NCBI RefSeq assembly: GCF_963921235.1
Contig: NC_086097.1
Location: 87,422,001 to 87,486,000 of the forward strand
Length of the DNA stretch: 64,000 nucleotides
Source of the DNA: Mobula hypostoma
Taxonomy: Eukaryota
Direction of reading: 5' to 3'
Below are positions 1 through 64,000 of this stretch, in pieces; position 1 is the first letter of the stretch; each line of letters opens with the position of its first letter. The notes under the pieces were generated by a model. That model did no database searches. It had not been told where the DNA came from and saw nothing but the letters and a program-made list of their open reading frames with translations. The position numbers and the translations under genes are program-made.

Positions 1-160
1 GACTCCGAGCCAGGGACTGGGCAAGGACCCAGTACCTGGGTCTTGCCTTGGGCTCAGACCCCAGAACCAGGCATGGACATGACATGGGCTAGAGAGAGGG
101 GGAACATGGAAAAACAGAGCCTCGGTCTCGGGAGAGCAGGTACATGGAACCATGAACACA

Positions 161-277
161 TACACAGAACACAAAGTTGGGACCCCTCCTTGGGTACAGG
201 ACATAGGGCCGGGACTCACACACAGAACAGAGAGCCGGGACCCCTCCTTGGGTACAGGACATAGGGCCAGGACTCAT
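161..277. repeat. Two tandem copies of a ~59 bp unit
   Basis: ACACAGAAC...GGGACCCCTCCTTGGGTACAGGACATAGGGCC(G/A)GGACTCA occurs twice head to tail. Confidence 0.85.
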
Positions 278-485
278 GACCCCCCGCAGGGCAACGGCAA
301 GATGGCCTGACTCACCCCACGGAGGCAAGGACAAGACAAGACCAACACAAAAGAACACCAGACAGTACTTATCTAGCTCCGGCGATAGAACTAGACCGAA
401 GTGCAGGCAAGGGCTGCAGACGAGGGCTAGAGGCGAGAGGGGCAGAGAAGGGATTCAGACAGTGGGGTAGGACAGGAATCACAGA

Positions 486-724
486 CCGCCAGGGCCAGGA
501 CTTGACTCGTAACTTGGAAGCCGCCAGGGCAAGGATTTGACTCGTAACTTGGAAGCCGCCAGGGTCAGGACTTGACTCGGAACTTGGATGCCGCCAGGAC
601 CGGGACTTGACTCAGAACTTGGATGCCACCAGGGCCGGGACTTGACTCAGTACTTGGATGCCGCCAGGGCCGGGACTTGACTTGGTGCTTGGATGCCACC
701 AGGACCAGGACTTGACTTGGAGCC
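486..724. repeat. 35 bp minisatellite, about 7 copies
   Basis: Consensus GCCGCCAGGGCCRGGACTTGACTCGKAACTTGGAW, head to tail with no spacers. Confidence 0.95.
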
Positions 725-1136
725 TCCGGGTGGTGGCGAGCTCTTGACTCGTCCCGGGAACAGTAGACAGTGGTTCTTGATTCCCTCCGGCAGATTATCT
801 GATGGACCCACCTTGGTGAGGAAACTCTGCAGGCTCGCTTTGGCGAGGTAACTTGACAGGGTTGCTCCGGTGAGGAAAGGTGTATTACTGGCACTCGCTT
901 CGGGCGGAGACAAGGCTTGTTTCGGCCAGATGACATTGGCACGCCTACCTTTGGTGACTTTGCAGACACTCTCCCACCGAACGGCTGAAAGCTGGAGACT
1001 ATAAACTACCGGTTCAGTCGAGAGTAAGTTGCCTCCAATCACCAAAGCCGAGGGACACAGGAAAACAGGAAGTCAACGGTCCGGATCGTAACATAAACAA
1101 AGTAAATTTAAAGGGATCCCGATCCAGACCATGACA

Positions 1137-2172
1137 CTGGGTGCTTCATCAGTCGCAGCTTTGTGGGAGAGTAGCAAAGAGAAAGCCACTGTTGAAAAAA
1201 ACTCACATGGATTCTTAGCTAGAGTTTGCCAGAAGGCATGTGGGAGATTCTGAAGTCATTTGGAAGTCGGTTTTATGGTCTCATTAAACCAAAATTGGGC
1301 TTTTTTGCCACCAGACCCTATGATGAAGCATTGTAGTGGCTGTATCATGCTGTGGGGATGCTTCACTGCAGCAGGTCCTGGAAGGCTTGTGAAGGTAGAG
1401 GCTAAAATGAATGCAGCACAATACAGGGAAATCCTGGAGGAAAACATGATGCAGTCTGCAAGAGAACTGCAGCTTGGGAGAAGATTTGTTTTCCAGCAAG
1501 ACAATGACCCCAAGCATAAAGACAAAGCTACACGGGAATGACTTAAAAACAATAAAGTTAATGCCCAGGAGTGGCCAAGTTAGAGTCCAGACCTCAATCC
1601 AATTGAGAATTTGTGGCTGGACTTGAAAAGGGCAGTTCACTCACGATTTGCATGCAATCTGACAGAGCACGTGGCCAAGTGGTTAAGGCGTTCGTCTGGT
1701 GATCTGAAGGTCGCTAGTTCAAGCCTCAGCTGTGGCAGCGTGTTTAGGTCCTTGAGCAAAGCACTTAACCTCTAGTGTCTGTGTGAGGAGTGGTCTGAGT
1801 CGCCATTCCTTCCCTCCCCTGCCGGAGCTTGAGCAGTTTTGTAAAGAAGAGTGGGGAAAATTGCATTGTGCAAAGCTGATAGAGACCTATCCACACAGAC
1901 GCAAGGCTGTAAATGCTGTCAAAGGTGCATCTACTAAATGCTGACTTGAAGGGGGTGAATACCTATGCAATCAATTACTTTGCATTTTGTATATGTAATT
2001 AATTTAGATTACTTTGTACAAATCTGTTTTCACTTTGACATGAAATAATCTTTTTCTGTTGATCAGTGTCAAAAAAGGCCAAACTAAATCCATTGTGATT
2101 CAATGTTGTAAAACAATAAAACATGAAAACTTCCAAGGGGCGGGGGATGGTGAATCCTTTATATAGGTACTG
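1137..2172 (+). mobile_element. Tc1-family DNA transposon, 3' part (transposase pseudogene plus right IR/DR terminus)
   Basis: Translations give GRVAKRKPLL, MLWGCF, FVFQQDNDPKH, WPS*SPDLNPIENLW and KGASTKC* (ends 1944). Inner repeat GGGGGTGAATACCTATGC at ~1951; terminus GGTGAATCCTTTATATAGGTACTG followed by TA at 2173-2174. Confidence 0.95.
1669..1824 (+). mobile_element. tRNA-derived SINE (truncated) inserted in the Tc1 transposase
   Basis: A-box TGGCCAAGTGG, B-box-like GTTCAAGCC, CORE-like GTCCTTGAGCAAAGCACTTAACC. GAGC is duplicated at 1665-1668 and 1825-1828; removing the insert restores CNLTELEQFCKEEW. Same family as the copy at ~35955-36252. Confidence 0.9.
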
Positions 2173-2224
2173 TACATAAGGTGACTCTGGCAGAAAATGT
2201 CAAAGTAGTGGTAGATGTGGGGGT

Positions 2225-2570
2225 TAGTGTGGAGTGGCGGATTAGTGGGTAGAGGTGTTGATCAGCCTTGGGGAAAGTAATTGCTTTTTGAGTCTGGTGG
2301 TCCAGGCGTGGAAGCTATGTAGCCTCCTCCCTGCTGAGTATGGGACAGTCCATTAACAGGGTGCATCTGATCTTGCATGATGTTACTGGCCCATTTCTGT
2401 GTATATGTCTTTGATGGTGGGTAGGCTGACTGCCCATTGTAGAGCCTTCCTGCTTGCAACAGTGCAATTTTCTTACCATGCAGTGATGCAGCATGTTAGG
2501 ATGCTCTCTACTGCGAATCTGTAGAAGGATGTAAGTATAGATGTGCACTATCCAGCTCTCTTCAGCCTCT
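2225..2570 (-). mobile_element. Rex1/Babar-type LINE 3' fragment, decayed
   Basis: Minus translation ILTSFYRFAVESILTCCITAW*ENC...KALQ matches the C-terminus of the Rex-type ORF at 12341-13039. Confidence 0.8.
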
Positions 2571-2574
2571 TACT

Positions 2575-2822
2575 ACCATTTTTCTTAACAACTAATTTCA
2601 TTACTTAGCCTAATAGGTTAGATTTACCACAGTACATAATTATCTATTTAAATGTTTATTTTGCTTTTATATCATCTCAATGTGTACTTAAGAATGTATA
2701 AATAATTGTAGTTTTATACATATAAAAAAATGGAAAAGGTTATATGTGTGAAAAAAGTACATGATAATTGTGAACTCCTTATCCAAATAAAAATAAAATT
2801 AAAAAAAAAAGAAAAGAAAAAG
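2575..2822 (+). mobile_element. L1-type 3' UTR with polyA signal and A-rich tail
   Basis: AT-rich tract ending AATAAAAATAAAATTAAAAAAAAAAGAAAAGAAAA. Confidence 0.55.
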
Positions 2823-2989
2823 ATGTGTTCTGGGGCCATGAGGGTCCTGATACAGATATATATTTTAGTCATATGCAAAGTGCCAGAAGACTGGATGTTG
2901 CTGCTAAGTTAACAAATTTCACATCACACGCCGGGGATGATAAACTTGATTCTGATTCTGATTCTGACATTGCTTCTTTTGTTCATGAA

Positions 2990-4690
2990 GACCAGCAGGG
3001 AAAGTCTGGGTAACTACAGGCTGCTGACCATTATGTCAATGGTAAGGAAATTACTGGAGCAACTTCTAGGGGTAATATTTATGTACAATTTCATTGAGTT
3101 TTTTGAGGTGGGAAAAGAGGAGATTAATGAAGAGAGATTAATTAATTAATTTAATTTAATTAATTAAAAATAAAGATTAATGAAGAAGATGTGGTCCATA
3201 TGGACTTCAGTAAGGCATTTCAGTAAGGTCCTGCATGTTAGGCTGGTCCAGAAGATTAAGGCACATAGGATCCAAAGTGAGCTGACTAATAGGATCAAAA
3301 ATTGGCACGATGTTGGGAGGCAGTGGGTAGAGGCAGACCGACATTGTTTTCTGAATAGATGTCTGTGACCAGTGGCGTACCAAATGGATAAGTGATGAGA
3401 TTTTCGCTGTGATATATAAATGCATGTGAAAGTTGGAGATATTAGTAAATTTGCAGATTATATGAAAATTGTAGTATTGTGGATAGTGAGGAAGTTTTGA
3501 CTTAGTCTACAACAGGATCTACAGTAGATCAGGGAAAATTAAGTGGAACATTGGCAGACGAAATTTCCTCAACCTCCTAAACCCTGAGGAGGTATTGCTC
3601 CTCAGGATGGAAGAGCAGCAATTTATATTCCGTCTGGGTAGCCTCCAACCTAATGGCATGAATATTGATTTCTCCTTCCAGTAAAATTTCTCTCCCTCTT
3701 CTTCAATTCCCAACTCTGGCCTCTTACCTCTTCTCACCCACCTATCACCTCATAGATATCTTACCTCCCCCCCTCCATGTTCATTCTAGCATATTCCTCC
3801 TTCCTTTTCAGTCCTGAAGAAGAGCCTTGGCCCGAAATGTTGACTGTTTATTCATATTCATGGATGCTGCCTGACCTGCTGAGCTCCTCCAGCATTTTGT
3901 GTGTGTGCTTTGGAGATCCAGTATCTGCACAATTTCTTGTGTAGATGAAATTTAATCCCAAGGATTACAACATAATAGATTTTAATACATTGGGGTAGGA
4001 CATAAACAAAAATGGTACAAAGAAATGTTGATGAACATGAAGACTTTTGGGACCAAGTTCATTGTTCCCTGAAGATGACAACATGGGTGGAAAGGATGAT
4101 GATGAGGACATACGACATGTTTGCCCTCATACTGTAGGTCAGGGCATAGAATATCAGGATTTGATATGTTATGTTGCAACTTTGAAAACAATGGTTTGGC
4201 CAGACTCAGAATATTGTCCACCATTTTGGTTGCCACACTATAGGAAGAATGTGATGGGATTGAAGAGATTCACCAGCATGTTGCCTGGATTGGAAGACTA
4301 ATCATAGGGAGAGAATAGACAGGCGGGGCTTGGACATGTTTTCTTGGATTGACGAGGGACCTGACTAAATTATATAAGAATATGATAGTCAAACTATTTT
4401 TCCCATATTAGGGGTATCAAAAGCAAGAGGGAAAACATTTGTGAGAGGAAGGAGATTTGAAGAAGATTTAAAGGAGATCTGAGGCCTAGGTTTTATACAC
4501 AGAGAGTGGTTGATATTGAGAATGTGCTGCCAGAGGTGGATTCAGGTACAATAACTTAGAGGCATTCAGACAGATACTTAAATAGACAAGGCAAAGAATG
4601 ATAGAGTCCCAATGCAAGCAGATGGGATAAGTGTAAATAGGCAAAAAGGTCTGCATGGATATAGAGGGCTGAAAGGCATGTTTCTATGAC
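2990..4690 (+). mobile_element. CR1 LINE, decayed RT and 3' end
   Basis: Fragments GNYRL, YMDFSKAF.KV.H.RLVQKIKAH, SKFADY, RPDSEYC.FWLPHYRK, RFTSMLPGLE; many stops and frameshifts. Confidence 0.85.
3567..3942 (+). mobile_element. Penelope-like 3' end/pLTR fragment inserted in CR1, with decayed hammerhead motif at 3810-3845
   Basis: RMEEQQFIFRLGSLQPNGMNIDFS matches the end of ORF 48871-49626. AGAYGAAATTT is duplicated at 3556-3566 and 3943-3953. Confidence 0.88.
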
Positions 4691-5721
4691 TTTAGCTAAG
4701 GTGCAATTGAGCAGGCAGTCTGGATCACGGAGTTCAGTCTTTCAGCTTCCTGCTTACAAAGTGGCTGCTCGTCCCACAGAGTTGCTGTATATTGTTAAAC
4801 TATTAAATTCATAGGCGGGAGGGGGTTGTGTATGCATGAAATAGGAATCTTTATAGATGGTACTGAACGGTGTGTTTTTGAATATTTGATTTTACCTTTT
4901 AAGTTTTAATATTTTTTTGCCCTTTTTCTTTAGGCTGTGCCCTCTTGGACTAGTCCTTTCCAGTCAGTGGTGCAGTCAAGCAGTGGGCAGAGTGAAAGTG
5001 GCAAAGAAGGTGTGGACAGGCCCATTGATCAAGGTTTTCCCATTGAGGTGATGCCAGATGAAAGATAGTAAAAGCAAGATGCTCTGTGCCATTCTGGGAA
5101 TGTTCCAGAAACCCACAGCAGGAAGCTTTACCTGTTATTTATCACAACTCTTGTGATATGCAATCTGAGGAATAACGCTAAAACAAGCAGTAAGAATGTG
5201 AGATTTGCCGCTGTTTTGTTTTGCTTCCTTGTTGTTGCTTGCGTTGTCTTACTGAACACAATACAATGGGCATGCAATGTTGACGTTAGAATGTTGGCAC
5301 TGGAATGTGTGGTACACTTGCAGGCTGCCCCCATCACATTGATAGATAATGTTGGTTGTTTCTGCAAATGATGCATTTCGCTGTATGTTTCAATGTACAT
5401 GTGATATATAATTTTGAACCTGAATCAGAATTCAGGCTCACACACATGCCTGCACTCGTTTCATACCAAAAGTTAACATTGCGGCCTGGCTTAGATTCCT
5501 TGTCACAGAACCATTCCAGCTACTAACCTCTGCCACATCACACAGATTTTAGTCTCTTGCTCCACTGGGGAGACAGCTCATTTCAATGAGCTAGTCTGAG
5601 AAGACAACATATCTGACCAATGTCTAGGCAATGAAGCAATGTATCTTACTCTAATTGCAATTGTTCTTTAAATTTACAACTCACAGGATGATGAATGTTC
5701 CCAGAAAGGATTCAAAATTGA

Positions 5722-6235
5722 CCATAAGACCATAAAATCATAAGATATAGGAGCAGAAAAAGGCAATTTGGTCCATTAAATATGCTCCACCATTCGATTG
5801 CGGCTGATTTATTTTCCTTCTCAACCCCATTCTCCTGCCTTCTTCCCATAGCTTTTGACGTCCTTATTAATCAAGAATATATCAACCTCTGCTTTAAATA
5901 CATCCAATGGCATGGCCTTCATAGCCATCTGTGTCCATGAATTCCACAGATTCCCAACCCTTCAGCTAAAGAAATTCCACCTCTTCTCTGTTCTAAAAGG
6001 ACATCCTGTTCTGAGGCTGTGCCCTCTGGTCCTGGACAACCAAAAACATCCTATCCACGTCTACTCTATCTCGGCCCTTCAATATTTGATAGATCCCCCC
6101 CGCCCTCTAGTTCTCCTAAACCCAAGCAAGTACAGGCCCTGGACTATCAAATACCCTAATGCTTTAACCATTTAATTCCCACGATCATTCTCGTAAACCT
6201 CCTCTGGACTTTCTGAAATGCAAGCACATCCTTTC
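5722..6235 (-). mobile_element. CR1 LINE 3' end
   Basis: Starts with the GACCATAA tandem tail (reverse complement of the tail at ~47290). Body is homologous to 46864-47208. Confidence 0.85.
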
Positions 6236-6512
6236 TTGTAAATAGCATAAAGTGAACTAACCACTGATCTCACTCCTTACATTTATCACCACCACTAAGA
6301 CAACCCCATATAGTTTTGGTTTGGAGGCCATCCAATGCCTGGGTTGTCCCCTTCAATTGCTGTCCTTTACATTGATGCCATATGAAAGTCAATTAAATAA
6401 ATCCTTAGCTTTCACATTCCCCACTTAAGCTTGAGAAGCAAAGGTAAAGTCATCTCTCCTGGTGCATTAATATTTATTGAATTTATTATCTGAAGGAGTT
6501 TTTGGAAAGGGG

Positions 6513-8736
6513 AAGCGACAACTCGCGGATACCTCCTCTTATTTACCCTTCGATCATCACCCCACTAAGGAGCACCAGGCCATTGTCTCCCACACCATCA
6601 CCAACTTTATCAGCTCAGGGGATCTCCCATCCACTGCTACTAACCTTATAGTTCCCACATCCCGCACTTCCCGTTTCTACCTCCTACCCAGGATCCTCAA
6701 GCCTGCCTGTCCAGGTAGACCCATTGTCTCAGCTTGCTCCTACCCCACCGAACTCATTTCTGCATACCTCAACACTATTTTATTCCCCCTTGTTTAATCC
6801 CTTCCCACCTATGTTAGTGACACTTCTCACACTCTGAATTTTTTCAATGATTTTAAGTTCCCTGGCCCCCACCGCTTTATTTTCACCATGGATGTCCAGT
6901 CCCTATATACCTCCATCCCCCACCAGGAAGGTCTCAAAGGTCTCCACTTCTTTTTGGATTCCAGACCTAACCAGTTCCCCTCTACCGCCACTCTCCTCCA
7001 TCTAGCGGAATTAGTCCTTACTCTTAATAATTTCTCCTTTGGCTCCTCCCACTTCCTCCAAACTAAAGGTGTAGCTATGGGCACCCGTATGGGTCCCAGC
7101 TATGCCTGCCTTTTTGTTGGCTTTGTGGAACAATCCATGTTCCAAGCCTATACTGGTATCTGTCCCCCACTTTTCCTTCGCTACATCAACAACTGCATTG
7201 GCGCTGCTTCCTGCATGCACGCTGAGCTCATTGGCTTTATTAATTTTGCCTCCAACTTTCACCCTGCCCTCAAGTTTACCTGGTCCATTTCCGACACCTC
7301 CCTCCACTTTCTTGATCTTTCTGTCTCTACCTCTGGAGACAGTTTATCTACTGATGTCTACTATAAGCCTACTGACTCTCACAGCTATCTGGACTACTCC
7401 TCTTCTCACCCTGTCTCTTGCAAAAATGCCATCCCCTTCTCACACTTCCTCCATTTCCACCACATCTGCTCTCAGGATGAGGCTTTTCATTCCAGGACGA
7501 AGGAGATGTCTTTCTTTTTAAAGAAAGAGGCTTCCCTTCCTCCACCATCAACTCTGCTCTCAAGCGCATCTCTCCCAGTTCACGCACATCTGCTCTCACC
7601 CCGTCCTCCCGCCAACCCACTAGGAATAGGGTTCCCCTTGTCCTCACCTACCACCCCACCAGCCTCCGGGTCCAACATATAATTCTTCGTAACTTCTGCC
7701 ACCTCCAACGGGATCCCACCACCAAGCGCATCTTTCCCTCCCCCCCTTTCTGCTTTCCACAGGGATCACTCCCTACGCGAATCCCTTGTCCATTCGTTCC
7801 CCCCACCCCCCCATTCCTTCCCACCGATCTCCCTCCCGGCACTTTTCCTAGTAAGCGGAACAAGTGCTACACATGCCCTTACACTTCCTCCCTCACCACC
7901 ATTCAGGGCCCCAGACAGTCCTTCCAGGTGAGGCAACACTTCACCTGTGAGTCGGCTAGTGTGATATACTGCGTTCGGTGCTCCCGGTGCGGCCTTCTAA
8001 ATATTGGCAAGACCCAACGCAGGCTGGGAGACCGTTTCACTGAACACCTATGCTCTGTCCACCAGAGAAAGCAGGATCTCCCAGTGGCCACACATTTTAA
8101 TTCCATGTCCCATTCCCATTCTGATATGTCTATCCACAGCCTCCTCTACTGTCAAGATGAAGCCACACTCAGGTTGGAGGAACAACACCCTATATTCCAT
8201 CGGGTAGCCTCCAACCTGATGGCATGAACATTGACTTCTCTAACTTCCGTTATTGCCCCACCTCCCCTTCATACCGCATCCCTTATTTATTTATTTATTT
8301 ATTTATTAGTTTTTATTCCCTTTTTTTCCTCTCTCTCTCTTTTTTCTCCTCTCTCTCTTTTTTCTCCCTCTGTCCCTCTCACTACTTGCCTGCTCTCCAT
8401 CCTCTGGGATCCCCCACCCCTTTCTTTCTCCCTAGGCTTCCCGTCCATTGATCCTCTCCCTTCTCCAGCCTTGTATCCCTTTTGCCAATCAGTTTTCCAG
8501 CTCTTAGCTCCATCCCTCCCCCTCCTGTCTTCTCCTATCATTTTGAATCTCCCCCTCCCCCTCCCACTTTCAAATCTCTCACTAACTCTTCCTTCAGTTA
8601 GTCCTGACAAAGGGTCTCGGCCCAAAACATCAACTGTACCTCTTCCTATAGATGCTGTCTGACCTGCTGTGTACACCAGCAATTTTTGTGTGTGTTGCTT
8701 GAATTTCCAGCATCTGCAGATTTCCTTGTGTTTGAG
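6513..8736 (+). mobile_element. Penelope-like retroelement (Neptune-type), 5'-truncated, RT plus GIY-YIG plus pLTR; pseudogenised
   Basis: PGRPIVS, TMDVQSLYTSIP, QTKGVAMGTRMGPSYA, LRYINNC (YIDD decayed), FLDL, YYKPTD; GIY-YIG as VIYCVRCSRCGLLNIGKT...RFTEH. Contains stops and frameshifts. Confidence 0.95.
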
Positions 8737-10911
8737 AGTTTAACATCTGTCAGACCTCTGATAGCATACACAAATAACATCCCAATGGCTAATTGGCTCT
8801 GGAATCAGCTTTAATCTTATTAACTTCAATTGTTATAAATATTGCAACTGAATGGAATAGTCATGCATCTTTTTATCGCTTTTACATCCATTTACTCATA
8901 GCAAGGAAATCAGATATCAGATCGATATCAATGGAAATGCCATGTAGAAAACAATTATTCACCTTCGAAGTCAGTGAAAAAAAAGAAATCCCTTCTTAAC
9001 TATGATAGATCCGTTTTTAGAAAACTTTATGAAGATAGTTCCCTTTCAATATTTCAAATTTACTCCTGTAGTTACAGCAGGACCTGGGGTCCTATTGGCA
9101 ATTAAAAGAAGCAGACTTCCTTCTGACCCAATATCTTCGAATTGATTCAGGAGAAACTAGAGTTTTGCTTCACTCCTCCTAATGGGTATGAAAATTAGGA
9201 ACATAAAGGCAAAAAGGATCTGGAGCTTTCCCAGCGTACATGACAAATAAACTCTTTTCGGGCTTCCAGACTGGTGGAAGCCCAAGAAGAGTGTATTCAA
9301 TGTAGAGGCATGTCTACAGAGTCAGTGCGTGAAGCAGAATATTTGCGATGAGGCAGTCTGTCAAGACCTCATGGAGACAGGAGTCAATGCTCTTACTGCC
9401 GCATTATTGTTGAAGAGCTGGGAGTTAGTGTTGCAGCCGATTACACTGGTACCAGCTGTCCTCACCTGTTTCCACATGGGATTAGCTCACAGTGAATCCT
9501 CTATTTTCTTCACTTACAAAGAGCAAAGCCTTGGGAAATGACCATTCCAGCAGCCCAGGCCTGAGTCATCAATCATTGCCTGAGTTCTCAAAGAAACATT
9601 TGTCACATATTATTCTTCCATACTTGTTTCTCTGCATATCTCTGTGTAATGATTTGCCTCATTACCTTCGTCTCATTGCTGCTATTTCTTCTGTTGTTAT
9701 TTGCTAGTCAAGTGGATGTAAGAAATATGGGCCTAAGACCCTGACAGCAGTGAAATAAAAGAGATCTCTTTCTGACTCAACTGTTCTGATTACCTCAGGA
9801 GAAGAGGTCACCAGCACATGCATCCAGATACCAAGCTAGAAGATCCAAAGCCTGGCTACCCAAACTACTGGACGTGACATGGCTACCTATGACAGGGTCA
9901 GACTGGGTCAGGCATTAGTCAATTACTTCCTCTTGCTGGGTTCCGGAAGGTTCTGAATGGCCCATAATAAATAAATGCACTAAAGCTCATTACTGCCTGA
10001 ATAAATTCAATAATATATGTATAAGGCTCCCAAGACTAGTGGATGGAACTTGACCACGTGTTGGGGTTTGTTCAAGTATTAAAAAAAGAAATACTGATTT
10101 CAATTTCAGGTTAGCCTCAGCCAGCTTGGGCTCAGGTTAGATTTTGTGTTTGTTCTATTTTTAAGGCTCAATGGCTGAATGACCTAATTCTGCTCCTATG
10201 TCGTATAGTCTTATGATCAAGCCTCCATTTCTATAGCCACTTTCAAGCCTGTGATAAGCATTATAGTGAATGAAGTGCTGTCACTGTCAACATGTTGGAA
10301 ATGCAGCTGCCAATTTTTGAGTAGTAGGTTTCTACATAATGAAATCTGTCTCTTTTGACAGCAAGGCAGGGCAAATAATTTTTCAGACAAGGTGTTTTCT
10401 GGTTATTCAATTCATAGGATGCATGCCCTCTCCTTATTGTCCCATCAGGAAGGAAGTACAGAAGCCTGAAGGCACATGCTCAGTGATTCAGGAACAGCTT
10501 TTTTCGCAGGTTTAATAAATGATCCAAAATTTGGCTGCCAACAGATGTGGATCGGGTAAATGGAATCCTGTGTTCAATTGACTGATTTGCAGCATGTGCC
10601 CTGCTCCTTTGTTGAAAGAGACTGAGTTCTATTGACAAGATTATTAATAGTGCTTATAGTTGGGATCATGTGCATTTCCTACAGTTGTAAAAATTGTAGT
10701 TCATAAGGCTGGGAAAATAGAATTACTTTTGTTTCCATGGCTCTACATGAATTGGAGAAGGATATAAACCTATGTGAGAATCGGAGAGCTCATTATACAA
10801 CAGTATTCTTGATGGAGTCTTAGATGCCAAAAACAGGTAACAGGAATCAAATTGCATGTGCTGCGACTATTTTTTTCTGATTCATTTCTCAAATGAATCA
10901 GAACGCACTGG

Positions 10912-12350
10912 TGTTGAACACACTGGAGAAGTCAAAAAACATGACCCTCACAGTGCTCGCTGGCTTGTCCAGGTGGACGTAGACACGGTTCAGCAGGTAG
11001 ACGATGGCATCCTGAACTCCCAGTCGGGGCTGGTAGGCGAACTGGAGGGGATCTAAGTGTGGCCTGACCATAGGCCGGAGCAGCTCCAGAACAAGTCTCT
11101 CCAGGGTCTTCATGATGTGGGAGGTCAATGCCACTGGTCTGTAGTCATTGAGGTCGCTGGGGCGCGGTGTCTTCGGCACCGGGACAAGGCAGGATGTCTT
11201 CCACAATACAGGAACCCACCAGAGCCTCAGGATAAGGTTGAATACATTGTGAAGTACTCCACATAGCTGAGGGGCACAGGCTTTGAGCACCCTGGTACAG
11301 ACACCATCCGGTCCTGCCGCCTTGCTGGGGTTGAGACGTTTCAGCTGTCTTCTTCACCTGTAGAGCTGTGAAGCCCACTGTAGTGGTTTCGTGTGGAGAA
11401 GGGGTATAGTCTTGAGAGCAGGGTGGGGGCCTGTGAGGAGGGGTAGGAGGGGAGAGTGGAATATGTGTTGGTTGGGGGCCGACAACAGATGGCTCATGCG
11501 TGGGATGGGCAGGGGCCACAATGTCAAATCTGTTAAAGAACAGGTTAAGTTCATTGGCCCTGTCCACACTGCCTTCAGCTCCTCTGTTGCTAGTTTGCCG
11601 GAACCCAGTGATGATCCCCATTCCCCTCCAGACCTCTCTCATGTTGTTCTGCTGGAGTTTCCACTCAAGCTTCCTCCTGTACCTGTTTTTAGCCTCCCTG
11701 ATCCTGGCTTTCAGGTCCCTCTGTATTGCCCTCAGCTCCTCTCTATTTCCATTTCTAAACGCCCTCTTTTTAGCATTCAGGATGTCCTTAATGTCCTTTG
11801 TCACCTATGGCTTGTTATTTGCATAACAAAGGACAGTTCTTGTCAGAACATTGCAGTCCACACAGAAGTTGATGTAATCAGTGATGCATTCTGTGAGCCG
11901 ATCAATATCCTCTCCATGTGGCTCACAGAGTGCCTGCCAGTCTGTCACCTCAAAACAACCCTGGAGCGCCTCATAAGCCTCCTCTGACCATTTCCTCACT
12001 GTCCTCGAGGTTACAGGTTTACTCTTCACCAGAGGCACGTAGCAGGGTTTTAGATGCACCAGGTTGTGATCTGACCTTCCCAGTGGGGGGAGGGGAGAGG
12101 AGCTGTATGCATGCTTAATGTTAGCGTACATCAAATCCAGAGCCCTCTCCCCTCTGGTTGTACAGCTCACATACTGCGTGAAGTTGGGCAGTGTTCTAGC
12201 CATGGTAACATGGTTGAAGTAACCCGAGATGGTAATGAGGGCACTCAGGTGCTGAGTTTGTAATCTGGCTATGACGGTGTAAATGATGTTACACACCAAC
12301 GTCGAGTTGGCAGAGGGAGGGATGTACACAACAACCACAATTGCATGCGA
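10912..12350 (-). mobile_element. Rex1/Babar LINE fragment (end of APE endonuclease to first half of RT)
   Basis: VYIPPS, GYFNH, LDLMY, LGRSDHNLV; LNDYRPVALTSHIMKTLER, DPLQFAY, FFDFSSVFNT. Nearly identical to 45213-45650 where they overlap. Confidence 0.93.
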
Positions 12351-13434
12351 GATTTCTGGATTTCATGACAGAGAGACCACAGTCAGTCCGTGTTGGCAGG
12401 AACATCTCTGACTCCATCATACTGAGCACTGGATCCCCACAAGGCTGTGTGCTTAGCCCATTGCTGTTTACACTGCTAACACATGACTGTGCAGCCAGAT
12501 TCAAGGAGAACCTGATTGTTAAATTTGCAGATGATACCACAATGGTGGGGCTCATCAGCAAAAATGATGAAACAATGTACAGGGAGGAGGTCAAACACCT
12601 AGAGAGCTGGTGCAGGGATAACAACTTGATGCTTAATGTCACCAAAACCAGGGAGATGATCGTCGATTTCAGACGGTCTCAGCCTGAGCACACACCCCTT
12701 AGCATCAGCGGCTCCACAGTGGAGAGAGTGGAAAACATCAAGTTCCTTGGGGTGCAGATCTCGGACAATCTCACCTGGTCCAGGAACACCACTGGGATTG
12801 TGAAACAGGCCCAGCAGAGATTGCACTTTCTGAGGAAGCTTAAACAAGCATCACTCCCCATTAACATCCTAACTACATTCTACAGAGGCGTGGTTGAGAG
12901 TGTGCTGACCTTTTGCATCACAACCTGGTACTCCAGCTGCAGTGCTGTCAACAAAAAAGCCTTGCAGAGGGTGGTTAGGGGAGCAGAGAAGGTTATTGGG
13001 GTCTCCCTACCTTCTGTCCAAGACCTCTTTCAGAGTTGATGCCTCAGAAGACACGGTATATCATTAAAGACCCCTCACATCCTCTCCATGAACTGTTTGT
13101 TCTTCTGCCATCAGGCAAACGTTACAGGAGCATCAGAACTAAAACCACAAGGCTACTAAACAGCTTCCTCCCACAGGCAGTCAGACTGCTAAATAGCTGC
13201 TCCACCTGACTTTGCTTTGGACACTTTTAACTTGCACTGGACACTTATAACTTGATTTTAACTGACATGTGGCTGTTGTGTTTTACTATTTATTGTTATG
13301 TTTATTATTCAGTGTTGCGTTTGTTATGTTATGCTTGCACTGCCCCTGAGGAACGTTGTCTCATTCTGCCCTGCAGAGCTGATGACAATAACGTTTTTTG
13401 AATCTTTGAATCTTTGAATCTTTGAATCTTTGAA
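12348..13434 (+). mobile_element. Rex1/Babar LINE 3' half (different subfamily) with (TTTGAATC)n tail
   Basis: ORF 12341-13039 has GSPQGCVLSPLLF, KFADDT, LNVTKTREMIVDFR, KFLG. Then HPLHELF.LLPSGKRYRS and an octamer tandem tail at ~13396-13434. Confidence 0.95.
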
Positions 13435-13884
13435 ATTGTGCTGCTTCAGAGAGGGATTATGCTGAAAGGTCAAAGACTGACTCCAAATGTTTTTTATTCC
13501 AACACTGTTCCAATAAATATCCCAGGATCCTTGGTTATAAGCCACAACACTACTGATTTGGAGGGTCAGAGAAGATTGAGCATAAGGAAGTGTCTCTGTT
13601 TAAGTTCTGAGGCAATGACTGAGTTTCATTGCATGCAAGAGGCTAATTTAGAGAAAATGTCAGGGATTGGATTGTGTCATACTAGTGCGATGAAGGTGAT
13701 TGGAGCATTTAATATTTTTAAAAAAGAATCTTTTCCAATTCTTACATTGGGAAATGTGTGAACTGTTCAGTTTTGGAACACCTGCCCTTAATAAAACGTT
13801 TTCAATTGTTAGCCCTACCTTGATTTGAGTGATAATACTTCCATCAACAAAAATAAATTCCACAGACGTTGTGGTTGTCATGGA

Positions 13885-14125
13885 AACACCCCAGCACTGG
13901 AAGACCCAAAATCAACAACTCAGTAACAGCTTCTTCGATTTCACTGTCATATTTTTGAATGGTTCAGGACGCCATGAACACTACCTCATTACTACACTTC
14001 CTTGCACTTTCTATTTATTTTTGCATTTTTTGGTCATTTTAAGCCTTTTCACTGCACTTCTGCCACAAAACATCAAACATTTCATCATTTAAGTCTGTGA
14101 TAATAAACCTGATTTTGATTCTGAC
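13885..14125 (+). mobile_element. Short Rex-type LINE 3' tail
   Basis: LSNSFF motif followed by a 3' UTR ending AATAAACCTGATTTTGATTCTGA. Confidence 0.6.
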
Positions 14126-14859
14126 ATTTTCTCAGTGGAAAACAGTCAGTGTGTATAGAGTCTTCTGATAGCTGGGTCCTACACAAAGTCTGCATTAATA
14201 GAATCCATGTGGCCATTAGACCTAAACTGATGGACAAATGCAGACATCACACGAAAGAATATTTCTTCATCAATGTGCAGTTGGTATCCTGTATATTATT
14301 TATGTTATCGAGAGAGAAACTGTGATGCTTTCATTATGCAGCAGTTCACCTGTTCCAAGACAGGTGCTGGTTGAGCTTCTAGGAATTCCTTTCTCTGCAG
14401 GCTTCAGGGTATTCATAGCCATTCTCACAATTGCTCTGTTCTGGTATTGTAAGAGCTAAGATTTAGCTTTAAAAAAAGATTATTTTATAAAAAGTCTACT
14501 ATCCCAGAAAACTTTAGTATCCCTCTCCAATTTTTAAATGTCTTGCAGAGCATCATAGCCAATCAGGTTCTTTAGGAACCTTTATTTAGTTATTTGTATT
14601 AGTCACCCCATTGACAATTCCCAGACAGTTTCTGTTTAAAGTAAGAATATGCATCTATTTATATCAACTGTAATTCACAACACATTACAATATTTTATAA
14701 AGTTCTCTTGTTGAAATTTTCAGATTAACAAACACATGGCAGCAAAAATCTGATACAAACAAGTGTGTCGTCTGATTTAATTTCACATTGAAAAGAAGAG
14801 GCAATACAGATGAAATTGTAAAGCATAAAGGACAAGTACAGAGAGAGCTAACAAAAGTT

Positions 14860-16170
14860 GAAGAGAATCTTCAAAAGTGGCAGGAAAGCAATGAAATCTA
14901 ATAGGCAAGAGAATCCCTATATTTGGAAGCATAAAATATAATAGTGAGGATGTTGTACTAAACAATTACAAAACAATGGACAGTTAGCAGTTGAAGTACT
15001 GTAATTGGCTCTGGCTCAACATTTTCAGAGGATTATCAAGGCTTTAGAAAGAGTGCAGTGGAGATTAAATAAAAGTGTCAGTGATGAAAGACTGGGAAAG
15101 TGAAATAGGTGGAGTGGTTCTCCATACAGCAGAAAAAAAAATTGCAGAGAAATTTGAGAGAAGGCTTTGATAGGATATATAAGGAAAAGTAACTTTTTGC
15201 AGCAGAAAATTTGACAACTATAGGAAAGAGATTCAAAGTGATTGGCATAAGAGCCAAGGGTGGCACGTGCAAAACAAAAGTAAGTTGTTATGTTTTAGAA
15301 TGTGCTGCTTCAAAAAAGATGAAAACTTACCAAAAAAAAAGTGCTTGAAGTGTAAAATCTTGTAGGCCAATTGGAAATACCAGAAAAATGGGACAAATTG
15401 AATACCTCTTTCAAAGATCTGGCACAGGAACATTAGATTTAATGGCCTTTTTATGACTCTATGATTCTTAATATTGTTTTATATCTGCTGCATTTAGTAT
15501 TATTGGCAGGGATCCAATGGTTTTTAGATTGACAAGTGGACTGTAACACCAGAAAAGTTTTTTTTTGTTCCACTTACCTTTGAGTAGCCAATTTTGTGGC
15601 TACAGCTGGCAGTGTAACTCTCCAGTAATACAAATATAAAGCTAACAACTCAATTTTCTATGATAATAATGTCCTGAATTGCAAAGATGTTGGTGACGTA
15701 ATCATGGAGTACTGTGAACTGATTCGGTTCTCTCATTGAATAAAAGATAAACTGACATTAAAGGTAGTCAAAACAGATTCATGCAGCCAATACCTGGAAC
15801 AAGAGGATGTTCCTATTACAAGTGACCGGTTAAGTTGGATCTATATTCTTTTGAGTTCTGAAGAATCAACTGTAATCTTGATGACCAATGTAAGATTCAT
15901 TGGGTACATGACAGGATAGATGCTAAGAAGCTTCCACTCATGAGAGAGTCTCAAATGAAGTTCAGTTAAATAAGAATATAGTCGCTTAAAACACAGATGT
16001 AGGAATTATTCTCACCAAAGATAATGAACCTTAAGGATTCCCTGTTTCAGAGAACTGTTGAGGGTAAATCAATGGAGGTACTTAAAAGGCAGATAAATAG
16101 ATTGTGGACTCTTTTGAAATCTGGGCAGGTTTGAGGAGATAGATGGCCTCCTTTTGTTTTGTATTCTTAT
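14860..16170 (+). mobile_element. Two heavily decayed CR1 3' fragments (~14860-15470 and ~15790-16170)
   Basis: Remnants such as SIKYNSEDVVLNNYKT, KALERVQWR and GSIFF*VLK resemble the CR1 C-terminus at 53131-53643. Confidence 0.55.
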
Positions 16171-16390
16171 TTTGCTGACCTCATGAAACAGTATCAGCAT
16201 GCACTATTCAATTTCGACAATGTCACTGAGTTACTGCCTTCATTCAAATAATGGAGGGAGAGTTCACACCAGTCCATTAATTCAGCCTTCTTAACATTTA
16301 AAGCCCAGGTAACCTACTTGATGTTCATGTTTTTGATTTCATCATAGTGCTAGATATATTAAAAAAGAAATACCTTTCTACTTCTGCACA

Positions 16391-17738
16391 TGTAATGTCC
16401 TGGGTAAGGTTTCTGCTAAGCTGTTGAGTATTTTTGCTTTAACAGTTTTCTGTAAAAACATTGTGTCCTGCTGGTAAGAGTGTTTTGGCTTGGGCCAAAG
16501 ATAGGGAGCCATAATGCCAACTTAGGAATGTTGTGTCAGCCAATCAGAACTATCTGGGTACGTGTTGTAACTTTCTGCCCATCGTCAGGGGAGACCCTAA
16601 TGCAACAAGTGCTTTGCAAGATGAGGGATTCCAAGAAGGGAAGCTTACCTATAGTTGGTGATGGGAATTCAATGCCGTGAGTAAAGAGATACACCAGCTA
16701 CTACAGAAACGAGCTCCAACGTTTATGTGCTCATTTAGACTGGTTATCTTTTTTATTAATTGTTTGATAAAGTTGAAATTGGTAAATATACATTTTTTGT
16801 AATTTTATTCGATCTGCCATTTCTTGACGAACAATATCTCAGTATGGGCAGTATCTTTTTAGATTAGATTAGATTATGCGGACACGCAGTCCTCTTTTAT
16901 TGTCATTTAGTAATGCATGTATTAAGAAATGATACAATTTGTTCCTCCAGAATGATATCACAGAAACACAAGACAAACCAAGACTAAAAAAAATTGGCAA
17001 AAACCACATAATTATAACATATAGTTACAACAGTGCAAAGCAATACCGTAATCTGATGAAGAACAGACCATGGGCACGGTAAAAACAATCTCAAAGTCTC
17101 TCGAAAGTCCCATCATCTCACGCAGACTGTTGAAGGGAGAAACTCTCCCTTGCATGAGCTTCCAGTGCTGCAGACTTGCTGATACAGCATCCTGGAAGCA
17201 CCCGACCACAGTCTGACTCTGAGTCCGTCCGAAAACTTTGAGCCTCTGACCAGCCCTCCGACACTGAGCACCAAGCACCATCTCTGCCGAGCGCTTCGAC
17301 CCCAGCTCTGGCAACAGGCAACAGGCAAAGCCGAGGATATGGGGCCTTCCCCTCCGGAGATTCTCAATTGCACAGTAGCAGCGGCAGCGAAGCAGGCATT
17401 TCAGAAGTTTCCCCAGATGCTTTTCCGTGCTTCTTCACATCTGTCTCCATCAAATCAGGATTGTGCACGGCCCCTATTTAACAATACAATATCATTTGGA
17501 GCGGCCGTGCATGCTGCGTCATGCCGTCATCTTCTTCTCTCCTCCAATTCGCTACAATCAATGTTCCTTAATTGAACATCCTAATCTCCCAATCTTCTAG
17601 TCTGGTTGAACCCAATTCCTACTGACTCTAGACGTATTTTGTTTATAAAAGGTGGCTTCTCACTGTGGAGTCACGCGGCTGTTACCAGAGTTAGCTACCA
17701 AGCCAAGCTGTTATACAAGCTCCAGTGAGAGGGCTGCA
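16391..17738 (+). repeat. 5' LTR (interrupted by a ~690 bp insert)
   Basis: TG...CA termini. Shares blocks such as GCCAACTTAGGAATGTTGTGTCAGCCAATCAGAACT and CAGTGAGAGGG with 24258-25056. Confidence 0.9.
16856..17547 (-). mobile_element. Non-autonomous LINE-tailed retroposon inside the 5' LTR
   Basis: Absent from the 3' LTR. Minus strand starts GGAGAGAAGAAGATGACGGC and ends AATAAAAG...(TCTAA)n. No coding capacity. Confidence 0.75.
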
Positions 17739-17740
17739 TT

Positions 17741-17760
17741 TGAGGAGACTTGTCTGGAAT
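17741..17760 (+). promoter_or_regulatory. Decayed primer binding site, tRNA-Pro-like
   Basis: TGAGGAGACTTGTCTGGAAT lies just after the LTR CA. It resembles TGGGGGCTCGTCCGGGAT with CpG-type changes. Confidence 0.55.
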
Positions 17761-19009
17761 TCAGATGCTGCGTGAATGCTGTAAAAGGATTGATTAAACA
17801 GTTTATTTGTATATTTACTTAAGCCACTGTTTACACTCACGATTGTGGAAAGTGAGGTGTATTGTAATTAATCTGCAGAATTCCTGTTGTTTGTATTGTA
17901 ATTAAGGAGCTTTTTATGTTTGGTGCAATTCGAAGACGTTATCCACAAGTATTGCTTGTGTTATGCGCGGGATGGATATTCAAATTCCCGATGAACTGCT
18001 ATTTAGAGTAAAATTATTGGGGAAAGTTACACTGGTTGAATGGTGTTATGACCAATCAGCTGGTAAGGATGTTGTGACTGAAGTTGTGCTGCCCATTAGG
18101 ATAGTGGCTCCCAGAGAGGTGGGGCCATGGCCAGTCCATATTTTTAAAGAAGGGTGTAATGTATCTGAGGGTGAAGACTTTAAAGACAAGTTGTTCTCAT
18201 TTCTGAGAAGTAAAGAAAAGGAGTTGTCTAATGTGAAAGATCTAATGGGTCCTTCAGTGGTTGATTTAAATTCTGAGCTAGTTTCCGCAATAACGTCACT
18301 GGTTGATAAATGGCGAAGTGTATGCAGAGAGCCAAAGTTATTGTAGGCTGCGAGTGTTCTGTGGAGTCAAGACCATCTCTGATGGGGAAGAAGAGTATGA
18401 GGCTTGGGTGTAGCAGGCAACTCTGTAACTGGATGAGTGGCAGTGCTCAAATTTGAAAAGACTGTGATTGGTAAAGGGTTTAAAAAGTCCAGCTGCTGAG
18501 GTGATGGCAGAAAAGGCAGAAACCCATTGGCCACGTCTGTGAACTACATGCAAGTGTTGGAAAATGTTTTTGACATGGTGGTCCTCCCTGCTAAACTTAT
18601 AATGAAATTGAGGCACACATTCCAGGAGAAAGGGGAGATACTTTCTGCCTACATTTTCAGGCTAGAGAGATAGCTGCATTGCTTGTGCCATAAGGGGGCT
18701 ATTCAACTGGTAGAGATAAATTGATTAAGGATGGCGCAAGCTGTGAAGGGCACACTGTCACATGACGTGATTGCTTTAAGCATTCAAATAACTTACAAGA
18801 CACGTCCCCCTCCCTTATTTGTTGAGCTGATCAGAGAAGTAAGAGAGGAGGAAACTATGATGGAGGAATGGGAGGCCTCCACCAGCTGGGTAATGTCCCC
18901 AGTAGTAGCCTCCATTGCTGAAGTGAGCCCTGATGCCACACAAGTGAGGGTTTTGCAAGATGAGGTGAAAAACAGGCAAACCAAGGTAACTTGGTTGATA
19001 ACAACAGGA

Positions 19010-19274
19010 ATTCTGCAGATGCTGGAAATTCAAGCAACATACATCAAAGTTGCTGGTGAACGCAGCAGGCCAAGCAGCATCTATAGGAAGAGGTACAGTC
19101 GACGTTTCAGGCCGAGACCCTTCGTCAGGACTAACTGAAGGAAGAGTGAGTAAGGGATTTGAAAGCTGGAGGGGAAGGGGGAGATGCAAAATGATAGGAG
19201 AAGACAGGAGGGGGAGGGATAGAGCCGAGAGCTGGACAGGTGATAGGCAAAAGGGGATACGAGAGGATCATGGG
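19010..19274 (-). mobile_element. Solo Penelope pLTR insert in gag
   Basis: Reverse complement of the 3' end of 48874-50019. ACAGGA flanks both ends (19004-19009 and 19275-19280). Confidence 0.93.
19097..19132 (-). ncRNA. Minimal type I hammerhead ribozyme motif (intact core)
   Basis: Minus strand reads AGTC CTGACGA AGG-GTCTCGG-CCT GAAA CG TC GACT. Confidence 0.8.
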
Positions 19275-19516
19275 ACAGGAGCTGTAGGACGTACTAAGTC
19301 AAGGAATGCTTTTGATGAGGGAAGCACCGGTATTTTCTGTTACAACTGTGGACAGGATGGACACTTCAAGTGGGAGTGTGAAGGACAGGAGAAGTAACCC
19401 AACAGTTGCTTAAACAAAAAAAGGAGGTCCAGAAACTTTGGTGGAACTCTGTAAGGAAACAGACTGGTGTCTTGCAGAGGACGCGTTCCAATCAGTATAT
19501 CAAGGGAAATACTAAA

Positions 19517-22500
19517 ATGCAAAACCCCATTCCTGAAGGTTTAGTGGGACAAGCTTGGGTGTATCCATACAGATTGAGGGTATTTATGCTAGATCCATAC
19601 TTGACAGAGGTTCTCAGGTTACTTTACTTTACAGATCCTTTTACAACCAGTATTTGACGCATTTACCATTTTCGCCACTCAATGCCCTAGAAATTTGGGA
19701 CCTTAGTACTGATGATTACCTGTATGATGGTTACTTGTTTTTGAAACTGGGTTTTTGGAAGCAGATGCTGGAGTAGCTGAGACCATTGACACATTAGTGT
19801 TTGTCTGTCCGGATCTGCTTGATAAAGGGGAAGCTTTCATTCTTGTGGGAACAAATGCTTCCATCGTGAGAAGGCTCACGGGAGCACGCAATAAGAGAGG
19901 GGGTGGAAATTTTTTGAAAACCTTGTCCATTCACCCAGTGGTCAGAGCTGCTTTTGAGAAGTTGCAAGTTCCTCCTAAGCAGGATGATGAGCATAAATGA
20001 GGAACTGTGTGGTACACCTAGTTCAAACCCTCAGACCCATCATGTTACTTCCTGGGGAAGTATCTTGAGTGATGGGAAATCCCAAATTCCCCAGAATGCC
20101 TGTTGCTGAGGCCCTCCTATTGGATACTCTGGAGTATCAGGAAGGAGAGTTGCTTTTACCTGCTGGAGTGCCGGTGAGACCTGAACTACAGAAACCTTCG
20201 GCTGGCCACACAAAAATGCTGACAGTGATTGTCAAGAATACCTCAGTAAGGGAAGTTATCATTTCATTTTTAAAATTTTTTATTAATTATTATTAAAGAT
20301 CAACAAAAAATACATTAAGGTAATCAAGTCAACCTGTCAATATATACAATGAAGAATCAAATTACCAAATAACTGATTAACAAAGCTATACAATATATCA
20401 ATAATAAGAAGAAAAAAATAAAGTGTTAAGAATTTTTTTTAGGAAAAAAAGAAGAAAAAGAACCCCTACTAACTAAAACAAAAAAAAAACCCAGCTGCTA
20501 ACAAAACAAAACAAAACAAAACCCCATTGGGAGCACAACCCCGGAGCTATACACCACACAAGCTTCCATAAAAGAAAAACATCAATCTGCCAACTCATAT
20601 CCATTTAAACAAAAATCAGAAGGAAACCATCTTAATTATCTCAAATCAGATGATAGTAGCAGGCAGACAGGTGATGCCAATGGCAAATCTTTTCCCTGTG
20701 ACAGTAATGTTTATTTTTCCAGTGAGAAAACTGGAAGAGAGATAGTCTCCTACATCGGGGCAAAGTTAACAGCAAAGTTGTTCAATGCTGGTGACTCCCC
20801 GGTACTCAAGCAATGGAAAAGGAGACTAACTGAGAAGATGTTGAAGCTCAAAGATGTCTTTTCTACTGACAAGTTTGATGTGGGTTGCTCCAAAGGTACT
20901 CGCCGCACTATTAGAGTGACAGAGGATGCCCCTTTCAGAGAGGCATCTCGACAGCACCTGCGGAGGTTGAGGATGTTCCTGCTGAAGCTGAAGAAAGCTG
21001 GAATTATCACTGAGTTGCGAAGTCCCTATGCATCACACATGGTGGTGGTGAGGAAGAAGAAAGGGAAGGCATGAATGTGTGTTGAGTATCAGACACTGAA
21101 CAGACGTACAGTCCCAGACCAATACACTGTTCAATGGATCAAGGATGCTCTGGTCTACCTGAGTGGAGCAAAATGGTTCAGTGTGCTGGATCAAAGGAGC
21201 AGGTATTATCAGATACCCATGAGTGAAGCTGATAAATAGAAGATGGCGTTCATATGTCTACTTGGATTTTTTCAGTTTGATAGAATGCCCCAGGGCATAT
21301 CAGGAGCACCATTTTCAACTTGTCGTGGAGAAGACTGTTGAGGCATGAACCGGCTTGATGTACTGGTGTACTTGGATGATCTCATAGTATTCAGGTCCAT
21401 GGGGGAGTATGAGGTGAGACTGCTGAAGGTGTTAGACCACCTGAAAGCTGAGGGTTTAAAACTGTCAAACTACAAGTGCCAGTTCTGTAAGACGTCAGTC
21501 AACTATGTCGGGCTCATAGCCTGTCAGGATGGAGTGGCTATGGATTTATCCAAGACAGAGGCAGTAACTACATGGCCAAGCCCCAAGAATGTGAGTGTCC
21601 TATGTTCATTCCTTGGATTTTGTGGATACTACTGGAGATTTGTGAAGAACTACTCCAGAATAACCCACCCTTTGAATCAGTTTCTGTGAGAAAAAGACAA
21701 GGTTTATCTTAGCCCTACAGAGCCTTCCAGAGAAATTTGGGATGCAAAGCTTGAAGAGGCATTTCAACTGCTGAAAGAGTTGCTGGCTAAGTCACTTGTG
21801 CAGGCCTTTGAAAGCCCACAGTTGCAGTATGTATGCCAGCCGTGAGGGATTAGGCAGTGTTCTATATAAAGACCAAGGTAAAGGATTGAGACTCGTTGTT
21901 TTTGTCAGCCAGAGTCTGTCACCACCTGAACGAAACTTTCTGGCATTGAACTGGGCAGTGGTGGATGAGTTAAGTGACCATCTAAACAGTGCCAAGTTTG
22001 GGGGGTGGACTGACAACAATCCACTTATACCTTGACCTTGGTGTTTGGATGCCACAGGGTCATCGTTGGTTGGTGGTGTTGTCTGCTTATGATTTCAGCC
22101 TGAATTATCGGCCAGGGAGCTGGAACATGGATGGGGATGTGTTGTCCTAGCGTTCGCAAAAGATGCCGGAAAAGGATGGAAAGTGGGAGGGCATTTCTGC
22201 CTCTGGTGTTGAAGTAATGTGCCTATTTTCTACAGTGGGGAAATTAGATACAAAGCCTGATGGAGATGTGGATCATTTGGGAGCTTCTAGTTATGGCATT
22301 TCACAAGCATATTATAATTTGATCACTCTGAATAAGAAGCAGTTGTCCATCTTGAGTCCTGCAGTATTGGCAGCAGCCCAGCAAGACGACCCTTGTATAG
22401 GTGTTGTTTGGTTATCTGCTGGCAACGGGGATGTGGCCCAAGTTGAGAAGACAAACACCCTACCATACCCCTACTGATGAGGGAACAGGACAAAATGGAG

Positions 22501-23640
22501 TTGAGGAACAAAATTTTATGCAGGGCCATCTCTCCTCCAGACAGACCTTGGCGTTCCCAGTTGGTTTTGCCTGAGACCTACCAGAGGATTGTACTAATGT
22601 CACTTCATGATGACTCAGACCATTTGGGGTTTGACAAGGTCTACGGATTGGTCGAGATCAGTTCTATTCACACTGAATGAAGGTTGAAGAGAACTATAAA
22701 GTGTGCATCTGATGTATTTGGAGGAAGACTCTGCCAGCGAGAGTTGCTCCATCATCTCACTTACAGATTATGGGACCACTTGACTTAGTGTGTATAGATT
22801 TCCTCTCAACAGAGCCTGATTCCAGTAACATTGTGACTGTCTTGGTCATCATGGATCATTACAACAGATATGCTGAAGCCTTCCCCACGGAGAATCAGAG
22901 AGCATCCACAGCTGCCAAAGTGTTATGGGAAAAGTATTTTGTTCATTACAGCCCCCAAGAAGGATACACAGTGAGCAGGGAAGGGATTTTGAGAGTCGGC
23001 TCATACATGAGTTACTGAGCATGCTTGGAGTCGAGAAGTCGAGGACCGTGCCATATCACCCTCAGGGTGTACTTCAGCCTGAAAGGTTCAACTGGACATT
23101 GTTAGACATGCTTGGAACCCTGGATGCCAACAAAAACAACAAGTGGAGTTAGCTTATTAGGCATTTAGTACACTGCTACAACTGTACACAAAATGAAGCT
23201 ACTGGCTACTCATCATACTGGTTGATGTTTGGAGGCGAAGCAAGATTACCAGTAGATCTGTGTTTTGGAACCGGCAGTGAAGGCTTGCCGCAGAAGATTT
23301 ACCTCAAGTATGTGCCTAATATTAGTAAAGAGCTGCAAACAGCTTATGAGCTAGCAGTGGTTTCTGTTACAAGCAAAACCAAGGAAACAAGAGAAGATAT
23401 CATCAAAAGATTAGGTTCTCTTAACTGATGCCTGGTGACAAAGTTTTAATAAGAGTTTTGGGGCTACCAGGGAAGCGTAAGTTGGCTGACCCCTGGGTTT
23501 CTATGCCTTGTGTAGTGGAGAACCAGATGCCAAATTTGCCAGTTTTCCAGATGAAGCCAGAAAATGGGAATGGTTCCATCAAAATTCTCCATCAGAATCA
23601 CCTTTTACCCCTAGGGCAGTAGAGCCTGACTCGGAACCTA
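19517..23640 (+). pseudogene. pol remnant: protease, RT, RNase H, integrase
   Basis: ILDRGSQV (protease); SPYAS..VVVRKK, VYLDDLIVF (21369-21380), SFLGFCGYY (RT); ASREGLGSVL, WTDNNPL (RNase H); HDDSDHLG, CIDFL, IHSEQGRDFES, PYHPQG..PERFN (integrase). Confidence 0.93.
20261..20668 (-). mobile_element. L1 3' UTR fragment inserted in pol
   Basis: A-rich block related to 32705-33150 (shared ACTCCCGGAGC/ACCCCGGAGC and CCCYACTAACTA). AATAAA lies at its minus-strand end. Confidence 0.75.
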
Positions 23641-24257
23641 CAGCTAGCAGGAGAACAGAAGGCAATAGGCGGACAGCAGTGTGATTTCAGTGGAAAGACC
23701 TGAAGAGGAAGCAGCCTCTGAGTACTGTTCAGACTCATAGAGGATGAGGAAATGGGACTGTGGTATGCTTTACCTTATGCAAACTCGCCGAGAATTGATA
23801 AAGAGATTTCTGAATCTCCCAGCCCTGACTCAGATGTAGTGGGGAGGACTACCAGAGGACAGTCAGATGTGATAGTAGGCTGTGAGAGGAAACTGGGCTC
23901 CAGTGTAATTGGGGATGAATCTGATTTCAGAGAGGTGGCAGAGGTTCCTGAGTTGCTGGAAGCTACGAGCGATAGATGAGGGAGGCATCCCCTAGTAGAT
24001 AGGGATGGTCACAACAAGTGGTTGAAGCTGAAAAAGCTGAAGATGAGATAAGGATGCTTCAGAGAGTCAGGAAGCCCTCAGAAAAGCTGACATATGATGC
24101 ACTGGGGAAACAAAGTGTTGCATCCATCCCAATAGTAAGATATATTACCTCCATTTACAAATGGATTGGGAGTCCTGAAATCAGGAAATTAATTTGAACA
24201 CTTTTTTTAATAAGTTCCAAAATCATGAGGGCATGGCTGTTTTTGGTAGGGGGAGAA

Positions 24258-25056
24258 TGAAAGATTTCTACTGCTGTGCTGTGTGTTTTTTTTACTTGAA
24301 CAGTTTTCTGTAAAAATAGTGTGACCTGCTGTTAAGTGTTTTGGCTTGAGCCAAAGATAGGGAACCATGATGCCAACTTAGGAATGTTGTGTCAGCCAAT
24401 CAGAACTGTCTGGGTATGTGTTGTAACTTTCTACCCAGTGGGATGTGAGAGAAGGTTCTAGAGAGCTGGGCAGGATGTTTCTGAAGGACAGTAGTCTTTT
24501 GGTGGAAGGTGCGGAGAGAAGAGTGCCAGGCAAGACGCCTGGATGATCCCATCTGAAGGGGAGACCTTGCAAGGAGTGTCTTGCAAGATGAAGGATTCCA
24601 AGAAGGGAAGTTTTACCTGTGGTTTCTGATAGGAATTCTGCGCCGTGAGTAAAACAATACACCAGCTACTACAGAACTGAGCTCCAATGTCTGTGCACAT
24701 TTAGACTGGTTAAATGTAATGGGCACTTTTATTTTGTTCTTTCCTCTCCTACTAATTGTTTGATAAAGTTGAAATTGGAAAAGATACATTCTTTGTAATC
24801 TTGTACTGGTGTACAATCTGTCACTTCTTGGCATCCGATAATTGGGTATGGGCAGTATTTACACAGTATTCACTACGATCAATGTTCCTTAATTGAAAAA
24901 CTCCAACCTTCCGGTTTGGTTGAACCCCAAATCATACCAACCCTAGGTATATTTTGCCTACGTAAGCTAGCCTTCACACTGCTGAGTCACATCACTGTTA
25001 GCAGAGTTAGCTAAAGAGCCAAGTTGGTATACGAGTCTCAGTGAGAGGGTTGGACA
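24258..25056 (+). repeat. 3' LTR preceded by polypurine tract (24248-24257)
   Basis: AGGGGGAGAA then TG; ends GGTTGGACA, followed by the CACA TSD. Confidence 0.92.
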
Positions 25057-25109
25057 CACAATGTTAGAACTGAAAACTCCTGGGTCACTTATTCTTTGGA
25101 CTATACGCA

Positions 25110-27830
25110 GAGTTAGGTTCTAGAATATTGAAGAGTACAGCGCAGGCACAGGTCATTTGGCCCATAATGTTGTGCTGAACGAGCTAAAGAGCAAATCAAA
25201 AACACCCAAATATTAATCCCTCCTAGCTACACCATGTTCATATCCTCCATCTACCTTACAGCCATGTGCCTATCCAAACATTTCTTAAAAGCTTCTAATG
25301 AATTTGCATCTACCACCATACCAGGCAGCACATTCCAGGTATTCATGACTCTCTAAGTAAATAATTTACCCCTTACATCCCCCTGAACCTAACCTACTCC
25401 CTCTCACCTTCAATGCATGCCCGTTGGTATTAGACATTTCATCACTGAGAAACAGATACACTCTGTCCACTCTATCTATGCCTCTCAAAATCTTGTAAAC
25501 CTCAATCACATCTCCCCTCTGCCTCTGATGCACCAGGGAAAACAAGCCATTCCATCTCTCGTGATAGCACATGCCTTCTAAACCAGGCAACATCCTGATG
25601 AACCTCTTCTGCATCCTCTCCAAAGTCTCAACATCCTTCCTATAATGGGGTGACTGGAATTGCACGCAATACTCCAGATATGACCTAACCAGAGTTTTAT
25701 AAAGTTGCAATATAACCTCCTGACTTTTGAACTCAGTGCCTCGACTAATAAAAGCAAGCATTCCATAAGCCTTCTTAATCACCCTTTCAACCTGTGTAAT
25801 CACTTTCAAGAAGCTATGAACATGGATCCGAAGATTGCTCTGCTCAGCAACACTTTTAAGGGACCTTGCCCTTAACAGTGTATTGTTTCCCTACATTTGC
25901 CCAACCAAGGTGCAACACTTCACATTTATCTGGGTCAATCTCCATCTGCGATTTCTCAGCTTATATCTGCAACTGATCTATATCATGCTGTATTCTTTGC
26001 CAGTTTTCTACACTATCCACAACTCCACCTATCTTGGCATCACCAGCAAATTTACTAAACCACCCTTCTACAATTTCATCCAGGTCATTTATATACATTA
26101 CAAACAGCAGAGGTCCCGACACAGATCCCTGAAGGACTCCACTAATTACAGATCTCCAGCTCAATAAGTCCCTTCAGCCACTACCGTCCGACCTTCTGAC
26201 TTCTATACGCAAGCCAGTTCTGAATCCAAACAGTCGATCTGCCACAGACCCCATGCCTGTTGATCTTCTGGATTAGCCTCCCATGAGGGATTTTGTCAAA
26301 CACTTTACTAATATCCATGTAGGCAACATCAACTGCCCTACCCTCATCAATCTCTGTCATCACCTTGTCAAAAAACTCAATCAGTTTGATAAAGTTTGAC
26401 CTGCCACGCTAGCCCTCCCAAGTTAAGCCATGGGCTTCCAAATTCTCATATATCCTATCCCTAAGAATTTTCTTCAGCAATTTCTCTACAACTGATGTGA
26501 GACTCACCAGTCTATAGTTCCCAGGATTTTCCTTTGTTCTTTTCTTAAATAGAAGTACAATGTTAGGTACTCGCCAGTCCTCCTGGATCTTGCCTGTGGC
26601 TAAAGAGGACACAAAGATACTGGTCAAGGGCCCAGAAATCTCATCTCTTGCCTCTTTCAATAACCTGGGGTAAATCCCATCAGGTCCTGGGAACTTATCC
26701 ACCTTTATACTCCTTACAAAACCTCCCCTGAATCCGACCATCCTAATTCTATGGCACACATTTCTCCTATCTCTTATCTTCAATAGTAACCCAAACAAGC
26801 ATGAAAGCAGAACAGACTGCTCTGACAGTCGGCCAAAATGAAACACATACAGCATAACAGTAAAAATACGAATCAGGGCATTACACAATTTTCAGTAATG
26901 GGTACAACATTGTAGTTCCATGTGCTGATCCGTGCTCTAAGCTCATCACCTTTACCTGTAATGCTTCTAGCATTAAAATACACGTACTTCAAACTATCTG
27001 ACCCATCATACCTGTTACATCAATTTTGCCTTTCAATACTTTTTCTGACAGCTACCTTCTGGTCCAATCCTTCCCTTACTGACCTGGGGCTCAGGTTCCC
27101 AGCCCCCTGCAAAACCAGTTTAAACTTTCCCAAATAGCTTCAGCAAACCTCCTGGCCAGGATATTGATTCCCCTGCAGTTCAGGTGCAACTTGTCCCTAT
27201 AGCACAGGTCAACCCCTTCCCCAGGAAAGGCTGCAATGATCCAAGACATCGAAAACCCTGTCCACTGCACCATCTCCTCACCCTATCATTCATCCATGCC
27301 ATCACCCCATTACAACCTGCACTAGCCTATGGCACAGGGAGTAATCCATAGATTACTACCTTGGAGGATCCTCTCTTCAGCCTCTTTCCCTAACTCTATA
27401 AACACAGCAAAGGACCACCTCCCCTTTTCACTTCTGTCATTGGTGCCAATATGCAACATGACCTCTGGCTGCTCCCCCACCCCCTTGAAAATATCCTGCA
27501 ACTGCTCCGATACATCATGGACCCCAGCACCCAGGAGGCAACAGACCATCCTGGTGTCTTTTTTACAGCCACAGAATCTCCTTTCTGTCCCCTTAACTAT
27601 CGAGTCCCCTATAACTACTGCACTGCCTGACTTTACCCTTCCCTGTTGAGATTCACAGCCAGCCATAGTGCCACCAGCCTGGCTGCTACTGCCAGGATCT
27701 GATGGGTCATCCTCCTCAGCAGTATCCAAAGGGGTATATTTATTGCTGAGAGGATTGGCCGCAGAGGAGCCCTGCACTGACTTCTTAATTCCCTTACTTC
27801 TCTTGATGGTCACCCATCTACTGTCTGTTC
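25110..27830 (-). mobile_element. CR1 LINE with SGNH-esterase ORF1; endonuclease largely deleted
   Basis: ORF1: VIGDSIV, CCLLGA, LHIGTND, DKLHLN. ORF2 start YFNARSI, then PGPDGIYPRLLKE, GNYRLVSLTS, GVLQGSVSGPLLF, KFAGDAK, LEYCVQF. Confidence 0.92.
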
Positions 27831-28949
27831 TGTTTATATTATCAGTAACATTATGTAACCAAGGCTTTTGTTGCACAAGAGTGGACACTAGTTATCTAGT
27901 TTTGGCTTCATTTTGTACTTTCTAAATGTATCCGAACTTCAAATGCTTGCTGACATGAGAATGAGCAGGCTGAACACAGATCTCTAACCTCTGCATTACA
28001 TAGAATAGAACCTGAGAATTTACAGCAAAAAATAAAAAACGATCTGTGAAGCTGAATGATGTAGTAATCTTAGTTGATCTAATAACCTTAGTGAATTCAA
28101 CATTGAACATATCCAACCAATCCTGTGCAGTGAACTACAAAGTCAACTGAGTATTAGGTGGCATTGTAAAAACAGAATACAGGTCAAAGACATCAACATC
28201 GTATCTATAGAATTCTTATTGGGGAGAAAAGGAGACATTCAAGAGCAGTGGAATGGATTTCCCTGATGTAAGAGACTTGAGTTTCAACCTGGAATGGAAC
28301 TATCTGCAGCAAAATAATAGAGAATTCTCTTGCAAGAATTTGCAAAAAATATACCCGGAATATCACCTTACTCAGAAAAACACAGGGCCAACCCAGAATC
28401 TGAGTAGTTCTAAAAAGATATCATTAGTGAAAGAACAAGAGTTAACATTTCAATTCAAAGCCATAATTGTTTCGAGCATTTTCTGCTTTTATTTTAGATT
28501 GCCTGAACCTATAGGTTTGTTTTTATTTTACTTAATTCTACAGGGTCTTCATGCCCATGGAAGTGTGAGCCCTGTAAGTCAATTTTGATCAAATTCATTT
28601 TAAACACATTTGTTTTGACTGTTTGGGCCAAGTTTTGGTAATAGATCATGTACAGAATCATTGGACTGTTAAGTTCTTCCTGCAGCATGGTTCTTGGATT
28701 CTATTAGTAGCAAAAGTCATAGAAAGGCTAGGAATCCAGCTGGATTACTTCCAAGGCTGACACGAGACAGAAACAACAGCCACAGTGAATGCAGGTGATT
28801 GTAGACTTTAAAGAGTAAAATGGCAAAGGACACAAAGGCTACAGTAGCAATTTTCAGGCCTGCACAGGTAGGCACCTCCCAGTCTCCACCCAGCTAATAG
28901 GATTCACCTGCCACTCATTCCAGACTCGTTCAGACTGCTGCCTGCACAC

Positions 28950-30900
28950 AGACAGAGCTGAAAGAGCAAGGCTCCAGAGATTGAGACAGCCAAGAGGCTG
29001 AAGTTACAAGATTTCCTTGAGTCAGTGGACTGGGCCGTGTTCAAGAACTCATCTGAGGGCCTGAATGACTACACCAGGGTCGTTACAGACTTTATTAAAA
29101 CAGATGTGGATTAGCGTGCACCCACAAAATTGTTTAGGGTTTCGCCAGTCAGAATCCCTGGATGAACAATAAAATCCAGAACCTGCTGAGAGCCAGATCA
29201 GAGACATCCAAGTCTGGAGATCAAGAATGCTACAAGAGGTGCAGGTATGGTCTCTGGAAAGCCAACTCTTGGGCAATGTGGAGATTCCAGACTAGACTGG
29301 AATCAGCAAGGGATACTCAGCAGCTGTAGCAGAGTTTGAATGACAAAACCTCCTACAAAGCTAAATCTTGCAACATGGAACTTGCAACATGAAGCTTCGC
29401 TCCCAGGTGCATTCTATGCTCGCTTTGACCACCAGAACAGGTGGTCAAACACCCATCACACACCCCCATGTCTCCCAAATATCCTTTGGTCTCAGTATCT
29501 GGAATTGACTTGTAGGCTGACTTCGAGAGTGAATCCAAGGAAAACACCCAGTCTGGACAGAGTATCTGGCAAAGTACTGAAGATCTGTGCTGACCAACTG
29601 GCTGGTGTGTTCACAGTTATCTTCAACCTCTTGCTCTGGCAGCGTGTGGTACTCACGTGCTTCTTGCAGGCTTCAATCATACCGGTGCCCAAGAAGAGCA
29701 TGGTAAACTGTCTAAATGGCTACCGCCCAGTGGCACTTATGTCCACAGTGATGAAGTGCTTTGAGAGGCTGGTGTTGAATCATATCAGTTGCTGCTTGAA
29801 TGGTGACTTGGATCTGCTCCAATTCGCCTACTGAAGCAAAAGATCTACAGCAGATGCTATCTTGTTGGCTCTTGAAACAACCCTGGGACACCTGGACAGC
29901 AAAGATGCATACATCAGGATACTCTCTGTCGATTACAGTTCAGTATTTAATACCATCATCCCCTCAAAACTAATCAACAAACTCCAAGACCTGAGCCTCA
30001 ATACCCAATGTGCAACTGGATCATGGATTTCATCACTTGTAGAACCCAGTCAGTTTGGATTGGCAAAAACATCTCCTCCACAATCTCCATCAGCACCGCA
30101 GCACCGCAGCACTGCAGGGATGTGTGTTTAGCCCCCCTGTTCTACTTGCTTTACACCTATGGCTGTGTAGCTAAGTACAGCTTCAACACCATAAACATGT
30201 TTGCTACTGTAACCCCTGCTGCAGACCGTATGAAAGGTAGCGATGAATCAGCATACAGGAGGGAGTTTGAAAACTTGGCTGAGTGTTGCAAAACAACAAC
30301 CTCTCACTCAATGTCAATAAGACCAAGGAAATGATTGTAGACTTCAAGAGAGGGAAAGCAGAGGTCCATGAGCCAGTAATCACTGGAGGATCAGAAGTGG
30401 AGAGGGTCAGTAACTTTAAATTCCTGGGTGTCACCATCTCAGAGGACCTGTCCTGGACAAATCATGTAAATATTATTGTGAATAAAGCACGACAGCATCT
30501 CTACTTCCTTGGGAGTCTGCAAAGGTTCATCATGTCATCAAAAACTTTGGCAAACATCTATAGATGTGTGATGGAAAGTATACTGACTGGCTGGATTATG
30601 ACCTGGTATGGGAACACCATTGCCTTTGAGGGGAAAGTCCTACAAATATAATGGATTCAGCTCTGTACATTATGGGTAAAACCCTCCCAACCATTGAGCA
30701 CATCTGCACAAATTGTTGCCGTAGAAAAGTAGCATCAGTCATCAAGGTTCCTCAACAGCCCAGGCCATGCTCTTTTCTCAATGCTGCCATCAGATAGGAA
30801 GTACAGGTGCTGCAGAACTCACACCACCAGGTTCAAGAACAGTTACTACCCCTCAACCATCAGGCTCATCAACAAAAGGGAACAGCTACACTCATCTAAG
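28950..30900 (+). mobile_element. Rex1/Babar LINE, decayed, nested in the chromovirus
   Basis: CLNGYRPVALMSTVMKCFERL, DLLQFAY, DYSSVFNTIIP, LNVNKTKEMIVDF, FKFLG, TRFKNSYYPSTIR. Confidence 0.9.
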
Positions 30901-30904
30901 TTTC

Positions 30905-31820
30905 TTATACTCACGTACCTCACTTGGCCCTACCTGCCTATACCTGCTATACAACTCCTTTTTCTTAACCAGGGCCTCAATATCTCCTGAAAACTAAGGT
31001 TTCCTAAACCTGTTATCCTGACCTTTTATTCGGACATGAACATACAGACTGTACTCTCAGATTTTCACTTTAGAGGACCCCCCACTTATCAAGTACACTT
31101 TTGCCAGAAAACAACCTGTCACAATCCACACTTGCCAGGTCCTTTCTGATACAACCAAAATTAGCCTTTCATCAATTTAGAATTTTAACCAGTGGAGTAG
31201 ATGCATTATTTTTCATAGTTACCTTGAAACTAATGGTATTATAGTCACTAAGTGCAAAGTTTTTCCCTACACTAACCTCTGTCACCTGCCCTGTTTCATC
31301 TCCTAATAGGAGATCTAGTACTGTATCACACTTTCTCTAGATGGGACTTTTATGTACTGTTTAAGGAAACTTTCCTGAACACATTCGGCAAACTCTTTCC
31401 TACTCAACCTTTTTACGGTATGGGAGTCCCTGTCAATATGTCAAGATTAAAATCACCTAATATCATAAACTTCTGTTTCTTACAACAGTTGGTAATCTCT
31501 CTACAAATTTTCTCTTCTCAATCCCACGCACTGTTGGGAGCTCCATAATATAATTCCATTATGCAATTCTTATTCCTCAGATCTACCCATAAAGCCTCAC
31601 TAGACTGAGCATTGCCATTACATTTTCCCTAACTAGTAATGCCATCTCTCTCCCTTCAATCCCTCCCACTCTATCACGTCTAAAACAACAGAACCCAGCA
31701 CACTGACCTACCAGACAGCCCTTCCTGCAACCAAGTCTCACTAATGGCTACAATGTTATAATTCCATGTGTTGATCCATGTCCCAAGCTCAGCCACCTTT
31801 CCTATAATATTCCTTGCACT
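30905..31820 (-). mobile_element. CR1 LINE endonuclease-region fragment
   Basis: Minus translation ELGTWINTWNYNIVAISETWLQEG and MILGDFN, homologous to the ORF2 start at ~26990. Confidence 0.75.
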
Positions 31821-32412
31821 GAGTCCTTTAGCATCTCCTCAAAAACCACCTGTACTGCCAATTAGAGAAATGCCAGCTTTGCATCCCAGTCATTTCCTTC
31901 TGGGTTACATCCTTTCACTCCTAGGCATAACCTGGACCTAGAGAAAGTGTGCACTGTCTTGGAATAGCCCTGACCATGCTCCTACGGTGTTTCTTGTACT
32001 TCTCCAACTTCTATCATTGTTTCATCGGAAGACACAGTCAAATTGTCATTTCTCTCACCTCCCTCACCAAGTCAGCTACCTCATAGATAACCTGATGCGC
32101 TACTGCAAACCACACTTTTGAAGAACACAAGAGACACTTCACCTCTTCCATACCCTGCCATCCGAACCCCTCCAAAATGTTTGTGGTAGAGATAGGTGCA
32201 TGTGACATGAATGCTGACTGGATGGGAAGACACATCCTTGTGCCTTTTCACACAAATACAACCTTACACAGCGCTGTTATGGAGCAAGAGACAGTGCTAC
32301 TCACTATTAAATGGGCCTTGGAGAAATACAGACCTTGGCTGATGGGAAACACTGAGCCCTTCCTGATCTTGACTGACCACCAGAACCTCCTATACTTATT
32401 ACAAATCCATGA

Positions 32413-32700
32413 CATGGTAGCGTAGTGGTTAGCACAATGCTTTACAGTACCAGTGATCCGGGTTCAATTCCCACCAGTGTCTGTATGGAGTTTGTACCTT
32501 CTCCCTGTGACCGCATGGATTTCCTCCAGGTGCTCCGGTTTCCTCTCACAGTCCAAAGACATACCAGTTGGAAGGTTAATTGGTCATTGTAAATTATCCC
32601 TTGATTAGGCTAGGTTTAAATTAGGGGTTGCTGGCTGGTGTGGCTCAACAAACCGGAAGGGCCTACAACACATTGTATCATGATAAATGAATAAATAAAC
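32413..32700 (+). mobile_element. V-SINE (HE1-like, tRNA-derived)
   Basis: A-box TGGTAGCGTAGTGG, B-box GGTTCAATTCC, V-domain GGAGTTTGTACCTTCTCCCTGTG...GCTCCGGTTTCCTCTCACAGTCCAAAGAC, (TAAA)n tail. Confidence 0.9.
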
Positions 32701-32704
32701 TCAT

Positions 32705-33655
32705 TTTCATTTCATTTTTTAAAATCTTTTTATTGATACATAATCTTCTACAGCTATAAAATGATACAAGACTTCAACAAATTGATATATATATAGTTAA
32801 TAAAGCTGAAGAAAAAAACATATCAAAAAAGAATAATATATAATAATGAAAAAAATTACTTTTATAAAGAAAAGAAGGAAAAAAGAGAACCCAACTAACT
32901 AAAAGAAAGAAACCCCACTAACTACTAGAGAAAGAAAAAGAAAAAAGAAAAAAAAGAAAAAGAGAGAAAAAAGATGGGGAAAAAAAACATTAGGAACCAA
33001 CTCCCGGAGCAATACGTCTTAAAATCATCTATATTTATATATGAAGAAGAAAAATCATCAACCGCCACTTCACATTTATATAAAATAAGATTGGAAGGAA
33101 AGCATATAAGTTATTTCAAATTAAATGATAATATTTGACAAAAGAGCCCCATCTTCTCTCAAAATCGAATCGAGGATCAAAAGTTTTACTTCTAATTTTT
33201 CCAAATTAAGACATAACATTACTTAAGAAAACCATTGAATTGATGTAAGGACAGAGGTATCTTTCCATTTCAGTAAAATAGCCCTTCTTGCCAACAATGT
33301 AACAAACGCAATTACATGTTGGTCTGAAGATGAAATACCTTGAATATGATGCAGAACTATTCCAAATAGAACAGGCAATGTATTAGGTTGTAAAATAATT
33401 TTCAGAGCTTTAGAAATTGTAGAAAATAAAGATTTCCAAAAAGATTTTAATGAAGAACATGTCCAGAACATTTGTGACAAAATGGCTATTTCAGTTTTAC
33501 ACCTATCATAATAATTGTCTATGTTAGGAAATATTATGGATAGTCTCTCATTTGTTAAATAATAACGGTGAACAATTTTGAATTGAATTAAACAGCAATT
33601 GGCACATATCGAAGAGGAGCTGACCATTTTCAGAACTCGCAACCAATCTTCATCC
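32705..33655 (-). mobile_element. L1 3' fragment (ORF2 C-terminus plus 3' UTR)
   Basis: ORF 33223-33642: LIQFKIVHRYY, DRCK...MFWTC...FW, LLARRAILLKWK; then a T-rich UTR and AATAAA. Confidence 0.88.
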
Positions 33656-35954
33656 GGCTCGCTGTGCCCTCTTCTTCAAACAATTCAGCTTCACCATCTT
33701 GTACCAATCTGGTTCCAAGAACACAAAGGCAGACAACCTGTTCGACTCACCTGAAATGGAGACGTAACCTCAGCCCAACAGTCCACTTTCCCAGATCCTC
33801 ACCCCAGTCATCTGGGACCCTGAAGACCAGATCTGCCAGGTCTGGCAGCATGACCCTTTTCTGGCCAACACAGCTGACAACCACACGTACATACCAGTGG
33901 CCCTACACTCTGAGGCCCTCTAGTCAGCCTGCTCCTCACCTGTGTCCAGCCATCCAGGTGCATGATCAACCCTTGATTTTCTGCAACTCCGGTTCTGGTG
34001 GCCCACCATGATCGCAATTTCGTCATGCCTGGCCTCAGTGCACCTGGTCCAATTCCCCCAACCAGCGGTCTGCTGGGTTGTTACGGACCCTACTGTCTCT
34101 CGACGCCCACGGTCCCACATTGCTGTGGATTTCATCATGGATTCAACGCCTTCTGGTGGGGCCACAGTGGTGGACTGATTCTCCAAGACAGCCCACTTCA
34201 TTGCCCTCACCAAGCTACTGTCAGACCTGGTTCTCCAGCCTGTAGTATGCCTCCACGGCTTTCCTCAGGACATTGTGTCGGACCAGGGCCCACAATTCAT
34301 CTCCCACTTCTGCTGAACCTTCTACTCCCTCTTCCACACCTCAGTGAGTTTATCCTCTGACTATCATCTGCAGTCATAAAGAACCAATCAACAAGTGGAG
34401 AAGTTTCTGTGATGCTTTGTCACCTCTAACCCTTCCACATGCAAGAAGCATCTGTTCTGGGCTGAGCTGAACCACAACCTACATACCTCCTCTGCTATGG
34501 GAATGACACCCTTTGAAGTGCTTCATGGCTACCAACCCATGTTGTTCCCCGCAGAGAGGAGCCCACTGTGGAGGTCCAACCTGCCAGGGCCTTGGTTCAC
34601 CGCTGTCAGAATGCTTAGAGGAGGGTATGGAATGCCATCCTAGCCACCAACCACACCTACTGCTTCCAGGCCAACTGCCATCGGTACCCAGCCAGACCAC
34701 TCTGGCCTGGAGACCATGTCTAGCTGTCCACCCAACATTTTCCCCAGTGCACCAATTCCCGCAATCTCTCGCCCCAGTTCCTTGGTCCTTTCAAGATCAC
34801 CCGTTGCATCAATCCAGTCAGTTATAATCTCCAGCTGCCACCATCCCTCAGAATCACCCCTACCTTCCATGTGTCCTGCCCCAAGCCCATTGTCTATGGA
34901 CTAGTCAACCCAACTGAACCTGCACCTCTGGAACCTAGGATGGTGTTTCGTGACCATGTACAGTATACACAATTCGGTGGTTGCTGGATTCACATCAGTG
35001 TATACAAGGTGGGTCGTACCTGGTTAACAGGGATGGGTATAGCCTAGAGGAGCAGTCTTGGATATCGCCCGGTTTCGTCACTCATCAATAAGTTCCACCA
35101 GTCCCATCCAGATCATCCTGAGCCACTGGGGGCTGGCTTTGGGGGGTTTGGGAGAATCCTGTCAGGCCTGCACATGCAGGCACTTCCCAGTTTCCATGCA
35201 GTTAATAGGGTTTACTTGCCACTCATTCCAGACTCATCACTTTCAGACTACTTAACCCAGTTCTCATCCGCAGTCGTTGTTCATTCACTGAACTAGCTAA
35301 CCTCAGCCAGTTGCTCTCAGTTGCCCTTTGTGCTTATTTTTTGCTCTCTCTTGGTTTGCAGCCCCTCATAACTTGTTATTTTGCAGTCTAGTATTAAAAT
35401 TCTCACTTACTGCTGAATTGTCTCCACTGCTCTGCTTTTGGGCCAAGCCTCCTCTACAGTCTCTGACAGCAATACCGGCAGTAAAGTTGCTGAGAGTCTG
35501 CAAAGCCATATTGGATTAGCGAAGAGGCTACACATCAGCAGATAGAGTATGCTGTCATTGGCCTTTGTCATCTGTTGAAGGAGGAATTGAAGACAAACTC
35601 TGATCTGTGCTTAAGTGTAATTCTCAAATTCTGTGCCACAGGCACATTCCAGGTATCAACAGGTGACATCTGTAAAACATGTCTTTTTGTTGCCCATACA
35701 GACATGAAGCAGATGATGGATGCTGTCTTTGTTAGATGATAACAGTATATCCCCTTATAAACTGCTGATCGGGGAGACAAAGTTCTCAGCTATTCCTTGA
35801 TGACAGGATTTCTCTAGGTGCTGGTCTTATCAACTGTACACGTGTTACATTCTCCCAGTCACAAAGCAGCCATGATTTACACCGCAAAGGAGTTCCTCTT
35901 CCAGAACCAAGTTATTTTTTCACCGTTATTCCATTACAGTTACAGTTTTGGGAA

Positions 35955-36252
35955 TTTTTTTTTTGGCATCCGTTAGTCTCATGAGACCATGGATTTGCAC
36001 CTTGAAAGGTTTCCAGGGCACAGGCCTGGGCAAGGTTGTATGGAAGACCGGCAGTTGCCCATGCTGCAGTCTCCCCTCTCCACGCCACCAATGTTGTCCA
36101 AGGGAAGGGCATTAGGACTCATACAGCTTGGCACCAGTGTCGTCACAGAGCAATGTGTGGTTAAGTGCCTTGCTCAAGGACACAACACGTTGCCTCAGCC
36201 AAGGCTCGAACTAGCGACCTTCAGATCACTAGACGAATGCCTTAACCACTTG
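35955..36252 (-). mobile_element. tRNA-derived SINE with CORE-like domain and polyA tail
   Basis: CAAGTGGTTAAGGCATTCGTCTAGTGATCTGAAGGTCGCTAGTTCGAGCC... matches 1669-1770; ends GGATGCC(A)9. Confidence 0.9.
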
Positions 36253-36459
36253 GGAATATTGCCGAGGGATATCTTCTACTCACATGAAATAGGACAAATT
36301 CAGTCCTACAAATTAGAAACCAAAAGTCCATTCTTAATCCTCAGCAAAGTGATGGAAATTTCCTTCAACAGTGCTACCAAATGCCATTTACTCACCTATT
36401 ACCTGTACACTGGTGCCTTTTTGAGTTGCACTAGTACAAATTTTCTCCACAATTCTGCA

Positions 36460-37400
36460 CAGAACAATGAGCTGAATTCCAGAGATGAGGTGAGATGAGA
36501 GTGACTCTCTTTGATATGAGGCAGCATTTGACAGTGTCCTACTAAATTTGAAGTCAACATATGTCAAAGGAAAAACACTACAATGGTTGGAGTCATACAC
36601 AAGTAGAGATGGTTGAAATTATTGAAGGTCAATTCTCCCAGCCCAAAGACATCACAACATCATTTCTTCAAGTGGTGTTCTAGGTCCAACCATCTTTACC
36701 TGCTTATCAATGGTAGAAATGTTTGCATGTGATTGCACAACGTTCAACTCTGTAATTCCTCAGGAAATGAAGCCATCTACACCTTCATGCAGCACACCCC
36801 GACAATATTCTGAGAATATTGCTGATAAGTGGCAAACAACATAGGCAGCATACAACTTCAGCCAATGACCATTTCTAATATGAGGAAATCTGATGCTTAC
36901 CTTTGATACACAATAGTGTTATCAACATCACTTCTCCCATTATCAGCATTGTGTTGGCCATCATAGACCAGAATTTTAACAGAACCATTGCCATAATTAC
37001 CATAAATTTTTACAATATTTTGTTTCTTCTATGAAAAGTAATTCTCTGCTTGATACACCAAATCCATTCCATTACTGACAGGTCAGGAGAGGGGTGAAAA
37101 ATTTTGCACATGACCGGATGAATGCAGCTCCAACAATATTCAAGAATCTCAACACTATCCATGATCAAGTAGCCCACTTCTTTCGCACCCCTACCACCCC
37201 CCCCCCCCCGGGAGTACATTCCCTCAATAATGGTGTACAATGGCTGCAGTAGATACCAACTACAGCATGCATTACAACTACTCATTTAGCCTCTGAACAC
37301 AGAACATAACCAACAATATAATGGGACTGACTTCACTGGAAGCAGCACTACAGTTCAAGATAGCAGCTCTCTGTATCTTCTCAACAGCAAAAATTGATGA
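36460..37400 (+). mobile_element. Old CR1/L2-like LINE RT remnant
   Basis: ELNSRDEVR, AAFD, GKTLQWLESY, VLGPTIF and MFA.DCT fragments across several frames. Confidence 0.65.
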
Positions 37401-37720
37401 ACCATAAGTGCTGGCTATGAAGTAAAATCAAATCCTAAGGCATGAATAAAAAGGTGTGTGTGTGTGTGCAGATCTGTGCCTATCTTGGTAGTAGCCGTGA
37501 TTCTTCATTTTAAGGCAATTATCAGTCACTTCTTCAATTCCCTTTGTCTTTCTCAAGATTAGTAAATGTTGGCTTGATTCTTTTGTGTGGCTGTTCCATT
37601 CACACTTGAGACTTCACTTCTGTCAGAATCTTTTACAGACCAATTCAGACAGTCATTAAGGATAAGGTCTCTTATTGTATACCACAGATATGTTCTAGTT
37701 TCTGGACTAAAACTCTAGAC

Positions 37721-39072
37721 CAGTGGTTCCTACTGTGATCCATATGACCCCTCCCCCCTCCCAGGGGGCCATGCCAGATTTCATAAGGGCCACAAGTAAA
37801 AAACAATACAGTTTTCAAGAATATCTGAATGGGCCATGACAAGTTTATTGATTTAATGAAATGTTATTAAAATAAATAAATAAATAAGAAATGAATATAT
37901 GTAATTTAATTGGAACACTATTAAATGAATGGGAAAATATGCTGGATTATGCAAATGAGGCAGCAAAACAGAGCCTGTGTGAGGGTGAGGGGGTGCAGCA
38001 TGTCAATTGTTCTCTTTACTTCTGTTTGACAACACACAAATTACCGCTCGCACCCTGCAGTGTGGCCCACTGAGCCTCGCAGCAAGGCCAATCAGCGAGT
38101 GTGCAGCAGGAAGCCGGTTCTGTTTGCCTTCCACTGACCCACGCGTGTTATAATACTTATAAGTAAATTCTATTCAGAGCTTTGAAATAATTTTATTTTT
38201 CATAACATTATATTTAACATATAATACCTATACCCTGTTAAAACATATATATACTTTATACTTTATTGTCACCAAACAATTGGTACTAGAACATACAATC
38301 ATCACAGTGATATCTGATTCTGCGCTTCTCACTCCCTGGATTACAAATATTAAATATTAAAAATATTCAAAATTAGTAAATATTAAAAATTTAAATTATA
38401 AGTCATAAATAGAAAATAGAAAAATGGGAAGTAAGGTAGTGTAAAAAAACCGAGAGGCAGGTCCGGATATTTGGAGGGTACGGCCCAAATCTGGGTCAGG
38501 ATCCATTCAGCAGTCTTATCACAGTTGGGAAGAAGCTGTTCCCAAATCTGGCCGTACGAGTCTTCAAGCTCCTGAACCTTCTCCCGGAGGGAAGAGGGAC
38601 AAAAAATGTGTTGACTGGGTGGGTTGTGTCCTTGATTATCCTGGCAGCACTGCTCCGACAGCGTGTGGTGTAACGTGAGTCCACGGACGGAAGATTGGTT
38701 TGTGTGATGTGCTGCGCCGTGTTCACGATCTTCTGCAGCTTCTTTCGGTCTTGGACAGGACAACTTCCATACCAGGTTGTGATGCACCCTAGAAGAATGC
38801 TTTCTACGGTGCATCTATAAAAATTAGTGAGGGTTTTAGGGGACAGGCCAAATTTATTTAGCTTTCTCAGGAATTAAAGGCACTGGTGGGCCTTCTTGGC
38901 AGTGAACACTGCTTGGTTGGACCAAGTCAGGTCATTTGTGATATTGACTCTATATTAGAACAGTTGACCAAAAAAAACTTCAGCAACTAATGGAGACTAT
39001 GGAGGGTGGGAGTCATGGAGGTAAATGCAACTCCTAAGTAGGCCACAAGCAGGAAAATATGGAGGACCACTG
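37721..39072. mobile_element. Non-autonomous hAT (Buster/Charlie-like) element
   Basis: Termini CAGTGGTTCC ... GGACCACTG. 8 bp TSD CTCTAGAC (37713-37720) and CTCTAAAC (39073-39080) with central TA. Confidence 0.8.
38250..38950 (-). mobile_element. Rex1/Babar LINE 3' fragment nested in the hAT MITE
   Basis: IIKDTTHP, LPSGRRFRSLKTRTARFGNSFFP; (AAAGTAT)n tail at ~38251. Confidence 0.9.
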
Positions 39073-40639
39073 CTCTAAACTCCTATTATGTACCACTGAG
39101 GGCGAATGTTAATAAGTGTTTGATTTATGTAACAAAACCACAGAATTTTGAGAGAGCAAGCCTTGCATTTGTCACTGAAGGAAGATACAACAGCAAATTG
39201 AAATTATAGCAACTATAGTCTTGAGGTATAACAAGGCCAAGTTGACATCCCTAAGGTAATAAATAAATTTGAGCAGAGCTTCTCCTGAACCAGTCCTCTC
39301 TGTACTACATCAATGCTCCAACTATTTGAACACTCACCTTGAAAATGCTCTTGAGCATTACCATCCTATTGCCCTTTCTCTCTTCAATAACTTTGGTATG
39401 AAGAGTAAGACTAGTATTGTGTAGATAAAACACTTAAAATCAATGATAGATATTTCATAATATTTTGCCTCCTTTTCATATTGAAAAGAAATCATCCTGG
39501 TACAATTCCTTCATGATTAGCCTTCTGAGCTGGTTCATCTACCTGAAGTAAAAAATTGTTTTTCAAATTGTGAAAGACTGGGAGGTGAGAAACAATAGAT
39601 TACCCACTGAGAACGTTTGAGATTGACCAGTAGATTGATTGCAATGAGTTTGCAACTTGCATACTTACTGTAGACTCCTCTATCTTCGTATAGGCTGGAG
39701 AAGTCAGGGACAACTTTTGTTTGTGTGAACAACTGGTGAACCAGGTCAGTAGCTAGCAGAGAAGCAGGTCTGCTATGATCCAGAGAAAGGAATACACAGC
39801 CTCTGCCATAGAGCCAAAACCACTACAATATTGTTGAGTCACTATGCATTACCTGATTTGTGTGAAAACCGCACAACTGAGAATGAAACATCAGCAGTCC
39901 CTAACCTACAAGTGAAGCCATTAAAGCAGAGACGTCAAGATGTGCATTTTCTCCTCAGCTAGTGTGACCTGAACTGTTGCCTACCTTATTCCTCTACTCT
40001 AGAGTTTAGCATGCAACCCAATGCAGTGCCTATCATTTCATTATCAGTATTACTACAACTTAGCAACAGTATTATCATTTTGCCCTAAAATTGACTTCTT
40101 TTTGTTCCAATGTGTTCTTTCTTGTAAAAATTGTGTGTAATTTATATTTTCCAAGTCAGTGCTGCTTATCGGATGCTATGTGACGGCGATGCTGCTACAA
40201 GTAAGATCTTCATTGCACCTGTGCAGACATGTGCATCTGCATAGGTCAACAAACTCAACCTTGACTTTGACTTTCTTTGATGTAAACCCAGCATCGGTCT
40301 CTCATCTGGTATTTTCCACAGGATAGTAAAGTGACACTGTTACAACCCTTCGAGGTGGTTTCTCTCAATTTCTCTGCCGATAGTGAAGATCAGGACAAAA
40401 ATCATTGTCAGCAATGAAATCAGAAACTTATAGATCCAAATTCCACTCCAGAATCTTGAGCAGAAAAATATGAACTGCAACTCCAATGAGATTTTAAGGA
40501 AGTGCTACAACCCACTTCCCACAATTACTCGCAGCCTCTGTCTCACAACGCATCCCATCCCCCCACCTGGCTTCATCTGCCCAAATGGTCCCACCTCCCA
40601 ACTACCAGCTTCAGTCTCACTCTTTCTTCTCATTTATAT

Positions 40640-42010
40640 ATTAGAACCATGAAGTAATGCAGCAAGGGAAAAGGCCTTTGGCCCATCTAGTCTATGCTAA
40701 CCATCACACCTTCCCTCCTAGTGTTAGTTACCTGTGTTCAGCTCATAACCTGCCAAACCCCTCTCTCCCATGTACTTATCCAAGTGGCCCTTAAATATTG
40801 CAATTGTCCTGGCAGCTGATCCAGGTACTCACTCCCTTCGGTGTAAAGAAGTCATCTCTTTTAAATCTTTTCCTCCTTATCTTGTATCTGTGCTTTTTAG
40901 TTTTGGACTCCCACACCCTGGAGAAAGACTATGATTATCCACCTTATCCATCCCGCTCATGACTTTTCAAACTTTTATGAGATCACCTCTCATTCTCCCA
41001 TACCCCTAGGAATAAAGATCCAGCATGACAACTCTCTCTTTGTAACTCAGGCCCCCTGGTCCCAGCAGCATTCTTTTGCACTCTTGACAATGTCTTTCCT
41101 ATTACATTCTTGCTTTTATATTCTAGTCCTCTCGAAATGAATGCTAACATTGCATTTGCCTTCCCTACTACTATCTCAACCTGCAAATTAACCTTTAGAA
41201 AATTCTGCTCTAGGATACCAAGTCTGGTTTCTGAATTTGCAGCCTGTTCAGAAAATAGTCTTTGCCGTTTATTCCTTCTTCTAAAGTGCATGAGCATGCA
41301 CTTTCCCATACTGTATTCCACCTCCCACTTCTTCACCCATTTTCCTAACCTATCCAAGTCCTTGCTTCCTCAACACTACCAGACCCTTCACCTGCTTTGG
41401 ATCATCTGCAAACAGGACCACAAAGCCATCAATTCTGTCATTCAAATAATCAATGTATAACGTGAAAAGGAGTGGTCCCAATACCGACCCCTGTGGAACA
41501 CCACTAGTCACCAGCAGCCAACCTGAAAAGGTCCCTTTTATTCATTCACACACTTTGCCTCCTGCCAGACAACCTATCGTCTACCTATGCTAGTGTCTTT
41601 CCTGTAATACTATGAGCTTTTGTCTCGTTCAGCAGCCTCACATGCAGCACCTTGTCGAAGCCCTTCTGAAAATCTAAGTAAACAAGATGTATTGACTTGC
41701 CTTTGTCTATCCTGCCTGTTATTTCCTCAAAGAATTCCAATGGATTTGTCAGGCAAGGTTTTCCTTTCAGGAAACCATACTGACTTTGCGCTTCCAAGTA
41801 TCCCGAAACCTCATCCTTAATAATGGACTTCAACATCTTCCCAACCACTGAAGTCTGGCTAATGGCCTATAATTTCCTTTCTTCTATCTCCCCTCCTCTA
41901 AAAGAGTGGAGCGACATATGCAATTTTCCAGTCCTCCAGAAGAACCATTCCAGAGTCTAATATTTCTTGAAAGATCATTATTAATGCTTCCACAATCTCC
42001 TCAGCTACCA
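40640..42010 (-). mobile_element. CR1 LINE RT fragments, decayed
   Basis: QYGFLKGKPCLTN, VYLDFQKGFDKV, GVPQGSVLGPLLF, KANAMLAFISRGLEYKS. Confidence 0.88.
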
Positions 42011-45000
42011 TATATAAATGCAAGTTTTTTAAAGCTATATTTGGATTTTAAGCACAGAGGATGAGCAAAGGTGAATGAAAGGCTAACATTGGAAGTATCC
42101 CTACTTTGTTATGCATAGCATAGTGGTGTGAGAAGCATCAGAGTAAAAGGAAGCCCAAGCTTTGCAAAATCCTTCCTTTAGCTTAATACTCACAATGTCT
42201 CTGCTGAAGATAGCGAACATCTCTCCTCTATCTCTATGGACCTCAGGAAGTACCCCATTACCATGCTGCAACTAAGAGGAGAGATTATTGTTGGCAGCCC
42301 TGCTCAATTGTTTGAGAATGCAATCATACAATTATGGCAGGGTACTGGGTTAAAGATCACTTCGTTGTAGACAGTGATTAAAAGACAAGGTGTTGAAACG
42401 TTAAAAGCAAAAATGCAGAATACGGAGATTACTATCCACTGGTACATGGGAAGAGAAGTATGTGTGTCAGGAATTTGGGCACAAATTGGGGTTATACAGA
42501 AATTCAAAAGAAAATGGAATTAAGAGGCTTACATTATCTGCCCTGGTCAGGTTAAACTTCTTCCTATACTGGAACTGGGCTTATTTATTGATACTGTATC
42601 ATCTTAGCAAATAATCGTCCCGCCATTTGATATGGATGAGAATGCATTAGAACCTCTCCAATTAACTTGAAAACCCATTCAAATATATGCTATTGCTATT
42701 ATTTCCTCAAGATATCTTCAGGTTGTCTAAAACTAATACACTTTTTTTAAGAGGCACTATCTGTCTTTAAATTACAACACATTCGTGGTTTGATTAGATG
42801 AATGGCCAATTACCCATGAGATTAATACAGGCAGTCCACAACTTCAAATGCAATGAAGATCACAATTCATTTACTAGTACTGATCCCACTCCTCCACTGG
42901 CAATTGATGATTCCTGACTTTTTACCCAAAGGAGTAACCAATAGAGGAAAAGTAACCAAAGTGAAAACTTCAGAAATACACATTGCAGGACTTTTCCGAA
43001 TGAATGAACTTTGATTCAAATGACCTTCCACATCCATTATCAATGACTTTGGTAGCAAAGTCATATCGAGGTTTTCTTGCCTTTGTTAAAATAATTGCAT
43101 TTTATATGCTTGACTCCTGATGAAAGGCTTCATATTTCATATTAATAGTCCAATGAATGGTGTTATGATTGAAATATAAAATTATTATCTCACTGTCTAA
43201 ATATCACCAAACTTGCCTCTATGTTTTTTAAATTAAAAATTGCCTTTGCATTTTTTCTAAGCAATGTCTACTACATTGCCAGACCACATTTAGAACATTA
43301 AAACATAATAAGAAAAACAGCTAAGAGATTTTGAGTTCTTTCCGCCTACGCTCCCGATGTCTTCTAAAATGAATCATCTCTGCACAATATTATTGAGAAA
43401 ACTGCTGTCAGTGAAACAGTGCAGCCTTGTGGAAATATTACAATGCCATGGCCCTTTCAGACACTTAAAATCTATGAACCATTATCTGCCGTTGGGTCAC
43501 ATTAACACTATCCCTAGGTTGTTTTTAATTAACATAATTGCTCCAAATTAACATCTAATTTTAAGGAAAATTTATCACTTTGTTTAACAGATGTGAGCAA
43601 TGGCTAATCCATGTACTTAAATTGCCATCTTGCCTTGTGGTGCTCACCTCTTCTCAAGCACCAGAATGGTAATTTAAGACAGGTGACAAAACATATTGCA
43701 GGTGTATTGTACGAGCAAAATTTCTCCCAAGTGTCTAATCAAGTCTACTCATGGATTTAAACACATTTTAAACAAAGGAGCTATTATTGAATTTTATACT
43801 GTCGAAAGTTCTTTTCCCTTTCTCAGTAAGCCTGCTGCATCAGTAAAGAGCCAACATTGATCATGACTTGAGTTGTTCAAACGCCAGTTCAACCCTTTAA
43901 TACTTTCTGCTTTCACAAGAAGGAGTATTGATACCTGCCTTGCATTTTTCCATTCATCGCCACAATTGCTGAAGATAATGGGATGCAGATGCGCAACTGT
44001 CTTTCTTCTTTATCGTGGGTTCCCACAGAGTGTGATGGCTCACTTAATTCTGGATGGCATCACTGCCATTTTCCCTCCTGGACCCCAAAGTGTTATTCCC
44101 TTCTCTCAGTGAAGTGCCTTTTGACAGTTCATTGAAAACAATCTTCCATATCTCACCCATTATTTTCTCAAAGGAATGACAGATAGGCTCCCCTTATTAA
44201 TTTGGAAATAAAATGCACACTGCAGATTCTGGAGATCTTAAATAAAGACAGAGTATGTTGGAAGCACTCAGTATCCATGAAGTAGATTTTTTTTTCAGTT
44301 TCATGACTTTTCATTCTATCCTATTGGTAGTCTGTTGAATTTTAAGACTGAAATTGTTCAAAAAAACATATGTATACACGCAACCTCTGTGTTCCAAAAA
44401 AATGGTTCTCATTGCAACTTTCTGTAACTTGAAGCAATGGCTTTTATAAATGTATTAAGAAATGTGAATTGAAAAAAAATATATATTTATTTACATTTTT
44501 TTCATATAAATTCCAAGAGAGTGAATTTTATTCTTTTTCTCAAATTCTTGGATAATGTTTCATGAATTCTATAAGGGTGAATTTCAATTAACCAAAAGGC
44601 CATAATGAAGAGATTTATTGTCTGATAGCTAGGCATTATTGATGATAATCGTTACATGATTTTGCAGCCAGTGAATCTATTAGCACTGATGCTTTGGAAG
44701 ATTCACTTTTGGACTGTTCTGCAAATCATTTGCAAAGTTGCAGAGGAATACCTTACATACACTCTAGTTGTCTCTAAGTTTCAAAGGGTGACAACTAATT
44801 AATCAATCAATACATGAACATCTGTTTAGAGATTGTAGAAATAGAGTGAATTCTAACTCTGTCAGAAATTCTCTCCATTCTTGCCCTTAAAGAAATTGCA
44901 CCACAGAAATATCCCTAGAATTACACCCAAAATGCCATCATCAGTATTTAGCAAAACTCTGGTTAATGGAAAACTGATGAGTTTATCTAAGACCCGAAGA

Positions 45001-45212
45001 AAGGCACTCAGTCAATCCTGTCAAAAGTAATTCCTTCTACCAGAGAAAATAAAACTATTCCAATCCAGATTGTTTATATTATGCAGGAGCTGTAGCCATC
45101 AACAGGTAAATTTTAGAAGGGTCTTTTCCTGGCTTGCCCAACTGAAACATGGCAAGAGTCCAAATTTGTTTGACAGTTTTAGAACAAACAGTACATGCAA
45201 CCTCAATGCCAG

Positions 45213-46747
45213 AACAGCTGAAACGTCTCAACCCAAGCAAGGCTGCAGGACCGGATGGTGTCGGTACCAGGGTGCTCAAAGCCTGTGCCCCTCAGCTATG
45301 TGGAGTACTTTGCCATGTATTCAACCTGAGCCTGAGGCTCGGGAGGGTTCCTGTACTGTGGAAAACGTCCTGCCTCGTCCCTGTGCCGAAGACGCCGTGC
45401 CCCAGCGGCCTCAATGACTACAGACTGGTGGCATTGACCTCCCACATCATGAAGACCCTGGAGAGACTTGTTCTGGAGCTGCTCCGGCCTATGGTCAGGC
45501 CACACTTAGATCCCCTCCAGTTCACCTACCAGCCCCGACTAGGAGTTGAGGATGCCATCGTCTACCTGCTGAACCGTGTCCACGCCCACCTGGACACCCA
45601 GCGAGCACTGTGAGGGTCATGTTTTTTGACTTCTCCAGTGCGTTCAACACCATCCGCCCTGCTCTGCTGGGGGAGAGGCTGACAGCGATGCAGGTGGATG
45701 CTTCCCTGGTATCATGGATTCTTGATTACCTGACTGGCAGACCACAGTATGTGTGCTTGCAACACTGTGTGTCCGACAGAGTGATCAGCAGCACTGGGGC
45801 TCCACAGGGGACTGTCTTGTCTCCCTTCCTCTTCACCATTTACACCTCGGACTTCAACTACTGTACAGAGTCTTGTCATCTTCAGAAGTTTTCGGATGAC
45901 TCTGCCATAGTTGGATGCATCAGCAAGGGAGATGAGGCTGAGTACAGGGCTATGGTAGGAAACTTTGTCACATGGTGTGAGCATAATTATCTGCAGCTTA
46001 ATGTGAAAAAGACTAAGGAGCTGGTGGTAGACCTGAGGAGAGCTAAGGTACCGGTGACCCCTGTTTCCAGCCAGGGGGTCAGTGTGGACATGGTGGAGGA
46101 TTACAGATACCTGGGGATACGAACTGACAATAAACTGGACTGGTCAAAGAACACTGAGGCTGTCTACAAGAAGGGTCAGAGCCATTTCTATTTCCTGAGG
46201 AAACTGAGGTCCTTTAACATCTGCCGGACGATGCTGAGGATGTTCTACGAGTCTGTGGTGGCCAGTGCTATCATGTTTGCTGTTGTGTGCTGGGGCAGCA
46301 GGTTGAGTGTAGCAGACACCAACAGAATCAACAAACTCATTCGTAAGACCAGTGATGTTGTGTGGATGGAACTGGACTCTCTGACGGTGGTGTCTGAAAA
46401 GAGGATGCTGTCTAAGTTGCATGCCTCCTTGGTCAATGTCTCTCATCCACTACATAATGTATGGGGTGGGCACAGGAGTACATTCAGCCAGAGACTCATT
46501 CCACCGAGATGTAGCACAGAGCGTCATAGGAAGTCATTCCTGCCTGTGGCCATCAAACTTTACAACTCCTCCCTTGGAGGGTCAGACATCCTGAGCCAAT
46601 AGGCTGGTCCTGGACATTTCATAATTTACTGGCATAGTTTACATATTACTATTTAACTATTTATGGTTCTATTACTATTTATTATTTATAGTGCAACTGC
46701 AATGAAAACCAATTTCCCCCGGGATCAATAAAGTATGACTATGACTA
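45213..46747 (+). mobile_element. Rex1/Babar LINE, 5'-truncated, young (one frameshift near 45600)
   Basis: ORFs 45149-45613 and 45610-46602 cover the RT (KAAGPDG, DFSSAFNT, GAPQGTVLSP, KFSDDS, YRYLG). Tail AATAAAG(TATGAC)n. Confidence 0.95.
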
Positions 46748-46834
46748 AGACTGCATATTCTGTGCAAATTCCTGGCCCTCACACTTGACTATTAATTCTG
46801 ATGCATGACACTGTACGTCCACAAGCAAAGCTGA

Positions 46835-47300
46835 CATGAGATGGGTTAACATATGAGATACGTTTGTCCGCTCTTGGACTGTATTCCTTGGAGTTTAGAA
46901 GAATGAGGGGAGACCTCATAGAAACACTTCGAATATTAAAAGGCATGGACAGAGTGGATGTGGCAAAGTTGTTTCCCATGATGGGGGAGTCTGGTACGAG
47001 AGGGTATGACTTAAGGATTGAAGGGCGCCCATTCAGAACAGAAATGCGAAGAAATTTTTTTAGACAGAGGGTGGTGAATCTATGGAATTTGTTGTCATGG
47101 GCAGCAGTGGAGGCCAAGTCATTGGGTGTATTTAAGACAGAGATTGATAGGTATCTGAGTAGCCAGGGCATCAAAGGTTATGATGAGAAGGCAGGGGAGT
47201 GGGACTAAATAGGAGAATGGATCAGCTCATGATAAAATGGTGAAGCTGACTCGATGGGCCGAATGGCCTACTTCTGCTCCTTTGTCTTATGGTCTTATGG
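46835..47300 (+). mobile_element. CR1 LINE 3' end
   Basis: LGLYSLEFRRMRGDLIE, RNFFRQRVVNLWN; tail TCTTATGGTCTTATGG. Confidence 0.92.
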
Positions 47301-48873
47301 AATTGTGGTATTTGGTTTCAACATGGCTTTCTGGCATGAGTAATTACAAATATCAGGAATGTGAGAAACCAGAGCAAGCAAGTCCTTCTACCCCATTCTG
47401 CCACTTATTATGAACATTGTTGATCTTCTACCCAAACACTGTTTTCTAACTCTATTAACATAATCATTAATGTCCAGAAATCCTTCGTCACCTGCTTCAA
47501 ATGAATACGTCAGCACAACTTCTATGGCTGTACTTCCCAACCCTTGTCTTTCATACCTTTACATAAAAACCATTTTAAAAAATTTAAAATACAGTGCACA
47601 GTGCAGGAAAACAGGAGCCGCAAATTTAAAGCAAATAATTGCAAAAAACTATTCAAATCTTTTTAAAGGTACAAATAAAATTATTTAATTACAATAAAAC
47701 AATTTTCATCAACAATATTAGAGCATACATTAATAGTCCAACTATTCACTACTTCATTGCTTTTTCACGTTTCAATGAGATGGATGGGTTTGATGCAATA
47801 ATATCAGCTTCTCAACACTCAGGAGTCTTTGATCCCCATATTAACTCTGTTTTGCTGCTTTGAAAGAAGTTGGGTGACTGCACTGAAACCGCACACCACT
47901 AACTATGATGTTGGAAAGGCAATAAAGAATATATTGACCTTTCGCCACAGTGCAGAAGATCATTCAGAGATTTCTTTCTATAACCATAAGTGTTGATATG
48001 ATTTTTTGAAGCTCGGTTTCAACTCAGTCATTTCGTAGTGAAATCATTTCTTCCTCATCCTTCCTGTTAATTCCTCATTACAACTGTTCAGGAAAGGATT
48101 TATTACCCAATCTGGAAGTTTGATTGAGAGAAGACCTTGAAATCTCACTGATATGTGTTTATGTAAATCACACAGGTGGGTACAGTATATTTGAAGATAA
48201 TCTGGTATTCTTACTTTCTCTTCCAACTCAGAGGTTTGGAAATAGGAAAAGGTCGCAATGGCTGTTGCCCTTAAACAGGATTAACTTGGACAGAAATGTG
48301 GAGATGATTGATTTGATTTTGATAAGGTTCATGTCATTTTCTTGCATTTGAAGACTGATTTCATTAAACTTTGCAGGTAATTCTGCAAATAAGCAATCTC
48401 ATGCCTAATATTCTTGAGTTGATTACTGAATGAAGCATTCAAGTCTTCAGAGGATTTTATTTTAGTTTCAAAAAGTGCATAAAAACATCTCAGGCACTTT
48501 CCTTTTGAGAGTCATCTGACTTCTGTGTGCAACAGCAGGCGTTCAAACTGTTCATCGTTCTCAATACAAAGCTCTCAAAATAGTCAAAAATTGAGAACAT
48601 GGGACTTGAATTTACTTTGACAACAGTATTTAATGATTTGTATAGCCAATCACTTAGGTTTTATTCTGGCAAGACATTGTCTGTGAATTACACAGTGAAT
48701 GGTAAATATGTTAGGTACAGCTTCAGCTTGTTTTCAAAATAGAAATAACCCTATAGTGGTATCCTGTCATTGATGGTGCCCCACTCTAGTGCACAACCAA
48801 GAATGGTGGTGAGCAGAATGTCATTCTCCTTGAAAAATTGCTCAACAACCCAAAATATTAACTCCCTCTTTTG

Positions 48874-50019
48874 ATGAGGGAGATGTCTTCCTTTTTTAAA
48901 GAAAGGGGCTTCCCTTCCTCCACTATCAACTCTGCTCTTAAACGCATCTCCCCCATTTCATGTACATCTGCTCTCACTCCATCCTCCCGCCACCCCACTA
49001 GGAATAGGATTCCCCTGGTCCTCACCTACCACCCCACCAGCCTCCGGGTCCAACATATTATTCTCCTTAACTTCTGCCACCTCCAACAGGATCCCACCAC
49101 TAAGCACATCTTTCCCTCCCCGCCTCTCTCTGCATTCCGCAGGGATCGCTCCCTACACAACTCCCTTGTCCATTCGTCCCCCCCATCCCTCCCCACTGAT
49201 CTCCCTCCTGGCACTTATCCGTGTAAGCGGAACAAGTGCTACACATGCCCTTACACTTCCTCCCTTACCACCATTCAGGGCCCCAAACAGTCCTTCCAGG
49301 TGAGGCAACACTTCACCTGTGAGTCGACTGGGGTGATATACTGCGTCTGGTGCTCCCGATGTGGCCTTTTATATATTGGCAAGACCCGACGCAGACTGGG
49401 AGACCGCTTTGCTGAACATCTACACTCTGTCCGCCAGAGAAAGCAGGATCTCCCAGTGGCCACACATTTTAATTCCACATCCCATTCCCATTCTGACATG
49501 TCTATCCACGGCCTCCTCTACTGTAAAGATGAAGCCACACTCAGGTTGGAGGAACAACACCTTATATTCCGTCTGGGTAGCCTCCAACCTGATGGCATGA
49601 ACATCGACTTCTCTAACTTCCGCTAAGGCCCCACCTCCCCCTTGTACCCCATCTGTTACTCATTTTTATGCACACATTCTTTCTCTCACTCTCCTTTTTC
49701 TCCCTCTGTCCCTCTGAATATACCTCTTGCCCATCCTCTGGTTCCCCCCGCCTTGTTTTTCTTCCCGGACCTCCTGTCCCATGATCCTCTCGTATCCCCT
49801 TTTGCCTATCACCTGTCCAGCTCTTGGCTCTATCCCTCCCCCTCCTGTCTTCTCCTATCATTTTGGATCTCCCCCTCCCCCTCCAACTTTCAAATCCCTT
49901 ACTCACTCTTCCTTCAGTTAGTCCTGACGAAGGGTCTCGGCCTGAAACGTTGACTGCACCTCTTCCTACAGATGCTGCTTGGCCTGCTGCGTTCACCAGC
50001 AACTTTGATGTGTGTTGCT
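48874..50019 (+). mobile_element. Penelope-like element 3' part (open 251 aa linker plus GIY-YIG ORF, and pLTR)
   Basis: ORF 48871-49626: FKERGFP, YPCKRNKCYTC, VIYCVWCSRCGLLYIGKT, RFAEH, PDGMN. 11 bp TSD TCCCTCTTTTG at 48863-48873 and 50020-50030. Confidence 0.95.
49920..49955 (+). ncRNA. Minimal type I hammerhead motif, cleavage triplet GUU
   Basis: AGTC CTGACGA AGG-GTCTCGG-CCT GAAA CG TT GACT. Confidence 0.72.
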
Positions 50020-50971
50020 TCCCTCTTTTGTATCTGTTTCTAGTCCCCTTGCAAATAACAACTCTTGAACCATGCTTTAATTTTTCATGAAGCAAAGATT
50101 TTTGCCTGACAAAGTTGACTCATCCAACTGAAGAACGAATTCTGTTGTCTTCCACATTGTCAAACATTTCATCTACTCATCTTTAAACAGAGTTATCGCA
50201 GAGTAGAATTGCCTTAATTATTTGGTCTGGTGACTTATGTAAAATAGCCTCCCTTACTGACGGTGGAATCAGTTCTTCTCCAATTGTATGGGTCTTTCCA
50301 GACTCATCAACATCAACAAAATGTTGTATGAAGCATGCAAACTATCACAGTCCCTCACTCCAGGGCACATAACTACTCAATGCTCTCTGCAATCTCCTGG
50401 CCCTCTCCGATGAGTACTTTAATTTTTTTTAAAAATTACCTTTCTTCTCTTTGTTCACTCTCTTACCATGACTCTCCCTCCACACCGGTCCATAACCTCA
50501 CCAATTTCCCTGGTTACTGTAACACCAACCAATCCCACTTTTGCTGCAATGCACAATTTTGGCCAACAGTTTTGTCACTCACCACATGATTCCACTTACA
50601 TCATCACATTGTTGTAATGGCTCAATTTAACCCAGTCTTTTCAAAGAAAAATTTCCCATGGCGCCCTAGAGACCTTGCGCACATTTAAAATAATACTTTT
50701 CTTAAATTAAGCCTATAATCTCTCAGACTGGGCCTCCCCCCTGCCCCCACCACTGCTCCCTTTATTTTTTTTGCCTCCTTGGAAACTTCCAATGCCCCCA
50801 GGAAGGCAATATCACTCACATTGCCAATCAATAAATAGAATCTATGGGACTGTGAAATGCAATGAAGAAATTTTACCTCATCTCAAAATGCCTAAGGAAG
50901 AGGAAATTGGCATGAGATTTTTCTAAGTCTCTCCTTTGCTTTATTAGTAGTATCAGACTTGTGTAGTTATA

Positions 50972-51120
50972 ACATAGATGGCGAGGCCTCGAGCTGCTCA
51001 GCAGGCTTGGTGGATTCGTTCTGATGAAGGGCCTCAATCTGAAATTCTGACTGTCCATTGCCGTGCATAGAGGCAGTTCGACCTGCTGAGTTCCTCCGGC
51101 TCGTTTGTGTGTTGTTCATT
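50972..51120 (+). mobile_element. Diverged Penelope pLTR fragment with degenerate hammerhead
   Basis: CTGATGA AGG GCCTCAA TCT GAAA TTCT GACTG...CCTGCTGAGTTCCTCC. Confidence 0.7.
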
Positions 51121-52654
51121 CAAGAAAGCATTCTACCAGCAAAGGTGCTAACTTTTGACAGAGATGTCAAGTTGAAGCTTATCCTGTCTGTTCTACTGGG
51201 CATGAGATACTCTATACTCTAACACCTCCAACCTAGTCTAAGCAAGCTCCTCTGACATTTAACTCACTGCAATTTGTAGAATCATTATGTATGCAAACAA
51301 TCTGCCACATTTCCTGACACTAAATACTTTTAAAATATTTAATTAACTATCCAATGGTTTGAAAAGGGCTGAGTATTTTCTATAAAGGCTGCATTTTTTT
51401 TTTCTTCTTCATAAAGTAGTATAGGCCTCCCAACAACCTCTTGCTGTTTTTACCAGATAGGGAGCATTGCATAAGTGCTGCAAGGTCAAAGAGAGAAGAA
51501 GTCAATTTTAAAAGCATATAATGTCCAATATAAAGTTTTTATAGATTTGATACTGAAAATATTACATTTCCTGTGTTATCTTGGGACATGCTTCCATAAT
51601 TATTCAGATAGTTGCAGTTACTGTATATTACAAGGTATGAGTGACTTGTGTTAACACGCTGTGGCAATCTCTCAGAAGTAAAATTGTCATTTCTAGGTTC
51701 AACTTTTATACATTGGAAGCAGGAAAAGCAATTAAAGCATTTTGACACTGAACAAGTGCATTCAGTACTAGAAATGTGGCTGTTCAAGGGTGTCTGTGCA
51801 TTATGCTTTGGGTCATGTTCAATATACTACGTAGTCACTCCATCATAGGTCTTTTGATCTGATCCTCACACAACATTTTAGCTCAGCGGTTCCTCCAGAT
51901 TCCTGTGAGGTGGCATTGTGGGTCTTTGAATAAGTATAACATTTGCTGCCACCACCTACTTCATTCACCTCAGCTCAAATCCCTACCATATTCCTGTAGA
52001 TGAGTGCTTGTAGAGTGCTCTTATCAGCAAAGGAGGAAGGATTTCATTGTTGTGCCTTGCCACTTTGCAGATCCGTGGAGCTTTAAGAGGAAATTCTGTG
52101 ACATTTAATCATTGTCTTCTTAAAATGCAATCAATCCACAGCTAATAGCTTAATGTGCCTCCATGGCCCAGTCATGCTAGACAATAGCAACACACAGGAA
52201 GGCTTTTTTTCAAAGGGAGTTTAATATAAGAATTTCAGGTTGTATACTGCATATATTCTCTGATATTAAATTGAACCACTGAACATACCAGGGATTCTAC
52301 TTAACAGTGATCTTTCTTCAAGGCTATTTTGATTGGTTGCTTTTAAATAATCATTGCTACAAAGTACCTCAAACATTGCTGATTTTATGAGCTGTTAGCA
52401 ATAGACCAGAGATTCCATGGATGCATGAAGAAAGGGTGCCCAATTCTTAGAACATGGAAAGCATATACACATCATGTACAAAAATCATTGCTGGCACTTC
52501 CATACCTGTGACACTCTATCACACTAAAACCACTGGAGGTGTACTGCTTAATGGACATCACTATTATAAAATTCTTTTTGTTGTAATTTATTTTTTATTG
52601 AAGTTCATCATCAAATAAGACTTTCCATAAGCTAGTCATATTCGTCACAAATCT

Positions 52655-53705
52655 CCACATAAAGAGTGGGAATAAACGGGACCTTTTCAGAATGGCAGGC
52701 AGTGACTAGTGGGGTACCACAAGGCTCAGTGCTGGGACCCCAGTTGTTTACAATATATATTAATGACTTAGATGAGGGAAGTAAATGGAGCATCTCCAAG
52801 TTTGCGGATGACACTAAGCTGGGCGGCAGTGTTAGCTGTGAGGAGGATGCTAAGAGGATACAGTGTGACTTGGATAGGTTAGATGAGTGGGTATATTCAT
52901 GGCAGATGCAATTTAATGTGGATTAATGTGGTGGCAAAAACAGGAAAACAGATTATTATCTGAATGGTGGCTGATTAGGAAAAGGGGAGGTGCAACGAGA
53001 CCTGGGTGTCATTGTACACCAGTCATTGAAAGTGGGCATGCAGGTACAGCAGGCAGTGAAAAAGGCGAATGGTATGCTGGCATTCATAGCAAGATAATTC
53101 AAGTACAGGAGCAGGGAGGTACTACTACAGTTGTACAAGGCCTTGGTGAGACAACACCTGGAGTATTGTGTGCAGTTTTGGTCCCCTAATCTGAGGAAAG
53201 ACATTCTTACCATAGAGGGAGTACAAAGAAGGTTCACCAGATTGATTCCTGGGATGGCAGGATTTTCATATGATGAAAGACTGGATCGACTAGGCTTATA
53301 CTCGCTGGAATTTAGAAGATTGAGGGGGGATCTTATTGAAATGTATAAAATCCTAAAGGGATTGGACAGACTAGATGTAGGAAGATTGTTCCCGATGTTG
53401 GGGAAGTCCAGAACGAGGTGTCACATTTTAAGGATAAAGGGGAAGCCTTTTAGGACCAAGATGAGGAAAAACTTCTTCACACAGAGAGTGGTGAATCTGT
53501 GGAATTCTCTGCCACAGGAAACAGTTGAGGCCAGTTCATTGGCTATATTTAAGAGGGAGTTAAATATGGCCCTCGTGGCTAAAGGGATCGGGGGTATGGA
53601 GAGAAGGCAGGTACAGGGTTCTGAGTTGGATGATCAGCCATGATCATACTGAATGGCGGTGCAGGCTTGAAGGGCTGAATGGCCTACTCCTGCACCTATT
53701 GTCTA
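52655..53705 (+). mobile_element. CR1 LINE 3' part replacing the L1 3' region
   Basis: SGVPQGSVLGPQLF, KFADDTKL, LEYCVQFWSP, RRLRGDLIE; tail CTATTGTCTATG. Confidence 0.93.
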
Positions 53706-54138
53706 TGTTTCTAAGGGTATTTCACATCTAAAGATGTCTTGTAGGGCATTGTGTATCCCACTCCAATAGTCTTTGATAACGGGGCATTCCCAGAAAATAT
53801 GATAATGGTCTGCATTTTGATTTCCACAATTTCGCCAGCAAACAGGGAGGCTACTTTCATAATGGGATTTCTGAGAGGGTGTAATAAAATATCCTATCAA
53901 GTTTTTCCACCTGAACTCCCTCCATTTCTGTGAACTGGTACACTTCCATTGATACCTCCATATTATTGTCCATTCTTCCTCAGATATTATTATCCCTCCT
54001 TCCTTCTCCCATTTTGTTTTAATGTATGAAGTCGAATGTGTTTTAAGATTTGACAAACCCTTATACACGCTTGAAATTATTCTACTACCGTTGTCTGAAT
54101 TATATGCTTTTCTAAATAGCTCTATCAGACATGTACTT

Positions 54139-54243
54139 CCTTCAGTTAGTCCTGACGAAGGGTCTCGGCCTGAAACGTCGACTGCGCCGCTTCCTATAGA
54201 TGCTGCCTGGCCTGCTGCGTTCACCAGCAACTTTGATGTATGT
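54139..54243 (+). mobile_element. 105 bp Penelope pLTR mini-insert in L1 ORF2
   Basis: TACTT is duplicated at 54134-54138 and 54244-54248. Removing the insert restores L1 NVTKASTCLIELF. Confidence 0.92.
54148..54183 (+). ncRNA. Minimal type I hammerhead ribozyme motif (intact core)
   Basis: Stem I AGTC/GACT; CTGACGA 54152-54158; stem II AGG/CCT; GAAA 54172-54175; GUC cleavage triplet ending at 54179. Confidence 0.8.
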
Positions 54244-54847
54244 TACTTGCCTTGGTTACATTTCTAACCATCCTATTAACATACTGTCGCATCTGTAAAT
54301 ATCGATAAAAGTCTTGTTTTTCTAATAAGTGTTTCTCTTTGAGCATTTCAAAACTGAACAGTGTTCCTTCTTTCATTATATTGCAAATAGCTGTTATTCC
54401 TTCAACTGTCCAGTCCTTAAATCTAGCATCCAGTATGTTTGGTGTAAAATCCGAGTCATATGCACACCATTTAAGGATTGCAATGTCTCTCTCTAGTTTA
54501 TATTCTTTTATAATAGTTTTCCATATTTTGAGTCCATTTCACCCATGGGTTATCAATAGTATTTAAGCAACTTTGTAGGTTGTTATCAACCAAAATTGCC
54601 TATATGGGGATGTAAAGTATCCTCTCCTCAATGTTTTTCCATTGAGCGTCATATGACGGGTTGCACCAGCATATCACAACTCTCAATTGTGCTGCAAAAT
54701 AATAATCTCTAAGAGAAGGTAGGCCCCATCCCCCTTTTCCTTGGCTAATTGCAAATTTTTGAGATGAACTCTAGGTCTTTTACCTTGCCATATGTATCTT
54801 GATAGCATCTTGTTCAATTCATTGAATTGATTTTAGTTAATCTCTAT

Positions 54848-55449
54848 TAACGCTCAGCTGTATCGGCTCGTATATCGGACTAGGGGAAACCCCATCCGCC
54901 GCCCAACCTTGTCTCTCGGTTACGTCGGTTGCTGTGCAATGCCGCCTGATACGGCCTCAAACATCAAATATCAGACAGCACACAATGTACATTTTACAAA
55001 TTACACTTTATAAATCTTACTAGGACTAGGAGATTAATAGAGGTACAATACAAAAGGGAATGAAAAAAAAGGCACCAGATTTATCAAAGTTCAATGTGTT
55101 CATGCACACAGTTGGAGCTCGGGACCTTCCTTCTTCACCCTGCGATCCACTCCGACCCACTTGACTCGCAGCTCGGAACCACCGGAAGTGATCGACCAGC
55201 GCACTCCCAGCACTTCTGTCTTCCTCCCGGTCTCTCCTCCAACTCCCCGCCAAAACCCCCGTTTCCCAGCCATATGAGACAGCATATCACCCAAAGAAAG
55301 AATAACATGGACACCCATTGGTTCATTTGCTCTCTTATCAATAGATAACCCAAACAAACCGCAGCGAGAGAACCTTCTCAGCATTTAACATCACAATGAA
55401 GACATTTTGATTAACATACACAGTAACATAAAAGAAGAAATCCCTTACA
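54848..55449 (-). mobile_element. Probable solo LTR inserted in L1 ORF2
   Basis: GC-richer ~600 bp block splitting LFQTLP/IEIN. Minus strand starts TGTAAGGG and ends GCGTTA; the final CA and a TSD are not clear. Confidence 0.7.
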
Positions 55450-58400
55450 GTAGGGTCTGAAAGAGATATAGTAGTCTGGGCAGTATATTCATTTTAATAG
55501 ATTCAATCCTTGAACTGAGACCAAGAAAAGAAATCAGGTTCCATCTTGTTATATCTTCCTTAATTTTTTATATATAGGCTGATAATTGCATTCTGATAAT
55601 TTTGCCAAATCTTTTGGCATAGTGATGCCCAAATATTTGACGGACTTTGTTTGCCATGCTCAAGGATATCTGCTTTCAATTTCTCTTGGTGGGCTATAGT
55701 TATATGAAAGTAATTGGGTTTTATCTATGTCGATCTTGTATCCTGATAATTGGCCATATTGTTCAATAGATTGCATCAACTTAGGTAAAGAGTATGTTGG
55801 TTGCCCCAGATAGATCAAAATGTCATCCATGTAACAGGCCAATTTGTGCTCTGTCCCTTTAATAGTAATTCCCCTGATATCTTCATTTTGTCTGATGTAT
55901 TGAGCTAATGGTTCCAAATATAATGCGAAGAGTAGCGGTGACCATGCACAACCCTGTCTCGTGCCCCTTTCTAGGGTAAAACTATTAGATAAATATCCAT
56001 TGATTTTAATCCTAGCAGTAGGATTCTCGTATAGTGCCTGTATAGTTTTAATAATTGTGTCATGTAGACCAAATCTATGTAAAACTCTTGTAAAGAAAAA
56101 TCCAATTAACTGAATCAAATGCCTTTTCAGCATCCACGCTTATCACTATTGCTTCAATTTCATTTTTCTATATGATCCATAATGTGAAGTGTCCTTCGTA
56201 TATTGTCTTGTCTTTGGCGTTGTTGTATAAAACCTGTCTGATCATTATGTATCAGTGTGGGTAGAAACTCTTCTAATCGTTTGGCCATAATGGAGGTAAA
56301 TATTCTATAATCCACATTAAGAACAGTTATTGGTCTAAATGACTCACATTCCATGTTATCCTTGCCTTCTTTCGGTAGAGCTGAGATTATCGCCTCCTTC
56401 CAGCTGGGTGGCATTTGCGCCTTTCTCAGGGCCAAGTTCAGTGTGGGGAGTAAAACAGGAATTAACTCATTTCTAAATTCCCTATACCACTCTGCGGTAT
56501 ATCCATCTGATCCTGGTGACTTGCTTAATTTAAGCCTACTAATTGCAGTTTTTAGTTCAGCTTCAGTTATGTCAGCAGTCATCATGTTATTTTGTTCTTT
56601 GCTTAAAGTGGGTAACTCTAAACAATTCAGGAAGGTGTCAATCTGGGCTATGTTTCCCCTTGGAGCTTTGGAATATAGAGTTTTGTAAAACATTTCAAAA
56701 GCTTCTTGAATTTCACTTAGCTTATTTTTTATCACTTTTGTTCTTGGATCCCTAATTCTATGAATTGTATTTCCTGTTTTCATTTTTTTCAGTTTCCACG
56801 CCAGTATTTTCATAGATTTAGATCCACTTTCATAGTGTCTCTGTTTCAGAAACATTAATTTTTTTCTAATTTCTTGTGTAGCCAAATTATTAATTTAATT
56901 CCTAATTTTTAAAATTTCCTCTTGTGTATCCTGTTCCAAACTCAATTTGTGTTTTTTTCTAGTTCCTTGAGCTTATTTTGTAATTCCTTTAATGTTTTAT
57001 TCCTTTTTTTTATATGAAGTTATCACTATAATTTTCCCTCTTAAGACAGCCTTCATAGTATCCCATAAAATGGGAAGTGAAGCCTCTCCATTATCATTGA
57101 ATTCTAAGTAAAGTCTAATTTCTTTTTTAATTTGTTCCTTAAAATAGAAATCATTGAGTAGACTTGAATTTAGTTTCCAAGTAGTATTCTTTGGTTGTAG
57201 GTCAAAATCAACAGATAAATATATAGGTGCATGGTCACTTACATCTATTGTCCTACTCAAAAAGAGTGTTAACTTTCTTATGTAAGGACTTCGTTTCATA
57301 AATTTTTTTACTGGAAGAGTCTAGCTTCGGTTGTAACCGTAAATTTAAGTCTCCCCCACATATCAAGAAACCTTCTGTTTCCGTTACCATAATATTAGTA
57401 ATTTTCTGGAAGAAACTACATCACTTCCTGTGAGTCCGTATATATTCAATAAAGTAACTGGATTTCCATCTATGTTCCCCCTTACCAGAATATATCTGAC
57501 ATCCTTATCTCCCATTTCGAATACTTTTTCAAAAGTTAGTTTGCTTGAGATGAGAATAGCAACTCCTCGTTTATGTCCTGATTTATATGAGGAGAAAAAC
57601 AAATTAGTGAAGCCCATTCTCTTTAATTTTCCATGCTCATTATCACTTAAGTGAGTTTCCTGTAAATATACTACATGGGCATGTTCTTTTTTTCATTTTT
57701 GATAGAATTTTACTTCGTTTGATTGGATTTAACAGCCCATTGACATTAAAAGAAATGAATTTTACTTTGTCCTTAGCCATGTGTATTTATCTGTTAGTAT
57801 ATCATTGAAATTTGCAAAATATAACTTAATCAATCTACTCCCTGAACAAATAAGAACCAAGAAACAGGAATAATAAAAAAAAAGGTAACGAAGGTGTGAT
57901 TCCAAGGCTGGGGTCTCTAGATGTCCCTGGGTTGAGGTAGAGGAAATGTCCAGCCGTGGGGGATAGCTCTTCCTAGTTGAGGGCCCCCGCTGCAGTATCT
58001 ATAAAAGTAATTTAAAACATCTATGTCCATTACACAGAAATGATTTCCCTGTGTATTCCCCCCATATATATGTATTCTCATTTAGGTGGGAAAAAAGGAG
58101 TGAATGAATGAATAAAACAAATTGAGTAATATAAAATCCACATTATAATATGTATTTCTTGAGATAAGTATATCACCATCTATTTTTGCTGCCGTTCAGT
58201 TTATCAGCACTTTTAAAGTTAGCCAAACCTTATGGCTCTTCTGGAGAGGTGGGAGCTGTCTTCAGAGAATCCACAGTCTCTTTCTAATATCCTTCCCTTG
58301 TCCTCCTCCCGTCCCCTGCTTTCTCGGTTCCCTTACTATTTCCCCAGCCAGTCTTTCTCTTGGTTTGACCATGCTAACAGGCAGTCCTCTGTTCTTCATG

Positions 58401-60416
58401 TCTGTAGTCACCTCTTCCACTGTCTGATATAGCTTTATCTCTCCTTTGTAAAATACTTTCAGTTTAACGGGGTACCGGGTTTGGAATTTAATCTTTTCTT
58501 GCTTTAATATTTGTTTCACTTCGGAATATTCCTTCCCCTTCTGTAGGACAACCGGGGGGGTAATCATGATCGAAATATATTAACTTCCCGTTCCAAAACA
58601 CCCTCTTCTTACCCCAGGCCCTTCGTAGAATCTCCACCTTGCTCTTGAATCGAAGGAATTTAAGTACTATTGAGCGCAGCTTACTTTCTCTGTCTCCGGG
58701 AGGCCTCTGGACAATCGCACGGTGCGCCCTCTCAATTTCAATCTCCTTAGTCAGGGGAATCTCCAGCGCGTCCCGCAGCAGCTTTTCTACAAACTCCGTC
58801 ATCGACAATCCTTCCGTTCCTTCAGGAACATTATAAATCCTGATATTTTTCTTTCGCGATCTTCCCTCTTGGTCAAGCAATTTACTTTCCTGTTGATTTA
58901 ATATTTTTATCATCTTACTTAGTATCTGTTCCACGTTTTCCACGCAACCTTCCACCTTCTCAATTCAAGTCTCTGCCACCGCTACTTTCTGATTGACGTT
59001 GGCGAGCTCTGACTTGATATCATTGAGTTGCTGCTTTATATCTTTTTGGACTTCCCTAATCTCTTCCAAAATCCTCATCATATTTGCCGCTTCACCTGAA
59101 TGAGACCCAGCGTCAGCTTCGCCACCACGCACACGTGTAGGAGAGCCGCGCGTTGTACCTCTCTCTTCCATAGGCTCTGCAGTGATGCTTTTTTTTATCT
59201 CCATTCTTGCCCCCCTTATCAATTCAGATGTTTTCAAAGATCTTATATTTGATGGATTAACGGGGCAAAATATGTGTTTTTCCGGAGGAGCTGTTGATTT
59301 AAGCTGCCATTCTGGACGATGACATCACCAGAACCCACTATTCTAAAATTCTAATATGCATACAAGGCTCAGGAGAACCCAGCAACAAATTCTAACTGGA
59401 ACGTTGAGCTTTACCTTAGTGTTAAAGCACCCACCTTACAGGTCCCACTGCCAGAGAACCCAAGACTGACCAGACTGGTAAATTTCCATTATTACTGAGA
59501 ATCACCTCTCCGCCAAAATCCCATCACTAGTGATGACTCTACCCCAAATATCCTGCCCCTTGTACTTCTCTGGCTTCATTCACATTTTTCAAACCTTACA
59601 ATAATACAGCTCTTTAATTAAATGTTCAATCACCATTCCTGATTTTCTGCCAATCACTTGCTCCATTTATCCTCTTAAGGAACTTAAGATACTTTCTATG
59701 TTAGAAGGTCAAATTATTCCATTTCTGATTCTATCAATCAAATAATTCCTTGCTGGATCGGCACAATTAACAATTTATTTATCTTGGCACGTTTCTCACC
59801 AACACAACTCAGAGGCACTATTTCTAGTCCATTTGTGCTCTGAGAATGTTTGTTATTCTTAAGCTAACATTGATTAATAAGGAAATCCTTTGCAGCTTTG
59901 ATATGGTGAAGTTATCTAAAATCAATTCCCCATGGAGAGAAAATCCTTGGTTTTCTACAAAAGTACACCCAGGTTTTATTTAATAAGCTATGCAGATTCT
60001 ATTCCATATTGAGTTCATGTTGTTGCAAATTTAATAAATGTACAGAGAGGGAAATGAATGATTTGTGCTTAATTTAAAATCAGACAATTATGTGTCAGAA
60101 ATGTTTACAAATCTTATGATGGTTCAAGCTGGTAGTAGGAGAGAGGTATATGGCAGAAATGAACTATCTTAGCAGAAAGAACTGTTTCATGCCTTCCACT
60201 AGCTCCTTAGTACTAATTAGTTTGCATCCCAAAAGTAATTTTTTACTGTAGTTTGACTTTTTATCTATAGCTTCGTATATCATCATTGCTAGTGGTATGA
60301 ATGATAGCAGCCTTAATTTTTCTTCTGTTATAGGTTCCAACAGAAAATCAAAGCCTTTGCAGTCCGCAGCTTGGTATGTGTATATTTGAGAAACCATTGC
60401 AAAACAGTATCAGTAT

Positions 60417-60435
60417 CCCTCTCTCTCTCCCTCCC

Positions 60436-60510
<75 letters not shown>
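60417..60510. repeat. (CT)n microsatellite
   Basis: Long perfect CT run; explains the ER-repeat ORFs. Confidence 0.99.
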
Positions 60511-60515
<5 letters not shown>

Positions 60516-60711
60516 GAGAACATATATTCGTTTTGATAATGGGTTTTGAGAACATATCAATGACGGGGCAAGTGAAATTGAGTGGTTATCTCCTTTGGTT
60601 CAAGAGCCTGATGGTTGAGGGGTTATAACTGTTCCTGTACTTGGCTGGTGTGAGCTGCAGACAATTCAAGTAGCATGCATACTAGGGTGGAACAAGGCGA
60701 AACAGTATGTT

Positions 60712-61015
60712 GGGGTACCACGGTAGCATAGCGTTTAGCATGATATTGTTACAGCTCAGGGCCTCAGAATTTGGTGTTCAATCCCAGTATCCTCTCTAGG
60801 GAGTCTCGGTATGTCCTCCCTGTGGACTGTCTGGGTTTTCTCAGCATCTTCCGGTTTTCACCCGCAGTCCAAAGACATACCAGGCAGGTATATTGGTCAA
60901 TGCAAATTGTCCTGTGATTAGGTTAGGGTTTTATCAGGGTTGTCAGGAATTGCTAAGCAGTGCAGCTTGAAGGGCCAGAAGGGCCTCTTCCACTCTGTAT
61001 CTCAAAATAAAAAAA
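60712..61015 (+). mobile_element. V-SINE, diverged
   Basis: Homologous to 32413-32700 (CCGGTTTTCACCCGCAGTCCAAAGACATACC); A-rich tail. Confidence 0.85.
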
Positions 61016-61848
61016 ATATGATTTATACATAAGTTATACAAGATAAAAACTTGGCACATATTCGAGACTAACAAAGTTTTATGAGCACTTAGAACAAATG
61101 CACGGTAGACAGGGTGATGAAGAAGGTTTCTGAAGTACTGATCTTCATCAGACCAGAATCTGGGATGTTATGTTGCAGCTGTACAATATGTTGGTGAGGC
61201 TGCATTTGTAATACTGTATTGTGATCAGATTTTGGTTACCCTGCTCCAGCAAGGTTGTCATCATCCTGGAAAGAGTGCAGAGGAGATTTACAGGGATGTT
61301 GCCAGGATTCAAGGGATGAGAAGCTTGGTCCTTATGGGTTTCTGTGCTTTATGGCTCTATTTGTGAAAATGAGCAGCTACTGGAAACCTAAAGCTGATAC
61401 AGAAAGCATTGAAAACATGCAGCATCTGCAGGGAGTGAAATGGAGTTAATATTTCAGAATTGGAAGAAGTTAGTATATTGACCAGTTTATAAGGACCAAG
61501 CATAAAAATGTGAGGTAGTGAGGACAGATGTGTGGGAAATGGGATGGTCATGATCATAGTGGCAAGGAATTCTGCATTGGAGGGGAAGGACATGTATCAA
61601 ATGAAATAAATGTATCCAATAATTTTAAAAAATGGTAGAATGAAATTGAGTCCTTATAGAAAGTAAATCGTGAGGGTATAATTGCGTAAGCTGTGGGAAT
61701 CAGTGGATTGTAGACAATGGTGGACAACCATGTGCAGAACTAGAGAGGGAGAGGTCAGTGAAAAGCTACATGAAAGCAAGAAAGCGAGTACAAATGCAAG
61801 CAAACATGTTGATATTTTTCATCTTGGGAAGACAGGAGGTCAATGAAG

Positions 61849-62036
61849 CTAACACACAAAAAATGCTGGAGGAACACAGCAGGCCAGGCAGTATCTATGG
61901 AAAAAAGCACAGTCAGCATTTCAGCCCGAAATGTCGACTGTACTTTTTTCCATAGGTGCTGCCTGGCCTGCTGAGTTCCTCCAGCATTTTGTGTTTGTTG
62001 CTTGGATTTTCAGCATCTGCAGATTTTCTCTTGACT
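61849..62036. mobile_element. Palindromic insert made of two inverted pLTR halves
   Basis: Arms ~61852-61922 and ~61928-61998 are reverse complements. GAGRTCAATGAAG is duplicated at 61836-61848 and 62037-62049. Confidence 0.85.
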
Positions 62037-63049
62037 GAGATCAATGAAGGATGTGTTTAAGAAAATTATTCTAAAGGTGCTGAAGGCACTAGAATTTTGT
62101 TGGCAGGAGAGAAAGATCCCTGAAGGCAATATTCCAGATTTAACAAAATGGTGATTGATCTGATATATGAAAAAAGGCTACCTTCAGGTTAAACAAAATG
62201 TGAGAATTTGCCAGAATTCAACACAACCAGATTTGCTCCAGTGAGTATCCTGGAAAACATATGTAACTGCAGCCAGAAGTCAGGAGATGCTGATTAGCTT
62301 CAGGCCAGCATGGTAATGCATAATAATATTGAACAGTTTAAAAGCAGCTGTTTTTAGTAATAGGTAGATTATTAAACAAAATCGCCCAAGGTGAAGGGAA
62401 TCAAGCTCATAGCATATGGCGTTTTAGTTGTATTCTGACCTATTTTCAGAACATCAGGTTGCAAGGAAGATGAACATGTCCTGTAGACAATTTAGAGAAG
62501 AAACATAAAACATAGCTGATCCTTATAAATCTGAATTATGAAATTATTTTAAAATGGTTTATTCAACCTCAGTCTTCTAAAGATTTGTGGGGCAATCAAT
62601 GACATGGAAAGATAGATGCACTTTAAGCCAATTTAAGAGAGAAGAACAAGGAAAGGGGGTCAAAATGGTAAAAGCCAGATTTAAGAATGAGGATAATGAG
62701 GTTTCAGAGCTTCAATTTAACACTGATATTTTCATCTCCGAGTACGTAGGTGAAGCTCCCTCAGCAGATTCGTGAGCCTGGGAGGCTAAGCATGTTTTTT
62801 AAGTCCTGTGACTGACTGTGTTATTGCCAGGTTAGCCACATTAGGTACTAGTCTGCCTGGAATTATTTTGTCTGAATGTGAATGGCCAGATGAACATCTG
62901 CATCCCACCCCTTCCCCACCCTTGGCCCACCTTGACACAGCCTAAGAGATGTCAAGAAAAATGCATAAGGCTTCAATGAGCAATTAGTTCTTAAGCATTA
63001 TATCCACAGAATAAAACAGTGGCCTTTAATGCCTCTAAAATTGTTTGGA

Positions 63050-63900
63050 GCCACCAGAAATTGCACATGATGGAACTGGGAGGAATTAAACAGCAGAATA
63101 AATCAGTGGATTGAGCAGCATCTGTGAGAGTAAAGGAATCGTCAGTGTTTTGGGTCAAAATCATGCAAAGGACTAAGAGAGGAAATGGGAGTTACCTCAA
63201 ATAAAGAGGAGAGGAGGAGTGGTGAGGCAAGGCCAGAGGTGCTTGGTGCATAGAGGTGGGGTGAAGAATGATGGACAGATTGAGACAGGTAGTGGAGGAG
63301 AGGTGGAACTGGAAGTCAGAGGTAATGGGTGAAGTATATTGGGCAGATCAAGCCAAGTAAAGGAGGAGGCGTATTGGAGATGGGAGACAAAAGCATGTGG
63401 ATGGTAGATGGAGGCAGACAAATAAAAGAGGAAGGGAGTAAAATTGGGGGAGGGGAGCTAGGAGAGTGATAAGCAGGTACAGAAAAGTAGTAGTCTGATG
63501 CAGAACATGATGATGGGAACAATTAGGAGAGAGGTAAATGGCGGATGGAACCAGAACAAGAGAGGAGAGGGGAGAACCAAATGCTGAAGTAGGTGGAGGG
63601 AACTAGGATTGGGAGAGAAAAAAAATGGGTGATGGGGTCTGGGGTATGTTTAGAAAAGGGGGCAAAACTGAGAGGGCTAAAGGGTAATTAGATGGAGGAG
63701 GGAAGGGAATGGGAGAACACACCAGAGCTGAGACTTACCCAAAAATGGAAAATTAAATGTCATAACATTAGGTTGTAGAACACTGGCCGTGGAGAATGAT
63801 GTGAGAATAGGAGAAATTGATGTGAGAAATTGAAGAAGTATTCAACTGGGAGCTCAGCCTGGCCACTGCAGAAAGAGCAGAAAGAGTAGAGACTGGTCAG
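63050..63900 (-). mobile_element. Old Penelope-like 3' end/pLTR
   Basis: Purine-rich tract; minus-strand LQPNVMT matches the ORF end; degenerate pLTR at 63050-63180. Confidence 0.6.
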
Positions 63901-64000
63901 CTATCTGTGCTTTTTCTCATTAATCTAGAGGAGACCACATTGAATCAGAATCAGATTCAACTTTATTACCATTGACATATGACATGAAATTTGTTGTTTT

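Follow-up and report, generated by a model that had tools for sequence, protein, structure and literature searches.

A 105 bp hammerhead-bearing insert in an L1 of Mobula hypostoma: probably a 5′-truncated end of a Penelope-like element

Introduction

Minimal type I hammerhead ribozymes are described from the pLTRs of metazoan Penelope-like elements (PLEs), among them fish Neptune, Poseidon and Xena; the published motifs did not cleave as monomers and cleaved weakly as dimers (PMC4209133). Solitary minimal hammerheads derived from truncated PLEs have already been described (PMC4209133; bioRxiv 10.64898/2026.07.22.740005), and most PLE insertions are 5′-truncated and keep a single terminal repeat (bioRxiv 10.64898/2026.07.22.740005). 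In PAc, the Poseidon element of Anolis carolinensis (Frangieh et al. 2024, PMC11167929), the ribozyme needed protein and was dispensable for insertion, and the start of reverse transcription needs no homology to the target. A search of mostly open literature, covering the main text of preprints, returned no paper that deals with the ray PLE family considered here, nor one that describes a constant 5′ end at the hammerheads of PLEs.

The locus described here is a 105 bp insert in Mobula hypostoma, within a window of 64,000 nt (NC_086097.1, positions 87,422,001 to 87,486,000) that was analysed as a whole. Its hammerhead motif has in common with the published minimal hammerheads (PMC4209133) the type I core without loop 3, the palindromic pair 15.2–16.2, a helix I of 4–5 bp and, following A9, a base left unpaired; dispersed solitary copies are described there too and are ascribed to truncated PLEs. 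It differs in its short helix II (4 bp), which has a G-U first pair in this subfamily. As in PAc, there are two 3′ ends 30–40 nt apart, a ribozyme about 60–100 nt upstream of the 3′ ends, an AT-rich target and a template left uncut at the ribozyme. In contrast to PAc, a CX2-5CxxC linker, absent from Poseidon, is found here, and the tailless junctions of the insert and of a longer copy (copy B) show short target matches that PAc does not need in vitro.

Animal non-LTR retrozymes (PMC7229834; bioRxiv 10.64898/2026.07.22.740005) are likewise pLTR-related and equipped with a type I hammerhead, and they are non-coding, as the insert may be, whereas the insert is a single unit with a single ribozyme, is not in tandem and is collinear with an autonomous element. 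Solo ‘monomers’ of retrozyme families are also listed (bioRxiv 10.64898/2026.07.22.740005). Schistosoma hammerhead SINE-like elements are, like the insert, short retroposed units with a hammerhead, but a promoter precedes their ribozyme (PMC6765202), while in the insert stem I has no more than 9 nt of the parent in front of it. By the features tested, the insert is a truncated PLE end with a minimal hammerhead, ordinary in kind.

The insert and its L1 host

54139..54243, + strand: the insert, made up of the final 105 nt of a Neptune-type PLE that lacks the tail; 96% identical to copy C, 94% to copy B and 85% to copy D
54134..54138, + strand: left copy of the target duplication, TACTT, which shares its three final nt with upstream element sequence (microhomology)
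54244..54248, + strand: right copy of the target duplication, TACTT; like the element's own next bases (TGCTT)
53688..57780, − strand: host L1-type ORF2, frameshifted, whose relatives carry an APE endonuclease and a reverse transcriptase (tblastn with P0007; RVT_1)

The closest intact relative of the host ORF2 is P0007 (1267 aa, with reverse transcriptase and endonuclease domains), residues 1–1180 of which match the host from 57780 to 53688 in tblastn pieces mostly of 77–91% identity. Removing 110 bp, that is the 105-bp insert and one TACTT, puts the host ORF2 back in a single frame and brings P0007 residues 1031 and 1032 side by side. Thus, the 5-bp target duplication is genuine and the insertion added exactly 110 bp. 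The first-pass annotation had placed a 105-bp insert in L1 ORF2 between TACTT repeats; its coordinates are exact, the duplication is real and the host ORF2 is dead.

The 5′ junction shows a 3-nt CTT microhomology with the element, and at the 3′ junction TACTTG stands against the element's TGCTTG, a 5-of-6 match. Since both TACTT copies overlap element-like sequence, each boundary of the insert is soft by 3–6 nt. A loose likeness of the left flank to the element sits in host coding sequence and was taken as chance.

The host L1 as a whole (53688–59324, − strand) has, among 9 matches, a sole named close relative from a cichlid fish (72% identity over a 143-aa query), and unnamed relatives reach 84% identity. 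Such similarity is high for a cartilaginous-fish host and is possibly a sign of horizontal transfer.

The hammerhead motif

54147..54184, + strand: minimal type I hammerhead motif, with a predicted cut after 54179
54147–54151 with 54180–54184, + strand: stem I
54160–54163 with 54168–54171, + strand: stem II, with A54159 unpaired
54175–54178, + strand: palindromic ACGT (helix III)
54148–54151, 54152–54158, 54172–54175, 54176–54179 and 54180–54183, + strand: motif words AGTC, CTGACGA (core), GAAA, CGTC and GACT, respectively

A perfect minimal type I core followed by about 60 nt had been read in the insert, and this stands: all core bases are intact and 64 nt follow the predicted cut. Likewise, the 5′ end, put at about 9 nt upstream of stem I, was measured at −9. 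A minimal-hammerhead descriptor (helix I, CUGANGA, helix II, GAAA, palindromic pair, UH) found three sites in the window (54148, 49920 and 19132) and none in 200 dinucleotide shuffles. An Rfam scan of the window returned no hammerhead family; its sole match, mir-2131 (E=0.11, below its threshold), is spurious and comes from a fold-back copy (copy F).

Stem II as given above is more likely the better drawing than that of the first-pass annotation, the revised hairpin scoring −2.0 versus −1.1 kcal/mol, with 22/24 versus 15/18 paired cells over six copies. The published minimal-hammerhead consensus also has an unpaired base after A9 (PMC4209133). Covariation in the helices was not seen in the six copies (no two-sided changes, no excess over shuffles), and the unit did not fold more stably than expected (z=+1.16), with 178 of 200 shuffles doing as well.

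Energy models, which ignore tertiary contacts and help from protein, prefer inactive folds: they give a stem I pair probability of about 0.04 in the unit, pair the core of the isolated motif with its cut-site strand, and assign −12.9 kcal/mol to the active dimer but −31.7 kcal/mol to the dimer of lowest energy. A lone motif is predicted not to cut, because helix III has no loop and forms only between two copies through the ACGU palindrome. The insert spans the predicted cut, with 41 nt before it and 64 nt after it, and so the template was continuous across the site and the 5′ end of the insert was not made by this ribozyme.

The parent element and its copies in the window

48874..50020, + strand: copy B, 1.15 kb, 5′-truncated and tailless, with the linker and the end of a GIY-YIG ORF; ~11-bp duplication
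48862–49626: ORF of copy B, ending in a GIY-YIG domain
19000..19281, − strand: copy C, ~280 bp, 5′-truncated, with tail and intact core
6518..8732, + strand: copy D, running from a broken reverse transcriptase through GIY-YIG and the 3′ region into the tail; its 5′ end is an approximation
3601..3942, + strand: copy E, older subfamily, tailed
51016..51116, + strand: copy G, older subfamily, ~100 bp, tailless, starting near stem I
61846..62034, no strand assigned: copy F, an insertion folded back into two arms, of which one has the tail; its ~11-bp duplication contains 1 mismatch
63052..63261, − strand: copy H, decayed and matching this 3′ region weakly (nhmmer E=0.0012)

A profile search of the window found eight insertions of the wider family, one of them weak (copy H); three further matches (E 0.29–0.67) were dropped. 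The insert aligns without gaps over all 105 nt to copies C (96%), B (94%) and D (85%). Copy B runs 1.04 kb further upstream into an ORF with a GIY-YIG domain (E=1.5e-4, 22.5 bits against a Pfam cut-off of 22.6), and copy D runs upstream into a broken reverse transcriptase, its 5′ end having been read by eye from the translation (the protein match begins at 6888). The reverse transcriptase (RT) and endonuclease (EN) parts in D and B are collinear against P0001–P0005, full-length relatives being 750–950 aa.

At residues 121–129 of the ORF of copy B lies a CX4CX2C linker. A CX2-5CxxC linker between RT and EN is a mark of Neptune and Nematis PLEs (PMC8557442). Judged by this linker, which both clades share, the parent is an EN+ PLE of Neptune/Nematis linker type. 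The insert had been taken for a PLE pLTR segment from a parent of this kind, and its 94–96% match to the 3′ ends of longer copies, part of which are still linked to the GIY-YIG ORF, confirms this. Named close relatives of the element come from rays and sharks. Exact-pattern scans for further flanked copies gave no matches in viral, metagenome and prokaryote genome contigs, and a second copy of the 105-bp unit was not found within the window. An inverted two-armed insertion (copy F) is present in the window and a full-length pLTR-ORF-pLTR copy is absent there.

Copy B is flanked by its ~11-bp duplication at 48863–48873 and 50019–50029, and in public sequencing run X1 a joint that skips copy B (depth 83) represents the empty host site. 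The fold-back of copy F turns inside the ribozyme.

5′ and 3′ ends of the copies

54213..54229, + strand: small hairpin directly upstream of the tailless 3′ terminus

Relative to stem I, the 5′ ends lie at −9 in the insert, about −1046 in copy B, about −149 in copy C and beyond −1700 in copy D; in the older direct copies they lie at −210 (E), −125 (H, a weak match) and −2 to −16 (G). Within the window, a start near the 5′ end of the insert is thus shared by none of the three close copies and one of the three older direct copies. The end of this one, copy G, is ambiguous by 14 nt, and the chance of one such neighbour among five is 0.17–0.36 under simple exponential length models with copy H left out.

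The 3′ ends take one of two positions ~33 nt from each other, with four tailless (the insert, B, G and the reverse arm of F) and four tailed (C, D, E and the forward arm of F). The ~33-nt 3′ extension is the known PLE tail; in PAc, the tail lies between two RT start sites (PMC11167929). The hairpin before the tailless end is a possible RT-start signal. It was drawn partly from a bacterial promoter scan, the promoter calls of which are inapplicable to Mobula hypostoma.

Public sequencing contigs over copy B

Contigs of 4 public runs (of 24) were mapped on copy B. Two DNA runs gave at least 281,673 and at least 153,322 contigs, which is not a copy number but indicates that the element family is very abundant. 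The 3′ boundary including the tail appears as a loose end in all four runs (433, 312, 85 and 56 contigs). No loose 5′ end at 49908–49911, the position at which the insert starts, is among the 24 of 4,098 loose-end rows listed, the ranking of which is unclear. In run X1, summed depth amounted to 7.4–9.5 million over the unit, compared with 6.1–7.5 million immediately before it and 9.1 million where the ORF ends; a clear step at the 5′ position of the insert was not seen in that run, although assembled contigs lose detail. Contig ends and depth speak weakly against a dominant fixed-end family and are compatible with a minor one.

Element depth in runs guessed to be RNA was rejected as start-site evidence, as it follows sequence conservation, and joints ending at 49920 in run X12 were rejected as splicing for want of GT-AG ends. 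One X1 contig (depth 181) jumps back within copy B from window position 49948 to 49909, 5 letters separating the two points. It thus contains a unit of ~45 nt, with most of the ribozyme core, repeated head to tail, which could be the seed of a retrozyme-like array.

Open frame and gene models

The first-pass annotation saw no coding sequence in the insert, which is less certain: one frame is open through the whole unit in three of the four close copies, and in other PLEs the first codons of the ORF lie within the pLTR. The peptide of this frame matches 2 of 167 proteins (2 of 4 candidates), P0016 and P0017, both host gene models. It was found in none of the N-termini of 15 long relatives, which are too distant (34–46%) to decide the ORF start.

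In P0016 (Mobula hypostoma), the match extends from exactly the first codon of the insert to the tailless end, with unrelated flanks. If the model is contiguous DNA, this hints at a second copy with the ends of the insert. Such a copy weighs against plain truncation, since random truncation would give it only rarely. In P0017 (Mobula birostris), the match begins at the point expected from splicing at the CAG whose last base is 54145, and this fit to acceptor use suggests that PLE copies may have been exonised in ray genes.

The segment 54139–54150 holds a stretch of pyrimidines closed by CAG immediately ahead of stem I; it resembles a splice acceptor, is similar to a D. virilis intron end and overlaps a donor-like word. 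Ray and shark gene models with PLE-derived sequence include P0001, P0016, P0017 and P0003. One such model bears the name of a kinase-domain isoform and consists mostly of PLE ORF, and P0003, from the zebra shark, ends in what resembles a translated hammerhead region.

Origin of the insert

The insert is most probably, with a probability of roughly 70%, a 5′-truncated tailless PLE copy and not a mobile ribozyme in its own right. This reading is based on its identity to the 3′ end of the element, the target duplication, the scattered 5′ ends, the two 3′ ends and the uncut template. By analogy with PAc, a GIY-YIG domain would have nicked the AT-rich target site. Reverse transcription would then have started at the inner (tailless) site, perhaps aided, unlike in PAc, by the target matching the RNA at 5 of 6 positions, and would have passed through the uncut hammerhead and halted after ~105 nt. 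The cDNA end would have been joined through the 3-nt CTT microhomology; joins of this kind are described for a rotifer PLE (PMC3846280). The insert is likely to be unable to move again, and its hammerhead is predicted to be a passenger.

The first-pass annotation had instead proposed a minimal ribozyme retroposon mobilised in trans. As the sequence of the insert is the 3′ end of a long element, a separate retroposon of this sort is not supported: the unit is collinear with the parent, lacks a 5′ module, and is neither tandem nor permuted. The 5′ ends of the window copies are scattered, the pattern named beforehand as speaking against a ribozyme retroposon. A self-propagating, non-autonomous 105-bp unit, with its own transcription and moved by PLE protein in the manner of a SINE or retrozyme, is therefore improbable. 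The clean duplication and intact core would suit it, as would a pair of neighbouring private substitutions (54186 and 54189), diagnostic in principle; pLTR-derived non-autonomous retrozymes do exist in vertebrates (bioRxiv 10.64898/2026.07.22.740005), and in a rotifer pLTR cis sequences were enough for mobilisation in trans (PMC3846280). But a SINE-like module or promoter of its own, absent from the parent, was not found, the 105 nt aligning to the parent without gaps, and the window holds no second copy of the unit. Nor were tandem units with two or more ribozymes found, a single unit standing between the host duplications, whereas published retrozymes are tandem arrays with mostly canonical ribozymes (PMC7229834; bioRxiv 10.64898/2026.07.22.740005). 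Being single, unpermuted and continuous across the cut site, the insert is not a retrozyme monomer, and a lone copy with no second cut site would not be expected to undergo double cleavage to a monomeric RNA. The unit also ends before the tail, while a PAc template must reach well past the RT start (PMC11167929). P0016 fits the frame of such a family but cannot show shared diagnostic bases.

A preferred stop in cis is unlikely, but less easily set aside. RT primed in the 5′ pLTR would run off the RNA 5′ end or stall just before stem I, yielding many dead ~105-bp copies with nearly identical ends, none of them self-propagating. Bases 54142–54147, which resemble an initiator consensus, would suit such a start, yet the insert begins 5 nt before the initiator-like A. 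The insert, copy G and probably the copy behind P0016 all begin within ~10 nt of stem I, although the end of G carries its 14-nt ambiguity and P0016 is one gene model. For PAc, it has been shown that RT initiates internally and that the RNA 5′ end determines how long the insert is (PMC11167929), and PLE promoters lie in the pLTR (PMC2377424; PMC6765202); the D. virilis start, however, lies 46 nt before a 75-bp intron ending at helix I, well upstream of the ribozyme (PMC2377424; PMC4209133), and none of the 24 loose ends listed (of 4,098) is a 5′ end at this place. A speculative though not negligible reading is that copies of this PLE tend to end just ahead of the hammerhead, RT primed in the 5′ pLTR running off the transcript start, and that some of the resulting inserts may have become a self-propagating, ribozyme-headed family. 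If true, the ~105-bp inserts would preserve in the genome cDNAs of the ‘strong-stop’ type; they would reveal where transcription starts and account for the abundance of solitary minimal hammerheads. Later shortening of a longer insertion by deletion or recombination is very improbable: solo pLTRs formed in this way are described, though without duplications (PMC3846280), whereas here the host frame is exactly restored, both TACTT copies are intact and the deletion would have to end inside the 5′ junction of the insert.

As a truncated copy, the insert is one among very many truncated PLE ends and matters little as it stands. It is a tidy example in that the host frame fixes its junctions to the base and shows a template uncut at its own ribozyme. 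A fixed 5′ end genome-wide, if true, would bear on the role of PLE hammerheads and on the origin of retrozymes from pLTRs.

Other repeats in the window

Other LINE-like repeat fragments lie at 53098–53704, 46889–47287 and 5721–6000, one of them adjoining the 3′ part of the L1; they have no Pfam match and are presumably CR1-like. Additionally, a 440-bp repeat pair occurs at 10909–11348 and 45214–45652, in opposite orientation and with 94% identity.
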